Below, piece by piece: positions 1 through 64,000 of a stretch of DNA of 64,000 nt. Every line of letters starts with the position of its first letter. The first letter of the stretch is position 1. The stretch is from an uncultured Chloroflexia bacterium. GTDB taxonomy: Bacteria > Chloroflexota > Limnocylindria > Limnocylindrales > CSP1-4. The notes beneath the pieces are model-generated. The model searched no databases. It was not told where the DNA came from and saw only the letters and a list, made by a program, of their open reading frames with translations. The DNA lies in assembly GCA_963746845.1 (NCBI GenBank), contig CAVVCZ010000002.1, positions 32,001-96,000 on the forward strand, in the 5' to 3' direction. Position numbers and translations under genes: made by a program.

Positions 1-77
1 CCCGCTCCCCAGTCGTGACCGGAGGTCCCGTGCTGCCGAGTCTCGGCGCCGAGGAAGGCCGGAGTCCGGAGGAACGC

Positions 78-482
78 ATGACCAAGAGCCGCCCCATCGG
101 GGCCACGATCCTTGCCGTCCTGGCGGGCGTCGCCCTGCTGCTCGCGATCGTCCACCTGCTGCAGGCGCTGGGGATCGTCCCGTACTTCGTGGGTCCGGTC
201 GGCAGCCCCGCGAATGTCCGTGACTTCAGCCTCTGGTACACGCTGATGTGGGGCCTGATGATCTGGATCTGGGTGTGGGTCATCCAGCAGCTCTGGGTCG
301 CGAGCCCGGAGGCCTGGCTGTTCCTGCTGATCGTCAGCGGGTTCAACATGATGTTCGACTTCATCAACATGGCCGTCGCGACGACGACGAGCTCGGACCT
401 CACCGCCAGCTTCATCCTCAACCTGGTGATCTTCGGCTATACCCTGCTGCCCAGCACGAAGCGCGGGTTCAGCGTCGAGTAG
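78..482 (+). CDS. Small 4-TM membrane protein (RPxGxTILA-type)
   Basis: ATG at 78 after GGAGGA; four hydrophobic segments; resembles 19636-20040. Confidence 0.7.
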   Translation: MTKSRPIGATILAVLAGVALLLAIVHLLQALGIVPYFVGPVGSPANVRDFSLWYTLMWGLMIWIWVWVIQQLWVASPEAWLFLLIVSGFNMMFDFINMAVATTTSSDLTASFILNLVIFGYTLLPSTKRGFSVE

Positions 483-588
483 CGCACGTGGCTGACCGCG
501 CCGGCGGGGCGCCGAGTCCACCTGATCGGAATGGATCCTTGTCCGTCGCACCGGCGGGACCTTCGAGCGATGGGATCGATCGCGCTGG

Positions 589-900
589 ATGGGCATGATG
601 GCCGCGATGGTCGCGATCCCGCTCCTTCGCACCCGGGTCGCCGGGATGGGGATCCGCCTCGAGCTGGGCAGCTGGACATACGGCAACGGCCGGACGCTCG
701 ATGAGGCCGCGGACGACCTCGTCACGCGGTTGACGTCGCAGGCCCTGGCGATCCGGTCCGGCGGGCTGCGTCTCCACGCCGAGGTGCCGCTGCCCGACCG
801 GGCATACCTCGACTTCCTCTGGGAGCTCGGCGAGGTTGCCCGCGAGCCCGACCGGGTCCGCGCGAGGCTGTTCGGGGGCGGCGACCGAACCTTCGGATAA
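589..900 (+). CDS. Hypothetical protein
   Basis: 103 aa ORF with coding-like composition; start uncertain. Confidence 0.5.
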   Translation: MGMMAAMVAIPLLRTRVAGMGIRLELGSWTYGNGRTLDEAADDLVTRLTSQALAIRSGGLRLHAEVPLPDRAYLDFLWELGEVAREPDRVRARLFGGGDRTFG

Positions 901-1072
901 GCCGAAGCCGCACCCGACCGCGGCGACCCGGCGACGCGACCTGACCCCGCTCGCGACCCCGAGCGAGCGGGCGGGCCACCCCTGCCGAACGCCTGCGCGC
1001 GCCATGGGCGCGGCGGCCGAGCCGGGCGACAGTGACGACTCCAGCATGTCACTGCCTTTGGGGGCACCCGCC

Positions 1073-3439
1073 ATGAGCTCCGACCGCCTCGACCGAACCC
1101 ATCTGCCGATCCCGGATCCGCAATGGGTCGGCGTCACGACCTACGACGCGAAGGACCCGGACACGCAGTTCCCGCCGATCACTCCGGTCCGGCCACCGGA
1201 CGGCGCCCCCAACGTCGTGATCATCCTGCTCGACGACGCCGGGTTCGGCGCGTCCAGTGCGTTCGGCGGCCCGTGCAATACGCCGGCGTTTGAGCGACTC
1301 GCCGCCGAAGGCCTGAAGTACACGCGCTTCCACACGACGGCGCTCTGCTCGCCGACGCGCGCGGCCCTCCTGAGCGGTCGCAACCACCACAGCGTCGGCA
1401 TGGGCGGGATCACGGAGATCGCGACCTCGGCTCCGGGCTACAGCTCCGTGCGGCCGAAGGACAAGGCGCCCCTGGCCGAGACCCTCCGGCACAACGGCTA
1501 CTCGACGGCGCAGTTCGGCAAGTGCCACGAGGTCCCGGTCTGGGAGACGAGCCCGATGGGTCCGTTCGACCGCTGGCCCTCGCCGGGCAACGGCTTCGAG
1601 CACTTCTACGGCTTCATCGGAGGCGAGACGAACCAGTACGCCCCGGCGCTGTATCGAGACACCGTCCCGGTCGAACCGGATCGAACGCCCGAGGAGGGCT
1701 ACCACTTCACCGAGGACATGACTGACCGGGCGATCGAATGGGTCGGCCAGCAGAAGGCGTTGATGCCGGACAAGCCGTTCTTCGTCTACTACGCCCCGGG
1801 CGCGACGCACGCGCCGCACCATGTGCCGCTCGAGTGGTCGGCAAAGTACAAGGGCCAGTTCGACGACGGATGGGACGCCCTGCGCGAGCGGACGTTCGCC
1901 CGCCAGAAGGAGCTCGGCGTCATCCCGCCGGACGCGGAGCTGACCGCGCGACCCGACGAGATCCCGTCGTGGGAATCGATCGCCGACGACCTCAAGCCGG
2001 TCCTCGCTCGCCAGATGGAGGTCTACGCCGGCTTCATGGAGCACACCGACCACCACGCCGGTCGCTTCATCGACGCCCTGGCGGAGCTCGACGTCCTCGA
2101 CAACACGCTGGTCTTCTGCATGATCGGCGACAACGGCGCCTCGGCCGAGGGCACGCCCCGGGGGACCTTCAATGAGCTGCTGGTCCTCAATGGCGCCGCC
2201 GCGATGGAGACGACCGAGTTCATGGCCTCGCGCATCGACAAGTTCGGCACGCCCGAGGCCTACAACCACTACGCGGTCGGCTGGGCCCACGCGATGGATA
2301 CGCCGTACCAGTGGACGAAGCAGGTCGCCTCGCATTGGGGCGGGACCCGGAACGGCACGATCGTTCGCTGGCCCGAGGGGATCCAGGCGAAGGGCGAGAT
2401 CCGCAACCAGTTCCACCACGTGATCGACGTGGCCCCCACGATCCTGGAGGCAGCCGGGCTGCCGGCGCCGTCGTTCGTGAACGGGATCCAGCAGGCACCG
2501 CTGGAGGGCATCTCGATGGCGTATTCGTTCGGCGACGCGGGAGCCGCCGATCGGCACACCACGCAGTACTTCGAGATGTTCGTCAACCGCGGCATCTACC
2601 ACCAGGGCTGGACGGCGGTCACGCGCCACTCCACGCCGTGGGTGGTCGGGCCACAGCTGCCGGCCTACGACGACGACGTCTGGGAGCTGTACGCCCCCGA
2701 CGACTGGACGCAGGCCCGTGACCTGGCCGCGGAGCAGCCGGAACGGCTCGCCCACCTGCAGCGGCTGTTCCTGATCGAGGCGGGCAAGTACAACGTCCTG
2801 CCTCTCGACGACCGTCGCGTGGAGCGCTTCAACCCCGATCTTGCCGGCCGGCCGCAGCTCCTCCACGGCAACCGCCAGATCCTGTTCGGCGGCATGGGCC
2901 GCCTGAGCGAGAACTCGGTCATCGTGATGAAGAACAAGTCGTATGCCGTCACGGCGCAGATCGTGGTGCCCGAGGGCGGCGCCAGCGGCACGGTCGTCGC
3001 CCAGGGCGGCGCGTTCGGCGGCTGGAGCCTCTACCTCAAGGATGGCCGGCCGGCCCACTGCTACAACCTCTTCGGCCTGCAGCAGTTCAAGGTCTACGGC
3101 GACGATCCTGTTCCAGCGGGCGAACACCAGGTCCGCGTCGAGTTCGCGTACGACGGTGGCGGCCTGGCCAAGGGCGGCACCGCCACGCTGCTGGTCGACG
3201 GAGCGAAGGTCGGCGAGGGCCGAATCGCCGCGACCGTTCCGATGGTCTTCTCGGCTGACGAGACGTGCGACGTCGGCAGCGACACGGGCACTCCCGTGAC
3301 GGACGACCTGACCTCGGCCGAGACGGTGTTCACCGGGCGCGTGAAGTGGGTCGAGATCGACCTCGGCGACGCGGCGGAGGACGCGGACCACCTGATCTCC
3401 GCGGAAGAGCGCTATCGCGTGGCCATGGCTCGCCAATGA
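1073..3439 (+). CDS. Arylsulfatase (Cys-type, long form with C-terminal beta-sandwich/LamG-like extension)
   Basis: PNVVIILLDDAGF, signature ALCSPTRAALLSGRN, GKCH, GDNG. Confidence 0.93.
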   Translation: MSSDRLDRTHLPIPDPQWVGVTTYDAKDPDTQFPPITPVRPPDGAPNVVIILLDDAGFGASSAFGGPCNTPAFERLAAEGLKYTRFHTTALCSPTRAALLSGRNHHSVGMGGITEIATSAPGYSSVRPKDKAPLAETLRHNGYSTAQFGKCHEVPVWETSPMGPFDRWPSPGNGFEHFYGFIGGETNQYAPALYRDTVPVEPDRTPEEGYHFTEDMTDRAIEWVGQQKALMPDKPFFVYYAPGATHAPHHVPLEWSAKYKGQFDDGWDALRERTFARQKELGVIPPDAELTARPDEIPSWESIADDLKPVLARQMEVYAGFMEHTDHHAGRFIDALAELDVLDNTLVFCMIGDNGASAEGTPRGTFNELLVLNGAAAMETTEFMASRIDKFGTPEAYNHYAVGWAHAMDTPYQWTKQVASHWGGTRNGTIVRWPEGIQAKGEIRNQFHHVIDVAPTILEAAGLPAPSFVNGIQQAPLEGISMAYSFGDAGAADRHTTQYFEMFVNRGIYHQGWTAVTRHSTPWVVGPQLPAYDDDVWELYAPDDWTQARDLAAEQPERLAHLQRLFLIEAGKYNVLPLDDRRVERFNPDLAGRPQLLHGNRQILFGGMGRLSENSVIVMKNKSYAVTAQIVVPEGGASGTVVAQGGAFGGWSLYLKDGRPAHCYNLFGLQQFKVYGDDPVPAGEHQVRVEFAYDGGGLAKGGTATLLVDGAKVGEGRIAATVPMVFSADETCDVGSDTGTPVTDDLTSAETVFTGRVKWVEIDLGDAAEDADHLISAEERYRVAMARQ

Positions 3440-5103
3440 CGTCTGACCGGGGATCGACTCCCGCACCGCTCGAACCGGCGTCCTCCGCCGCCCCTGCGGG
3501 CGTCCCTGCGAACGGCGGCCCGATCCTCGCGTCCCTGATCATCGTTGCCGCGGTCGCGAACCTCAACCTCTCGGTCGCGAACGTTGCGCTGCCCACGATC
3601 GGCCTCGCGTTCAACTCGTCACAGACGCAGTTGAACCTGGTCGCCGTCGGCTATTCCCTGGGCCTCGCCGCGTCCGTGCTGTGGCTGGGCGCCCTCGGCG
3701 ATCGCTACGGCCGGAAGACGATGCTGTTGCTCGGCATCGGGCTGTCGATCCCGGCCTGCATCGTCGCCGCGTTCGCTCCAACCATCGAGATCCTGATCGT
3801 CGCCCGGATCGTCGGCGGCATCTCCGCCGGCATGGCCTATCCGACGACGCTGGCGCTGATCACCGCGCTGTGGGCTCCGGGCCCGGCACGAACCCATTCG
3901 ATCGCCCTCTGGTCGGCGCTCGGCGGCGCCATCGCGGCGCTCGGTCCCCTGGTCGCCGGCGTCCTGCTCGAGCGGTTCGTCTGGGGATCGGTCTTTCTCG
4001 TCACGCTCCCGCTCGCCGCCCTGGCGCTCGTCATGGCGTGGCGCAACGTGCCCGCCCACGTCAACGAGACAGACGATCCGGTCGACAACCTCGGCGGAAT
4101 CCTCTCGGCGGTGCTTGTCGGGGCGCTGATCCTCGCGATCAACTTCGCGCCAGTGCCGAACATGGGGACGCTCGTCATCGGGCTGGCGCTGATTGCGGTC
4201 GCCGCGACCGTCGGGTTCCTCGTCCGCCAGCGGCGGGCCCGCAACCCGCTCTACGACCTGGTGATCGCGGCGCGCCCCACGTTCTGGGTCGCGGCACTCG
4301 CGGGGATCATCGTGTTCGGCTCGCTGATGGGCGCGATGTTCATCGGTCAGCAGTACCTCCAGAACGTCCTTGCCTACACGACACTCCAGGCCGGCCTCGC
4401 GATCATCCCGGCCGCCTTGATGATGGTCATCGTGGCTCCCCGGTCCGCAAAGCTCGTCGAGGCCCGCGGAGCGCGGGCCACGCTGCTCCTCGGATACGTC
4501 TTCGTGATGCTCGGTTTCGTCACCATGCTCCTGCTCTGGCAGGACGGCAGCAGCTACCTCGTCGTCGCGATCGGTTACGGCATGGTGGGGATTGGCGTAG
4601 GGCTCGCGGGCACCCCGGCCTCGCGGTCCCTGACGGGCTCGGTCCCGGTCACCCGCGCCGGCATGGCGTCGGGGACCGCCGACCTCCAGCGGGACCTGGG
4701 CGGCGCGATCATGCAGTCGATCTTCGGCGCCCTCCTGACGGCGGGCTATGCCGCCGCCGCCACGGCCGCGCTCGCCGGCGTGCCGCCGAACCCGGACGTC
4801 ACGGCGAGCGTCCAGAGCCAGCTCACGATGTCCTTTGCGGGTGCCGCCAATATCGCGGCGCAATACCCGCAGTACAGCGCGGCGATCACCGCCGGGGCGA
4901 AGGAATCCTTCCTCGCAGGCGATCAGTGGGCATATCTGGCCGGCATCGTCGCCGTCGCCCTCGGCGCGGCACTCGTCGCATGGAAGTTCCCGCGCAAGGA
5001 CGAGGAACGCCGGCTGCTCGCCGAGTACCAGCGTGGGGCGGTCGCATCAACGCCCACCGAGTCGCCATCCATTCCCTCACCGGCACCGGCCGGCGTGTCC
5101 TGA
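3436..5103 (+). CDS. MFS transporter, DHA2/EmrB-QacA-like (14 TM)
   Basis: ATGA overlap with sulfatase; GALGDRYGRK motif A; many TM helices. Confidence 0.88.
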   Translation: MTSDRGSTPAPLEPASSAAPAGVPANGGPILASLIIVAAVANLNLSVANVALPTIGLAFNSSQTQLNLVAVGYSLGLAASVLWLGALGDRYGRKTMLLLGIGLSIPACIVAAFAPTIEILIVARIVGGISAGMAYPTTLALITALWAPGPARTHSIALWSALGGAIAALGPLVAGVLLERFVWGSVFLVTLPLAALALVMAWRNVPAHVNETDDPVDNLGGILSAVLVGALILAINFAPVPNMGTLVIGLALIAVAATVGFLVRQRRARNPLYDLVIAARPTFWVAALAGIIVFGSLMGAMFIGQQYLQNVLAYTTLQAGLAIIPAALMMVIVAPRSAKLVEARGARATLLLGYVFVMLGFVTMLLLWQDGSSYLVVAIGYGMVGIGVGLAGTPASRSLTGSVPVTRAGMASGTADLQRDLGGAIMQSIFGALLTAGYAAAATAALAGVPPNPDVTASVQSQLTMSFAGAANIAAQYPQYSAAITAGAKESFLAGDQWAYLAGIVAVALGAALVAWKFPRKDEERRLLAEYQRGAVASTPTESPSIPSPAPAGVS

Positions 5104-5149
5104 CCCGAGCCAGCTCACGGAGGTCACGTCCCCACCATGGACCTGGGTC

Positions 5150-5560
5150 ACATCGCCAGCTTCGATCTCGGCGAGGCCCGGACGGCGCGTGTTCGACTTC
5201 ATGTCGGCGTTCTCTCTGCCCTGGTACGCGGCGATCGGCGTCAACAAGGCGCTCGACGCTCAGCTGCCTTACGCCTGCATCCTGATCGGCGTCGTCGGGC
5301 CGACGGCCGGACAATTCCTGATCGACATCACGTCGGGGGTCACGCCGCAGCACTTCGTCCGGGGCGAGTGGTTCGTCGGGACCGCCGTCCTGACGAGCGT
5401 CGTCTACCTGATCGCCGATGCCGGCTTCGGGCTGACGATCTGGCCGGCGACGCTGATCGCGTTCGTCGTCGGCTTCGGGTTCCGCGTCGCGGCGCGCCAG
5501 TTCAAGTGGGAGGAGCCCCTGCCACGAAACGAGGAAGGGGCGGTCGCCCCGAGCTCATGA
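5150..5560 (+). pseudogene. C-terminal half of a TRIC/UPF0126 (YadS-like) membrane protein; N-terminal repeat absent
   Basis: AIGVNKAL...IGVVGPTAGQFLIDITSGVTPQHFVRGEWFV in frame to stop at 5560; no room for first repeat after MFS stop. Confidence 0.6.
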
Positions 5561-5599
5561 CGGCGAATCAACGAGGCAACAACCATCAGGAGGTCTGAC

Positions 5600-7141
5600 A
5601 TGCCGAACGGGAAGCCGAACATCGTCGTCATCTGGGGCGACGACATCGGGATCACGAACCTGAGCTGCTACAGCGATGGATTGATGGGCTACCGGACGCC
5701 GAACATCGATCGCGTCGCCAACGAGGGCATGCGGTTCACCGACTCCTACGGTGAGCAGAGCTGCACGGCGGGCCGCTCGTCGTTCATCACCGGCCAGAGC
5801 GTCTTCCGGACCGGGCTCAGCAAGGTCGGCATGCCGGGCGCGGATGTCGGACTCCAGCCCGAGGATCCGACGATCGCCGAGCTGCTCAAGCCGTTGGGCT
5901 ATGCGACTGGCCAGTTCGGGAAGAACCACCTCGGCGACCTGAACAAGTACTTGCCGACGGCGCACGGATTCGACGAGTTCTTCGGCAATCTCTACCACCT
6001 CAATGCCGAGGAGGAGCCGGAGCTGCCGAACTATCCGCCGGAGAAGGACTTCCCGAACTTCAAGGCCCGGTTCGGACCGCGCGGCGTCATCCGCTCGTGG
6101 GCGACCGACGTGGACGACGCGACCGAGGATCCCCGCTTCGGCCGGGTCGGCAAGCAGCGCATCGAGGACACCGGGCCGCTGACGAAGAAGCGGATGGAGA
6201 CGATCGATGACGAGATCATCGCCGCGGCGAAGGACTTCATCAAGCGCCAGCACGCGAGCGGCACGCCGTTCTTCACCTGGGTCAACACGACCCACATGCA
6301 CTTCCGGACACACACCAAGCCCGAGAGCATCGGTCAGGCGGGACGCTGGCAGTCGCCCTACCACGACGCCATGGTCGACCACGACAAGAACGTGGGCGAG
6401 GTGCTCGACCTCATCGACGAGCTCGGCCTGACCGAGGACACGATCGTCATCTACTCGACCGACAACGGGCCCCACATGAACACCTGGCCGGACGGTGCCA
6501 TGACCCCCTTCCGGAGCGAGAAGAACACCAACTGGGAGGGTGCCTTCCGCGTCCCCGAGATGGTCCGCTGGCCCGGACACATCCCTGCAGGCGCTGTGTC
6601 CAACGAGATCATCCAGCACCACGATTGGCTGCCGACGTTCCTCGCTGCCGCGGGCGAACCCGATGTCGTCGAGAAGCTGAAGAAGGGCCACAAGGCCGGT
6701 GACGCGACCTTCAAGGTCCATATCGACGGCTACAACTTCCTGCCGTACCTGACCGGCGAGCAGGAGAAGGGCCCACGCCAGGGGTTCATCTACTTCTCGG
6801 ACGACGGCGACGTCCTCGGAATCCGGTTCGACAATTGGAAGGTCGTCTTCATGGAGCAGCGCCGCCAGGGCACGCTCGAGATCTGGTTCGAACCGTTCAC
6901 CGTCCTGCGCGTCCCCAAGCTGTTCAACCTCCGCATGGACCCGTTCGAGCGGGCGGACATCACGTCGAACACGTACTGGGACTGGTTCGCGGACAACGAC
7001 TACCTCGCCCTCGCGGCAACGACCTTGACCGCCCAGTTCCTGGCGACGTTCAAGGACTTCCCGCCCCGCCAGCGGGCAGCCAGCTTCACGATCGACCAGG
7101 TCGTGGAGAAGCTCGAGGCTGCCCTGACGGCCGGTCACTGA
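5600..7141 (+). CDS. Arylsulfatase (Cys-type)
   Basis: AGGAGG RBS; KPNIVVIWGDDIG, SCTAGRSSFITG, GKNHLG, STDNG. Confidence 0.93.
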   Translation: MPNGKPNIVVIWGDDIGITNLSCYSDGLMGYRTPNIDRVANEGMRFTDSYGEQSCTAGRSSFITGQSVFRTGLSKVGMPGADVGLQPEDPTIAELLKPLGYATGQFGKNHLGDLNKYLPTAHGFDEFFGNLYHLNAEEEPELPNYPPEKDFPNFKARFGPRGVIRSWATDVDDATEDPRFGRVGKQRIEDTGPLTKKRMETIDDEIIAAAKDFIKRQHASGTPFFTWVNTTHMHFRTHTKPESIGQAGRWQSPYHDAMVDHDKNVGEVLDLIDELGLTEDTIVIYSTDNGPHMNTWPDGAMTPFRSEKNTNWEGAFRVPEMVRWPGHIPAGAVSNEIIQHHDWLPTFLAAAGEPDVVEKLKKGHKAGDATFKVHIDGYNFLPYLTGEQEKGPRQGFIYFSDDGDVLGIRFDNWKVVFMEQRRQGTLEIWFEPFTVLRVPKLFNLRMDPFERADITSNTYWDWFADNDYLALAATTLTAQFLATFKDFPPRQRAASFTIDQVVEKLEAALTAGH

Positions 7142-7143
7142 CG

Positions 7144-8070
7144 ATGACCGATCCACTCTCGTCCTGGAACGACACGGCGACGAAGGCGGCCATCACCGCC
7201 TTCGTCGACCGGGTCACGTCAGGCCCGGATGCCGTCCCGGTCGAGGAGCGTGTTGCGGTCTTCGACAACGACGGCACGCTGTGGACCGAGAAGCCGATGC
7301 CGACCGAGCTCGTCTTCATCCTCCAGCGGCTCGCCGCGATGGCGGAATCCGACGCGGCCCTTCGCGACCGGCAGCCATGGAAGGCCGCATACGACAAGGA
7401 CTACGCCTGGCTGGCCGGCGTCATCGACAAGCACTACGGCGGCGACGACACCGACGTGAAGATCCTGATGGGCGGGATCATCGCGGCGTTCGCCGGCATG
7501 AACGTCGACGACTACGGAACGGCCGCGGGGGCGTTCGTCGACCAGCACCACCCCACGCTCAGTCGCCCGTTTCGGACGCTCGGCTACCAGCCGATGGTCG
7601 AGCTGCTCCGATACCTCGAGGCGAACGGCTTCACCACGCTGATCGCCTCCGGCGGCAACCGCGACTTCATGCGCGGCTTCGCGTGGGACGTCTACCGCCT
7701 TCCGCCCGAACGGATCATCGGCAGCTCGAACGAGCTCCAGTTCGTGCCCGAGGACGGCTCGATCGTCTATGCCGCCGCGCCGGACATCTTCGACGACGGA
7801 CCGGCGAAGCCGATCCGGATCTGGAGCCGGCTCGGCCGGCGCCCCTTGATTGCGGGCGGCAACTCGAACGGCGATGTGCCGATGCTCCAGTTCGCCGGTG
7901 GCCCGGCCCGGCCAGGCCTCCGGCTGCTCGTCCTCCACGACGATCCGGTCCGCGAGTTCGACTACGTCAAGGGCGCGGAGAAGGCCCTCGACACCGCACG
8001 ATCGGAAGGCTGGACCGTCATCAGCGTCAAGGACGACTGGGCAAGGGTCTTCGCCGACCACCCCGGGTGA
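7144..8070 (+). CDS. HAD-superfamily hydrolase
   Basis: AVFDNDGTLW motif I, IASGG motif II, K, GNSNGD motif IV. Confidence 0.88.
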   Translation: MTDPLSSWNDTATKAAITAFVDRVTSGPDAVPVEERVAVFDNDGTLWTEKPMPTELVFILQRLAAMAESDAALRDRQPWKAAYDKDYAWLAGVIDKHYGGDDTDVKILMGGIIAAFAGMNVDDYGTAAGAFVDQHHPTLSRPFRTLGYQPMVELLRYLEANGFTTLIASGGNRDFMRGFAWDVYRLPPERIIGSSNELQFVPEDGSIVYAAAPDIFDDGPAKPIRIWSRLGRRPLIAGGNSNGDVPMLQFAGGPARPGLRLLVLHDDPVREFDYVKGAEKALDTARSEGWTVISVKDDWARVFADHPG

Positions 8071-8107
8071 CCGGCGAGGCGGTCGCCCGCGCGTCGAGGC
8101 ATCCACG

Positions 8108-9835
8108 ATGAAGCTGTTCTCGAGCTTCGCCGGCCGGTTCCAGCCGGCGTGGCTGTCGAATGACGCGATCGCCGGCCTGACGGTCTGGGCCGTCCTCGTC
8201 CCGGAGGCCCTCGCCTACGCAACGATCGCCGGGGTTTCGCCGGTCGTAGGGCTGTATGCGGCTCCCCCTGCGCTGATCCTGTACGCGGTCTTCGGCAGCT
8301 CGCGTCACCTGGTCGTCGGCCCGATGGCGGCAACCGCGGCGCTGTCGGCCGCCGTCGTCGGGGACTTCGCGGCCGGCGGGACCGACGCGTTCACCGCCAT
8401 GACCGTGGCGCTGGCGCTCGTCGTCGGGATCCTGGTCATCGTTGCCGGTCTGCTCCGGCTCGGGTTCCTGGCGACGTTCATCTCGGAGCCGGTGCTGAAG
8501 GGCTTCATCGTGGGCCTGGCCCTGACGATCATCGTCGGCCAGCTCCACAAGCTCACCGGAACCCCGAAGACGGAAGGCAACTTCTTCGAGCAGCTCTGGG
8601 CCTGGCTCGGAACGCTCGGCCAGACGAACCTCACGACGCTCGTGATCGGCCTGATCTCGCTCGCGATCGTGGTGATCCTGAAGGAGCGTCTGCCTGTCGT
8701 GCCCGGATCGCTGATCGCGGTGTTCTTCGGGATCGGTGCCGTGGCGGTGTTCGGTCTGGATCAGCGCGGTGTCGAGATCGTCGGCCCGATCCAGGCGGGA
8801 CTGCCCCCGTTCGGCCTCCCGGACGTGCGCGGGATCGACTACCTGACGCTGACCGGTGCCTCGCTCGGGGTGGCCCTCGTCGCCTTCGCCGAAGGGCTGG
8901 GCGCGGCGAAGACCTACGCCGCGAAGAACCACTACGACATCGACCCGAACCAGGAGCTGATCGCCCTGGGCGCGTCCAACGTCGGTGCCGGACTGTTCGG
9001 CGGGATGGTCGTCAACGGCAGCCTGTCGAAGACCGCGGTGAACGGCGGTGCGGGCGCGAAGAGCCAGGCGTCCGGTCTGATCGTGGCGGTGGCAACCGTC
9101 ATCACCCTCCTGTTCCTGACGTCGCTGTTCGAGCAGCTGCCCGAGACGACGCTGGCCGCGGTGGTTGTCGCGGCGCTCATCGAGCTCGTCGACTGGCGCT
9201 CGCTCCGGAGCTTCTACCGGCTCTGGGACAGCCGGCTCGGCGCGATCTATGGACCGGCCGCCCGGGCCGACTTCCTCGCCGCGATGGCCGCGCTGCTCGG
9301 GGTCCTGATCTTCGACACCCTGCCGGGGCTGATCATCGGCATCCTCGTGTCGATCGCCCTCCTCGTCTATCGCGCGTCGCGGCCGCACGTGGCGCTGCTC
9401 GGCCACATCCCGGGCTCGGCGGACCAGTACGGGGACATCGAGCGGAATGCCGCGAACGAGCAGATCCCGGGGGTCGTGATCCTGCGACCGGAGAGCGGGC
9501 TGTTCTTCGCGAACGCCGACCTGATCCGGGACGCGGTCCGGACCGCCGCCGCGAAGTCCGGCGTTCAGGCCGTCGTCCTTGACCTCGAGACGGTGCCGAG
9601 CATCGACCTGACCGCCGCGAAGATGCTCGCGGACCTCGACGGCGAGCTCCGCGACATCGGCCGGACGCTCGTCGTCGCCCACGAGGTGGGCCAGGTCCGG
9701 GCGATCCTGCAACTCGAAGGGGCCGAGGGGATCGAGGTCTATCCGACCGTCGACGCCGCGGTCGAGGCGCTGCAGGCGACGAAGCACGCCGATGACGCGA
9801 CCAGTCCGGCGGGAACGGCGGAGGAACCAGGATGA
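8108..9835 (+). CDS. SulP family sulfate/anion transporter with STAS domain
   Basis: PEALAYA, GLYAA, FGSSRHLVVGP, NQELIALG, LFFANAD...VVLD. Confidence 0.92.
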   Translation: MKLFSSFAGRFQPAWLSNDAIAGLTVWAVLVPEALAYATIAGVSPVVGLYAAPPALILYAVFGSSRHLVVGPMAATAALSAAVVGDFAAGGTDAFTAMTVALALVVGILVIVAGLLRLGFLATFISEPVLKGFIVGLALTIIVGQLHKLTGTPKTEGNFFEQLWAWLGTLGQTNLTTLVIGLISLAIVVILKERLPVVPGSLIAVFFGIGAVAVFGLDQRGVEIVGPIQAGLPPFGLPDVRGIDYLTLTGASLGVALVAFAEGLGAAKTYAAKNHYDIDPNQELIALGASNVGAGLFGGMVVNGSLSKTAVNGGAGAKSQASGLIVAVATVITLLFLTSLFEQLPETTLAAVVVAALIELVDWRSLRSFYRLWDSRLGAIYGPAARADFLAAMAALLGVLIFDTLPGLIIGILVSIALLVYRASRPHVALLGHIPGSADQYGDIERNAANEQIPGVVILRPESGLFFANADLIRDAVRTAAAKSGVQAVVLDLETVPSIDLTAAKMLADLDGELRDIGRTLVVAHEVGQVRAILQLEGAEGIEVYPTVDAAVEALQATKHADDATSPAGTAEEPG

Positions 9836-10635
9836 TCGACGGATCGACCGCCCCGGAGACGGACGCGGCCCGCGCCGATCGGGGGCGCTCGCTCCGTCAG
9901 GCCGCGCGGCTGACGGCGATCGTCGGCATCACCTTCGCGGTCCTGTACATGATCTCCGCCCTGATCATGTACCAGGTCCCGACGGGCAACGCCACCGACG
10001 AGGAGATCCTCGCCTTCTATTCGAGCCCGGCGGCCGGGCTGCCGCTGATCGTCGGTCTCTACATCGCGCCGTTCTCCGGAATCTGCTTCATCTGGTTCAT
10101 CGTCGCCGTCCGGATGTGGGCCGCCGCGTCCGGCCGCACGCCCGCCATCCTCCAGTCGAACCTCCAGCTGGTCAGCGGCATCGCCTTCGTCATCCTGACG
10201 TTCATCGCCGCCGCGGCCTCGACCGTCGTCTCGGCGGTGGCGGAGGTCGACGGTGGGCGGATGGGCGTCGACGCCGCCCGCCAGTTCCCGATCTTCGGTC
10301 GGGCCATCACGCTGTTCTTCACGATGAAGATGGCCGCGATGTACGTCTTCACGACGTCGGTCATCGGGCGCGGGCCTGCGACATTCCCGAACTGGTTCGG
10401 GAACGCCGGGTTCGTCGTCGGGGCGTTCCTGCTCCTGAGCCCGGTCTTCACGCCGGTCCTCGTCCTCGCCTTCCCGATCTGGGTCATCGTCCTGTGCGCG
10501 ATCGTGTTCCGCGGCGCGCGGCGTTTCGCGACGGACATCCGGGTCGGCGACGTGATCGCGGTCGGGCGGGCGGGCCGGGAGATCACGGGCGTCGGGCCGC
10601 CCACCACGCCGCCCACCACGCCGCCCGAGCCGTAG
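9832..10635 (+). CDS. Membrane protein of unknown function (about 6 TM)
   Basis: ATGA overlap with SulP; hydrophobic helices. Confidence 0.7.
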   Translation: MIDGSTAPETDAARADRGRSLRQAARLTAIVGITFAVLYMISALIMYQVPTGNATDEEILAFYSSPAAGLPLIVGLYIAPFSGICFIWFIVAVRMWAAASGRTPAILQSNLQLVSGIAFVILTFIAAAASTVVSAVAEVDGGRMGVDAARQFPIFGRAITLFFTMKMAAMYVFTTSVIGRGPATFPNWFGNAGFVVGAFLLLSPVFTPVLVLAFPIWVIVLCAIVFRGARRFATDIRVGDVIAVGRAGREITGVGPPTTPPTTPPEP

Positions 10636-10656
10636 CCCTCGGGCGGGGCCCGCGCG

Positions 10657-11838
10657 TCAGCGCCGCGAGCGTGCCGCAGGGGGCGATGGATCCGGGGTCT
10701 CGGCCGGAGGCTCCGGCGCAGCCACCGGGAGCCCGTCCTCCGGCAGCGTGTGCCGGATCAGCGCGCTGGCGACGTCGCCGCCCTGGCCGACGGACACCAT
10801 CGCGCGCGTGTTGCCCGCGAGCGACCTTGCCACCTCGAGCCGCTGGCTCTCGACATCCCAGTGCATCGCGTTCGGGTAGTCGTGGATCCGCCTCTCGAGA
10901 CGCTCCAGCCGGGCGACCTCGTTCGCGGCCTCCAGCTCGATCGCCTGCCGGCGGGCCTCGATCGTCACCCGGGCCAGCTCTTCGCGGTCCTTCTGGCGGA
11001 CCAGAGCCAGCGCGTGCTGCTCCTGCTCCTCGGCCCGCTGGAGCGTCGCCAGGCGGCGCGATTCGCGCGAAGCGATGAACTCGAGGGGCGGCAGGACATG
11101 GGTCACGACCACACGCACGACGAGGACGCCGTACCGCTCGAGCGCGGATCCGATCTGCGTGCGGAGTCGCTCGGCGTCCGCCTCGCGCAGGTCGAGGATC
11201 GCTTCGGACGTCTTGTCGCGGACGAGGAGGCGGACCGCCTCCTGGCAGGTCGCCTGGCAGATCTGGTCGAAGTCGGGGGCGGAGATCGTGAACACGAACT
11301 TCTCCGGCGCCTCGATCCGGAACGTCATCAGGATGTCGACGTTCGTCCGGACGTCGTCGCTGGTCGGCGTCTCCATCGCGATGGCGTCGAACGGCGTCTC
11401 CCGGCTCGTGACGATGTGGCTGACGATGATCCACGGCACGACGAAGTGGTTGCCGGGTCCGAGGGTCCGGGCGAACCGGCCACCCTTGAGCAGGATCGCG
11501 CGTGAGCCTTCCGGGACCGGGACCCGGAAGGATCGGAAGACTCCCAGGACGATGAGAAGACCGCCGGCCGCGAACAGACCCGTCCGGGGACCGAGGTCGA
11601 GGTCGAGGACGAGGCCGACTGCGATCGCGATGAGACCGGCGATCACGAACTCGTTCCGGATCCGGAGGGCATGCTCCGGCAGGACGATGATCGGCAGTCG
11701 CCCCGCGGAGTCCGGTGTCGATAGCGCCTCGGCCGTGTCCTGGAGCGGAACGCGGACCTGGGTCAGCTGGTTCCCGAGCGGACTCGTCTGAGCGGTCGCA
11801 TCGGGCGTCCCACTCTCGACGGCGACGTCATCGGCCAT
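10657..11838 (-). CDS. SPFH/band-7 domain membrane protein
   Basis: Two TM, then VPEGSRAILLKGGRFARTLGPG, TSDDV and a coiled-coil tail. Confidence 0.8.
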   Translation of the reverse strand: MADDVAVESGTPDATAQTSPLGNQLTQVRVPLQDTAEALSTPDSAGRLPIIVLPEHALRIRNEFVIAGLIAIAVGLVLDLDLGPRTGLFAAGGLLIVLGVFRSFRVPVPEGSRAILLKGGRFARTLGPGNHFVVPWIIVSHIVTSRETPFDAIAMETPTSDDVRTNVDILMTFRIEAPEKFVFTISAPDFDQICQATCQEAVRLLVRDKTSEAILDLREADAERLRTQIGSALERYGVLVVRVVVTHVLPPLEFIASRESRRLATLQRAEEQEQHALALVRQKDREELARVTIEARRQAIELEAANEVARLERLERRIHDYPNAMHWDVESQRLEVARSLAGNTRAMVSVGQGGDVASALIRHTLPEDGLPVAAPEPPAETPDPSPPAARSRR

Positions 11839-11855
11839 GGTTCATCCCCCTCGTG

Positions 11856-13145
11856 TCATGGCTGCGAGACCGGACTCGCCGGGGCCGCGGCGACGCGGAT
11901 CGCCCCGGGCGCGGTGGGTCGGCGATAGATGGCCGGCGTGCTCGGAGCCGGTGCGTTCGTCATCAGGAGACCGGCCATCTCGTGGGGCAGGACGCCGGCC
12001 GGGCGGGCCGGCTCGGACAGACGGCCGTGGAGATACCGGACGACGTCGACGACGATCGCCACGATCGGGGCCGCGAGCAGCAGCCAGAGGACGCCGAACT
12101 GGCCGATCATCACCACGCCCGGGACCATGATCGCGGGGTGGACGCCGAGCCGCCGGCCCATGATCCGGTTGCCGACCAGCGAGGACCCGATGATCCGCGC
12201 GCCCACATAGACGGCGAGATAGACGCCCGCCCGGTCGGGTGCGATCGGCAGGAGCAGGGCCGCCGGGATCAGCCCGATGATCGTGCCGACGACCGGGACG
12301 ACCTGGGCGATGCCGGCGAACACCGCGAGCGCCAGCGGCTCCTGGAATGTCGGGCCGCCGATCTGCGGCGAGAGCTTCAGCCCGAGCCAGGCGATCAGCG
12401 CGACGATGCCCGCCGTCACGACGTAGCCGCGGAGATAGGCCCCGGCGGCTCGATCGACGATGGCCACCATCGCCCACGCGTCGCGGCGGAAGGACGGTGC
12501 GATCCGGCGGTCGATGGCGCTGCGGGCGCGCTCCTTGTCGCTCATCACGACGAGCATCCAGGTCGGCAGGACGATCAGCCCGAGCAGGGCCCCGATCGTG
12601 TTCAACAGTGCGTTCACCGCGGTCCGGACGACGTCATCCAGGTTGCCGGCGGCACCCGACACGACGTCGCGGAACGCGGTCGCGAGGGCCGTGAGCACCG
12701 GGACGATCACCGCGGCGGATCCGTCCGGTAGGTTCCCGAGGCGCTGCTGCAGGTTCGCCACGGCCTGGTCCACGTCGGCGGCAGTCGGCAGGTCGACCGC
12801 GAACCGGACGAAGACATTAGCGAGGGGCGGCAGGATGAGGAGCAGGATCCCGCCGACGACCGCGACCACGGCGAGGACCGACAAGAGGGACGCGAGGAAC
12901 CGGGGCATCACGCGATCGAGGGCATCGACGAGCGGCAGGAGCTGATAGGTGATCAGCCCGCCGACGATGAACGGCAGGAGCGCCGGCCACGTCGCCCTCG
13001 TGAGCCAGAACCCGCCGGCGAGGGCGGCGACGACGACGACGGCCCGCCCGATCGCCTGGGGCGTGACGGTCCGGAGCCGCCCGCGCAGGTCCGCCCACTC
13101 GGCGGCCGCGCGCCGCTGCTGGGTCGTTCGGTCCACCGCGCTCAT
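11856..13145 (-). CDS. AI-2E family transporter
   Basis: PFIVGGLITYQLLPLVD, YLRGYVV, VVPVVG, LGVHP, LLLAAPIVA. Confidence 0.85.
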   Translation of the reverse strand: MSAVDRTTQQRRAAAEWADLRGRLRTVTPQAIGRAVVVVAALAGGFWLTRATWPALLPFIVGGLITYQLLPLVDALDRVMPRFLASLLSVLAVVAVVGGILLLILPPLANVFVRFAVDLPTAADVDQAVANLQQRLGNLPDGSAAVIVPVLTALATAFRDVVSGAAGNLDDVVRTAVNALLNTIGALLGLIVLPTWMLVVMSDKERARSAIDRRIAPSFRRDAWAMVAIVDRAAGAYLRGYVVTAGIVALIAWLGLKLSPQIGGPTFQEPLALAVFAGIAQVVPVVGTIIGLIPAALLLPIAPDRAGVYLAVYVGARIIGSSLVGNRIMGRRLGVHPAIMVPGVVMIGQFGVLWLLLAAPIVAIVVDVVRYLHGRLSEPARPAGVLPHEMAGLLMTNAPAPSTPAIYRRPTAPGAIRVAAAPASPVSQP

Positions 13146-13266
13146 CGCCGTTCCTCCGGATGTCGTACCGAGATCGTCAGCATCCTATCGGACGTTCTCG
13201 CGGAGCGATGGCGCCCACCGGGTGACGCATGGTGTGCCCGCACGCTCCGGCCCGCCGCGGTCCGGT

Positions 13267-14610
13267 TCACAGGAACCGCGACGAGCGGGCCATCAGCCGC
13301 TCCCACGCCCGGCGCGCTCGCCGCTCGGTGGCGGTCGCGGGCGACGACGCCGCGATGAGCTCGTCGAACACCGGCTCCGCGAGGGCGGGGACCGGCGGGC
13401 CCTCGAGCAAGAGGTCCAGCTCGTCGTTGCGGTACAGCGACAGGTCGTCGAGGTTGCAGCTGCCGACCAGCAGCCGATCATCGAAGCGATAGATCTTCGC
13501 GTGGGCCATGCCCGGGTGCTCGACGACCTGGACGCCGGCCGCGAGGAGCGCGGGCAGCCATGCGCGGAAGGCCGCGATCGCGTAGGGCGGCCGGGGCTCG
13601 GCGGGGATGACGATGCGGACCGCCACGCCGCGTTCGGCGGCGACGATCAGCCGCCGGATGACGCCGCCGTTCGCGAGGTAGGGGTTCACGATGTCGATGA
13701 CATCGTTCGCCGCGACGAGCGACTCGAGGATCGTCTCGCGGATCGGGTGGTGGCCGGTCCCCGGCACGTTCATCAGGAGCGTCACGTCGAGCCCCTCGAC
13801 GGGCGCGTCCGGGGTTCGGGCCACCTCGTCGAGGAAGATCCCGTCGAGGTCCGGCGGGCGGGGCCCGCCGTCCTTCACCCAGCTCGTGAGGAACGCCAGC
13901 TGGACGTGGGACACGATCGGGCCGGTGACCCGGCACATCGCGTCCGCGAACCGGCCGTCGGCGAAGTGGTCCTCGATGCCGGTCCCGCCGACGTAGGCCA
14001 CCCGCCCGTCGATGACCATCATCTTGCGGTGGTCGAAGTGGAGCGCGTCCTCGGCGTGGAACTCCAGCCGCCGGTCGCCGACCAGCCCGCGCCGGGCAAT
14101 CAGGATTCCGTCGTTGGAGACGACCTGTGCGCCGGCCGCCCGGAGGCGGTCGTAGAGGCCGCGGCTGTGGCCGTCGATCGCGCTGCCCACGGCATCGACC
14201 GCGACCTTGACCTCGAGGCCCGCGGCGGCGCGCTCGGCCAGGGCGTCGACGAACGTGTCCGCGATCGCTCCGGGCCGGAACGCGTAGAACAGCAGGTGGA
14301 TATGGTCGCTGGCCGAGGCGATGTCCTCGAGGATCCGCGGGAAGTAGCGCCGGCCGTGGAGCAGGATCTCGACGCTCGCGACGGTCGTCGGCGCGAACGT
14401 GATCGCCTCGTCGCGACGCCGGATCTCCGGCAGGGCGAGGAGCTCCGCCGCGCGTTCTCGAGCGGTCGCGGGGGTCACTGGCTCCGGGCGAACCGGTGCT
14501 CTCCGTGCCGCGCGCATCGAGCGACGACGGCCGACGGCCGCACCGGCCGCGACTGCCGCGGACCCGACGCCCGCAATGACGACGACGGCTCGTCCTGGTC
14601 GATCCGGCAT
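13267..14610 (-). CDS. Phospholipase D / cardiolipin synthase-like protein
   Basis: Two HKD motifs: HRKMMVIDG and HAKIYRFDD...GSCNL. Confidence 0.88.
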   Translation of the reverse strand: MPDRPGRAVVVIAGVGSAAVAAGAAVGRRRSMRAARRAPVRPEPVTPATARERAAELLALPEIRRRDEAITFAPTTVASVEILLHGRRYFPRILEDIASASDHIHLLFYAFRPGAIADTFVDALAERAAAGLEVKVAVDAVGSAIDGHSRGLYDRLRAAGAQVVSNDGILIARRGLVGDRRLEFHAEDALHFDHRKMMVIDGRVAYVGGTGIEDHFADGRFADAMCRVTGPIVSHVQLAFLTSWVKDGGPRPPDLDGIFLDEVARTPDAPVEGLDVTLLMNVPGTGHHPIRETILESLVAANDVIDIVNPYLANGGVIRRLIVAAERGVAVRIVIPAEPRPPYAIAAFRAWLPALLAAGVQVVEHPGMAHAKIYRFDDRLLVGSCNLDDLSLYRNDELDLLLEGPPVPALAEPVFDELIAASSPATATERRARRAWERLMARSSRFL

Positions 14611-14615
14611 CGTCG

Positions 14616-16181
14616 TCAGAACGGCCAGAACACGGGGACGAGAAAGACGCTCACGAGGAAGAACATCAGCATGAACACGAGACCGAGCTTCCAGTAGTCG
14701 CCGAAGCGATAACCGCCAGGGCCCATGACCATCATGTTGACAGGGGTCGCGACCGGGGTCAGGAAGGACGCCGCAGCCGCCACGGTCACGCTCATCAGCA
14801 CCGGCTGGACGGACACGCCGAGGTCCAGGGCCGCGGCCGCCGCGATCGGGATCACGATGAGGGCGGTCGCCATGTTGCTGATCAGCTGGCCGAGGATCGC
14901 CGTGATCAGGAACAGCCCGATCAGGAGCGCGTACGGGCCGAGGTTGCCGATGGCGCTCACGAGATTGTCCGCGATCAGGTCGGCCGCGCCGGTCTTCGTC
15001 ATCGCGGTCGACAACGGGATCATCCCCGCGATCAGGACGATGGTCGTCCAGGAGATCGAGCGGTAGGCGCCCTCCGGGGTGACGACCCGGAGCAGGACCA
15101 TGGCGCTGGCGGCGACCAGGCCGGCGATCGCCGACGGGACGACGCCGGTGATCAGCGCGATCACCATCGCGACCAGGACGATGACGGCTTCGGCGGCCTT
15201 GAGGCCGAGGGGGACGGCCCGTTTCACGAGGTCCGGGGCGTCGACGACGAGGACATCGGGGTCGTCGAGGTTCTCGTCGAGCGCGGTCCACGTCCCCTGG
15301 AGGAGCAGGACGTCGCCGACGGCGAGCGTGGTCTCCCCCGGTCCCTTGTCCTCGCCCTTGCGCTGGACGGCGAGCACCGTCAGGTCGCCGCTCTCCGTCG
15401 TCATCCCCGGGAACGCGACCTGTCCGACGAGCCCGGAGCGCGGCCTGATCACGACCTCGGCCAGGCCAACGGTCTGGTCGATGACGGCTCCCTGGCCCTC
15501 CCCGACGCCGTACTGCTCGACGAGCGTCCGGGCGTGGCGGCTGAGGTCGGGCAGGATCGCCTTCGGCTGACGCGTCGGCAGCAGTCGCTGGCCGAGGACG
15601 ACGGAGATGAGGATCGCGCCGATGACGAGCGGGATGCCGACGAGCGCGAACTCGAAGTAGCCGAACGGACGGCCGCCGTAGTCGGTGGCGGCCTGGTTGA
15701 TGATCACGTTCACGGGCGTCCCGGTGAGCGCCAGCATCGATCCCGCGTGGGCGCCGAAGACGAGCGGGATGAGCAGCTGGGACGGCGACCGGCCGAGACG
15801 GATGGCCAGCACGACGATGACCGGCAGGAGCGCGGCGACGGCCCCGTTGACGCTGATCAGGGCGGTCAACCCCGCGACGAGCAGCGTCATCATCACGATC
15901 AGGCGGGTCCGGCTCTCGCCAATCCGGGCGATCAGCTCCTGGCCGGCCCACGCGGTGATCCCGCTCGCGTCGAGGCCCTCGCTGACGACGAACAGCGTCG
16001 CGATGAAGATCACGGTCGGGTCGCCGAAGCCCGCGAGCGCCTCGGTGACGTTCAGGATCCCGGTGAAGTACAGGCTCAGCGCCGCGCCGATCGCCACGAT
16101 CCCGACCGGGATCCGGCCGGAGACGAACGCCACGACGACGAGGAGCAGGATCGCGAAGCTGATCGCGATGTCGGTGGTCAT
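14616..16181 (-). CDS. SLC13/DASS family permease with TrkA-C (RCK-C) domain
   Basis: LTGTPVN, ISNMAT, SFLTPVATPVN, GGYRFGDYWKLG. Confidence 0.9.
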   Translation of the reverse strand: MTTDIAISFAILLLVVVAFVSGRIPVGIVAIGAALSLYFTGILNVTEALAGFGDPTVIFIATLFVVSEGLDASGITAWAGQELIARIGESRTRLIVMMTLLVAGLTALISVNGAVAALLPVIVVLAIRLGRSPSQLLIPLVFGAHAGSMLALTGTPVNVIINQAATDYGGRPFGYFEFALVGIPLVIGAILISVVLGQRLLPTRQPKAILPDLSRHARTLVEQYGVGEGQGAVIDQTVGLAEVVIRPRSGLVGQVAFPGMTTESGDLTVLAVQRKGEDKGPGETTLAVGDVLLLQGTWTALDENLDDPDVLVVDAPDLVKRAVPLGLKAAEAVIVLVAMVIALITGVVPSAIAGLVAASAMVLLRVVTPEGAYRSISWTTIVLIAGMIPLSTAMTKTGAADLIADNLVSAIGNLGPYALLIGLFLITAILGQLISNMATALIVIPIAAAAALDLGVSVQPVLMSVTVAAAASFLTPVATPVNMMVMGPGGYRFGDYWKLGLVFMLMFFLVSVFLVPVFWPF

Positions 16182-16215
16182 CAGCGTGGCCCGCGAAGCG
16201 GGTTGCGGTAGGCGC

Positions 16216-17889
16216 TCAGAGCTTGACCGGGTAACCGGGTCCCAGGGGGATGCCGAGGACGAACCACAGGACGAACAGGAGGGTCCAGGAGACCGCGATG
16301 ATCACGACGTACGGGAGCATCAACGCGATGATCGTCCCGATCCCGGCGTCCTTCTGGTAGCGCTGCGCGATCGTGACCATGAACGGCAGGTAGACCATCA
16401 ACGGGGTCACGACGTTGATCGGCGAGTCGCCGACGCGATACGCCGCGAGGCCGGTCTGCGGCGGCACGCCCAGCTGGATGAAGAGCGGGACGAAGATCGG
16501 GGCGAAGATCGCCCACTTCGGGATGAGCCCCGGCATGATCACGTCCAGGAGCAGGATGATCACGATCATGCCGATCAGGAGCGGCAGCGCCCCGATGCCC
16601 GCCGCGGTCAGGACCTCCGCGAGGGCGACGGCGAGGACGCTCGGGATGTTGCTGTAATTGAAGTAGGCGATGAACTGGCTGATCATCAGGAGCATGAAGA
16701 CGAGCCCGGCCAGACCGGCGAACGTCTTCACGACGGCGTTGATCACGTCAGTGCTGGACTTGAACGTGCCGGCGCCGATCCCGAACCCGACCCCCGAGAT
16801 CAGGAACGTCATCGCGATGATGAACAGCAGGCTGTCCATGAACGGGGTCGTGCCGATGATGTCGCCGCTCACGGGATCGCGGAGCGGGGCGCCGGGCGGC
16901 AGCGTGATCAGCAGCACGAACCCGAGGAAGACGAGGAAGCCGATCAACGCGCCGCGCAGGCCCCGCTTCTCGGCGGCCCGGTCATTGACGGCGTCCGCGT
17001 CGGTCTCGATCGCGATCCCGTCCGGGCCGCTGTCGGCCGCCGGCTGCCAAGCTCCGAGACGTGGCTCGACGATGCGCTCGGTGACGAAGTAGGCGACGAG
17101 CGCGATCACGATCGACGAGACGATGCTGAACCAGTAGTTGGCGAGAATCGTCAGGGGTGTCTGCCCGCCCACGGCCGCCAGGGCCTCGTTCGTGATCGCC
17201 GTGATCTGGGCGTCGATCGGGCCGGGGATCGGGTTGACCCCGAAGATGGCCCCGACGCCCGCGAAGCACGCGGCCATGCCGGCGAGCGGGTGACGGCCGA
17301 CGCTCGCGAAGGCGGCGGCGCCGAGGGGCACAAGGATCAGGTAGCCGGCGTCGGTCGCGATGCTCGAGAGGACGCCGACGAGGATCAGGGCGAAGGCCAG
17401 GATCCGCCGCGGTGACGCCGCGACGAGGAGTCGGATCAGGGCGGCCATCAGGCCGCTCGCCTCGGCGACGCCAGCCCCCATCAGGGCGACGAACGTCACC
17501 GCGATCACGCCGAAGCCGGCGAAGTTCGGGACGAACGACACGAAGATGAACCGAATCCCCTCGATCGAGAGCAGGCTCTTGATCGGGATCGTCACCTCTT
17601 GCGTGTGGAAGCCGCCCCGGTAGTCCGGCGTGAGCTGGTCCGGCTCGAGGATCGGCTGGGTCGTGTCCTCGTAGTAACCAGGGGTCGTCGGCACGTTGTC
17701 GGGGACGACAACCGTGTCCGTGACGCTGACGCCCGCGAACCCGAGCACGGCGGAGATGACGATCACCCCGATGATGAGGTACAGGAACATCATCACCGGG
17801 TGGGGGACCTTGTTCCCGGCACGTTCGACGAAATCGAGCAGCTTTGCCATGCCGCCGTGCTGGGGTGCTGCGGCCGTTGCCTCGGTCAC
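16216..17889 (-). CDS. abgT: AbgT family transporter
   Basis: ERAGNKVPHP, GRHPLAG, YRVGDSPINVVTPLMVY. Confidence 0.9.
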   Translation of the reverse strand: MTEATAAAPQHGGMAKLLDFVERAGNKVPHPVMMFLYLIIGVIVISAVLGFAGVSVTDTVVVPDNVPTTPGYYEDTTQPILEPDQLTPDYRGGFHTQEVTIPIKSLLSIEGIRFIFVSFVPNFAGFGVIAVTFVALMGAGVAEASGLMAALIRLLVAASPRRILAFALILVGVLSSIATDAGYLILVPLGAAAFASVGRHPLAGMAACFAGVGAIFGVNPIPGPIDAQITAITNEALAAVGGQTPLTILANYWFSIVSSIVIALVAYFVTERIVEPRLGAWQPAADSGPDGIAIETDADAVNDRAAEKRGLRGALIGFLVFLGFVLLITLPPGAPLRDPVSGDIIGTTPFMDSLLFIIAMTFLISGVGFGIGAGTFKSSTDVINAVVKTFAGLAGLVFMLLMISQFIAYFNYSNIPSVLAVALAEVLTAAGIGALPLLIGMIVIILLLDVIMPGLIPKWAIFAPIFVPLFIQLGVPPQTGLAAYRVGDSPINVVTPLMVYLPFMVTIAQRYQKDAGIGTIIALMLPYVVIIAVSWTLLFVLWFVLGIPLGPGYPVKL

Positions 17890-17922
17890 GGTACGGTGCC
17901 TCCCGCTAAGAGAACAGGGGCG

Positions 17923-19410
17923 TCAGTGGCGCGTCGGCCGGAAGTTGGTCGCGAAGGTTGCCAGCAGCCGCGTCCCGAACGCGGTGGCGCCGGTCGGCCG
18001 CCAGCCGTCGTCACGGTCGACGACCATCGGACCGCAGATGTCGAGATGACCGAAGGGGGTCCCGTCGACGAAGTCCTCGAGGAACAGCCCCGCGGTGATC
18101 GTCCCGGCGTCGATCCCACCCATGTTCTTGATGTTCGCGATCTTCGAATCGAGCTGCGGCCGGTAGCGCCGGACGAGCGGCAGCTCCCAGAGCGGCTCGT
18201 CCGTCGCCGCCCCCGCGGTCCGGAGCTGGGTGACGAGCTCCGGGTCGTTGCCGAGCACGGGCGCGAGCGCCGACCCGAACGTCCGCATCGCGGCGCCGGT
18301 CAACGTGGCAATCGTGACGATGGCGTCCGCCCCGTCCTCCACGGCGAGCGCCAGGCCGTCGGCCATCACGAGGCGGCCTTCGGCATCGGCGTTCACGACC
18401 TCGACCGTCTTGCCGCCGCGGATCGTCAGCACGTCGCCGAGCCGGGTCGCGGTGCCGGACGGCATGTTGTCCGTGCACATCAGGAACCCCTCGACGGTTG
18501 CCTTGCAGCCGAGGTCGCGCAGGGTGAGCATCGCGCCGAAGATCGCGGCGGCGCCGGACATGTCCAGCTTCATCAGCGCGTGCATCGCGTCCGACGGCTT
18601 GAGGCTGATCCCGCCCGAGTCGTACATGATCCCCTTGCCGACGAGGGCGAGGAGCCCGGTGGACTTGCCGGACGGCCGCCATGTCAGCTTGATCAGGCGC
18701 GCCTCCTCGCCACTGCCGGAGTTGACGCCGAGCAGCCCGCCACAGCCCATCTCGACGAGCTGAGCCTGATCGAACACCTCGACCGCGAGACCGGCGGATG
18801 GCCCGATCTCCTCCGCGACATCGGCGAACCTCGTCGCCGTCAGGTGGGTCGCTGGTGCGTTGCACAGGTCGCGGGCGGCGTTCGTCGCGCGGGCCAGCAC
18901 GAGGCCCCTTGCTGCCCCGCCGCGGACGGCCCTGGCCGCCGCGGCATCGACCACCAGCGTCACGCTCGCGAGCGGGATGTCGGCCGCGCGGTCCTGGAAC
19001 TCGCGATAGCGGTAGCGCGCCAGGACCATGCCCTCGACGGCCGCCTGCCCGAGCTCGGCGGCATCGACGCCCTTGATCGAGCGGAGGTCCAGGACGGGGT
19101 CCGCGTGGCGATGGCCGCGCAGGGCGAACCACGCGGCTGCGTCGCGGACCGACGCCGGGCCGATGCCCGCGGTTGGACCCAGACCCGTCTCGATGACGAG
19201 CGGCCCCGTGACCTGCGGCAGGACCAGGGTCTCGCCGACCCCGGCGGCGAAGTCGGACGCCTCGAGCGTGGCCCGGTCGAACCCGACCCGCTCGGGAACC
19301 GCGCCGTCAGCAGGGACGGGGATGCCGATGACGGTCGCGCCGTCCGGGAGGTCGGAGACGACGCGCACGTCGATCGGGTCTGCGCGCCACGATGGGATCG
19401 GTTCGAACAC
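17923..19410 (-). CDS. pepA: M17 leucyl aminopeptidase
   Basis: VGKGIMYDSGG, MKLDMSGAA, NADAEGRL, ATLTGA, HLDI; GTG start after GGAGG inferred. Confidence 0.9.
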   Translation of the reverse strand: MFEPIPSWRADPIDVRVVSDLPDGATVIGIPVPADGAVPERVGFDRATLEASDFAAGVGETLVLPQVTGPLVIETGLGPTAGIGPASVRDAAAWFALRGHRHADPVLDLRSIKGVDAAELGQAAVEGMVLARYRYREFQDRAADIPLASVTLVVDAAAARAVRGGAARGLVLARATNAARDLCNAPATHLTATRFADVAEEIGPSAGLAVEVFDQAQLVEMGCGGLLGVNSGSGEEARLIKLTWRPSGKSTGLLALVGKGIMYDSGGISLKPSDAMHALMKLDMSGAAAIFGAMLTLRDLGCKATVEGFLMCTDNMPSGTATRLGDVLTIRGGKTVEVVNADAEGRLVMADGLALAVEDGADAIVTIATLTGAAMRTFGSALAPVLGNDPELVTQLRTAGAATDEPLWELPLVRRYRPQLDSKIANIKNMGGIDAGTITAGLFLEDFVDGTPFGHLDICGPMVVDRDDGWRPTGATAFGTRLLATFATNFRPTRH

Positions 19411-19581
19411 CGCCGCCGCCTCCGTCCTCGTGACTCCCCAACGGCCGAGACCGGGACAGACCTCGGGGCCGCCACGATACGTTCTCAGCGCAGGCGTTTC
19501 ACAGGGCGCCGACACTCCGAGCCGGGCGCGCGGACACGCCAGCGAGGCTCGACCGATCCGGTGCCGACCCGGACACGAAGA

Positions 19582-19613
19582 GGGCGGGTCCCGCGATCGC
19601 GCGGGACCCGCCC
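19582..19613. terminator. GC-rich hairpin, probable terminator
   Basis: GGGCGGGTCCCGCG-ATCG-CGCGGGACCCGCCC, perfect 14 bp stem just downstream of 19636 stop. Confidence 0.65.
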
Positions 19614-19635
19614 GGTCTCTGATGACGCGATGGCG

Positions 19636-20040
19636 TCAGGCCGTGGCTGCGGTGCCCTCGTCGAAGGCCGCCTTGACCTCCGGCGTGCTCAGGTACCAGA
19701 GGATCAGCACCGGCATGATCGCCATGCCGAAGCCGACACCGGAGCCCGGGCCGCTGAAGAAGGCGAGGACCGCCTCGAACAGGCTGAAGCCGGCGACGAT
19801 CAGCGCGAACGTCCGGGCCCACGCCTGGAGCGCCCAGAGGCCGAACGCGACGAGGATCCAGATGATCCCGGCGCCGATCGCGAGCCAGCCCCACAGGCCG
19901 ACATGCTCGTACTGCGGCAGGTCACCGAGCAGACCGAACCAGTCGAAGCCGAGGACCCGGAAGCCGAAGAACAGGTACGTGAACCCCGCGAGTGCGGAGA
20001 AGAATCCGATGACCGAGATGAGGATGGGTGGGTTCTTCAT
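19636..20040 (-). CDS. Small 4-TM membrane protein
   Basis: Hydrophobic; FGLWALQAWAR and YLSTPEVKAAF echo gene 78-482. Confidence 0.75.
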   Translation of the reverse strand: MKNPPILISVIGFFSALAGFTYLFFGFRVLGFDWFGLLGDLPQYEHVGLWGWLAIGAGIIWILVAFGLWALQAWARTFALIVAGFSLFEAVLAFFSGPGSGVGFGMAIMPVLILWYLSTPEVKAAFDEGTAATA

Positions 20041-20216
20041 GGGGGCAGGTCTCCATTGGGCAGGGAGATTGGTGGTCGGGGAGGCGATCGCTTCGGCTCA
20101 GACGATGCAGACACCCACGCTGGTTGGCCATGATGAGTTCGACACGGGTGAGTCTGCACGACCTCGTCAAGAGCGCGATGGTCGAACCCGTCTCCTCGCG
20201 CCGTGACGCTGCCCCG

Positions 20217-20462
20217 TCAGGCGATGGTCGGCTCGAGCGCGAGGGTCGGCACGTCGACGATGCGGGTCCGCGTGTGCGTCGGCGCGGCCAGGGCCGCGAT
20301 CAGGCGCCGGACGCGACCCTCCGGTCGATCGCCGAGCGAGGAGCATTCGAGCCAGATTGCGCCGTCATGAGCAACGGGCGTGGTGTGGCGGCCGCACGAG
20401 CAGAACGGCTCGGCGTCATTCGCCCGCTCGATCAGATCGACGATCTGTGTGTTGGTGGTCAT
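20217..20462 (-). CDS. Small Cys/His-containing hypothetical protein
   Basis: GGGGAG RBS; CSCG...C...H; divergent from TetR. Confidence 0.6.
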   Translation of the reverse strand: MTTNTQIVDLIERANDAEPFCSCGRHTTPVAHDGAIWLECSSLGDRPEGRVRRLIAALAAPTHTRTRIVDVPTLALEPTIA

Positions 20463-20481
20463 CGGGGACTCCCCAGAACGA

Positions 20482-20541
20482 GATACGGTACGTTCCGTAT
20501 CCTACGTGCTGAGACGGGGTCAATGCAAGACGCTCCGTATC
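20482..20541. promoter_or_regulatory. Probable TetR operator(s)
   Basis: GATACGG-N6-CCGTATC inverted repeat (20482-20501) and a second ACGxTCCGTATC copy ending 20541 in the divergent intergenic region. Confidence 0.55.
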
Positions 20542-20555
20542 GTTATGATCGTGTG

Positions 20556-21185
20556 ATGACCGAGACCATCGCCCGCCGGGGCCGCCCGCGCAGCGACGAG
20601 GTCCATCGACGCATCCTCGACGCCGCCCGCGAGCTCCTGATCGAGGACGGCTTCGCCGACCTCCGCCTGGAGCATGTCGCGACGCGCGCCGGCGTCGGCA
20701 AGGCCACGATCTATCGGCGGTGGGACTCGAAGGAGGCGCTCGCCGGAGAGCTGCTGTCCGAGCTCGCCGGGCCGCACATCGCGATCCCCGACCGCGGCGA
20801 CACGCGAGCCGAGCTCCTGGCGGCCGTCGCCAACCCGATGTACGCGGTGACCGAGACCCCGTTCGGGCCCGTGATCCGGGCCCTGCTGTCGCAGATCGCC
20901 GTCAACCCGCGGCTGGGCGATCCATTCCGGGCGTCCGTGGTGCAGGCCCGGCGCGACGAGATCGCGCGCGTCATCCGACGCGGCATCGCGCGGGGTGACC
21001 TGCGACCCGACGCCGACATCGACCTGGCGACCGAGCTCCTCGCGGGCCCCGTCTACTTCCGGCTGATGTTCGGCGGCACGCTCAACGACGACTTCGCGAA
21101 GCGGCTCATCGACACGGTGCTGCGTGGGTTCCGTCAGGTGCCGGCGGCGAATGACGCCAGCCGATCGGCGGACGGGATCACGTAG
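20556..21185 (+). CDS. TetR/AcrR family regulator
   Basis: RGRPRS, VATRAGVGKATIYRRW HTH. Confidence 0.92.
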   Translation: MTETIARRGRPRSDEVHRRILDAARELLIEDGFADLRLEHVATRAGVGKATIYRRWDSKEALAGELLSELAGPHIAIPDRGDTRAELLAAVANPMYAVTETPFGPVIRALLSQIAVNPRLGDPFRASVVQARRDEIARVIRRGIARGDLRPDADIDLATELLAGPVYFRLMFGGTLNDDFAKRLIDTVLRGFRQVPAANDASRSADGIT

Positions 21186-22027
21186 TAGGCGCCGGTCAGG
21201 GCGTGGGTCACCGTCGTCAGCCGATCGGCCGGCCCGTCCCCGGCCCCGATCATGCTTTCGAGCATGGCCCGCAGGATCCGCTGGTCGCCGCAGAAGCCGA
21301 CGAAGATCGTCCCGTGGCTGGACAGCGTGCCGTACGCGATGTTCCGCCGGAAGATCCTGCCGAACGCATCCTGGTCGGTCCGGGCGACATGCGAGGTCGG
21401 CGGCCGCGGGTCCAGCTCGACGCTGTCGGGCTTGCTCCGGCCGATGATCTCCTCCTGTGCCGTGACCGGCAGGCCCTCCCACGCCGCCGCGTCGTGCTCC
21501 CATTGCTGGAGCAGGAGGATCGAGCCGCCTTCCCCGGACTGGCGGGGCGGGATCAGCGCCACGCTCGTCGCCTCGATCAGCGTCGGGTTCTCCGTGCCGT
21601 CGATGAACCCCGTCAGGTCGAGGTCGTGGTGGTACGGCCAGCCGACCATCTCGTGCGCAAGCTCGGCCGCCCCGGCCAGTGCCGTCACGACCGCCCGCGA
21701 CAGGTCGAACACGACGTCGTAGCCCGAGCCCGTGAGCCAGATCACGACGTCGTGCTGGGTCGCCGGCAGGACCGATCCGGCGGGCCCGACGAGCGGCTCG
21801 TTGAACCCCGTGGCCCCGGCCGGCGCGGCATCCGGGGCAACCGCCGCCCACAGCTCCGGGCGGAACCCGGCGACGAGGTTCACGCCGCCGATCGTCGTCC
21901 GCGGCTCGCGCAGCGACGCCACGCGGGCGGCCGCGATCGCGGGATCGGTGCCGGCCACCAGGTCGAGCTCCAGGTAGGCATGAGACGCCGTGCCGAGCGC
22001 GAAGATGCCGGTCTGCGGTGACGCCAT
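21134..22027 (-). CDS. Dyp-type peroxidase
   Basis: GFIDGTEN, SHV, IFRR. Confidence 0.9.
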   Translation of the reverse strand: MASPQTGIFALGTASHAYLELDLVAGTDPAIAAARVASLREPRTTIGGVNLVAGFRPELWAAVAPDAAPAGATGFNEPLVGPAGSVLPATQHDVVIWLTGSGYDVVFDLSRAVVTALAGAAELAHEMVGWPYHHDLDLTGFIDGTENPTLIEATSVALIPPRQSGEGGSILLLQQWEHDAAAWEGLPVTAQEEIIGRSKPDSVELDPRPPTSHVARTDQDAFGRIFRRNIAYGTLSSHGTIFVGFCGDQRILRAMLESMIGAGDGPADRLTTVTHALTGAYYVIPSADRLASFAAGT

Positions 22028-22124
22028 CGGTGTGCTGCCTCCCCCGAGTGGTGCTCGGACGGCCGTCGCCGGCACGCTCGAGACGAGTGTAGGCCGGGCC
22101 CGCGGGCGCGATAATCTCGTGATC

Positions 22125-22634
22125 GTGAACCAGGCCCGACCCGACGACCCACCCTCCAGCGAGCCGCCCGCGCCGCCCGCCGGGCACCCGTACGCCGCCG
22201 AGATCGAGGCCGAGCGACGCGGCTGGTACGAGATGGTCGAGAGCGTCCGCGCCCTCACGCCCCAGGAGTGCCTCGTCCCCGGCTACTACCGCGATCCGGA
22301 CTGGACCGTGCGCGACGTCGTCGCCCACCTCGGCACGTGGCTGGCCGAGGCCGCGCTCCAGCTCCAGCGAATGAGCGCGGGGACGTATACCGGGCACGAC
22401 GTGGACGTCGATGCGCTCAACGCCGCGTTCCTCAAGGCGATGGCCGGCCAGCCGTGGGACGTGGCCTGGGTCCTCGCGAACTCCGGTCGCAGCCGGATGA
22501 TGGACGAGTGGTATCGGCTAGAGGCGCCGAACGACGAGGCGGCGTGGTGGATCCGGAAGGCGGGCCCCGACCATTACGCGCAGCACGTGCCGCGACTCGG
22601 CGAGTGGGCCGCGGAGCTGATCGCCCGGCGATAG
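22125..22634 (+). CDS. DinB/MDMPI-N superfamily protein
   Basis: WTVRDVVAHLGTW and HYAQH. Confidence 0.75.
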   Translation: MNQARPDDPPSSEPPAPPAGHPYAAEIEAERRGWYEMVESVRALTPQECLVPGYYRDPDWTVRDVVAHLGTWLAEAALQLQRMSAGTYTGHDVDVDALNAAFLKAMAGQPWDVAWVLANSGRSRMMDEWYRLEAPNDEAAWWIRKAGPDHYAQHVPRLGEWAAELIARR

Positions 22635-23290
22635 ACCGGCGGCCCCTCGAGCAGCTCGCGGAGGTGGCCCAGCGCCCGCCTCGTTCGGGTCTTGACGGTG
22701 CCGATCGGCCAGCCCAGCCGGGCCGCGATCTCGGACTGGGACAACCCGCCCGCGTAGGCGAGCTCGATCACTGATCGCTCGACCGGGGCCAGCGCGGCCA
22801 GCGCGTCCTGGATCGATGCCCGGATCTCCATGCCGGACACCACCTCCTCCGGGCTCGGCTCCGGGCCGCCCGCAGCGATCAGGTCGCCGGCCGTCGTGAG
22901 CCATTCGGCGGTCGAGCTGTCATCGGTCTCGACCTGCGCGAACGAGGAGAACGTGATCGCGCGGTCGTGGCGGGCCGCGGACCGGAGGCGATCGATCGCG
23001 CGGTTCCGGGCGATCGTGATCAGCCAGGTTGCCAGCGCACCGCGGGACGGGTCGAACAGCTCCGCCCGGTTCCACAGGGCGAGGAACGTCTCCTGGACGA
23101 CCTCCGCGGCGACGCCATGGTCGCCGGCCGTGCGCATCGCCGCGGCGAAGACCGCCCGGTTGTGCCGGTCGTACAGGGCGGCGAGCGCCGCCTCGGACCC
23201 GCCGATCATCCGGCGCAGGAGCTCGGCGTCCGACGTCGGCTCGTCGGTCGGTTCTGGTGTCGCCTGGAGCGAGGCGATCTGAAGGGCCAT
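22574..23290 (-). CDS. ECF sigma-70 factor (SigK-like)
   Basis: EVVQETFLALW, WLITIARNRAIDRLR, GLSQSEIA...GTVKTR. Confidence 0.92.
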   Translation of the reverse strand: MALQIASLQATPEPTDEPTSDAELLRRMIGGSEAALAALYDRHNRAVFAAAMRTAGDHGVAAEVVQETFLALWNRAELFDPSRGALATWLITIARNRAIDRLRSAARHDRAITFSSFAQVETDDSSTAEWLTTAGDLIAAGGPEPSPEEVVSGMEIRASIQDALAALAPVERSVIELAYAGGLSQSEIAARLGWPIGTVKTRTRRALGHLRELLEGPPVYRRAISSAAHSPSRGTCCA

Positions 23291-23328
23291 GGCGTCCCCC
23301 TGGACTAGTCTGTAAACTGTCGCGTAAG

Positions 23329-23367
23329 TCTCTCGCGAGAGAGATACTAATGTCAAGAACAATCTTG
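23329..23367. promoter_or_regulatory. Probable MarR operator palindromes
   Basis: TCTCTCGCGAGAGA (23329-23342) and CAAGA-N4-TCTTG (23354-23367) in AT-rich divergent region. Confidence 0.55.
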
Positions 23368-23376
23368 CGCTAGCAT

Positions 23377-23883
23377 GTGGACATGGCTGCTGATGACACG
23401 ACCGATCGGATGCTCACGGGCTGGGACCGGGCCCGACCGGACCTCGAGGTCGGGGCCCTCCAGGTGACGGCCCGCCTCAGCCGGATCGGCCCGCATCTCG
23501 CGAGGCGACAGGAAGCGGTCTTCGGCCGGTTCGGCCTGAACCGCGGCGAGGTTGGCCTGCTCAGTGCGCTCCGCATTGCCGGCCCGACCCATCAGCTGTC
23601 GCCGACCCGCCTCGCCCGCGGGTTGATGCTGTCGTCGGCGGGCGTCACGAGCCGGATCGATCGCCTGGAGCGGCGCGGGTTCGTTCGGCGTCTGGACGAT
23701 CCGAACGATCGGCGTGGCGTGATCATCGAGCTGACGGACGACGGGCTGGCGGCCGTTGATGCCGCGGTCGCGGCCAACTCGGAGAGCGACCGCCAGCTGA
23801 TGGAGCGGCTCGAGCCCGGGGAGATCGCCCAGCTCGAGAGCCTGCTGCGGAAGCTGATGACCGGCCTCGAGCTCCCCGAATAG
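23377..23883 (+). CDS. MarR family regulator (PecS/TamR-like)
   Basis: WDRARPDL, LSPTRLA, RIDRLERRGFVRR..DPNDRRG. Confidence 0.9.
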   Translation: MDMAADDTTDRMLTGWDRARPDLEVGALQVTARLSRIGPHLARRQEAVFGRFGLNRGEVGLLSALRIAGPTHQLSPTRLARGLMLSSAGVTSRIDRLERRGFVRRLDDPNDRRGVIIELTDDGLAAVDAAVAANSESDRQLMERLEPGEIAQLESLLRKLMTGLELPE

Positions 23884-23985
23884 CCTCGCCGGGAGCGACC
23901 GGCCCGGATTCGATCTCGGCCGCGACGCTGACGACCTGCGGCCGTTCGATCTGAAGGTTCCGGCCCTCTGGCGTGTCATGTCATC

Positions 23986-24552
23986 GTGAGGCACACGTCA
24001 GAGGTCATCGACTTGGCAGATCGCCCGTCCGTGCTGACCGGCGAGGCCACCCCGCGGGCGGCCGCGTTCGTCCGCCTCGCGGACGATCACCTTGACGCCG
24101 CCTACCGCCTGGCCCGGGCGATCCTGCGCGACCCGGACGAGGCGCAGGATGCGACCCACGACGCGTTCGTCCAGGCATGGCAGAAGTGGGCGACCCTGCG
24201 CGATCCCTCCCGCTTCGAGCCCTGGTTCGATCGCATCCTCGTCAACACCTGCCGGAATCGCCTGCGGGCGTCGCGCCGGCTCACGACGGACATCTCGGCC
24301 GAGGTCGCCCTCGCCTCGGGCGATGCGATCGGTCCCGCCGACGACCGGGACCTGCTCGGCCACGCGATCGCGGAGCTCTCGCCGGACCAGCAGATCGTCG
24401 TGGCCCTGCGCTACTTCGGGGACCTCACGGTCGACACCATCGCGGATCGCCTGGGCATCCCGCCGGGCACGGTCCATTCCCGTCTGCACTACGCGCTCAA
24501 GCGGCTGCACGACGCCATCGACGACCCCGAGACGAAGGGAACGATCCGATGA
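23986..24552 (+). CDS. ECF sigma-70 factor
   Basis: AQDATHDAFVQAW..LRDPSRF..WFDRILVN; GTVHSRLHYA. Confidence 0.9.
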   Translation: MRHTSEVIDLADRPSVLTGEATPRAAAFVRLADDHLDAAYRLARAILRDPDEAQDATHDAFVQAWQKWATLRDPSRFEPWFDRILVNTCRNRLRASRRLTTDISAEVALASGDAIGPADDRDLLGHAIAELSPDQQIVVALRYFGDLTVDTIADRLGIPPGTVHSRLHYALKRLHDAIDDPETKGTIR

Positions 24553-25880
24553 CCGACCAGGAGCTCGAGGGCCGCCTGCGGGCCTGGTACGGCGACGAGG
24601 TCGGTGTCGCGACGAAGGCCCCGGTCGAACTGCGGAACCGTCTGGCGGCGATCCCCACGACCCGGTCGGTCCGGGTGCGGCGCCCGGCCGGCCCACGCGG
24701 CATGGTGCTGCTGGCGGCCGCGCTGTTGCTGGGCGTCGGAGGCGCGATCGCGGTCGGCTCGGCCCTCGTCCGGCCGTCGGCTCCGCTGCCCTCGCCGTTG
24801 CCACTGGTCGCGCCGCCTCTGGTGACGGCGACGCCACCGCCCGAGGAGCCGTCCCCCTCGTCGACCCCCGCCCCGACCCCGACGTCGACGCCGGTCGCGC
24901 AAGGTCGGTGGTCGTTCGGAAGCGACATGCAGGACGGGCGATCGGGTGCGACGGCCACGCTTCTCCGGGACGGCAGGGTACTGGTGGCCGGGGGCCAGAC
25001 CGACGTCGTGTATTCGAAGACGGCGGAGCTGTACGACCCGGCCACCGATCGGTGGACCCAGACGGGCCCGATGCACGATGGACGCCGAGGGCACCTCGCC
25101 GTGCTCCTGTCGGACGGGCGCGTCCTCGTTGCCGGAGGCTGGAACCTCGGGACGGGACAGGCGTTCGCCTCGGCAGAGCTGTACGACCCGGCCAGCGGCA
25201 CCTGGACCAAGACCGGCAGCATGACCCGCTGGCGGTATGGAGCGAAGGCCACCCTCCTGACCGACGGTCGGGTGCTCGTGGTCGGCGGCTTGATCAGCGG
25301 CGGCGGCGTGACGAAGGGCGCGGAGGTCTACGACCCGAGCACCGGGACGTGGAGCTACACCGCCAACATGCGGTCCGCGCCCCTCACCGCGACCCTTCTG
25401 CCCGACGGCATGGTGCTGGTCAACCATGCCGGGCAGGTGCCTCCCGAGCTGTATGACCCCGTGAGCGGGAGCTGGACGGACGCGGCACTGCCTGACCACG
25501 CCACCGCGCCCGCGGACGGCCGGGTGCTTGTCCTGAGCGAGGCGACGCTGCTCGCGGACGGCCGGGTGCTGCTGTTGAGCGTCACCGGAGACGCGTTCTA
25601 CGCGGCCGAGCTGTACGACCCCGGCAGCGACACGTGGGCTTCGACCGCTCTTCCCCCGGTGGGCCGCGGCCCGGCGACGCTCCTGGCCGACGGCTCGGTC
25701 CTGGTCGTCGGCCGCGACGGGTCAGCCAGGTATGACCCCGGAACTGGAACCTGGACCGCCGTAGCGGCGCCTCCTCAGCCGAGCTACTTCCAGGACGGCC
25801 TCGTCGTTCGGCTGCTGGACGGGAGGGTCCTCGCGGTTGAAAGCGGCATGACAGGGTTGTTTGACCCGACGGGCACCTGA
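24549..25880 (+). CDS. Putative anti-sigma factor: short N-domain, 1 TM, Pro/Thr linker, Kelch beta-propeller
   Basis: ATGA coupling to sigma; repeats of ATLLxDGRVLVAGG...AELYDPxxxxW. Confidence 0.8.
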   Translation: MTDQELEGRLRAWYGDEVGVATKAPVELRNRLAAIPTTRSVRVRRPAGPRGMVLLAAALLLGVGGAIAVGSALVRPSAPLPSPLPLVAPPLVTATPPPEEPSPSSTPAPTPTSTPVAQGRWSFGSDMQDGRSGATATLLRDGRVLVAGGQTDVVYSKTAELYDPATDRWTQTGPMHDGRRGHLAVLLSDGRVLVAGGWNLGTGQAFASAELYDPASGTWTKTGSMTRWRYGAKATLLTDGRVLVVGGLISGGGVTKGAEVYDPSTGTWSYTANMRSAPLTATLLPDGMVLVNHAGQVPPELYDPVSGSWTDAALPDHATAPADGRVLVLSEATLLADGRVLLLSVTGDAFYAAELYDPGSDTWASTALPPVGRGPATLLADGSVLVVGRDGSARYDPGTGTWTAVAAPPQPSYFQDGLVVRLLDGRVLAVESGMTGLFDPTGT

Positions 25881-26674
25881 TGAGCGTCGTCCGGGCGGCC
25901 ATTCCCACGATCATTGTCCTGGTTGTCGCCGTGTGGGGCTGCGGGGGCAACATCCCGGTGGCGTCGAGCCCCGCGTCCGAGATCCCCAAGCAGACGAACG
26001 CGCCTGTCGTGTCGCCAACGACATCGATTCATCCAACTGTCGTGCCGTCACCCAGCGGCGTCGCCGTGCTCGGTGTCAGTGGCAGCGGAACCTTCGGTCC
26101 GGGAACCTACGCGACGGCGTTCCAGCCGCCGCTGACCATCACGCTCGCCGACCGCACGGTCGCCGGGGCCAACGGGACGATCGCGTACGAGAGCATCGGC
26201 GAAGTCGATGTCAACGAGCCTGCCTGGGTGGATATCACCTTCGGCTTCGACAAGCCACGCCCGCACGGGCATGGGACGTGGTCGGCGGACTTCTTCATCA
26301 CTCGGATCGACAAGGTCCTCGACCCGAAGCGCTCGGCCACCCTGATCGACCCACCGAAGGATCTCGCGACCTGGATCTCGAAGCTCCCCGGCCTGAGGCT
26401 CACGGCTCCGGCCGCCGCCGTCGAGATCGGAGGCATCCGCGCGACGCAGCTCGACGTCGTCAGCGGTGCCGAGGAGGTCGCGATCGGACCGATCCCCGGC
26501 ATCACCGACCCGCCGGCGTTCGGGTTCGGCCCGCACCATCCAGCCCGGTTCGTCGTCGTCGATGTCGGCGGCCACGATGTGCTGATCCAGATCGGCGCGG
26601 ATGACGATGCCGCCCACTTCGAGCGGGCCGTGGAGGCGCTCCAGCCACTCGTGGACTCGATCGCCTGGCAGTGA
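25880..26674 (+). CDS. Putative lipoprotein (PGTY...DSI family)
   Basis: Signal peptide ending VWGC; Pro/Ser linker; similar to 45103 and to C-domain of 58214. Confidence 0.7.
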   Translation: MSVVRAAIPTIIVLVVAVWGCGGNIPVASSPASEIPKQTNAPVVSPTTSIHPTVVPSPSGVAVLGVSGSGTFGPGTYATAFQPPLTITLADRTVAGANGTIAYESIGEVDVNEPAWVDITFGFDKPRPHGHGTWSADFFITRIDKVLDPKRSATLIDPPKDLATWISKLPGLRLTAPAAAVEIGGIRATQLDVVSGAEEVAIGPIPGITDPPAFGFGPHHPARFVVVDVGGHDVLIQIGADDDAAHFERAVEALQPLVDSIAWQ

Positions 26675-26684
26675 CCCTTGAACG

Positions 26685-28030
26685 TCAGCCGATCGGATGG
26701 TTGGCCACGAACAGGCCGGTCGGGTCGTAACGGGCCCTGACCTGCCTGAGCCGGTCGTAGCTCTCCGGGGGGAAGATCGAGCGCGGGTCCGTCCGGGACT
26801 CGGCGAAGTTCAGGTACCGCCGTCCGCTGTCCCACGGCGCGAGCGCTCCGAGGAGGACGTGTTGACCTGACGTTCGACCGCGGCCAACGCCGCCGCGTCC
26901 GGCGTGAGCCCGAACGTGAAGCACACGAACGGCTGGTCGATCGCGTCGAGCGCCCCGTGGTCGGGCGATCGACGGGCGGCGGCCCCGCCCAGGTGCCGAA
27001 CCTCGACATGCAGGAGCGGTGACCCGACGAACGCCTCGACGATCCCGTCGATCGCCGCGGGCGGCAGGTCCGTGATCAGGATTCCCTCGCCCGAATACGG
27101 CAGCGGATCCTCGGGATCCATGTTGACCACGCTCAGCTCGCTGGCCGGCATCGTCGTGACGGTGTCGAACTCCGGGCGGAGGTCGCGGAGTGGCTGGAGG
27201 AGGGCCTCCGCGTCGCTCGCCGAGCCGAGGATCGCGGCCTCGACCAGCACGAACGACCGGCTCCGCAGATGCTCGGGCAGGAACGGGACGTCCGGCAGCT
27301 GGAGCATCCGGCCGAGCGACTCGCAGGCCTCCGGCTCCGTCTCGATCCACGAACGCCAGGCGTTCAGGATCTCGGTCGCCCGCTCGATCGGCCAGAACAG
27401 AGCCCCGGCATAGATCTCGGCGATCGGGAACAGCTCGAGCTCGATCGCGGTCACGGCGGCCACGTTGCCGCCGCCACCGCGGATCGCCCAGAACAGCTCG
27501 GGCTCGGTATCGCGGTCGGCCCGCATCCTGCGACCGTCGGCGGTGACGACCTCGGCCGCGACGATGCTGTTGCAGGCGAGCCCGTGCTCCCGAATCATCC
27601 AGCTGAGACCACCCCCGAGCGCGTACCCGAGCACGCCGACGTTCGGCGACGTGCCGGCGAGGTACGCCAGGCCGTGCTCCCCGGCGGCGACGGCGAGCGG
27701 TCGCGACAGCGCGCCCGCCTCGACCCGCGCGCGCCTCGCCATCGGGTCGATGGTGATCCCCGCCATCCGCTCCGTCTTCAGGAGCAGCGTGTCCCGGCTC
27801 CAGTCGATGGGCCCGGCGTTGTGGCCGCCGGCGTTGAACGCGATGCGAAGCCCGCGCTCGGCGGCGACGAGGACGGCCGCCGCGACGTCATCCGCGGACT
27901 CCGGGTAGACGACCGCGACCGGTCGCTGGTCGACCGCCAGGTTCCACGCCTGCCGCGCCGTGTCCCACGTCTCGTCGCCCGGCAGGACGAGGTCGCCGGC
28001 GATGCGGTCGCGCAGATCGGAAAGGGGCAT
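26685..28030 (-). CDS. FAD-binding oxidoreductase (BBE-like), frameshift near 26860
   Basis: AGGHN, GVLGYALGGG, LFWAIRGGGG; C-terminal YLNF...YDPTGLF in a second frame. Confidence 0.85.
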
Positions 28031-28214
28031 CGGGGCCTCGGCCAGAGCACGCGGGCGAGGCCGCGAGCCGCCCGCGGCCTCGGATGATACGAGACGACGG
28101 ACCAGTCACCGGAACCCGTTACAACCAGTCGATCGACTGACGACGCGATTCGGCTGTCCGGGGCACGATAGCCACCGGCCGCTGCCCCGGCCGGGAAGCC
28201 ACAGGAGTCAGGAC

Positions 28215-29460
28215 ATGTCTCACGTCGCAACCGCCCCGGATCCGACCTCCGCCGACTCGGAGACCATCCGCCCGTTCCACGTCGAGGTTCCCCAGGCGGA
28301 GATCGACGAGCTCCGTCGACGGCTCCAGGCGACGCGCTGGCCCGAGAAGGAGACCGTCGCGGACCTGTCACAGGGCGTGCCGCTGGCGACGATGCAGGAG
28401 CTGGTCCGGTACTGGGTCGACGACTACGACTTCGGCCGGGTCGAGGCGAGGCTGAACGCGTTCCCGCAGTTCCTGACCGAGATCGACGGTCTCGACATCC
28501 ACTTCATCCATGCCAAATCGACGCACGCGAACGCCCTGCCGCTGATCATCACGCACGGCTGGCCGGGCTCGATCATCGAGATGCTGAACGTGATCGGCCC
28601 GCTCACCGACCCGATCGCCTACGGCGGCGACGCGGCGGACGCGTTCGACGTGGTCATCCCGTCGATGCCCGGCTACGGATACTCGGCGAAGCCGACCACG
28701 ACCGGTTGGGGCCCGGTCCACATCGCGGACGCGTGGATCCGGCTCATGCGGCGCCTCGGTTACACGCGCTACGTCGCGCAGGGCGGCGACTGGGGTGCCC
28801 AGATCACCGACGTCATCGGGGCTACCGCACCGCCGGAGCTGCTGGGCATCCACACCAACATGCCCGGCACCGTCTTCCCCGACGTGTCCAGGGCCCTGAC
28901 GTCCAACGTGTTCGGGACCGGTCATGCGGCGCCGACCGGGCTGTCACCCGACGAGCAACGGGCCTACGACCGGCTGGCCTTCCTCTTCACCAAGGGCGTC
29001 GGCTACGCCCTCGAGATGGGGAATCGCCCGCAGACGTTGTACGGGCTGTCCGACTCGCCGGCGGCCCTCGCGGCCTGGATGCTGGACCACGACGCGTACA
29101 GCCTCGAGGACATCGCCCGGGCCTTCGCCGGCCACGCCGGTCGACAACCTCACCCGGGACGAGGTCCTCGACAACATCACGATGACCTGGGTCACGAACA
29201 CGGGCATGTCCTCCGGACGGCTGTACTGGGAGAACACCCTCGGCTTCTTCGATGTCAAGGACGTCAAGGTGCCGGCGGCCGTGAGCGTCTTCCCGCGCGA
29301 GCTCTACCAGGCGCCGCGGAGCTGGACCGAGCAGGCCTACCCCAACCTCATCTACTTCAACGAGCTCGACCGCGGCAATCACTTCGCGGCCTGGCAGGAG
29401 CCGGAACTCTTCAGCGAAGAGCTCCGAAAGGCATTCCGATCGCTTCGCTCCCGACACTGA
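28215..29460 (+). CDS. Epoxide hydrolase (EHN + alpha/beta fold), frameshift near 29135
   Basis: IRPF, HGWPGS, QGGDWG; GNHFAAWQEP in a second frame. Confidence 0.88.
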
Positions 29461-29503
29461 CCGGATCGTCGACGCGACGAGACCAGGCAAGGAGGGCAGG
29501 TCC

Positions 29504-30592
29504 ATGTCCGATGACACCCGCAGTCCCGACGCAGCCTCGGGCACGGCCACGCTGTCCGCGCCGGCGAGCCGGCCCGGCCTGCTCCGGTCCATCGCCCACC
29601 GGCTCTCGGGCGAGGATGCAACACTGCCCGTTGAGGGCCGCCTTGCCTCATTCGACGGCGCCACCGGCTGGCTCAACTCGGAGCCGCTCACGCCCGAGGG
29701 TCTCCGCGGACGGGTCGTCCTCGTCAATTTCCTGACGTACACGTGCGTCAACTGGCTCCGGACGTTGCCGTATGTCCGGGCCTGGGCCGCGAAGTACGCC
29801 GACGCCGGACTGACGGTCGTCGGGGTCCATACGCCGGAGTTCGGCTTCGAGGCGACCGTCGACAATGTCGTCGCGCAGCTGCGCGCGCTCGACGTCGAGT
29901 TTCCGATCGCGATCGACAGCAAGTACGGCGTCTGGCAGGCCTTCGCGAATCACTTCTGGCCGGCGGTCTACATCGCGGACGCGGAAGGCCGGATTCGGTT
30001 CCACCATTTCGGCGAGGGCGAGTACGCGATGACCGAGATGGTGATCCAGCAGCTCCTCCTCGACGCCGGCGCGCAAGCCATCGATCAGAGCCTGGTGGAG
30101 GTCGAGCCGCGCGGGCTCGAGGTGGCCGCCGACTGGCGGACGCTCCGATCGCCCGAGACCTACACCGGCTATGGCCAGGCCACGGGCTTCGCGTCCGAAG
30201 GGGCGGCGTCCTTCGACCGGCCGCGTGTCTACACGGCGGCGGCGCGGCTCCCGCTCAACCATTGGGACCTGTCCGGAACCTGGACGGTCGCCCGGCACGC
30301 GGCGATCGCGAACGAGCCGGGCGGGCGGATCGCGTTCCAGTTCCAGGCTCGCGACGTCAACCTCGTGATGGGCCCGGCGACCCCGGGCGCCACCGTGCCG
30401 TTCCGCGTCTATCTCGACGGCCAGCCAGCAGCTGACGCTCACGGGACCGACGTGGACGCGAACGGTGCCGGCGTCGTCGACGATCAGACCACCTACCAGC
30501 TGATCCGCCAGACCGGAGAGATCTCCGAGCACCGGTTCGAGATCGAGTTCCTCGAGGCGGGCGTCGAGGCCTACTGCTTCACGTTCGGCTGA
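29504..30592 (+). CDS. Thioredoxin-like protein (DipZ C-terminal type)
   Basis: WLNSEPL, NFLTYTCVNW, GVHTPEF, HFGEG, SPETY, YCFTFG. Confidence 0.85.
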   Translation: MSDDTRSPDAASGTATLSAPASRPGLLRSIAHRLSGEDATLPVEGRLASFDGATGWLNSEPLTPEGLRGRVVLVNFLTYTCVNWLRTLPYVRAWAAKYADAGLTVVGVHTPEFGFEATVDNVVAQLRALDVEFPIAIDSKYGVWQAFANHFWPAVYIADAEGRIRFHHFGEGEYAMTEMVIQQLLLDAGAQAIDQSLVEVEPRGLEVAADWRTLRSPETYTGYGQATGFASEGAASFDRPRVYTAAARLPLNHWDLSGTWTVARHAAIANEPGGRIAFQFQARDVNLVMGPATPGATVPFRVYLDGQPAADAHGTDVDANGAGVVDDQTTYQLIRQTGEISEHRFEIEFLEAGVEAYCFTFG

Positions 30593-30611
30593 GCCGCGTC
30601 CGTCTCCCGGC

Positions 30612-31250
30612 TCAGGTCCGGCCGGGGACGAGCAGCCCGCGCTCGTAGGCTGCGGCGACCGCCGCCGCGCGGTCGTTCACGTCGAGCTTGGCGTAGATGT
30701 GCAGGAGGTGCGTCTTGACCGTCGCCTCCGAGATGAACAGGCGGGCCGCCGCGCCGCGGTTCGTCTCCCCCTGGGCGATCAGCGTCAGGACCTCCAGCTC
30801 GCGGTCGCTCAGCGCGTCCTGCGCGGGCGCGCGCAGCTGGCTGACGAGCCGCGTCGCGACCGACGGCGCGAGGACCGCCTCGTCGCGGGCCGCGGCCCGG
30901 ATCGCGCGGACGAGCTGTTCGCGCGGGGCGTCCTTCAGGAGGTAGCCGGTGGCACCGGCCTCGAGCGCGGGCACCACGTCGCTGTCGGAGTCGTACGTCG
31001 TGAGCACGAGGACGCGGGCCTCGGACCCCTGTTCGGCCAGCTGCCGGATCGCCGCCGCGCCGCCCAGACCCGGCATCCGCAGGTCCATCAGGACGACGTC
31101 CGGCCGGAGCGACCCGACGAGGGCCAGCGCCTCGGCCCCGTCTGCCGCCTCGCCCACGACCTCGAGGTCCGGGTCTCCGGACAGCATCCCGCGCAGTCCG
31201 TCACGCACGACCGGATGGTCGTCGACGATCAGCAGCCGGATGGGGCTCAC
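30612..31250 (-). CDS. NarL/LuxR family response regulator
   Basis: LLIVDDHPVVR, VLMDLRMP, GYLLKD, TVKTH. Confidence 0.93.
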   Translation of the reverse strand: MSPIRLLIVDDHPVVRDGLRGMLSGDPDLEVVGEAADGAEALALVGSLRPDVVLMDLRMPGLGGAAAIRQLAEQGSEARVLVLTTYDSDSDVVPALEAGATGYLLKDAPREQLVRAIRAAARDEAVLAPSVATRLVSQLRAPAQDALSDRELEVLTLIAQGETNRGAAARLFISEATVKTHLLHIYAKLDVNDRAAAVAAAYERGLLVPGRT

Positions 31251-32503
31251 GGCGTAGTGGCCGGCGACCCGGCGTCGATCGCCGGGACGCGGGCCGAGAC
31301 GGCCGTCCCGCCGCCCGGCTCCGATTCGATCGCGAGCGAGCCGGCGACGCGGGCCACCCGCTGGCGCATCCCCGTCATCCCGAACCCCGACCCATCGTCG
31401 GACCCGGGTTCGGCGACCTGGAAGCCCACGCCGTCGTCGCGGACGTCGAGCGTCACGACGTCGCCCATGTAGGACAGCGTCAACCACGCGTGCGAGGCGC
31501 CGGCATGGCGGGCGACGTTCGCCAGCGCCTCCTGGGCGATCCGCAGGAGCGCGACGTCGATCTCGGGATGGAGCGCGATGACGTCGCCGGTGACCGCGAC
31601 CTCCACCGGGATGGCGTTGATCTCGGACCAATCGCGGGCCACGTCGGCGAGGGCATCCGACAGCGTCCCGGACTCGAGCGCCGCAGGCATCGACGCCTCG
31701 ACGGACCGGCGCGCCTCGGTGAGGCTCTCGCGGGCCAGTCGCTCGGCGTTCTCCAGGTGCCGGTCGCGATCGGCCGACCGGTCGCGCGCGTGGTCGGCCG
31801 CCTCGAGCTGGGTGACGATGCCGATCAGGCCCTGGGCGATGGTGTCGTGGATCTCGCGTGCCATCCGGGCCCGCTCGTCGAGCACGCCGGCCTCGCGGGC
31901 CTGGGTGAGCAGCTGGGCGTGGAGGCCGGCGTTCTCCTGGAGCGCCGCCTCGAGCCGGGCGAGCGCCTGGCGGCGTTCCTCGCTCTGCTCGGTGACCTTC
32001 TCGCCGACGACCGCGCCGGCGCTGATCGCGAACGTCTGGACGACGATGATCGCCAGGTAGAAGGTCCAGGCGGCCGGCGTCTGCGGGAAGCCGGCGATCA
32101 GGGTGTTCACGAGGATGGACGAGGCGGCGACGCCGAGGACGGCCAACGGCAATGGTCGGAGGACCGTCGCGTAGAAGAAGCCGGTGATCATGAAGATGAA
32201 GTAGAGCGGGTGCCGGAGCATCAGGACCGACGCGAAGACGAGCAGGCCCACGAAGAAGACGTCGATCCGGAGGCGGTGCTCGCTGTTCGGCTGCGGTCGC
32301 CGTGTGTAGAGCAGGTAGATCCACGCGGCGGCGCCGAGCGCGATCGCCGCCGTCGTGGGACGCCAGGCCGGGTCCGGCGGGCCGTCGCTCGGGTCGCCGG
32401 CGCTGAGGACGAGGGCGGTCGCGAAGCCGAGCAGGACGTAACCGCCCCAGTCGAGCATCGCGTCGCCGAACCGCTCCCAGGCCGGCTTCGTCGTTGCGCT
32501 CAT
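31247..32503 (-). CDS. Sensor histidine kinase (HisKA_3)
   Basis: ERARMAREIHDTIAQ, QEALANVARHA, DDGVGF, GFGMTG. Confidence 0.93.
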   Translation of the reverse strand: MSATTKPAWERFGDAMLDWGGYVLLGFATALVLSAGDPSDGPPDPAWRPTTAAIALGAAAWIYLLYTRRPQPNSEHRLRIDVFFVGLLVFASVLMLRHPLYFIFMITGFFYATVLRPLPLAVLGVAASSILVNTLIAGFPQTPAAWTFYLAIIVVQTFAISAGAVVGEKVTEQSEERRQALARLEAALQENAGLHAQLLTQAREAGVLDERARMAREIHDTIAQGLIGIVTQLEAADHARDRSADRDRHLENAERLARESLTEARRSVEASMPAALESGTLSDALADVARDWSEINAIPVEVAVTGDVIALHPEIDVALLRIAQEALANVARHAGASHAWLTLSYMGDVVTLDVRDDGVGFQVAEPGSDDGSGFGMTGMRQRVARVAGSLAIESEPGGGTAVSARVPAIDAGSPATTP

Positions 32504-32555
32504 GCCCGAACGCTACTCCAGACCGTGCCCCCGGATTGGGGGTGCCACGGGGAGG

Positions 32556-33291
32556 TCACTCCCACCGGAACAGCCGGACCGCGAGCGACCCCGCGACCAC
32601 CGTGACGATCGCCATGCCGAGCAGCGGGGCCAGCTGCGGCGCCGTGCCCAGCCAGGCGTCCTGGAGGCTCTGGACGCTCGGCGGGGTGAAGTCGCCGATC
32701 CGACGGAGGATCTCGGGCAGGAACACCCGCGGCAGGTAGACCCCGCCGAGGAACATCACGGCGAAGAACATCGGGATCGCGATCGCGGTCGCCGACCGGG
32801 ACGACGGCGCGACCGACGCCACGAGCAGCCCGATCGAGAACAGCGACGTCATCCCGAGGACGAAGGCGGCGAGATAGGCGACCGGCTGACCCGGCAGCGG
32901 GACCTCGAAGATGACGTTCGCGACCACGATGAGCGGGACGAGGGCGATGACCGCGATCACCGTGTAGACGAGGAGCTGCGCCAGGAGGAGCCGAAGCGGA
33001 TGGGCCGGCGTCGTCGAGAGGCGCCGCAGGATGCCCTTCTCGCGGTACGTCGCGAGGCGGATCGGGATGGTCTGGATGCCGAGCGTCCCGACCGTGATCA
33101 CGACGAGCGACGGCACGAAGACGTCGATGAAGCGGAGGCCGCCGAGGGCCGGGTCCGGCTCCGACGGCCCGAAGATCGAGCCGAAGATCAGGAGGATGAC
33201 CGTCGGCAGCGCGATCGCCGCGAGCCAGGTGATGGGTTCACGCAACATCAGGCGTGGCCTCGGTCGCGATGAGCGACCGCATCTCGTTCAT
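32556..33291 (-). CDS. ABC-2 type permease, +1 frameshift near 33256
   Basis: MNEMRSLIATEA / RLMLREP; YREKGILRRL; 6 TM. Confidence 0.85.
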
Positions 33292-34214
33292 GACAGCTCC
33301 TTGGCGGTGAGGCCGGACGACCGGCGGGTGAGGGCGAGGTATGCGTCGTCGAGGTTCGCCTGATCGACCCGGAGGTCGTTGGCGATGATCTGGCGGCCGG
33401 CGAGGACCGAGGTGACCGCCTGGACGAGGTTGCCGGAGCCGGTCACCACGACCGTCGGCCCGGCCCGTTCGACCCGCCGAACCTCGGGCAGATCGGTGAG
33501 GAGCCGGTCGTCGATCGGCGCGGACGGTCGGAACCGGAGCCGTTGCTCGGGGTCGACCATCGAGACGATGCCGGCCGGGGTGTCGAGGGCGATCACGCGC
33601 CCTTCGCCGAAGACCGCGACGCGGTCGGCGAGGCGCTCCGCCTCCTCCATCAGGTGGGTCACGAGCACGATGGTCACGCCGCGGTCGCGGATGGACTCGA
33701 TGAGCTGCCACGTCTCGCGGCGTGCCTGCGGGTCGAGACCGGTCGAGAGCTCGTCGAGGATGGCGATCCGCGGCCGGCCGATGAGAGCGAGGGCGATCGA
33801 CAGGCGCTGCTTCTGGCCGCCCGACAAGGTCTTGTAGGCCGCGTTCCGTTTGTCGCCGAGCCCGAGGTCGTCGAGCAGGGCGCGCGGGTCGGCCGGGTCC
33901 TCGTAGAACGAGGCGAACAGCGAGAGCGCCTCGCCGGCGGTCATCCGGTCGGGCAGCTCGCTCTCCTGGAGCTGGACACCGACGACCGCCCGGAGGCGCT
34001 CGCGGTCGCGCTGCGGATCGAGGCCCAGGACCCGGATGGTCCCTGAATCGGGCCTTCGCAGCCCGACGATCGACTCGACCGTGGTTGTCTTGCCGGCGCC
34101 GTTCGGGCCGAGGATCCCGAAGATCTCGCCCTCCTCGACGGAGAAGGACACGCCGTCGACCGCCGCGCGGCCGCCGTACTGCTTGGTGAGGTCGGAGACT
34201 TCGATGACGTTCAT
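33288..34214 (-). CDS. ABC transporter ATP-binding protein
   Basis: GPNGAGKTT, LSGGQ, ILDE, VTH. Confidence 0.95.
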   Translation of the reverse strand: MNVIEVSDLTKQYGGRAAVDGVSFSVEEGEIFGILGPNGAGKTTTVESIVGLRRPDSGTIRVLGLDPQRDRERLRAVVGVQLQESELPDRMTAGEALSLFASFYEDPADPRALLDDLGLGDKRNAAYKTLSGGQKQRLSIALALIGRPRIAILDELSTGLDPQARRETWQLIESIRDRGVTIVLVTHLMEEAERLADRVAVFGEGRVIALDTPAGIVSMVDPEQRLRFRPSAPIDDRLLTDLPEVRRVERAGPTVVVTGSGNLVQAVTSVLAGRQIIANDLRVDQANLDDAYLALTRRSSGLTAKELS

Positions 34215-34293
34215 GGCCCGAGCATCGGCCCGGGCGCGACGAACGGCATCGGCGGGACGGCCGGATCTCGCGGCGCGGTCGGTCGATGGCCGG

Positions 34294-34311
34294 ATCAACC
34301 GAACGGTTGAT
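34294..34311. promoter_or_regulatory. Probable response-regulator binding site upstream of ABC/TCS operon
   Basis: Perfect ATCAACCG-AA-CGGTTGAT inverted repeat. Confidence 0.55.
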
Positions 34312-34432
34312 GCGCGGTCCCTTTCGACAATGACGGAGCGGCTCGGACAGGATTGAACCGTCCGGGTCCGAAGCTCGCCTATATGGCGATCACCCGCGAG
34401 GATGAGTGATCCTCACGCACACGAGGGACCCG

Positions 34433-34984
34433 GTGACGACCGTCGAGCTGGTCCGGCAGGCGCAGGGCGGGGCATGGGATGCGTACGACGTCCTCGTGTC
34501 CGAGCGCATCGATGGGCTCTACCGGATCGCGAGCCTCATCCTCCAGGACTTCGACCGCGCCGAGGACGCCGTCCAGGAGGCGCTCGTCCGATGCTGGCGC
34601 GACCTGCCGCGACTCCGGAACCCGGACCGATTCGACGCGTGGCTGCGGCGGGTCCTCTACCACGCCATCACCGACGAGGCGCGCGATCGAACGCGCATGC
34701 GCTCGACGGTCGCCCGGCTGCACATCGACGCGGCAGAGGCCGACACCACGGCTGCGTTCGCCGACCGAGACCAGATCGCCCGCGTGTTCGGTCGACTTTC
34801 GATCGAGCATCGCACGATCGTCGTTCTCCGCTACTACCTCGGTCTCACGCTCGACGAGGCCGCGTCGACCGTCGGGATCCCCCTCGGGACGGCGAAGTCA
34901 CGGCTCCACCACGCGACGAGCGCGCTGCGCGCGGCGCTGGAGGCTGACGCACGTGCCGCTGCGGCGGGAAAGGTCCTGGCATGA
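34433..34984 (+). CDS. ECF sigma-70 factor
   Basis: AEDAVQEALVRCWRDLPRLRNPDRFDAWL; GTAKSRLHHA. Confidence 0.92.
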   Translation: MTTVELVRQAQGGAWDAYDVLVSERIDGLYRIASLILQDFDRAEDAVQEALVRCWRDLPRLRNPDRFDAWLRRVLYHAITDEARDRTRMRSTVARLHIDAAEADTTAAFADRDQIARVFGRLSIEHRTIVVLRYYLGLTLDEAASTVGIPLGTAKSRLHHATSALRAALEADARAAAAGKVLA

Positions 34985-36147
34985 GCGTGCCGTTCGACCC
35001 GGATCGATCGATCGCGGCCTGGCTGGAGTCCCGGGCTCCGGAGCGGGCTCCCGAGCGTCTGCTTGCGGCGGTCCGGGAGCGAACGGAGCGCATGCCGCAG
35101 CCGCGCCCGGTCCGGCCCCGCGGGGTCCCGATCGCCATCCGGATCGGCCGGCCCCTGGCGTTCATCGCGGCGACGTCGGTGGTGGTCGCGATCGTCGGCG
35201 TCGCCGTGCTGCTCCCGCTCTCCAATCGCCTCGGCGGGACCACGCCCGCGCCTGCGTCACCGTCGACCGCGCCGTCGCTGGCTCCGTCAGACGCTCCGTC
35301 AGTTCCGCCGCGTCCCGCCCTCGCCGGTCTGCCACCCGCGGGAACCGCCCCTCGTGACCAGGTCCCGGGCGAGCTCGTCCTGGCCTATGTGGAGAGCACG
35401 TTCTCGACGCCGAGCTCCGTCTGGGTGTACAGCGACGGTCGCCTCGTGTTCCAGAGCTTCGGTACGGCCGCGCTGAGCCAGTTCGCCAACATTCCGGGCC
35501 TCTTCGAGCAGCGCCTCACGCCGGCCGGCGTCGAGTTCCTCCGATCGGCGGCGATCTCGACCGGCCTGTTCGAACACGACCTGGGCCTCGCCAAGGACGG
35601 GATCATGATCGAAATCCGGGTACGCAACCGCGAACGATTGGTCCGGGTGACCTGGGCGGTTCACGAGAACTACAAGGTCGGACCAACCGCTCCGACCGCT
35701 GCGCCGGAGCAGGCGACGGCGATCACGGCGCTGAGCGATCTCTACACCGATCCGAGCTCGTGGCCGGCCGGCACGTGGGCCGACGCCACCGTCCGGGCCT
35801 ATCTGCCCGCCCGATATGCGGTCTGTCTTCGGCGGGTGCCGGACGCCCTCCCACCTGCGGCGCTGTGGGCGATGTTGCCGGGTTCAGCTCGGGACCGCCT
35901 CCGCGCCGCAGACCTGACACGCCACGATGGCGCCCCCGCCGATCCGAGCTGCGTGCTCGTGGCGACCGACGACGTCCGGACGCTGATCTCCGTCATCGAG
36001 GGAGCCGGCATCCCCCAGGCCGGCGGGCCGTCGTCCAGGTGGCTGCGGTGGCAGTTCGCCGATCCGTCCGCTCCCGCCAACGACATCTGGATCTCCTTCA
36101 GCCAGGTCTTGCCGGACGGCGAGCAGGTCTACTTCGGGCCGGGCTGA
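34981..36147 (+). CDS. Putative anti-sigma factor with 1 TM and unknown extracellular domain
   Basis: ATGA coupling; DRSIAAWLE..APERAP; TM; Pro/Ser linker. Confidence 0.7.
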   Translation: MSVPFDPDRSIAAWLESRAPERAPERLLAAVRERTERMPQPRPVRPRGVPIAIRIGRPLAFIAATSVVVAIVGVAVLLPLSNRLGGTTPAPASPSTAPSLAPSDAPSVPPRPALAGLPPAGTAPRDQVPGELVLAYVESTFSTPSSVWVYSDGRLVFQSFGTAALSQFANIPGLFEQRLTPAGVEFLRSAAISTGLFEHDLGLAKDGIMIEIRVRNRERLVRVTWAVHENYKVGPTAPTAAPEQATAITALSDLYTDPSSWPAGTWADATVRAYLPARYAVCLRRVPDALPPAALWAMLPGSARDRLRAADLTRHDGAPADPSCVLVATDDVRTLISVIEGAGIPQAGGPSSRWLRWQFADPSAPANDIWISFSQVLPDGEQVYFGPG

Positions 36148-36212
36148 GCTGGCGCAAGACGCTGAGCGAACGAGGCGCTGCGATGATGGGTCGCCGCTCC
36201 AGAGGATGAAGA

Positions 36213-37559
36213 ATGGCCTCAGGCATCCCGCGTGCCTCGCCCCTCGAGAACGTCCGCTTCTCGCTGACGGTCTTGCTTCCCAACCTGCTCCGGGGGATCG
36301 CGATCCCGTTGCCGTTCTGGACCGAGGTGGCGACCCGGCTCGACACAGGGCGCAGTGCGGCGACGGTGGAGCATCTGACCGAGCGCTACTCCGGCCGGCC
36401 GGTGATGCTTCGAAGCGTCCTTGGGCGGACGCTTCTGGTCCTGGCGGCCGGCGATGTCCGCCGGGTCCTCGAGTCACCCGTGTCCGTCTACGGCATGAAC
36501 GCCACGGAGAAGCAGCGGCTGTTCTCGCCGTTCGCACCCGATGCCCTCAACGGCTCACCGCCGGAGCTCCATGCCGAGCGCCGCCCGTTCAACGAGGCCG
36601 TGCTCGACTACGGACACGAGCACCATCGCTTCGCGGAGCAATTCCTGAGCGTCGTCCACGAGGAGGTCGCGGCGATGCTGGCGGACGCCGGCGTCCTCGA
36701 CTACGAGCGATCGCTCCGGGCCTTTCGAAGGATCTCGCGGCGCTGCGCGTTCGGCGATGCCGCCGCGGACGACACGGAGCTGAGCGAGCTGCACGGCCGG
36801 TTGCGCGCGGACGCCGACTGGCTGGGGCTCAAGGTCTGGAGCCGACTCCGGGACGCACGGCTCCGGGCGTCCATGGACGAACGGATCCAGCGCTACGTCG
36901 CTGCCGCAGAGCCCGGCACGCTGGTCAGTCTGTTCGCGTCCGCGCCCACCGAGGCGGAGACCCGGCCGAACGGCCAGGTGCCGTTCTGGCTGATGGCGCT
37001 CGACGCGATTCGCACCGCGGTCTTCAACGCCATGGCGCTGCTGACGACCGATCCTGCCGCGCACGAGCGCGCCGTCACCGAGGTTCGCGACGCGGACCGG
37101 GCCCATGGGCAGGGCACGGTCGCTGCCCTCGCCGATCTGGCCTTCGTCCGCGCCTGCCTGCTCGACACAGTTCGGCTGTATCCCGCGGCGGCCATGCTCG
37201 TACGTGTCACAGCCGCCGAGACGGAGTGGGACGGCGTGACGCTGCCGATCGGCTCGAGGGTCCTCATCCCCGTCGCCGCCCAGCATCGGGCGCGTCGGCT
37301 GCCGCACGCGAACCGGTTCGCACCGGACCGCTGGCTCGACGGGTCGGCCGATGCCGACTGGCAGATGAACGTGTTCTCGCGCGGCGGCGCGCAGTGTGCC
37401 GGCCGGAATCTCGCTCTCATGCTCGGAACCGCCAGTCTCGCGGAGCTGCTCCGCCAGGGCGAGTTCGAGCTCCTGAGGCCGAAGCTGGGCTCGGACCGTC
37501 CGCTCCCGTACGGAATCAACCCGTTGAACGTCCGATTTGCCGTTCGCGGAGCCCATTGA
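36213..37559 (+). CDS. Cytochrome P450 (atypical)
   Basis: DTVRLYP (ExxR position), FAPDRW, FSRGGAQCAG heme loop. Confidence 0.88.
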   Translation: MASGIPRASPLENVRFSLTVLLPNLLRGIAIPLPFWTEVATRLDTGRSAATVEHLTERYSGRPVMLRSVLGRTLLVLAAGDVRRVLESPVSVYGMNATEKQRLFSPFAPDALNGSPPELHAERRPFNEAVLDYGHEHHRFAEQFLSVVHEEVAAMLADAGVLDYERSLRAFRRISRRCAFGDAAADDTELSELHGRLRADADWLGLKVWSRLRDARLRASMDERIQRYVAAAEPGTLVSLFASAPTEAETRPNGQVPFWLMALDAIRTAVFNAMALLTTDPAAHERAVTEVRDADRAHGQGTVAALADLAFVRACLLDTVRLYPAAAMLVRVTAAETEWDGVTLPIGSRVLIPVAAQHRARRLPHANRFAPDRWLDGSADADWQMNVFSRGGAQCAGRNLALMLGTASLAELLRQGEFELLRPKLGSDRPLPYGINPLNVRFAVRGAH

Positions 37560-37635
37560 CACCGCCGGTCACAGGCTGCTCTTCATCACGAGCCCTGGCC
37601 GCCCGGTCAACCGGTCTTCATCGTGTCCCCGGTGC

Positions 37636-37995
37636 TTATTCGTGCAGCCGGCTCACCCAGTCCTCGGGGACGCGACCGACTGGTCCCGGTGCGGGCTGAT
37701 CCCGCGGATGACTGCGGGGCGGCGCGAGCGGCGGGATGCCGACCACCTGGCCGTCGCGCGCGTAGTCATAGAACCAGTTCTCGCCCGGCTCGAAGCTCTG
37801 CGCGATCGGGTGGCCGGCATCGTCGGCGTGGTGATGGGCGTGCTGCGACGGAGATGAGTCGCAGCACCCGACGTGACCGCAGGCCGCGCACCGCCGGAGG
37901 TGGAACCACCAGCCATCCGGTGTGCCGAGGCATTCGACGCAGCCCGGACCGCTCGGAGGGACTGCCTGGTCGATGGGCGGATCAGCCATGGTCAC
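37636..37995 (-). CDS. UBP-type zinc finger protein
   Basis: CVEC...WFHLRRCAACGHVGCCDSSPSQHA..H...H. Confidence 0.88.
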   Translation of the reverse strand: MTMADPPIDQAVPPSGPGCVECLGTPDGWWFHLRRCAACGHVGCCDSSPSQHAHHHADDAGHPIAQSFEPGENWFYDYARDGQVVGIPPLAPPRSHPRDQPAPGPVGRVPEDWVSRLHE

Positions 37996-38122
37996 GCGGT
38001 CGCCTCACAGCAAACGGGCGGGGCAGTGCCAGTGTGGGCCTTGAGGTCCCATCCCCGCCAGGTCCCCGGCCGCGCGATCCGCCGTGCCGCGCTCGCTGAC
38101 TGCTGCGCCTCACGCACGTTGC

Positions 38123-38650
38123 TCACTCCCCGGGAGGGATTCCGCGAGGCAGGCCGTCGGTCGAAGGCCCGCTCCAGCGATGCGCTCCGACCGTGTGCCG
38201 TCGCGGCTCGATGCCGGAGAACCGACGAGCACGCGTCACCAGCTGGCGATCGGTCAGCGGCGGGGATGCTTCGGTGGCGACGTGGCGATGGCGGCCGTGA
38301 TGCTCGTCGCTCGCGGAGAGCTGCCGCGCCAGGCGTTCGTGGACCGGTCCGCCACCCAGGATCAGCAGGTCGTCGCCCGTGTCCAACCGGTCCACGATCT
38401 CGCCGACAAAGCGATTCAGGTGTTCGATGCGATGCGGCTCGCCCGCGGTCTGGGAGCCGCCGCCGCCACCACCACCGTGGCGGACGACGGGATCGTGGCG
38501 GACGTGGCCTGTCGACCGATGGTGAGCGGGCACCTCCGACTCCACTCGTTCGATGCGCGCCCGGGCGTTTTGGATCCGGACGATGACGGCCTCCCTCGAA
38601 TCGATCCAGACGAGCGTGCTGGAGCGACCGTCGTCGGGCATCCTGCTCAT
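38123..38650 (-). CDS. Hypothetical protein, possibly eRF1/host-attachment (baeRF-like) fold
   Basis: LVWIDSREAVIV...LLILGGGP...PLTDRQLV; ATGA coupling to upstream YbaK gene. Confidence 0.55.
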   Translation of the reverse strand: MSRMPDDGRSSTLVWIDSREAVIVRIQNARARIERVESEVPAHHRSTGHVRHDPVVRHGGGGGGGSQTAGEPHRIEHLNRFVGEIVDRLDTGDDLLILGGGPVHERLARQLSASDEHHGRHRHVATEASPPLTDRQLVTRARRFSGIEPRRHTVGAHRWSGPSTDGLPRGIPPGE

Positions 38651-39168
38651 GAGTTCGCCCACGCCGGACCGGCGTCGGCATCGACGGCCAGATCCGCGTA
38701 GAGGACGGTGCAGGCCCGCTCCCAGCGCGCTCGCTCCACCCGAGCGCTGAAGCGATGGCTGCCCGCGTTGAAGCTGATCTCGGGGTCATCCCGAACGGCG
38801 TAGTCCGCGTACGTCGTCAGTCCGTAGAGCGCGCCGACGGCGGGGATGGCGCCGACATCGCAACCGGGCGCCAATGCGGTCAGCTCGGCCTCGCTCAGCA
38901 GTCGAACGTCGCTCGCGCCCATGGCGAGCCGGGCCTTGCGCAGGTCGAGCTGGTCGGTGGCGTCGAGAACGATGAGGGCAGTCCGCCCATCGTGTGACGC
39001 GACCGCCACGACCTTGGCGAAGGTCCGGGGATCGACGCCTTCGGCCGTGGCCGTGGCGCGGGCCGTGAAAGCCGCGGCGTGCTCGTGGATCTCGTACTCG
39101 ACGTTGTGGGCGGCGAACCAGTCCAGAAGGGGCTGATAGGGTCGCTCGAGGGTCGTCTCGGTATTCAT
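38647..39168 (-). CDS. YbaK/EbsC aminoacyl-tRNA editing family protein
   Basis: FAKVV, GCDVGAIP, ISFNAGSH; AGGAGG RBS. Confidence 0.85.
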   Translation of the reverse strand: MNTETTLERPYQPLLDWFAAHNVEYEIHEHAAAFTARATATAEGVDPRTFAKVVAVASHDGRTALIVLDATDQLDLRKARLAMGASDVRLLSEAELTALAPGCDVGAIPAVGALYGLTTYADYAVRDDPEISFNAGSHRFSARVERARWERACTVLYADLAVDADAGPAWANS

Positions 39169-39444
39169 GGATCGTGACCTCCTGGCACCCTGTCCGGTTC
39201 CTGCAGGGTGGCCCGTGTCGAGCGCGGTGCGCATCGGCCATTCGACGTGGTGACGCAGGCCGAACGGATCGAACCAAGGTCCCGCGACGGCCGGGGTCCA
39301 TTTGGGTCCGACCGACTCCGCGTGTTCGTGTCCGACGGCTCTCGCCGGGGTCGGGCAGCCCGCCGAGACTGGACTCCTGGACGGGTCGACATGGCCGCGT
39401 GCAACCGATGGCAGCGATCCGCCCGCAAGCACGGAGGTCATCTG

Positions 39445-39891
39445 ATGACACTCATCCGGCGTCCCACGCCGTTCGTGGATCTCGTCTCGTTCCAGGACAT
39501 GATGGAGCGACTCTTCGACGATCGACTCTTCAAGCCGATGTGGATTTGCGATGGCGAGCGGCAGGTCGCTCCCTCGCTGGATCTGTACACGACTCAAGAG
39601 GCGGTGATCGCCAGGATCGCGCTGCCCGGCGTCAAGCCGGAGGACGTCGACGTCGCCATCGCCGACGACCTCGTCACCATCAGCGGTACGTTCAAGGGCG
39701 AGACGGAGACAAGCGACGCGGGCTACATCCACAAGGAGCTCAGCCACGGCACGTTCAGCCGAACCTTCTCGGTGCCGATCGCCATCAAGGCCGACGCCGC
39801 CAAGGCGGAGTTCACGAACGGGCTGCTCACGCTCACCCTCCCCAAGACCGAGGAAGTCAAGCCGACGCACCTCAAGGTCCAGGTTTCCTGA
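39445..39891 (+). CDS. Hsp20/alpha-crystallin small heat shock protein
   Basis: GGAGG RBS; LPGVKPEDVDV, FSRTF, AEFTNGLLTLTLPK. Confidence 0.93.
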   Translation: MTLIRRPTPFVDLVSFQDMMERLFDDRLFKPMWICDGERQVAPSLDLYTTQEAVIARIALPGVKPEDVDVAIADDLVTISGTFKGETETSDAGYIHKELSHGTFSRTFSVPIAIKADAAKAEFTNGLLTLTLPKTEEVKPTHLKVQVS

Positions 39892-39924
39892 GGCCTCGAT
39901 GTCGCCGTTCGCCTTCCGACACCA

Positions 39925-39957
39925 GGCGGAGGTCCCACCAGCGGCGGGACCTCCGCC
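39925..39957. terminator. Hairpin terminator between convergent genes
   Basis: GGCGGAGGTCCC-N9-GGGACCTCCGCC followed by CTTCT. Confidence 0.7.
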
Positions 39958-40057
39958 CTTCTGACTCCCCGCGCCGGGTAGCGGATCGACCCGGCCGTCC
40001 GATGACCGGGGCACCGCGGCGAGCGGCGGCGTGAAACCGGGTCCGTCCGACGCAGCC

Positions 40058-40622
40058 TCAGGCGCGGACCGGCGACGTTGCCACGGCCATGGCCGCGTCG
40101 TAACCGGCGCCGAACGCCGCGAGGTTCGCCTCGATCAACGCCGGCCGGTCGACGCCCACGACTTCGGCAAGCGCCTGCCGGATCGACTCCAGGCGGACCA
40201 CCGAAGTTCGCGCAATCAGGCCGCCAAGGGCAACGACGCTGACCAGCCGGTCGTCGCCGGCGGTCCGCGCCAGCCTCGAGCACGGCACCGCCACGACGTC
40301 GACGTCCCTCCGCCGAGGCTCGGCCTCGATCAGCGACGCGTTGACGATGAGAAGCCCGCCGGGGACGAGCAGGGGCTCGTACTTCGCGAGTGATGGCGGG
40401 TTCAAGGCGACGACGCTGTCGGCGTCGTCGACGATCGGCGAGCCGATCGCGTGGTCGGCGACGATGACCGTGCAGGACGCCGTCCCGCCGCGCATCTCGG
40501 GCCCGTAGGAGGGCATCCATGACACCGTCCGGCCTTCGATGACCGCGGCCTGGGTGAGGACGTGACCGGCGAACAGCAGGCCTTGCCCGCCGAAACCCAC
40601 CGAAGATCGTCGCGTGGCGCAT
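40058..40622 (-). CDS. 2-oxoacid:ferredoxin oxidoreductase gamma subunit, frameshift near 40595
   Basis: [10 protein letters not shown] / GGQGLL; [10 protein letters not shown]. Confidence 0.85.
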
Positions 40623-40624
40623 GG

Positions 40625-41412
40625 TCAGTCCTTTCGAGGCCCGGGAGATCCTTCGTCCGGTCGACCAGGACGCCGAGCGGATACGTCTGGACGACGTCCT
40701 CGGCCAGGTGCGCCATCGACTCGGTCGGGGTCATCCCCCAGCCGACCGGGCACGTCGAGAGGACCTCCACGATCGACAGCCCGCCACCGGCCAGCTGCAC
40801 CTCGAACGCCCGGCGAAGCATCGCCTTCGTCCGACCGATCCACTGCGGGTCGGCGATCGAGCCGCGTGCGGCGTACGAGACGCCTGGGAGCAGCGCGAGC
40901 ATCTCCGTGATCGGGATCGGGTAGCCGGTGGTCGTTGCCTCCCGCCCGCCCGGGCTCGAGGTCGTGCGCTGGCCGAGCAGCGTCGTCGGGGCCATCTGGC
41001 CACCGGTCATGCCGTAGATACCGTTGTTGACGAAGATGACGCTGATCCGCTCGCCACGCGCGGCGGCGTGGACGATCTCGGCCGTCCCGATCGCGGCCAG
41101 GTCACCGTCGCCCTGATAGGTGAAGACGAACGCGTCGGGGCGGACCCGTCGAATCCCGCTCGCGACGGCCGGGGCGCGACCGTGTGGGGCCTCGACGAAG
41201 TCGACCGTCAGATAGTCGTACGCGAAGACGCTGCAGCCGACCGAGGCGACCGCGATGGTCGTCGGGCCCAGGTGCATTTCGTCGAGCAGCTCCGCGACGA
41301 GGCGATGGATGATGCCGTGGCCGCAGCCCGGGCAGTAGTGCGTCGACGTGTCCGCGAGCGCGTCCGGTCGGTGGTAGATGACGCGTCTCGGATCGGCTGT
41401 CTGGATGGCCAT
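40625..41412 (-). CDS. 2-oxoacid:ferredoxin oxidoreductase beta (TPP-binding) subunit; probable frameshift near 3' end
   Basis: [35 protein letters not shown]. Confidence 0.88.
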
Positions 41413-41416
41413 CGCG

Positions 41417-42644
41417 TCACCGTCCCTTCGGCTGGGTCGGGCTCGGCGCTCCGAGCTCAGCCCAGGCACCGAGCTCGATCAGGCCGAACGGGTCAGCCTC
41501 GTCGTCGCCGGCGATCCGGTCGTCAGCCAAGCTCGGTCGGACCGGCTCCGTCAGCGCCCAGGCGCGGTTCAAGGTCTTGACGACTGCTCCCGGCGTGGGG
41601 ACGATGCCGCCCATCCGGCCATGGAAGAAGACCGGCGCGGATCCCTCGACCGCCAAACGCACGTCCTCGACCATCTGACCCGCGGACATCTCCACGACGA
41701 CGATGGCCCGCACGCTCTGGCGATTCGCGCAGCTCGGTCGAGGGGAACGGCCAGAGGCTGATCGGTCGGAAGAGCCCGGCGCGAAGGCCGAGATCGCGCG
41801 CCCGCTCGATGGCGGTTCGCGCGACGCGCGCCGACGTCCCGTAGGCCACGATGACGATCTCGGCGTCGTCGAGCAACTCACCCGCCCAGCGGACCTCGCG
41901 CTCGCGGATCGTGGTGAACTTCGCCTGCAACAGCTCGTTGTGCGCCTCGAGCTCCTCGGGCCGGAGATGGAGCGAGCGGACAACCCGGGCCGGCCGACCG
42001 GCGGCCCCGGTGAGCTCCCAGCCGGCCGGCTCCCGGACCGGCATCCGGTAGACGGGCAGGACCGCCTCCATGGCCTGACCCATGACACCGTCGGCGACGA
42101 TCATCACGGGCGTCCGGTAGCGCTCGGCGATCTCGAAGGCGTCGGCCACGAGGCCGACCCCCTCGGCGATCGAGGACGGGGCGAGCACCGGAACGTGGTA
42201 GTCGCCATGGCCGTGGCCCTTCGTCGCTGGAAGTAGTCCGACTGCGAGGGTCCGATGCTGCCGAGCCCGGGTCCACCCCGCATGACGTTGATGAGGACCA
42301 TCGGCAGCTCGGAGCCCGCCAGGTAGCTCATCCCCTCGGCCATCAGGCTGATGCCGGGGCTCGAGGAGGAGACGAGGACCCGGGCGCCGGTCGCCGCGGC
42401 CCCAAGCGCCATGTTGATCGCCGCCAGCTCGCTCTCCGCCTGGACGAAGACGCGCCCCAGCTCCGGCATGCGCCGGGCCATCCACTCCAGCAGCTCGGCC
42501 TGCGGCGTGATCGGGTAGCCGAAGTACGCGTCGCAGCCCGCCGGATGGCGGCCTCGGCCATCGCTTCGTCGCCCTTCATCAGGATCGGGCGGACGACGTC
42601 GTCCTCGCGACCGGTGCCACAGGGACCTCGGCGATGGCGACCAC
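41417..42644 (-). CDS. 2-oxoacid:ferredoxin oxidoreductase alpha subunit (VorB-like), broken by several frameshifts
   Basis: MKGDEAMA / GYPITPQ, QAESE, SSSPG, RGGPG / VAYG / VVEMSAGQM in successive frames. Confidence 0.82.
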
Positions 42645-42645
42645 G

Positions 42646-42918
42646 TCAGGTCAGCCTGGGCCGAGCGAACACGGCGAACACCGTGTCGGGGCAGATCCGC
42701 GCACACAACGCACAGCTCGTGCATGCGGCGGCATCGGTCAGTCGAACCGGGTGGTAGCCGAGGGCGTTCACCAGCGAGTCATCGAGCGCGAGGACGCTCT
42801 TCGGGCAGATGTCAACGCAGAGGCCGCAGCCCTTGCACCGGTCGGCCGCGATGTCGAGCGGCTCGAAGGTGTCGAGTGCCCACGGCCCCGACTCGATTGA
42901 CTGGACGGCGATCGCCAT
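42646..42918 (-). CDS. 2x[4Fe-4S] ferredoxin (OFOR delta subunit)
   Basis: [12 protein letters not shown] and [12 protein letters not shown]. Confidence 0.92.
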
Positions 42919-43286
42919 CGGCTACCTCCACTCGAACCGTAGGCTCGACACCCGGGCTCGGCGAGGGCTGAACGGCGTCTTCGAGAGGGCCGAACGGCCG
43001 GTGTTGACGACGACCGCTCCGGAGCGTCGGCTCCCCGCGCCCTCAGAGTGAGAGGAGCGAGGGGGCGGTCCGCCTCGGAGAAGCCCGGCCGGCGAGGCCG
43101 CCCGAGAACCGCTGGACATCCTCGCCGCGGAGCATCAGCGAGCGAAGGAGTCCTGCACGCAGCCTCCGGTTGCGCACAAACCGACGCGCGTCAGAAGTCG
43201 TGGCGGTCGGTCGCCAGGACGGCCATGGTCAGCGCAACTTCATCAGCTCGGCTGCGCACCGTCGCGCCAGTCCCCGAAACCCGTGA

Positions 43287-43400
43287 TCAGTCCGGCGGGA
43301 CGTTGTGGTTGAGCCGGAACAGGTTCTCCGGGTCGTACGTGCGTTTGAGGGCGATCAACCGCTCGAGCTTCTCCTGGCCGTAGACGAGCTCGGCCAGCTG
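43287..43400 (-). pseudogene. Isolated C-terminal BBE fragment of an FAD oxidase
   Basis: Reads VYGQEKLERLIALKRTYDPENLFRLNHNVPPD* with no upstream body. Confidence 0.65.
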
Positions 43401-43508
43401 TCGCGAGTCGGGACGGCCGGCGCCCTGGGTGAGTACGGCCCGCAGGCGACCCACCGATGCCTCCTGACGAGTCGCGAGGCCGCCTCGAAACCCGTCTCCA
43501 ACGGAGAT

Positions 43509-44280
43509 CTACTTCTTTGGCTTGGACGGCTTGCCGGTATCCCTGCCGGGCTGGAGCCCGGGTTGCCGCCTTTGGCGGAACGGCGGGCCGCCGCGGCTTT
43601 GCCGGGAAGGCCTTCATCGGCCTGGCCGGCGCCGGCGATGGGCTCGGCGCTGTCGTACGCCAGAGCCTGCGCCATCCCGCCCATCGCCGCCGCGGCAGCG
43701 AGTTCAGCGGCTCCTGCGGCCGCCGATCGCACGGCCGCCGCCGCCATTTCGGCACTTCGCGGCCCCAAACGCATCGGAGCTCGCGTATTCGTCGCGCCCC
43801 TCGCCCATCTCGGTCCGTCCGAGCGCCGCGAGCTCACCCGCGAGGTGCTCCGCTCCGTGGGCCACGAGAGCGCCCTCGGTGGCTCGGCGGAGCGCGTCGG
43901 TTGCCAGGACGCGCAGCCGGCGGCCCGTCCGGCCGAGAAAGGCCGCGAGCGTCGGCTGCCCGAACGGGCCCCGGACGAGCTCCGCGGCCACCTGGACCTG
44001 GCCGGCGATGCCTGCAGGTCCATGCCGCGGCGGAACTCGTCGGTGCTGAGCGCGGCGGCGAGTGCTCCGCCGGCGGCGACTTCGTCGGCCATGTCGAGGG
44101 TCGCAGCGCCCTCGGCGGCGTCGCGCGCACCTCGCCGGGCGGCCGCATCGCTCAGGGTCGAATAGGTCGCTGCGACGGCCGCCTCGTCCTCGCCGCGGGT
44201 CACATCGGCAGCCCGGGCCGCGGCTTGACTCAGCGCGGCCGCGGATGCCGCGTCGGCGGCGGCCTTCGCCGCGGCGCGGG
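43509..44280 (-). pseudogene. Ala-rich helical hypothetical protein, frameshifted and apparently 5'-truncated
   Basis: Coding-like segments alternate among frames (ALSTDEFRRGMDL / AGIAGQVQ... / SAEMAAA...); ends KPSKPKK*. Confidence 0.4.
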
Positions 44281-44756
44281 GCTCGGTTCGGGTACCGAAC
44301 CCGACCTTCCCCCTGGTTTCCGAGCCGGCATCTCGCCTCCCGCCACCAGGGCCCTCGGCAACTCATGTGCCCGGCATCGGCCTCCGGTTGGCGCGATCTG
44401 ACCAAACCCCAAGGGATCGTCGTCGACGTGCGGAGCGGGGGCCGCACCTATCCTAGTCCTCCGGCCAAACACGCCCGCATGTGTTCGTCGCGATGCGCAA
44501 CACGGTTGCTGAGTTGGCCGGAGATCCAGACACCGGTACTGCGGGGACTGGTCATCGCAGCCCCTCCCTCCCTGAGGGCGGTCGTCGAGTCGCCGCCGGC
44601 CGTTCCACTCGTTGCGGCCCCGGAGACGACCTGCTGCCTGGGACGAGGGACAGCGGGGGCCCGTCGACGACCGCCGAGCCAGCGGGTGCTTGATCGGCCT
44701 CCAGCGTGGGACGCAAAAGGGCCTCCTCGCGCTGATCTGATGGCTCTGCGGCCGGA

Positions 44757-44981
44757 TCAGCGTCGCGGTTTCGTCGGCTCGACCTTCTTCGTGGGATGGA
44801 CGACATGAGCGATTCCGCCCGCCGGCCGGATCGTCGACTCGTGCCCGTCGTCCCAGGCGACGCGGTAGCGGGTCCCGTACTCGGCCTCGATCACCTCGAG
44901 AATCTCGCCTTCGCGAGCCGGTTCGCCGGCCTTGTCGGAGTCGATCAGGATGCGGTCCCGTTGCTTGACCACCATGGCCAC
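44757..44981 (-). CDS. DUF1918 domain protein
   Basis: GGAGG RBS; REGEILEV...YRVAWDDGHESTIRP. Confidence 0.8.
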   Translation of the reverse strand: MAMVVKQRDRILIDSDKAGEPAREGEILEVIEAEYGTRYRVAWDDGHESTIRPAGGIAHVVHPTKKVEPTKPRR

Positions 44982-45102
44982 CTCCTCCGTTGCGTGGTCG
45001 GGTGGCCCCGAGGGTCGCCCTGTAGGTGGCCCTCATGATCGTGCGAAGGACGCGCCCCGGCCAGTGCCAACTGTCCCGACATCGCTACCCTCGACGGTCG
45101 TC

Positions 45103-45933
45103 TCAGCCGAGCTTGGTCGACAACTTGATGCTGTCGACGACCGGCTGCGCGACCGGGGCGAACGTCGTCGCGTCGACGACGTTGTAGACGACGTACAGCA
45201 TGTGGGGTCCGTCGCCGATCTGCGCGAGGTACAGCCGGGTCTTCATGTCGCTGGCGATCGCCCACGGTTCAGGGAACTCCGGGAACGTGAAGATCGCCGC
45301 GCAGGCGCGCGTGGGGCAGCCCGGGTCACCGTTTGGCGCGTCTTCTGAGACGGCGATATCCATCACGAGGGCAGGGAGCTTGTCCTGACCGATGGTCGTC
45401 TGCCTGGCCGGCGAGACCGTCAGCTCGCGGACACCATGGAGCCAGTCGCTGACGGCGCTCGGAGTGTTGGCGACCCCTGTGACCGGTTTGCCGTCCCAGG
45501 TGACCGGGCTCATGTCGAGCCAGAACACGATCGAGTCGCCTTCCCCATGGGTGCCGGCGACGTCCAGGGCGAACTCCCCCGTGCTGTCCTCATGGCTGGA
45601 CCATCTGTCGTTCAGCGTGACCGTCAGTCCACCTGGGTAGAAGTTCACCGTCGTGTACGTCCCGGCAGGGAGCGGGCCAGGCTGGCTCAGCGCAGGTGGC
45701 TGCATCTGCATGAGCAGGCAGGCGGGATCGCACGAGGGCGTCGGCTGCGAGACGGATGGGCTGGCGTCCGCAAGCGCCGTCGTGGAGGCTGACGGTCGCG
45801 CGACCGGGGTCGGCACCGCGCTGGCGGCCGCAGGTGACGAGGGCGCCGGAAGGCTGGCGCCGGGACCGGAACAGGCCGCGGTCAGCAGGGCGATGAGCGT
45901 GGCCAAGAGCCAGCGCGACTCGAGATGACGCAT
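45103..45933 (-). CDS. Putative lipoprotein (PGTY...DSI family)
   Basis: Lipobox LTAAC; GPLPAGTY; AQPVVDSIKL. Confidence 0.75.
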   Translation of the reverse strand: MRHLESRWLLATLIALLTAACSGPGASLPAPSSPAAASAVPTPVARPSASTTALADASPSVSQPTPSCDPACLLMQMQPPALSQPGPLPAGTYTTVNFYPGGLTVTLNDRWSSHEDSTGEFALDVAGTHGEGDSIVFWLDMSPVTWDGKPVTGVANTPSAVSDWLHGVRELTVSPARQTTIGQDKLPALVMDIAVSEDAPNGDPGCPTRACAAIFTFPEFPEPWAIASDMKTRLYLAQIGDGPHMLYVVYNVVDATTFAPVAQPVVDSIKLSTKLG

Positions 45934-46094
45934 GGCGATCTGCTACCTCGTGCACTCAGATCCTGGTAGCAATGTAACCGTCGTCATCGCGCGAACAGCA
46001 GTGATCGATCGCCAGCAGCGCTTCGTCCAGCGCACCTTGCAGACGCACGCGACAGGGCATGCCAGTCCGAACGCTGGTCGCCATTCAAGGAACG

Positions 46095-46139
46095 TGGAGC
46101 CGACGCTCGGATTTGAACCGAGGACCTGCTGCCTACGAA
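46095..46139 (-). repeat. Displaced 3' half of tRNA-Thr(CGT) (att-like direct repeat)
   Basis: TGGAGCCGACgCTCGGATTTGAACCGAGGACCTGCTGccTACGAA matches 51629-51673 with 3 mismatches. Confidence 0.9.
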
Positions 46140-46351
46140 GTCGTTCGGCCTAAGCGTTGTGGCCGAGCGTGGAATCGCCGCGTCGAGCCGGGGTCGAGAT
46201 CACCATCGGTTGTTTCCGATCTGCGCAGTCCGGGATCGTCGCGTTGCGCCGCTTGCATCCCCATGTCGTGCTGCGTCTGTGCGCGTAAGCCAGCGAGGGC
46301 GCCTCGCCATGGGACCCGGATTCTGGCCGGACTCGGACGTAGACTGCGCCG

Positions 46352-49300
46352 ATGCCGAGCTGTCCGCAGGTGGCCGTGAGCGACCGGGGCAATTCCCCCG
46401 CTGCGGCTACTGCGGCGAGCGGTTCGCCGATGTCGCCCCGATGCCGGATGTCAGCCGCACGGTCACCTTCCTCACTTCCGATCTGCAGGGCTCAACGGCG
46501 CTCGCCGAGCGGCTCGATCCGGAGACCCTGCGGGAGGTCCTCGACCTCTACTTCGACGACATGCGAGCCGTCTTCGAATTGCGCGGCGCGATCATCGAGA
46601 AGATCATCGGCGATGCCATCCTGGCCGTCTTCGGGCTGAGCGGCTCGCGCGGGGATCACGCCCTTCAGGCCGTCCGAGCGGCGGCCGAAGGCCAGGCGGC
46701 CCAGCAGGCCTTGAACGCGCGACTCGAGGCCCGCTGGGGGGTCCAGCTCGTGGTTCGGACCGGGATCGCCACCGGCCCGCTGGTCGTCAGAGCAGCCAGC
46801 GCCGACGAGCATATCCTGACCGGCGACGTCATTCAGCGCTCTGGCCGGCTCGAGCAGTCGGCGCCGCCCCACGAGGTGCTCCTGGACGAGCCCACGCATG
46901 CGGCCGCCACCGCGCTCGCGACCATCGCGGCCGAGCCGTTCGTCGCGAGACCGAAGACCGCCGCGGCCTCGTCACACGATGCGGCCTTGCCAATCTCGGC
47001 GTTCCGGCTTGTCTCGGTCGATCCGGAACGTGCAGGTCCACCCGGCTCCGCGCCGACCGAGGCAGTCGGCGTCCAGACCTGCCGGAACTGCGGAACGGCG
47101 AACCCCGACGACTTCCGCCTGTGCGGTGGGTGCGGCGGCCAGCTCGGCGTCGCGCATGTCGCGGAGATGAGGAAGACGGTGACCATCGTTTTCGCCTTTC
47201 TGGACGCCCGCGACCTGGCCGGTGAGCCGCTGACCGCAGACGTCCAGCGCGACGTCATGGCGCGTGCATTCGACGCGTCACGCATCGCTCTCGCCCGTCA
47301 CGGCGGCACGATCGAGAAGTTCATCGGCGATGCCGTGATGGCCGTCTTCGGCCTGCCCGTCCGCCACGAGGACGATGCGTTGCGCGCCGTCCGCGCCGCC
47401 CTGGACATGCGCGCGGGCCTGTCGGTCCTGGCCACCGAGCTGGCGCAGGAATCGGCGATCGACTTCGAAGTTGCGATCGGCGTCAACACCGGTGAGGTCA
47501 TCACGGGCGAAGCGAGCCTCGGCCAGCGCCTCGTGACCGGTGACGCCGTCAACGTCGCGGCGCGCCTCGAACAGGCCGCCGCCCCCGGGGAGATTCTCAT
47601 CGGCGACCTGACCGCGAGGCTGGTACGCGAGACCGCGAGACTCGAACAGGTCGAATTGCTCACGCTCAAGGGCAAATCGCAACCCGTCCCCGCTCATCGA
47701 CTCATGGGCGTCCTGGGCGCATCGATCGCCGCCATTCGACCCGCGACTGCCATGGTCGGACGCGAGACCGAGATGCGGCTCCTGACGGATGCGCTCGATG
47801 GGGCCATCGAAACACGTGGCTGTCGCATCGTCACCCTCATCGGTGACGCCGGCGTCGGCAAGACGCGCCTCTCGAAGGAGTTCCTCGAATCTGCCCGAGC
47901 TCATGCCACGATCGTGAGCGGGCGCTGCCTTCCGTATGGCGACGGCATCACCTTCTGGCCCGTCGTCGAGGTCGTCCAGGGCGCCGCGGGCCTGCTCGAT
48001 TCGGACACGCCGGCCAAGGCCATCCGGAAGCTTCGGCGCATCCTCGGTGACAAAGAGGTGGTCGATCGGATCGCGGCGGCCGTCGGCTTGCGCGATGCGC
48101 CGTTCCAGGTCGGCGAGCTCTTCTGGGGGATCCGCCGGTTTCTGGAGATCCTCGCCGCCGGCAAACCGCTGGTGGTTCTGTTCGACGACATCCAGTGGGC
48201 CGAACCGACGTTTCTCGACCTGCTTGGCCACCTGACCGCGAACGTGCGCGACGAGCCGATCCTGCTCTTGTGCATGGCCCGCCATGCGCTTCTGGAGAAG
48301 CAGCCGACGTGGGGCCAGGGGCCGGACGAACGAACCATCGTCCTGTCGCCGCTGTCAGACGCGGATGCTGCGCGCGTGACGGCGAACCTCCTCGGCAAGG
48401 TCGGACTGGCGGATGCGGTTCAGGACCGGGTCGTCGCCGCTGCCGAGGGCAACCCGCTGTTCGTCGAGCAGCTCGTCTCGATGCTCCAGGAAACCGGCAT
48501 GCTGCGGCTCATCGAGGGTCGGTGGGAGCCAGCCGGCGACCTGTCCACGCTGGCCATCCCACCGACCATCCACGCGCTGCTGGCAGCCCGCCTCGACCAG
48601 CTGCCGGAGGGCGAGCGGGCAACCGTCGATCCCGCCTCGGTCATCGGCCTGGTCTTCCCGCAGGTCGCGCTGCAGGCGATCGTCGATGACGACGTCCGCG
48701 ACCAGGTCCCGGAGCGCCTCGACGAGCTCACCACGCGGCAGCTGGTGCGCCCGACGGACCCGGCCGACAGCGAGAACGACGAGTACCGCTTCACCCATTT
48801 GATGATCCGGGACGCGACCTACGCAGGACTCCTGAAGCGCACGAGGGCGCGCCTCCACGAGCGGTTCGTGGCGTGGGCCGACGAGGCCAATCGGGCGACC
48901 GAGCGCGTGACCGAGTTCGAGGAGATCCTCGGCTACCACCTCGAGCAGGCGCATCGCTACCTCTTCGAGCTTGGCCCGCTCGACGAGCACGGGTCGGCCA
49001 TCGGCATCGACGCGTCCGGGCGCCTGGCCTCCGCCGGCCAGCGGGCCTTCGTGCGTGGTGACATGCCGGCCACCGCGAATCTCGTCCGCCGCGCGGTCGA
49101 CCTGCTGCCGGACGATCACGCGGCGAGGCCGAATCTGTTGTTCCAGCTCGGGCTGGCGCTCTGGGAAGTCGGCGAGGGCGAGGCAGCGGACGCCGCCTGC
49201 GCCGGGGCGATCGAGGGCGCGTCGCGGCTGGGAGACGTGGGGCTCGAGACGACCGCCCGGCTGGAGCGCGTCATGAACCAGTACTACGCCGATCCTTCCA

Positions 49301-50277
49301 AAGTCGAGGGCGACATCGAGGCGCAGATCCGCCAGAGCATCGCCATCCTCGAGCGCCTGGGCGACGACGCCGGTCTCGCGCGGGCCTGGCTGTCGATGAG
49401 CGGGGTGCGTATCGTCGGCACCCGCTGGGGCGAGGCCGCAGAGGCAGTCGAGCGGGTCATCGGACACGCGCAGAAGGCGGGCGACCGCGTGCTCGAGATC
49501 CGGGCCGGCCCGAACCTGGCGATGTGCGCGCAGTTCGGTCCGACGCCCGTCCCGGAAGCGATCCGGCTGTGCGAGGAGATCATCGCTCGCTCGACCGGCG
49601 ACCAGAAGGCCGAGGCGGTGACGCTGCGCAGCCTCGCCCACCTCCACGCCAAGCGCGGCGAGTTCGACATTGCCCGCGACGAATATCGGCGGGCGCGTCG
49701 AACGCTCGAGGAGCTCGGCTGGAAGTTCCATGCCGCCCTCACCTCGATCGACTCAGGCCCCATCGAGATGCTGGCCGGCGATCCGGTTGCGGCCGAGGCG
49801 GAGTTGCGACACGACTACGAGGCGCTCGATCGGCTCGGCGACCGCAACTACATCTCGACGGTGGCCGCCTACCTCGCCGAGGCCCTCTGCCAGCAGGGCC
49901 GGTTCGACGACGCGTCCACGATGGCGTCGTTCAGCGCCGATGTCGCAGCGCCCGACGACGTGTATACACAGGTCGCGCTTCGGCGTGTTCGGGGCAAAGT
50001 GCACTCCTGGCTCCGTCGGCACGATGCGGCTGAAGCCGCGTGTCGCGAAGCCGTCGACCTGAGCCGGACCGAGGATGATCCGACGGACCAGGCCAATGCG
50101 CTGTCGGACCTCGCGCTCGTCCTGCGCGCCGCCGGCCGGGATGCAGAGGCGATTGCAGCCGGGACCGAGGCACTGGCGCTGTATGAGCGCAAGGGCAACG
50201 TCGTTTCAGCGGCCCGAACCCGGCAATCCCTCGCAGCCGCCGTCGAGGAGACGGCGCTGACGAGCGACCGTCGCTGA
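46352..50277 (+). CDS. Tandem (Zn-ribbon + class III cyclase)x2 - STAND/AAA ATPase - TPR protein; -1 frameshift at about 46370
   Basis: MPSCPQ/[C]GRE..RCGYCG; EKIIGDA; CRNCG..LCGGCG; EKFIGDAV; GDAVNVAARLE; GDAGVGKTR; FDDIQWA; AEGNPLF. Confidence 0.88.
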
Positions 50278-50283
50278 CATGAG

Positions 50284-50311
50284 ACAGCGCGCCCGTGGCC
50301 GGGCGCGCTGT
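50284..50311. terminator. Hairpin between convergent genes
   Basis: ACAGCGCGCCCG-TGGC-CGGGCGCGCTGT. Confidence 0.65.
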
Positions 50312-50352
50312 GTCTGATGAAGATGGATCCCGCGCGGGGCGGGAAGCAGCAC

Positions 50353-51298
50353 CTACCGCGGATAGCCGGCCGGGTCGAACGTGCCCGGAGGGGCCAGGAC
50401 CCCGAAGAACCCGACGTTGTGCTGGCCGGACTTCTTGAAGAGCACGCACGGCCCGGTCGCGTTCTTGCCGCAGGCCGGGAGCAGCCCGGTGAAGGGAGTC
50501 CCGTCAGCCAGGAAACCGTCCCAGCAGACGTTGAACTGCCCGATGCCCTTGTTCACGAGATTGGACGCGAGCGCAAAGATGATCGTCTTCGGACCGGAGG
50601 CAGTGGTGTTGTGGAACGTCAACACGCCGTTCGAATCGAGCGGAGGGCCTCCGCAGGCGGTCGTCATGGCCGGAATGGCGGGCCCGAAGCCAACACCTGT
50701 GAACGTTCCATCGTCAGAGAACAGGGTCGCGGCTGTAGAGGAACCGTTGAAGACCTGCGTGCACACCACATTGTCCGGACAAGGGGCGATGGGTTGCGTC
50801 TGCGGGATGAAGTCGGCCGTGAAGAAAGTCTCGCCGTCTTCGTAGCTGCACGTTGCGGTGGACGGGGCGCTGGCTTCCAGCTTGTAGAAGCTTGGCGTCC
50901 GTGACGCTGATGTTGAACGTCGCGATGCTCTTCGACGCCTTGGCCGTGTAGGAAGCGCAGGATCGAGGACTCCTCACCGTCGCTCCTGAAGACGTCGAGC
51001 GTCACCGTGGTCCGCGAACACGGATCGGAGCTCGGCAGGATCGTGTTTCCTTCACCACCGCTATGATGGCGACCTGGACGGAGAACGTCTGAAAGGTCAT
51101 CACCGTGTCCGGCGCTGTGATGACCAGGTTGCACTCGGCCGGGCCCTCGCCCTCGCCCTCGCCTACGTAAGCAAGACACGCCGAGGACGCCGAAGCGGCG
51201 TTGGCGATACCGCCGATCGGGATGAGCACGGTTGCGGCCAATGCAAGGGTCACCGCCGCAGCGGACATGCCGCGGCGAACGCGCGAGACTGTGTGCAT
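50353..51298 (-). pseudogene. Secreted Cys-containing beta-rich protein, broken by at least 3 frameshifts
   Basis: GAGGAGG RBS and signal peptide (ANA-A); coding segments continue across frames to PAGYPR*. Confidence 0.55.
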
Positions 51299-51628
51299 CG
51301 ACACCCTCCTCGATACCGATCCATGGCGGCCTGCCACCGCGAACACAACAGCCAAACCGTCGGACCCAGGGGTTCCGGTATCAGGCCCCAAGGTACTGCG
51401 AATGTGTTGACAGCTGTCACGCCCGCAACAATGGGCGGTGTGTCCACGCACCACATCGAGGAACCGCCGGTGCCGGCCTGATCAAGCGGGACTGCGCAAG
51501 CAGAATGTGTCGCGAGCTCGGATCCGGTCTCCCGTGCGACTTCCTCGGAGAGACCTCAACTCTGCGCTGCGCCAATTCCGATGAACCAGTTCGGTGCGCG
51601 CCCCCGCGGACCAGGTCGCACCGATTCG

Positions 51629-51703
51629 TGGAGCCGACACTCGGATTTGAACCGAGGACCTGCTGTTTACGAAACAGCTGCTCTACCGCTGAGCTATGTC
51701 GGC
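51629..51703 (-). tRNA. tRNA-Thr(CGT), intact with encoded CCA
   Basis: GCCGACATAGCTCAGCGGTAGAGCAGCTGTTTCGTAAACAGCAGGTCCTCGGTTCAAATCCGAGTGTCGGCTCCA folds as a cloverleaf; loop TTCGTAA. Confidence 0.96.
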
Positions 51704-51808
51704 GCCGATCAAGAGTAGCCGATGCTGAGAGGACAGCAGGTGTTTGGCTTCGCCGGAACATGCTCGGGTCGTGCTCAGAGCGGTAGCAGAGCGCTCGAAC
51801 AGCTGATG
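51704..51808. repeat. Arm U copy 1 (tRNA promoter plus conserved motifs)
   Basis: Homologous to 57251-57363; -10-like TACTCT on minus strand (51712-51717); TCGTGCTCAGAGCGGTAGCA and GCTCGAACAGCTGAT shared. Confidence 0.85.
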
Positions 51809-52098
51809 ACCGGCTTCGAAGCGCCGAAGCAGCCGGACATGCTCATTACCCTCGGCTCGCTCGACTCACACCCGCCTTTCAAACGGACGAGTCATGCAGA
51901 TGGCCAGGAGGCGCCGGTGCTCGCGCGGTCGAGGGCGATTTCGGCGGTCCAAGCCGGAAAGGAAGGACTCTACCCTAACCGTCTTCGCGTCCGGGTTTAG
52001 GACCACTCAATTGACGGTGGGATCGATGATGGAGGCACGCCACGCGTAGCGCCGCGGCCCGCCACCCGCCAGTGACTCCGGGCCACGAGGGAGTTTCG

Positions 52099-53400
52099 AT
52101 GACCGACGAGGCGCAACTGACGAGTCCGCGAATCCAACGGCTGCGGCGCGAGATGGAGAGTCGAGGCCCGGCAGCCGTCGATTCGTTCTGGGACGAGGTC
52201 GAAGCCGCGACGACGCCGCTTGTCGAAGCCATCCCCGACGACGACACGGACGTCCTTGTGACTTTCGTTTGGCGCGGAGATTCGGACACGAAGTCCGTTC
52301 GCGTCTGGCATGACGACATGCTCGGGACTACTCCGGCCGAGGCCGCGATGCTCCGGCTCGGCGAGACCAACGTATGGCACAAGACGTTCCGCCTCGCGTC
52401 CGCCCTCCGGTTCGAATACGTCTTCTATCCAAACGATCCTGAGCTGGATGACGAGCCGCTGCCGAGCCCGGAGACGTACGAGGTCGCCCTCCGGCTGGAT
52501 CCGCTTAACCCGAAGCGGTATCTCCTCCCGGACGACGGTGAGCATCCCGAGTGGAACGACTTTTTCGGCGGTTGGTCCAGCTGGGTGAAGCGCGAGCAGT
52601 CGCTCGCGGAGCTGCCGGCGGCGCTTCCCCAGCCCTGGGTGGCAGAGCGCGCCGACGTGGCGAAGGGAATCGTCGACAAGCATCGCTTCGAGAGCGCGAC
52701 TCTCGGCAACACGCGGGCGGTCTACGTCTACACGTCGCCGGGATACGACGCGACCAGCGAATCCACATGGCTCCTCATTCTCTTCGACGCCTGGAGCTAC
52801 CGCGCGATCATCCCGATGCCGACGATCCTCGACAACCTCGTCGCCGATGGTGACATCCCGCCGCTCGCCGCCGTGCTCGTCGACCATCCATCGTTCGACG
52901 AACGGATGCGGGAGCTGTCGTTCGAGGAGCCCGGTCCCGCCTTCGAAACGGCCGTAGCAGACGAGGTCATGCCCTGGATCGGGGAGCGGTACCGCGTTGC
53001 CTCGGACGCGCGACGGGTCATCATCGGTGGTGCCAGCAACGGCGCCGATGCGGCCGCACGGATCGCCGTGGCTCACCCCGAGCTGTTTGGCAACGTGCTC
53101 TCGCAATCGGGGACCTACGGGCGGTCGCCCTCCGGTGACACCGAACCGGAGTGGCTAGCTCGGTGGATTGCCAAATCGCCGCGGCTACCGATCCGGTTCC
53201 ACCTGGAGGCCGGGACGATGGAGAGCGACCCCGGCAGGAGTGGAGTCAGCATTCTCCAGTCGAACCGGCATCTTCGGACGGTCCTCCGCGCTCGCGACTA
53301 CGACGTCCACCTGGTCGAGTTCAGTGGCGGACACCAAATGCTGTGCTGGCAAGGAACCATCCGCGACGCCCTAATGTGGCTCATGTCCGCAGGCACATGA
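52099..53400 (+). CDS. Enterochelin esterase (Fes)-like alpha/beta hydrolase
   Basis: VTFVWRG, LDPLNP, RAVYVYTSPGY, GASNG nucleophile, FSGGH. Confidence 0.85.
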   Translation: MTDEAQLTSPRIQRLRREMESRGPAAVDSFWDEVEAATTPLVEAIPDDDTDVLVTFVWRGDSDTKSVRVWHDDMLGTTPAEAAMLRLGETNVWHKTFRLASALRFEYVFYPNDPELDDEPLPSPETYEVALRLDPLNPKRYLLPDDGEHPEWNDFFGGWSSWVKREQSLAELPAALPQPWVAERADVAKGIVDKHRFESATLGNTRAVYVYTSPGYDATSESTWLLILFDAWSYRAIIPMPTILDNLVADGDIPPLAAVLVDHPSFDERMRELSFEEPGPAFETAVADEVMPWIGERYRVASDARRVIIGGASNGADAAARIAVAHPELFGNVLSQSGTYGRSPSGDTEPEWLARWIAKSPRLPIRFHLEAGTMESDPGRSGVSILQSNRHLRTVLRARDYDVHLVEFSGGHQMLCWQGTIRDALMWLMSAGT

Positions 53401-53591
53401 CGCGCCCATCGGGCTCGCTTCGGAGTGAGGTACGGTGGGGGTCCTCGGTATTCGGTGGTCCGCGTAGCACCGAATTCGCCGGCGACTGTGTCGCGGCCTG
53501 CATTCCCGGATGACAGCGTTGCGGCGATGGCATCGGTATGCGACCGCGCGCGCACACGCCTCACGAACACGGGCGTTTAGTGAGCGGTCTC

Positions 53592-53730
53592 GGTTGTCCA
53601 GGGCCCGGGGTTAGCGCCAGCGGGCCGCAGCGTCGATCCTAGACGGGCACCCCTCGAAACGAACAGCTGATAAGTGTGCCCGTTTCTATCGACCCGGAAC
53701 GCTTGTAGCACTGCGCAGGGGGCGGGAGAC
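53592..53730. repeat. Arm D copy 1
   Basis: Homologous to 59809-59948: GCGTCGATCCT, GCTGATAAGTGTGCCCGT, GTAGCACTGCGCA, GGGCGGGAGAC. Confidence 0.85.
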
Positions 53731-53772
53731 TTACGAAACAGCTGCTCTACCGCTGAGCTATGTCGGCGCCGA
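53731..53772 (-). repeat. Displaced 5' half of tRNA-Thr(CGT), ending at the anticodon loop
   Basis: TTACGAAACAGCTGCTCTACCGCTGAGCTATGTCGGCGCCGA identical to 51667-51708. Confidence 0.92.
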
Positions 53773-54214
53773 CAAGGAGGAGAGGCCCGTCCCGCAGGTC
53801 ATCCACACTGAGCCCGACTTCGCCGCCGCGCTCGAGCCATCGGAGTCGTGGATGCTGGACACGCTCGTCGTCCAGACGCACGCGGTTCTCGAGCGGACAC
53901 GCGAGATCTTCGAGCATTCGATGCCGGCGGACACTGCTGTCGAACCACGTCTGGCGGGCAAGCCGTTCACGTTCGACCCAGCCGTGGCGGAACCGTGCCC
54001 CGCGCCGACCCTGTTCGTCATGGGTCGGCAGGACCGTTACGTCGGATACAAGAGGGCCTGGTCGATCCTGGACGACTTCCCGCGCGCGACGTACGCGGTG
54101 CTGGATCGGGCCGGCCACCTGCTCGATGTCGAGCAGTTCACGCTCCAGCACGCGCTGGTGAACGAGTGGCTCGATCGGGTCGAGGAGTCCGTCGCGGAGG
54201 CTATTCCGGCCTAG
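53771..54214 (+). pseudogene. C-terminal half of an alpha/beta hydrolase
   Basis: PTLFVMGRQDRYVG...LDRAGH; no nucleophile elbow; frame abuts tRNA-half copy. Confidence 0.7.
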
Positions 54215-54263
54215 GCGATCCGATCCGGCGTCATCGTCCCGTCGGTGACCCTGAGCCGTCCGG

Positions 54264-56694
54264 TCAGTCCAGCCCGGCGTTGCGGGCCATTACGGCGATC
54301 TCGACGCGCGTTCGCGCGCCGAGCTTCGACTTGATGTTGGCGACGTGGGTCGACGCCGTCTTCTTGCTGATGACGAATGACTCCGCGATCTCGCCGTCCG
54401 ACATCCCGGAGGCAACGAGCGCGATGACCTCGACCTCGCGCGGCGTGAGGTCGAATCGACCGATCGAGGGCCTCGCCACGGGCGGTCGGTCTTCGAGATC
54501 GACAGAATCGACCTCGGTCATGGCGAGATCAAGAGCCTCTTCGAGGCCCCGCGCCTCTCCGATCACCCAGTGCCGATGAAACCGGACCGGACCGAGCGCC
54601 TTCTGGGCGCTCGCGTAACCGGGCTCGATCTTGTCCTTCGCGAAGGGCGGCGACATGTGCGCTCGAGCTCGCTCAATGGCCGCCCAGCTTTCGACCGCCA
54701 CGTGCATCTGCCCGGCGGGCTCAAGCCATTCCGCTGCCGTCGATCAGCGCAAGAACGCGCTCCCGATTGTTGCCTGATGTGGCCGACGATGTCGACGCCA
54801 TCGCGAAGATGCATTCGCGCCACCGCCAGGTCGCCCGCCTGGGCCATCGTCCGAGCCATGGCGAACGTCGACCATGAAACGAGGGCCTTATCGCCTGTCT
54901 CGCTGAAGATCCTCTCGCTTTCGGTGAGTGATTTCATCGCCGCGCCATAGTCGCCGAGGGAACGGTCCAGGAATCCCAGCTGGAGCAGCGCGTACGCCAA
55001 CGCCCACGCGTCCTCCGCCGTCGCGCGCGACGCGGATGGCGTCGTCGAAGCACGTCCGGGCCAGCACAAGCTCGCCGCGGCGGCGGGCGATCTCCCCTTG
55101 CGTGACGCGGATAGCGACCAGCGGCCCCGCAACGCCGGCCCGGAGCGCATGCACCTTCGCCTCATCCAGCCGGGCCGCGATCTGGTCGAAGTCCACAGTC
55201 GCGTCGTCGAGGGCGACGCGGACGAGCCAATGCATCGCCTCGGCCATCCCGAGCTCGTCCAGACACTCGGTTGCTGCGAGCCAGGCTCGCCTCGAACATG
55301 GCGAGGCTGCGCTCCCGGAGCCCCAGCTCTCTGGCCATACAACCCGCCCGACTGAGCAGCCGGGCCCGAATTGCTGGCCGCGCTTTGGGTCCAACATCAC
55401 GCGCCGTCTCGAGCCAAGACAGGCCTTCGCGGATCCCGCCTGCGCTGTACCAGAATCGGTCCTCGAGCGCCGCAGCGAGCCGGGCAAGGGAGTCGGCGTC
55501 TCCCGTCCCGTGGGCCCAGGCAAGGGCCGCTCGCAGGTTCGCCTGATCGGCGACGAGCTGGCGCATTCGCGGGATCTGCTCCGCCGCGCGCGTCGATCGA
55601 TCCGCGTCCTCCGCCATCGCCAGGAAGTACGCGAGGTGACGGTCGCGAACGACCTTCGTCCTCACCGGGCTCAACCGGTCGAGGGCGAACTCCCGGATGG
55701 TTTCGAGCAACCCGAATCGCGGTTCCCCATCGGGACCGGGCCGGACGGTCACGAGGCTGTGGTCGACCATGCGCTCGAGCATCGACATCGGCGTCGGCGC
55801 CCCGTGTGTCCGCCGGCCATCGGCAACGACCGCCTCGCAGGCCGCGAGGGTGAATCCACCGACGAAGACGCCGAGGGCCGCAAAGAACTGCTGCTCCAGG
55901 CTGCCGAGGAGCTTGACGCTCCACTCGATCGTGGCGCGGACGGTCTGTTGTCGGAGCGGGACGTCGAGCGGCCCATCGCTCAGCAGCGGAAGCAGCGGCT
56001 GGAGCTGGACAAGCAGGGAGGCCGGCGACCGGGACCGGGTGCGCGCGGCCGCGAGCTCGATGGCGAGCGGAAGACCGTCGAGGCGGACGCAGATCTCGGA
56101 GATCGCGCGGGCGTTCTCGTCAGTGAATGCGAAGCGCGGATCCATCGACCGCGCTCGCTCCACGAACAGGCGGACGGCGTCGACCTGTTCCAGCCGGCCG
56201 AGCGATCCCAGGTCCTCATCGCGCGGTAGCGCCATCGAACCGAGTCGGTACAGCTGCTCACCCTGGACGTGGAGAGCCGCACGGCTCGTCGCGAGGACGA
56301 TCAGGGTCGGCCAGCGCGTCATCAGTCGGGCGATGATCGGGGCTGCCGCCGGAAGCTGCTCGAGGTTGTCGAGAATCAGGCGAATCCGTCGGTGACCAAA
56401 CTGCTCGGGAAGCGTTTCGCTCAGGTCGCCCTCAACCGGCTCCCCGACACCCAGAGCCGTCGCGATCGTCGCCAGAATCAAGTCTGGGTCTGTGATTGGG
56501 GCGAGGTCAACGAAGACGAACCCAGCGTCGTCGTCGGACTGGTTCGCGGCGAGTTCGATCGCCAGGCGTGTCTTGCCGCTGCCACCGGGCCCGGTCACCG
56601 TGACGAGACGACCGGTATTGAGCAGTCCGGCCAGGGCGACGAGATCCAGGTCGCGTCCGATGAAGGACGACACGGGCGAGGGGAGGCCGTTCAT
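54264..56694 (-). pseudogene. ATPase (NB-ARC-like)-TPR-LuxR transcriptional regulator, several frameshifts
   Basis: SFIGR, GPGGSGKTRLA, LDNLEQ, LDGLPLAIELAAAR, LLETIREFA; C-terminal LTPREVEV...KTASTHV. Confidence 0.8.
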
Positions 56695-56965
56695 CCTGAC
56701 CAGGCTGGCCCAGTGCTCGGTCCTGGCTCGATCGTTCCAACCCGCATTGCTCCGTCCACTGCGTTTGGAGTCTACGCTCGCCTGCGGTCGGCCTCCGGAG
56801 CCGAAGTTCGCAGGTCCGAATCGAGTCGGGCACGCCATGCTGCGTCGGCTCCGAGGTCCAACGACGAGCGAGGTACCGCGACACCCCGGTTCGTCAACAT
56901 GACGGAGCATTGCTGCCATCGATGCGATGTACGCGAGGCGGTGACACCCACACGGGGACGGCCAC

Positions 56966-57182
56966 TTCCCCAACCGGGCCAGCCTCATCCGACTTGTCGG
57001 AATGGTCCTCGCCGAGCAGGACGATGAGTGGCAGGACGGCCGGCGCTACTTCCGGCCCGAGACGATGGCCCTCATCGACGGCGCCATCGATCACGAGGAG
57101 GTGAGCCCAGGGTTGCTGATGGCGAGCTGATCGACCAGGCTCGAGGGTGACGCCCTGTTACACCACGTCCCGGGACTTGACC
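56966..57182 (+). mobile_element. IS256-family remnant (transposase C-terminus and right end)
   Basis: FPNRASLIRLVGMVLAEQDDEWQDGRRYF...* followed by TTACACCACGTCCCGGGACTTGACC, like IS256 right IR. Confidence 0.8.
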
Positions 57183-57217
57183 CATAGTCATCAGCTCTAC
57201 CGAGCATGCGAACGTCG

Positions 57218-57250
57218 GAAACAGCTGCTCTACCGCTGAGCTATGTCGGC
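57218..57250 (-). repeat. Displaced 5' half of tRNA-Thr(CGT), slightly shortened
   Basis: GAAACAGCTGCTCTACCGCTGAGCTATGTCGGC identical to 51671-51703. Confidence 0.92.
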
Positions 57251-57363
57251 GCCGATCAAGGATAGCCGATGCTCAACGCACAGCGGCTGTTCGCCCTCAC
57301 GGGAGCATGCCGGCGATCGTGCTCAGAGCGGTAGCACAGCTGCTCGAACAGCTGATAAGTGTG
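57251..57363. repeat. Arm U copy 2
   Basis: GCCGATCAAG..TAGCCGATGCT; -10-like TATCCT on minus strand; TCGTGCTCAGAGCGGTAGCA; GAACAGCTGATAAGTGTG. Confidence 0.85.
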
Positions 57364-57431
57364 TCTACGCCGATGACTGTCGGGCACCCTTGAGAGGTCC
57401 CGAACCGCACGACCGTTCGATCTAGGCGCAA

Positions 57432-57827
57432 TCAGCGCGGGGCGACGGCGGCCAGCCCGATGAGCGCCGCCCCCTCGATCATCCGATCGTCGTAGGTCAC
57501 GATCGTGTCGAGGTCGTCACCTAGCGTCAGAGCGGTCGCGAGATGGATGGCATCGAGCGTGCGCAGTATTCGAGGCTCGAGGATGCCGGCCGCATCGAGG
57601 ATCCGATCGTCGATGGCGATCAGGTCGACACGCCGAAGGCCCTCGCGGGCGATGGCGAGAGCGTCAGGCCCCAGGTGGCGGACCGCTCGGAGGGCTTCGG
57701 CCCGGAGGAGGGAAGACGACACGCGGCGAGCCTCGTGCGTCGCGAGGAATGCTCGGAGCTCGGTCGACTGCGCCTCGGTGACGACCAGCTTGACGAACGC
57801 CGAGCTATCGAGATAGACGGCCTTCAA
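57432..57827 (-). CDS. vapC: VapC family PIN-domain toxin
   Basis: YLDSSAFVKL, E, LRTLDAIHLATA, TYD. Confidence 0.9.
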   Translation of the reverse strand: MKAVYLDSSAFVKLVVTEAQSTELRAFLATHEARRVSSSLLRAEALRAVRHLGPDALAIAREGLRRVDLIAIDDRILDAAGILEPRILRTLDAIHLATALTLGDDLDTIVTYDDRMIEGAALIGLAAVAPR

Positions 57828-58096
57828 TCCGTCCGCGCCTTCGACACGAGGTCGGACGGAGCGGGTGAATCGGCCGGCAGCTGGACCGTGGGGAGGTCGA
57901 GCAGGTCAGCCTCGGCGCGACGCAGCAGTCCTTCGCGCTCGAGCTTGGCCAGACCGGTTGGCATCGATCGCAGCAGGACCGCGACCGGACGTCCTCGATC
58001 AGTGACCTCGATCGTCTCGCCCGCGGCGACTCTTCGCAGGATGGCACTGGCCTGACGCCGAAGCTCGCGCACACCGACACGTTCCATGTGCGACAT
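57824..58096 (-). CDS. vapB: Phd/YefM-type antitoxin
   Basis: VGVRELRRQASAILRRVAAGETIEVTDRGRPVA; 4-nt overlap with toxin. Confidence 0.88.
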   Translation of the reverse strand: MSHMERVGVRELRRQASAILRRVAAGETIEVTDRGRPVAVLLRSMPTGLAKLEREGLLRRAEADLLDLPTVQLPADSPAPSDLVSKARTD

Positions 58097-58213
58097 AGTA
58101 GCACTTGTCAGGACGACGTGGCGTAAGCGGGTGTCACTCCGGAGACCCCAATCCTTCCGGGGGGAGCACGGGCTCCCCCTCGGATTGAAGCGTGCCTTGC
58201 GTCGTGTGGCCGA

Positions 58214-59176
58214 TCAGGGAGACGGGGACGCGCCCGATGGGGACGGACTGGTTGCCGGCGGTTCGATCTTGATGGAAGCGACGATGGCCTCGAGCTCGGC
58301 CAGCTCCTCGGCAGAGCTGCTCGCCTGATGCCTGGCAACGACGGCGAAGCGATCGCCGGCGACGTCGACGACATAGACGACATCGGTCGAACCGACGGCA
58401 CTGCAGCACAGGCCGCCGGACTCATCCGGGCCCGGGTCCGGCCAGAACCTGATGATTCCCCCGTCGCATTTCGTGACATCGAGGTCGGCCGGGACGGTCA
58501 ACTCGATCCGCTTGGCCGGGAAGCCCCCCAGGGTGACGTCGGTGGCGGCCGACGCGACCCGGCCCTTCTGCGCCACCAGCAAGCTCGCAAGCTCATCGAT
58601 CGTCGTTCCGGCGTCGACCAGCGTCGCATCGTGATGGCAGGCGTCGGTGTAGACATGAGTGACGGTCCAGATAGCGAGTAGGACCTCGCCAGATCCAGTG
58701 AACGGCGGCATGCTCGCCGCAGCGGCCACGCGATTCCTATAGACGAATACTCCTCCCTCAGCCGTCGCCCATCCCTCGGGTACGGTGACGGTGAACCGCG
58801 CTCCCCCCACGGGCGTGTAGTACGCAATCCAATCATACGTCCCCGGTTCGAGGGCGCCAGCCGCGGGGAGGAGCGACGGTGACGGGCTCGGCGCGAGAGT
58901 GGCCGACGGCGCCGGCGTCGGGCCGGAGCCGGGGCCGGTGCCCGGTGTGAAGACGGTCAGGGCCGCGAAGCCGACGATCGCGACGACCGCGATCCCGGCG
59001 GCGAGCCGCAGCGGAACGGACATTGGTGGGGTCCTCCACGGGATCCGGAGATCCCGCGATTGTGGTGTCGTCTTGATGGCCAGGAAGACGGCGTCGACCA
59101 CCGGCCGAGGGGTCCGGTCGGACCCGTCTGCCAGCCAGTCGTCCACGGCGCGTTCGAAGGCTCGGTCGTCGCTCAT
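58214..59176 (-). CDS. Putative anti-sigma factor with 1 TM and PGTY...ASI extracellular domain
   Basis: ATGA coupling; DRAFERAVDDWL; TM; PSPSP linker; GALEPGTY; LEAIVASIKI. Confidence 0.75.
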   Translation of the reverse strand: MSDDRAFERAVDDWLADGSDRTPRPVVDAVFLAIKTTPQSRDLRIPWRTPPMSVPLRLAAGIAVVAIVGFAALTVFTPGTGPGSGPTPAPSATLAPSPSPSLLPAAGALEPGTYDWIAYYTPVGGARFTVTVPEGWATAEGGVFVYRNRVAAAASMPPFTGSGEVLLAIWTVTHVYTDACHHDATLVDAGTTIDELASLLVAQKGRVASAATDVTLGGFPAKRIELTVPADLDVTKCDGGIIRFWPDPGPDESGGLCCSAVGSTDVVYVVDVAGDRFAVVARHQASSSAEELAELEAIVASIKIEPPATSPSPSGASPSP

Positions 59177-59727
59177 GACAGTCGCCCTTCCTGGACCTTG
59201 ATCGGCGCCCGGCCCGCCTCGAAAGCGGACCGAAGTGCGCGGGTGGCGTAGTGCAGTCGCGAGCGGGCGGTTCCGTCGGGGATGCCGAGCGTCTCGGCCA
59301 CTGCCACGAGGGGCAGGCCCACGTGGTGGTGGAGGACGAACACCGCCCGCTGGTCGAGCGGTAGCCGGCGGAAAGCCTGCTCCAACTCGTCGCGATTGGA
59401 GATCGATTGGTAAGGGTCCACGTCGTCCGCCCGATCGATTGGGAGAACGCGCACGGTCGATGCCCATCTCCGGTTGTGCGGAGCAACCGCGTAGCAAGCG
59501 TTGACGAGGATCCGGTAGGCCCATGCCTCGAAGCGGTCTGGCTCCCGCAGATTCGGCAGCTTCCGCCAAATGGTCACAAGGGCGTTCTGCAGAACGTCCT
59601 CGGCGAGGCCGGGATCGCGCAGGATGCGTCGAGCGATCCCGAACAGCGTGTCGCTGACCTGGTGCACCAGATCCTCGAATGCCGCCTGGTCGCCCGAGCG
59701 CGCCCGCTCGACGAGGTCTCGGTCCAT
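59173..59727 (-). CDS. ECF sigma-70 factor
   Basis: DLVERARSGD, AEDVLQNALVTIWRKLPNLREPDRFEAW, GTARSRLHYA. Confidence 0.92.
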   Translation of the reverse strand: MDRDLVERARSGDQAAFEDLVHQVSDTLFGIARRILRDPGLAEDVLQNALVTIWRKLPNLREPDRFEAWAYRILVNACYAVAPHNRRWASTVRVLPIDRADDVDPYQSISNRDELEQAFRRLPLDQRAVFVLHHHVGLPLVAVAETLGIPDGTARSRLHYATRALRSAFEAGRAPIKVQEGRLS

Positions 59728-59808
59728 GGGTCTCCGGCGATCAGCCGTGGTCGAGACGACCGCGGTCTATCGAGCATGAGGGTACGGAGCGCCGGAATCG
59801 TTCAGTGC

Positions 59809-59948
59809 GGGTAGTCAGGGTCGGCTCGGACGCTAGCGGCCCGGAGCGTCGATCCTGGGCGGACCACCCCAAGAATCGAATAGCTGATAAGTGTGCCCGT
59901 GTGTATCGGGCCGCCACTCGGGGTAGCACTGCGCACAGGGCGGGAGAC
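59809..59948. repeat. Arm D copy 2
   Basis: Homologous to 53592-53730. Confidence 0.85.
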
Positions 59949-59989
59949 TTACGAAACAGCTGCTCTACCGCTGAGCTATGTCGGCGCCG
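59949..59989 (-). repeat. Displaced 5' half of tRNA-Thr(CGT), ending at the anticodon loop
   Basis: TTACGAAACAGCTGCTCTACCGCTGAGCTATGTCGGCGCCG; followed by TAGCCGATG promoter remnant. Confidence 0.92.
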
Positions 59990-60080
59990 CCCACGAATAG
60001 CCGATGGTCACAGACATCCGCCCGACACCGCCCGGTCGCTCGACGCCGGGTGTCGTGCGTCGTTGCCGTCGAGGACGGGC

Positions 60081-60125
60081 TTGACACGGCCCCGACAACG
60101 TCGTATATATCGACCATCGATATAT
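60081..60125 (+). promoter_or_regulatory. Sigma-70 promoter with overlapping probable PadR operator
   Basis: TTGACA-N17-TATATA; inverted repeat ATATATCGA-CCA-TCGATATAT (60105-60125). Confidence 0.7.
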
Positions 60126-60150
60126 CGACGATCGTAAGAGTGGCAACCCG

Positions 60151-60474
60151 ATGGAAGCCAGGATCCCCGAATTCGGACGGTTCACCGAACCGTCCCTGCT
60201 CATCCTCGTCAGCCTGAGTGACGGGCCGAAGCACGGCTACGCCATCATGCAGGACGTCGAGCGGGGCACCGGCCGGCCCATGGGCCCCGGGACGCTGTAC
60301 GCGGCCCTCGTGCGCCTCGAGGAACAGGGCCTGATCGAGGCCTTGACGCCGGAAGAACGACGCCGGCCCTACCGACTGACCGCGGTCGGGGCGACGAACC
60401 TCGCGCAGCAGCTCAGGGATCTCTCGGCCTTCGCCCAACGGGGTCTCAGCCAGCTCGGCGAGCCCGAGCCATGA
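60151..60474 (+). CDS. PadR family regulator
   Basis: LSDGPKHGYAI, GPGTLYAALVRLEEQGLI, RRPYRLT. Confidence 0.92.
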   Translation: MEARIPEFGRFTEPSLLILVSLSDGPKHGYAIMQDVERGTGRPMGPGTLYAALVRLEEQGLIEALTPEERRRPYRLTAVGATNLAQQLRDLSAFAQRGLSQLGEPEP

Positions 60475-61229
60475 GTTCCCTCCTCATCCGTCTCTACCCG
60501 GCCCGCTGGCGCGCCCGGTACGGCGACGAATTCGAGGTCCTCCTCGAAGAGCGGCCGCTCGGACCGTACGACGTGGCGGACATCCTCCTCGGCGCCCTCG
60601 ACGCGCACCTCCGGCTGCGTGGACAGGGAGCCGGCGTTCGTGAAGGAAGGAGTTTCTCCATGTCGCTCCGGATCGGTGGCATCGCCGCAATCGTCGGCGC
60701 TTCTCTGATCGTCATCGTCATCGCCTTGACCGGCGGCCACGCCGAAGCCTCCGAGAATGCCCCCTCGATCGCGCTGCTCGTCGCGTTGGCCGCTTTCCTG
60801 GTGGCGCTCACCGGGATGAGCGCGTTCCAGGCTCGTTCGAATCCGTGGCTTGTCTGGACCGCGTTCGGGTTGACGGCCGTCGGGACGCTTGTCATCTTCA
60901 TCGCGGGCCTCAGGGATCTCGCCGGCCTCGGCCCAACGGATTGGCGGGACGGCCTTCTCCCCATCGGAGCAGTCACTGCGGCCCTTGGCTCGGCGACGTT
61001 CGGGATCGCGACGTACCGCGTATCCGTTCTCTCGCGCAAGGGGGCATTGGCCCTCGCGATCGGCCCGTTGGTCGGGCTCATTGGCGCCATCGCCGTGGGT
61101 CAGGATCTGTGGGGGCTCGGCATGCTCCTCCTCCTCGTCGGGATCGTCGGCTTCCTGGCCGGTTGGTTCACGCTCGGCGTGGCGGCGATTCGTCTGGATC
61201 GAGGATCGTCGGCGCTCAGGTCCGCCTGA
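60471..61229 (+). CDS. PadR-associated membrane protein
   Basis: LYPARWRARYGDEF N-terminus; about 6 TM; ATGA overlap. Confidence 0.78.
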   Translation: MSSLLIRLYPARWRARYGDEFEVLLEERPLGPYDVADILLGALDAHLRLRGQGAGVREGRSFSMSLRIGGIAAIVGASLIVIVIALTGGHAEASENAPSIALLVALAAFLVALTGMSAFQARSNPWLVWTAFGLTAVGTLVIFIAGLRDLAGLGPTDWRDGLLPIGAVTAALGSATFGIATYRVSVLSRKGALALAIGPLVGLIGAIAVGQDLWGLGMLLLLVGIVGFLAGWFTLGVAAIRLDRGSSALRSA

Positions 61230-61302
61230 GGCGCGAAGCTCGAGAAATCCGTAGCCGATCTGAAGGTCGCCGTCAGCCGGCGGGTTCGAACTTGAATGCC
61301 GC

Positions 61303-62625
61303 TCAGCAGGCGCCGGGCTCTTCGCTCTCGGGCGGCGCGCTGTACCCCGGAACTGCATAGTCGTTCCCACTCGAGTCCTGCCAGACGCAGACTTCGTCGA
61401 CGGTTCCGTTCCGCCGCACGTGGAGCTTGGCGGCCACGTGGCTGGCGCTACCGTCCGGGGAGTCACCGCACGCGTAGGTGATGTCCCAGCCGTCGCCCCG
61501 CGCCTTGGGTTCGATCCACGCCAACGCGCCCGGCCCCTGCGTGTCGCTTGCCTGGAACCCACTCAGATACGGATGGGTCTCTGCGACCGCGGCGAGCGCC
61601 TCATCGAGCGAGTCGATCGGCGGTGTGACCTCGTCCTCGATCGGCGGCCGTCCCTTCGACGAAGGATGAAGCCACCCCACATCCGGGGCATAGTCGGTCG
61701 CCACGACCCGGCCGTCGACGATCACGGATGCCCATGCGTAGTAGCGCGCAGGCAGGCGCGCGAGCGTGCGCGCAAGCACTTCTGCGCGACTGGGGCTGCT
61801 ACCCGCAACGTCGCCTCCGCCGCCGAACTCGAGCTGCGCCCCCGCCAGGCCCCGCATCCAGGTCGGTGGGTTGCCGTACGGATGACTTGGGCCCGAGTGA
61901 TGGGACGGTGAACAGGACGGGCCCTTGCTGGCCTCGTTCTGCGCGGCCGGAAAGAGGGCGCCGAAGAAGGTATCGCCGACCATCGGCGTCTTGACGATCC
62001 CCTGCGGGGACTCGAAGTAGTCAAGCGAGTTCAGGACCGATGACTCCGTTCGACCGGTGTGGAGGTCGGTGATCCACGCACGGTGTGGCAACTCCTCGGC
62101 GGGTCCTGGGATGTTGTCCATTCCGAACCGCCGGTCCCCAATACCGTCGCCGTCGTCGTCGACGACGAGTCCGTACGCGATCCACTGCTCGGTCGGATCC
62201 ACCTTCGGCGCCCCGGGGACGGAGACCACCACGGCGTTGTTGTGCCCGAACCCCACCCGGCGGATGTCGACCCACGGGAACGCACCGGACTCGGTGTCGC
62301 CCGTTGGATCCGCGTAGTCCTCGCCTTCAACGGAGATCGGCACGATGGTCGCGGGTTCGGCGGGCTCGGTCCGGACCGGCGCCGGCCAATCCTCCTTCAG
62401 GCTTGCCTGGGTCCAGATCACCGGGGCCGCCGTCGGGCTCGGGCGGGTCGACGCAGCGGCGGACGGCCGGACCACGCTCGGCGCGGCCGCGGTCGAGGCC
62501 TGCGCCTTCGAGGCGGGGTTTGGGGTCTCCGCTTCCTGCCCGGCTGTGCACGCGGTTGTCAGGATCGCGGCAACCACGACCGCAGCGGCCATCGGCGACA
62601 CAGATCGGCTGAACGAGCGCTTCAT
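61303..62625 (-). CDS. Putative lipoprotein of unknown function
   Basis: GGAAGG RBS; lipobox LTTAC; Ala/Pro linker; beta-rich domain. Confidence 0.65.
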   Translation of the reverse strand: MKRSFSRSVSPMAAAVVVAAILTTACTAGQEAETPNPASKAQASTAAAPSVVRPSAAASTRPSPTAAPVIWTQASLKEDWPAPVRTEPAEPATIVPISVEGEDYADPTGDTESGAFPWVDIRRVGFGHNNAVVVSVPGAPKVDPTEQWIAYGLVVDDDGDGIGDRRFGMDNIPGPAEELPHRAWITDLHTGRTESSVLNSLDYFESPQGIVKTPMVGDTFFGALFPAAQNEASKGPSCSPSHHSGPSHPYGNPPTWMRGLAGAQLEFGGGGDVAGSSPSRAEVLARTLARLPARYYAWASVIVDGRVVATDYAPDVGWLHPSSKGRPPIEDEVTPPIDSLDEALAAVAETHPYLSGFQASDTQGPGALAWIEPKARGDGWDITYACGDSPDGSASHVAAKLHVRRNGTVDEVCVWQDSSGNDYAVPGYSAPPESEEPGAC

Positions 62626-62648
62626 GTCCTTCCTTCCACGTGCGGCGG

Positions 62649-63707
62649 TCATGGGTTAGCCGATGGGCCGCTGCCCGGAGCACGGAGATTGGTCTCTTGG
62701 GTCTGCTCCGGACGCGCACTGGGTGGCGTTGCCGAACAGATCGGATCACGGGCACACCGGTACGCCTCGAGCTCCTCGATCGGAACGGACGCGACGCCCA
62801 CGGGTGCTGTCAGGTCGAAGAGCGCCGCCGGCTGCTCGCCGAACGTGATCTCCGTGACCTCGATGGTTTGGAACTGGCCCGGGATGGGCTGATCGGCATC
62901 GTCGACCAGCGGCGCCCGGGCGCGGAGGATCAGCCGCGTCTCGACATCGAGCCAGAGGTCGCCGCCGCCACACGTGAACTGGTGGGCGGGGCGCCCGGCA
63001 ACGGATTCGACGCCGACGTACCGCCAGCCCGTCGCGGCAGTCCCGCTGCCGGCTTCGTCGGGGTCGCGAGTCAGCTCGCAGCCCGGCAGCCGGTCGAACG
63101 TGATCCCGCCGAGCCCGAGCCCGGAGTGGATGTACCCCCGGGGGTCCTCGCCGATGGCCTCGGGGTTCACGACCCAGACCTTCTCCGACCCGACGGTCTC
63201 CAGTGAGCCGACGCTCATGCCGCTGAGGATGCGGTACGTCTCAGGCTTCGTCGCATCGGCCGACGCGAACCGCTCGAAGCGGACCGCACCCGACCGATCC
63301 ACATACATGCGGCTCTTGACTGAACCGTTGTCGATCCGCGTCATCGCGAGCGGCGGCAGCTCCGGCAGCCGATCGTAGCTGGAGAGGACGAACGCCTGGA
63401 CGTCAGCTGGCGGCTCGATGCTCAGCTCGGTGATTGCATCCCGTTGGAGGAGGCGCAGCGCCCCGACCGCCGCGGCACTCGCGAACGCCAGCGCGACCAG
63501 CAGTGCGGCAGCGATGAGGACCATCCGCCGCTGGGCGATCGGGTCCGCGTCGCTGAGCGCGCCGAGGAACGAAGGCATGGCCCGCTGCCGGGTGGTGGTC
63601 CCGGCTGCCACGAGAACCCGCTCGCGCAGGCCGGCCTGGGCGCGTTCCGGAACGTGGGCACGAAGCGCCCTGGAGATCTGGGCGTCGGTCAGGCGTGGAG
63701 CGTTCAT
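62649..63707 (-). CDS. Putative anti-sigma factor with 1 TM and possibly LolA/RseB-like extracellular domain
   Basis: ATGA coupling; DAQISRALRAH; TM; GVESVAGRPA...LWLDVETRLILR...EVTEITF...ALF. Confidence 0.65.
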   Translation of the reverse strand: MNAPRLTDAQISRALRAHVPERAQAGLRERVLVAAGTTTRQRAMPSFLGALSDADPIAQRRMVLIAAALLVALAFASAAAVGALRLLQRDAITELSIEPPADVQAFVLSSYDRLPELPPLAMTRIDNGSVKSRMYVDRSGAVRFERFASADATKPETYRILSGMSVGSLETVGSEKVWVVNPEAIGEDPRGYIHSGLGLGGITFDRLPGCELTRDPDEAGSGTAATGWRYVGVESVAGRPAHQFTCGGGDLWLDVETRLILRARAPLVDDADQPIPGQFQTIEVTEITFGEQPAALFDLTAPVGVASVPIEELEAYRCARDPICSATPPSARPEQTQETNLRAPGSGPSANP

Positions 63708-64000
63708 GCCTCGGCCTCCATCGCCTTCTCGAGCGCGTTGCGGGCGGCATGCAGGCGCCACTTGGCCGTTCCGAGCGGGATGCCGAGCGACCGTGCGATC
63801 TCCGCTACCGGCCGCTCCTCGACGTGGTGGAGGATGAGGATCATCCGGTCCTTCGGCCGCAGGCGGTCGAAGGCACGCCCGATCGCATCGTTGTCGACCA
63901 TCTCGTCCATCTGCGTTCGGCCATGGACGTCCTGCGGCGGCTCCGGCTGTGAGCTCTCCGCGCCGGCGTCGGCCGGCCGAACCCGGACCTCGCGGAGCCG
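63704..64000 (-). CDS. ECF sigma-70 factor (5'-truncated by window edge)
   Basis: Region 4: RAFDRL...EIARSLGIPLGTAKWRLHAAR; frame open to 64000. Confidence 0.85.
   Translation of the reverse strand, partial: RLREVRVRPADAGAESSQPEPPQDVHGRTQMDEMVDNDAIGRAFDRLRPKDRMILILHHVEERPVAEIARSLGIPLGTAKWRLHAARNALEKAMEAEA

Follow-up and report, generated by a model that had tools for sequence, protein, structure and literature searches.

A stack of probable non-autonomous integrative cassettes at tRNA-Thr(CGT) in a soil Chloroflexota genome

Related elements at tRNA genes and in integrons

Cis-mobilizable elements (CIMEs) of the ICESt1/ICESt3 type in streptococci retain attL and attR but no genes for integration or transfer, are found in tandem where a related integrase-bearing element integrates, and are described as expected to move only by means of that element's integrase (PMC5704250). 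Tycheposon islands of Prochlorococcus arise by repeated integration at a specific tRNA gene, with partial tRNA copies as the sole separators; newcomers push older elements outward while remnants stay, and the elements carry their own tyrosine recombinase and replication/packaging hallmark genes (10.1101/2020.12.28.424599). In the Islander collection, a 5' tRNA fragment was reported in 159 of 3919 islands and an anticodon site in 2083; the 5'-fragment islands combine an intact tDNA with a displaced fragment in direct orientation and an anticodon-loop crossover. All Islander islands carry an integrase by definition, and just four tandem arrays of three or more occur in the collection (PMC4383910).

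The cassettes described here, from a soil Chloroflexota genome of 12 contigs (G000), have CIME/accretion arrays and tycheposon islands as their closest known kinds. Like CIMEs, they lie in tandem and are expected to depend on the integrase of a related element; unlike CIMEs, they form a family of small units with free cargo (as many as 8 or more per array) and one conserved 400-bp junction, in which an arm U, a 5' half of the tRNA (the core) and an arm D follow one another. They also lie on the 5' side of the tRNA gene, mostly in genomes in which no helper was found, and a conjugative origin is only conjectural. They share with tycheposons the specific tRNA gene, the partial tRNA copies as separators and the outward displacement of older elements, but have neither a recombinase of their own nor the hallmark genes, and conserved arms with a regular U-core-D junction do not appear to be described for tycheposons (10.1101/2020.12.28.424599). 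The anatomy of the Islander 5'-fragment islands recurs here without the integrase and in arrays that reach 8 or more. The original prediction had likened the stacking to an integron. That likeness is functional: integrase-less units are stacked at one site, a recombination site is regenerated between neighbours, cargo is variable and adaptive, and the same cassette occupies different positions in different genomes. None of the integron-defining features was found, as the array has no integron integrase alongside and no attI; its junction is a 400-bp double-stranded attP-like site instead of a 60- to 120-nt attC hairpin, its cassettes often carry several genes in both orientations, and entry would be at a tRNA gene rebuilt at each event.

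Anatomy of the tRNA-Thr(CGT) locus

The sole tRNA that ARAGORN found in the window (the whole 64,000-nucleotide stretch analysed) is tRNA-Thr(CGT), a single-copy gene across the 12 contigs. The gene, its partial copies and the arms are as follows.

46095 to 46139, minus strand: displaced 3' half of tRNA-Thr(CGT), positions 31 to 75, 3 mismatches
51629 to 51703, minus strand: intact tRNA-Thr(CGT) (ARAGORN; Rfam tRNA, 72.6 bits)
51704 to 51808, minus strand: arm U of unit 1 (81% identity with its unit 3 counterpart; also in a multi-genome alignment)
53592 to 53730, minus strand: arm D of unit 1, with conserved blocks among 22 aligned D arms
53731 to 53767, minus strand: 5'-half copy 1, tRNA positions 1 to 37, exact
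57218 to 57250, minus strand: 5'-half copy 2, tRNA positions 1 to 33, the match breaking within the anticodon loop
57251 to 57400, minus strand: arm U of unit 3 (G016 copy: 96.7% identity)
59809 to 59948, minus strand: arm D of unit 3 (G016 copy: 97.5% identity)
59949 to 59985, minus strand: 5'-half copy 3, tRNA positions 1 to 37, exact

The core common to all copies is tRNA positions 1 to 37 (51703 down to 51667). The three exact 5'-half copies that had been noted at 53731, 57218 and 59949 were recovered by the repeat finder (family D1: 51641-51714, 53705-53778, 57188-57261 and 59923-59996), with start-to-start spacings of 2064, 3483 and 2735 nt. Two of them, 53731-53767 and 59949-59985, indeed end exactly after the anticodon loop, divergence from the tRNA beginning at the base right after the 7-nt loop. 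Since exact 33- to 37-mers and 100-nt arms recur across many genomes, the half-copy repeats are far beyond chance. Upstream of copy 1 about 8 nt of tRNA leader is left, without a U arm, and upstream of copy 3 lies about 35 nt of U-like sequence (59986-60020). Beyond the window, a fourth 5'-half copy, decayed, with a promoter-proximal U remnant, lies at G000:C2:102045-102093 (window position 70045-70093). On the other side, the displaced 3' half, 5.5 kb downstream of the tRNA gene, is preceded by a conserved 'X' arm, and the two constitute a mirror-image island across the tRNA.

Repeat alignment placed arms U and D where they had been proposed, with 80.5 to 81% identity between copies. The U arms (51704-51807 versus 57251-57356) are 81% identical over 106 nt, or 86% over 137 to 139 nt with the half copy; the D arms (53615-53730 versus 59831-59948) are 80.5% identical over 118 nt, or 86% over 157 to 159 nt with the core. 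Across genomes, arm U reaches about 170 nt and arm D about 190 nt; in the window, arm U measures about 105 to 113 nt, and arm D 116 to 139 nt between its two copies. Immediately upstream of the tRNA lies arm U of unit 1, which contains the ATCAGCTGTTCGAGC motif and, at a distance of 8 to 9 nt from the tRNA start, a TAnnCT box; the D arm of this unit begins at the base immediately past the anticodon loop. Each cassette had been proposed to bring a new promoter along with a new 5' half; the 5' half stands, as exact copies, whereas a consensus scan called no sigma-70 promoter in either U arm, which weighs against the explanation favored here, under which the U arm would carry the tRNA promoter.

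The cargo of the units is as follows.

52072 to 53400, plus strand: unit 1, Fes-like esterase, 442 aa (Pfam Esterase, 4e-17; Enterochelin_N, 2.5e-11)
53768 to 57217, no strand: 'unit 2', armless, no homologue in the G016 array
53852 to 54214, plus strand: unit 2, open reading frame of 120 aa without Pfam match
54264 to 54707 and 55162 to 56988, minus strand: unit 2, pieces of a broken LuxR/AAA regulator (Pfam GerE, AAA_22/AAA_16)
57432 to 57827, minus strand: unit 3, VapC, PIN domain (Pfam PIN, 5.4e-10)
57824 to 58096, minus strand: unit 3, Phd/YefM-type antitoxin (Pfam PhdYeFM_antitox, 5.9e-9)
Stop at 58214, minus strand: unit 3, overlapping open reading frame downstream of the ECF sigma gene, no Pfam family
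59173 to 59727, minus strand: unit 3, ECF sigma factor (Pfam Sigma70_r2/r4_2)

Both Pfam matches bear out the Fes-like esterase expected in unit 1. Unit 3 had been read as vapBC plus an ECF/anti-sigma pair; Pfam recovered the PIN, PhdYeFM and ECF sigma domains, the VapC and antitoxin genes (57432-58096, minus strand) forming a predicted toxin-antitoxin pair, but the frame behind the sigma gene matched no family and is a putative anti-sigma factor by position alone. Unit 2, held to be a decayed unit that had lost both arms, is indeed armless and decayed, the regulator pieces being overlapping frames in different phases, but it may be no cassette at all. Unit 3, which spread recently, lies farther from the tRNA than the decayed unit 2, a misfit with a simple 'newest is nearest' order that counts against the favored explanation.

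Recurrence of the junction and spread of unit 3

Of 36 other genomes in the genus, at least 10 have U-core-D junctions, with unrelated cargo. The tRNA identity ended at the last anticodon-loop base in all D-type junctions aligned (22 of 22, from 10 genus genomes including G000) and likewise in 6 junctions from 3 genomes of a sister family. An internal D motif was present in 69 of 73 distinct D-type junctions, and a U motif in 29 of the 67 with enough upstream room, which makes these complete U-core-D junctions, as well as upstream of 10 of 15 intact tRNAs. In relatives, arms U and D always flanked tRNA-Thr(CGT) 5' halves ending at the anticodon loop, with variable cargo, as the original prediction would have it. 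Core-to-core intervals (n = 18, 6 genomes) ranged from 1.7 to 29.9 kb, and the largest array, in G005, comprised 8 half copies and the tRNA across 82 kb. The 126 predicted cargo proteins fell into 104 clusters, no gene being common to all cassettes; the 29 scanned by Pfam, among which no mobility genes appeared, included regulators, oxidoreductases, components of toxin-antitoxin systems and an esterase. If a tRNA region that had collapsed or been duplicated were wrongly joined in assembly, repeats of this kind might result, and some assemblies do break at the locus (G069, G036), but such an artefact is scarcely credible given that the same architecture lies inside contigs of 0.29 to 2.1 Mb in several independent assemblies and recurs in no fewer than 60 named records drawn from different studies, with unique cargo between the half copies.

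Over some 2.8 kb, unit 3 is 98.4 to 99.0% identical in four genomes (G000, G016 and the records of L077 and L111), and has spread between species as a unit: the alignments begin and end at the cores, the neighbours differ, and its rank from the tRNA is third, second, internal and first across the four genomes, while the remaining DNA that G000 and G016 have in common is 71 to 94% identical. Two further cassettes are common to other genome pairs at 97.5 to 98.4%. Both content and order differed when arrays were compared between species (unit 3 taking a different position in each of the four genomes), and since the same cassettes recur in related species in different order, cassettes appear to move as units. 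RecA-type swaps, duplications and deletions after DNA uptake, with the 400-bp U-core-D junctions as portable homology and no site-specific step, could be envisaged, as junctions are 75 to 97% alike between cassettes and long enough between close copies. We regard homologous recombination of this kind as improbable: most arm pairs are just about 80% identical, the roughly 99% identity of unit 3 ends at the 37-nt core in 4 of 4 genomes and is not scattered in the arms, and tRNA identity halts at one base in every copy, the sister family with its different D arm included, which argues for a fixed crossover point.

The joint of 53730 to 51667, proposed earlier as the junction of a circle, was found in one low-depth short-read metagenome contig. 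This 955-nt contig of run X2 descends from 52184 to 51667, continues from 53730 to 53294 and so has the order U1-core-D1 (depth, 4.45; 0 and 4 differences), in a run without cover of 49501-51504. It possibly represents the predicted circle or tandem junction; a tandem duplicate made by homologous recombination would yield the same contig, as would a repeat-driven mis-join, which is conceivable because the 42-nt stretch shared at the joint exceeds the assembler word, presumably k = 31.

Recombinases and the proposed mechanism

No tyrosine or serine recombinase was found in any unit or in the window, in keeping with the original prediction: the profile search of the window's contig, which covered the tyrosine (PF00589) and serine (PF00239) families, returned no match. 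PF00589 was also without a match on the array contigs of G000, G005, G035, G016, G012, G033, G009, G013 and G031 and on two D-arm contigs of G036, and PF00239 was without one in any of 5 genomes searched. Integrase was present in 0 of 116 pattern loci, and tblastn with two integrase queries detected no remnants in all arrays (about 320 kb) at E <= 0.1. The units might be mere relics, ordinary islands that lost their integrase and became immobile, the arms reflecting common descent. Tandem decayed elements at tRNA genes are well known from the CIME route (PMC5704250) and from tycheposon remnants (10.1101/2020.12.28.424599), decay is plain in unit 2 and in the copy at C2:102045, and the Thr-type integrase is rare among array-bearing genomes. 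Nonetheless, we consider relics an unlikely account, as neither tblastn (E <= 0.1) nor PF00589 disclosed an integrase fragment in the arrays; at least 15 cassettes with unrelated cargo have U arms that follow one 170-nt plan and stop at a common outer end, a pattern that would not result from independent deletions; and unit 3 stands at about 99% in four species against the 71 to 94% background, homology stopping at the cores.

A candidate helper for the cassettes is a Xer-like integrase of 332 aa on contig C55 of G036 (Phage_int_SAM and Phage_integrase, in a two-domain layout), which starts 77 nt upstream of tRNA-Thr(CGT) and is divergent from it. The same layout was seen in 15 of 17 metagenome loci (relatives with at least 88% identity), the other 2 lacking room. 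A search for a tyrosine recombinase near a copy of the arms had been suggested, and this integrase, on the 5' side of tRNA-Thr(CGT), adjoins an arm, U', that also occurs in G035, there without integrase, at the tRNA end of a cassette with a D arm at its opposite end. Among 110 loci of the integrase clade, a tRNA lay within 400 nt upstream and divergent in 60; 10 had an upstream same-strand tRNA, 25 lacked room and 15 had none. Three complete integrase-bearing elements of the clade (3.1, 7.35 and 8.4 kb, at Gly-CCC, Gly-CCC and Pro-TGG, respectively) are bounded by a displaced 5' half ending 0 to 2 nt after the loop; the same AGTTAT..GCTG-type motif is present in the printed arms of two (L223 and L246), and none is visible in the printed flanks of the third (L281). 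The Thr-specific 5'-type integrase was detected in 1 of 43 genus genomes (E <= 1e-60, Thr context), G036 being the sole one among the array-bearing genomes searched, a rarity that counts against the favored explanation and makes present-day activity in G000 conjectural. The distal end of its element was not found in 19 kb of G036, 40 kb of G069 and 10 kb in two metagenome contigs, so the element was not seen with a D arm of its own, and the whole 84-kb G069 contig has no D arm. The G036-type integrase, which we infer to act on U-core-D, has no recognisable arm-binding domain, which again weighs against the favored explanation.

Host Xer recombinases could be proposed instead, the tRNA anticodon stem-loop replacing dif. 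Full tyrosine recombinases number two each in G000 and G016, the pair in G000 scoring XerC/XerD-like, and these genomes, along with the streamlined sister-family genomes G056, G041 and G037, have half copies and only two Xer-like tyrosine recombinases; the clade integrase itself has the two-domain Xer layout. Dependence on host Xer is nevertheless very improbable, given a dedicated integrase in a fixed position at tRNA-Thr(CGT) and with shared arm motifs.

The region probably consists of non-autonomous integrative cassettes stacked at tRNA-Thr(CGT), with a helper integrase supplied by a related element; the original prediction of non-autonomous mini-cassettes, with U/5' half/D as attP, is largely supported by the recurrence of the junction, the lack of integrase and the spread of unit 3. 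The checks suggested with that prediction, carried out in full or in approximation, came out in its favor. A cassette consists of cargo DNA between arms D and U, arm U running into tRNA positions 1 to 37, and would excise as a circle in which the arms come together as U-core-D and form an attP-like site some 400 bp long. The enzyme would be a tyrosine integrase from the Xer-like clade, whose members normally lie a short way upstream of their target tRNA in divergent orientation; it would recombine U-core-D with the tRNA gene at a point within the 7-nt anticodon loop. From the incoming cassette the tRNA would receive its upstream region and its 5' half anew, and the old 5' half, moved outward, would now be joined to arm D. 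An array with U-core-D again at each internal junction would grow from repeated events, and the enzyme would come from a rarer integrase-bearing element of the same family, acting in trans or, after accretion, in cis.

The tRNA gene, its displaced halves and their arms

ARAGORN called a single tRNA gene in the window, tRNA-Thr(CGT), and it is the only gene for the Thr CGT anticodon in the whole assembly of the source genome (G000; 3.56 Mb, 12 contigs). The tRNA gene, its displaced halves and the arms beside them were located as follows.

46095-46139, minus strand: displaced 3' half of tRNA-Thr(CGT) (tRNA positions 31-75, loop shared), with an arm at about 46140-46200
51629-51703, minus strand: intact tRNA-Thr(CGT)
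53731-53767: 5'-half copy 1, exact, tRNA positions 1-37
57218-57250: 5'-half copy 2, tRNA positions 1-33, broken within the loop
59949-59985: 5'-half copy 3, exact, tRNA positions 1-37
51704-51808 and 57251-57363: arm U, directly upstream of a 5' half
53592-53730 and 59809-59948: arm D, directly after the loop

The three 5'-half copies all lie upstream of the tRNA gene on its own strand (at higher window coordinates), and copies 1 and 3 diverge from the tRNA at the first base past the 7-base anticodon loop. ARAGORN and sequence comparison thereby confirmed the original observation of three upstream half copies, two of them stopping at the loop end; the U and D arms were also found where they had been placed, with mutual identities of 81 to 86% and 80 to 86%, respectively. 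We refer to tRNA positions 1 to 37 as the core. In units 1 and 3, one end is core-D and the opposite end U-core, so that both att sites are kept. The break of copy 2 inside the loop suggests a secondary-site event or a later deletion. Right after copy 2, positions 57150-57217 (minus strand) resemble by eye pieces of another tRNA (D-arm-like GCTCGGTAGAGC and T-arm-like GGGTCAAGTCCC); ARAGORN called no tRNA in this stretch.

Beyond the window end lies a fourth, decayed copy with a remnant of U (G000:C2:102045-102093, corresponding to window 70045-70093), and the block distal to it (G000:C2:102105-106311) is 89% identical to a block of genome G016 flanked by a D remnant and a U-core. This extends the source array to at least 18 kb, and probably to about 22 kb.

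Rfam gave no match for the U or D arms, and a scan with the sigma-70 consensus called no promoter in the U arms. A conserved TA..CT box 8 to 9 nt before the tRNA is a candidate promoter element, because intact tRNAs sit behind U. In a consensus fold of 17 D arms the core pairs with an internal D motif; all pairs are invariant, and no covariation was seen.

By Pfam, the cargo of unit 1 (next to the tRNA) is a Fes-like esterase and that of unit 3 consists of PIN and Phd/YefM proteins and an ECF sigma factor. The predicted esterase, vapBC-type pair and ECF sigma factor were thus recovered, but the open reading frame (ORF) predicted to encode an anti-sigma factor matches no family. Unit 2, the stretch between copies 1 and 2, holds a LuxR/AAA regulator in pieces and one unmatched ORF and has no arms, in agreement with its earlier description as decayed and armless.

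Arrays in related genomes and spread of single cassettes

D arms were detected with a 182-nt query (arm D plus core) in at least 10 of the 36 other genomes of the genus, a tally that takes in the unpublished genome G010, and many genomes had several copies per contig. The predicted recurrence of the arms beside tRNA-Thr(CGT) halves with variable cargo was borne out in these genomes. The mapped arrays, which have complete U-core-D at many internal junctions, were as follows.

G005: eight half copies and the intact tRNA, over 82 kb
G035: three half copies and the tRNA
G016: two half copies and the tRNA
G012: one half copy and the tRNA
G031: two half copies on a short contig

The crossover point is fixed. 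In 22 of 22 aligned D-type junctions of the genus, tRNA identity reaches the last base of the anticodon loop and stops there, and the end point is the same in six junctions from three sister-family genomes (1.0 to 1.4 Mb), despite a different D arm. Alignment across genomes gave conserved blocks of about 190 nt in D and about 170 nt in U, with a motif of the type (A/C)(G/C)TTATCAGCT(G/A)TTCG in both arms. Over all sequence examined, the internal D motif was present in 69 of 73 distinct D-type junctions, and the U motif, hence complete U-core-D, in 29 of the 67 junctions with upstream room. The U motif was also found upstream of 10 of 15 intact tRNAs; therefore, in most genomes the working tRNA gene is headed by a cassette-borne arm. 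The 18 core-to-core intervals measured 1.7 to 29.9 kb.

In the sister family, one or two half copies lie 1.6 to 3.1 kb apart upstream of tRNA-Thr(CGT) on G043:C98 (the same DNA as locus L071), G056:C2 and G041:C10, in streamlined genomes whose records are titled Limnocylindrus and Aquidulcis. In their D arm an ACAGCAG string, like the 3' anticodon stem of the tRNA, returns about 45 nt after the loop. Variant tRNA-Thr(CGT) 5' halves with a related D start (GCCTC ... AGCGCTGTGC) were seen in the records L154, with three half copies and the tRNA inside 6 kb, L068, L076, L106, L060 and L052; by their depositors' labels these records are Dehalococcoidia, apart from single records with other labels. 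The cassette system may thus reach beyond Limnocylindria. IMG/VR contained no exact match for the core-D pattern.

Comparison of cassette content and order favors mobility. Unit 3, from distal to proximal core, is 98.9% identical over 2806 nt between G000 and G016, against 71 to 94% for the other segments shared by these genomes within 100 kb of the locus, and it is found at 98.4 to 99.0% identity in two more species-representative records (L077 and L111). The four copies all differ from each other, and their alignments run from the first base of one 5' half into the following half, with different sequences outside. Position in the array differs as well.

L111: unit 3 touches the intact tRNA
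G016: one unrelated cassette lies between unit 3 and the tRNA
G000: two units lie between unit 3 and the tRNA
L077: unit 3 is followed by another D-type cassette

The neighboring cassette in L077 has cargo (81% identical) that in G016 and G000 is located beyond unit 3, on its far side. Between other genome pairs, two further cassettes reached 97.5 to 98.4% identity. As judged from these alignments, a single cassette has spread between species as a unit.

A joint of 53730 to 51667 had been predicted for an excised unit 1. Parts of 51500-60100 are present in 18 soil or other metagenome runs (each with at most one-third of the words sampled from this stretch), and contigs of four runs (X1 to X4) were compared with 49000-64000. 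Run X2 yielded one 955-nt contig of depth 4.45 reading U1-core-D1, in which the first 518 letters equal 52184 down to 51667 without differences and the rest equal 53730 down to 53294 with four differences; the match goes back 2064 in window coordinates at the joint, where 42 letters fit either side. The predicted joint is thus present in this contig, but X1, X3 and X4 had no D-to-U joint, and a circle and a tandem give the same joint. Whether read as an excised unit 1 circle or as two tandem copies, the contig is suggestive only, because it is a single low-depth short-read contig, its shared stretch is longer than the assembler word (which we take to be 31) and the 2 kb downstream of the tRNA are uncovered in X2. 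X2 may be the sample from which the genome came. Depth per bin and uncovered parts are uninterpretable, because the contigs compared were low-depth only. Contigs of X2 and X3, which belong to different studies, join 58991 back to 52192 with five other letters between.

Cargo, recombinases and a candidate helper integrase

A simple codon-position gene picker, which called no genes in the G012 interval, predicted 126 cargo proteins; these fell into 104 similarity clusters, with no gene common to the cassettes. Pfam assigned 29 cargo proteins to PadR, ECF sigma and LuxR/AAA regulators, PIN toxins, a methyltransferase, dehydrogenases, BBE-type FAD oxidases and a cupredoxin-like protein, several being without a family, and none to a mobility function (conjugation genes were covered by these scans alone).

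No tyrosine or serine recombinase was found in the arrays. Six-frame searches with PF00589 detected no tyrosine recombinase on the array contigs of nine genomes (G000, G005, G035, G016, G012, G033, G009, G013 and G031) or on two D-arm contigs of G036, and PF00239 detected no serine recombinase in any of five genomes searched. By tblastn, two integrases of the clade described below left no remnant in any array (E ≤ 0.1), and clade integrases had no match in 116 pattern loci of 8 kb each (E ≤ 1e-10). The predicted lack of a recombinase in the units and the window held in all these searches. G000 and G016 each have only two full-length tyrosine recombinases, about 50 kb apart, and both of those in G000 score best as XerC/XerD. 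Of the five sister-family genomes searched, three have no more than two tyrosine recombinases. Another tRNA island probably left the partial tyrosine recombinase frame seen at G000:C4:295407-295929 (PF00589 positions 69 to 170; open frame of 134 aa), which lies 150 nt downstream of tRNA-Lys(CTT) and on the other strand.

A candidate helper is encoded in G036, where a 332-aa tyrosine recombinase with SAM-like N-terminal and catalytic domains starts 77 nt upstream of tRNA-Thr(CGT) and is divergent from it. The 77-nt arm between the two (U'), together with the tRNA start, is 96% identical to the sequence before the G035 tRNA, and U and U' are partly homologous. The G035 cassette, 5.5 kb long, lacks an integrase and runs from U' at the tRNA to a normal D arm, which places U' and D in one system. 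Another genus of the family encodes a 96%-identical integrase, at the end of a contig. In 15 of 17 metagenome contigs that encode relatives of at least 88% identity, a tRNA-Thr(CGT) sequence has the same place and orientation; the 2 remaining contigs break off at the gene.

Matches to the wider clade were obtained in 93 of the 201 family genomes (E ≤ 1e-20). The tally takes in G141, G196 and G248; like G010, these three genomes underlie none of the individual claims made here. At 60 of 110 clade loci, a divergent tRNA lies within 400 nt upstream of the integrase start; an upstream same-strand tRNA, the usual 3'-side layout, was found at 10, 25 loci were without room and 15 were without a tRNA. 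The three complete integrase-bearing elements (3.1, 7.35 and 8.4 kb, at tRNA-Gly(CCC), Gly(CCC) and Pro(TGG), respectively) all have a displaced 5' half at the far end, with tRNA identity stopping 0 to 2 nt past the anticodon loop; this clade thus makes 5'-half duplications at the anticodon loop. The printed arms of both Gly-CCC elements contain an AGTTAT..GCTG-type motif; the printed flanks of the Pro-TGG element show no such motif. Its presence in two elements that target Gly-CCC led us to reject an origin of the arm motif as a copy of the Thr core.

For the Thr-specific integrase-bearing element, the far end was sought in 19 kb of G036:C55, 40 kb of G069:C14 and the 10 kb that follow the integrase on L211, L212 and L215, but neither a 5' half nor a D arm turned up; the G069 assembly breaks at the tRNA-Thr locus. 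Genes next to the integrase in this element (L211:12364-19966; G036:C55, seen as L166:8531-14213) encode an IrrE-like M78 peptidase with a chagasin-type inhibitor domain, a papain-family (C1) peptidase, MazG plus MazG_C, a 5-hmdU DNA kinase helical-domain protein, a thymidylate kinase and a ParB_N protein, a set that we take to recall thymidine hypermodification clusters. An IMG/VR query with the integrase returned only two relatives (50 to 54% identity, behind L286 and L287), neither of the Thr type; both are on predicted viral contigs, so some members of the clade may ride on viruses.

Displaced 3' halves were also seen in the arrays of G005 (positions 95797 and 98901) and G016 (position 26348). 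Like that of the window, they lie 2.7 to 6 kb from the gene on its downstream side, and a conserved arm stands before each of them. Behind the intact tRNA of G005, G016, G035 and G017 comes a further conserved arm, which in G017 leads into an integrase at tRNA-Thr(CGT) that is 51% identical to that of G036 and is one of the 10 same-strand loci. These parts form a mirror-image cassette system on the 3' side. With displaced halves on its 5' and 3' sides, the tRNA gene thus serves as an entry point from either side.

Proposed mechanism and relation to known systems

We propose the following scheme beside the observed structure, crossover point, recombinase-free arrays, unit-wise spread and integrase geometry. 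A cassette circle would carry U-core-D as attP, and strand exchange by a Thr-specific integrase from a larger, rarer element would take place inside the 7-nt anticodon loop of the tRNA gene on the chromosome, and perhaps also at a junction already present. The incoming U arm and 5' half would then head the tRNA, the old 5' half being left joined to D at the outer end. Repeated integration would give an array, and excision between any two cores would release one or several cassettes. Three observations fit this scheme poorly, namely, that decayed unit 2 lies nearer the tRNA than recently spread unit 3, that copy 2 is broken within the loop and that the U arms gave no sigma-70 consensus. On comparative grounds, the original interpretation of the units as putative mobile cassettes is supported.

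Like the tRNA islands found by Islander, the arrays combine an intact tRNA gene with a displaced fragment in the same orientation, a 5' fragment lying upstream, and with crossover at a known sublocation, the anticodon loop. Unlike the arrays, which are without any, Islander demands an integrase per island; 5'-side islands number 159 of 3919 in that source (PMC4383910). The cassettes resemble cis-mobilizable elements (CIMEs) in keeping both att sites while integration and transfer genes are absent; CIMEs derive by decay of ICEs or IMEs and are mobilized by accretion with a functional relative (PMC5704250). Tycheposons, unlike these cassettes, carry their own tRNA-specific tyrosine recombinase and replication or packaging hallmarks, according to the hallmark list in 10.1101/2020.12.28.424599. 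Xer-dependent integrative elements (IMEX, pdif modules) are delimited by dif-like XerC/XerD sites of 28 bp; of the parts of such a system, a Xer-like recombinase pair is present in G000. Unlike an integron, the locus has no intI-type integrase, attI or cassette promoter; the array is headed by a tRNA gene, and its 400-bp U-core-D junction is not an attC, which is a short imperfect palindrome recombined as a folded single strand. The predicted integron-like stacking therefore stands for function, as a store of cassettes, but not for intI, attI or attC. By analogy, the locus works like tandem accretion of att-flanked elements joined to an integron-like cassette store. The novelty lies in combining a conserved 400-bp junction with numerous small cassettes of freely varying cargo, on the 5' side of a tRNA gene, in arrays of at least eight and with a distribution across an order of uncultured Chloroflexota, along with related D-arm starts in Dehalococcoidia-labeled records. 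Full-text searches that paired the lineage name with tRNA genomic islands gave no description of Limnocylindria mobile elements, and the papers that pair it with an integrase are on other subjects, as judged by title and the start of the abstract.

A broader reading, which we advance tentatively and at somewhat less than an even chance, is that of an integron-like platform on a tRNA gene. Integrase-less cassettes with the U-core-D junction would be the main mobile unit, excised as circles, passed between species and captured at tRNA-Thr(CGT) by the Xer-like integrase of rare helpers, and each capture would rewrite the promoter and 5' half of an essential tRNA. The platform would span Limnocylindrales, including streamlined freshwater plankton, would reach other Chloroflexota and would have mirror-image cassettes on the 3' half.

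Limnocylindria are abundant in soils and lakes, and we know of no cultured model. An integrase clade is documented here that mostly takes the rare 5' side of tRNA genes. Elements on this side must carry the upstream region of the tRNA, so they take over expression of an essential gene. Island finders that require an integrase per island miss these arrays entirely. If the broader reading is true, bacteria would have a second means, besides integrons, of maintaining small recombinase-free cassettes as an ordered store at a single chromosomal site and of exchanging these cassettes between species.
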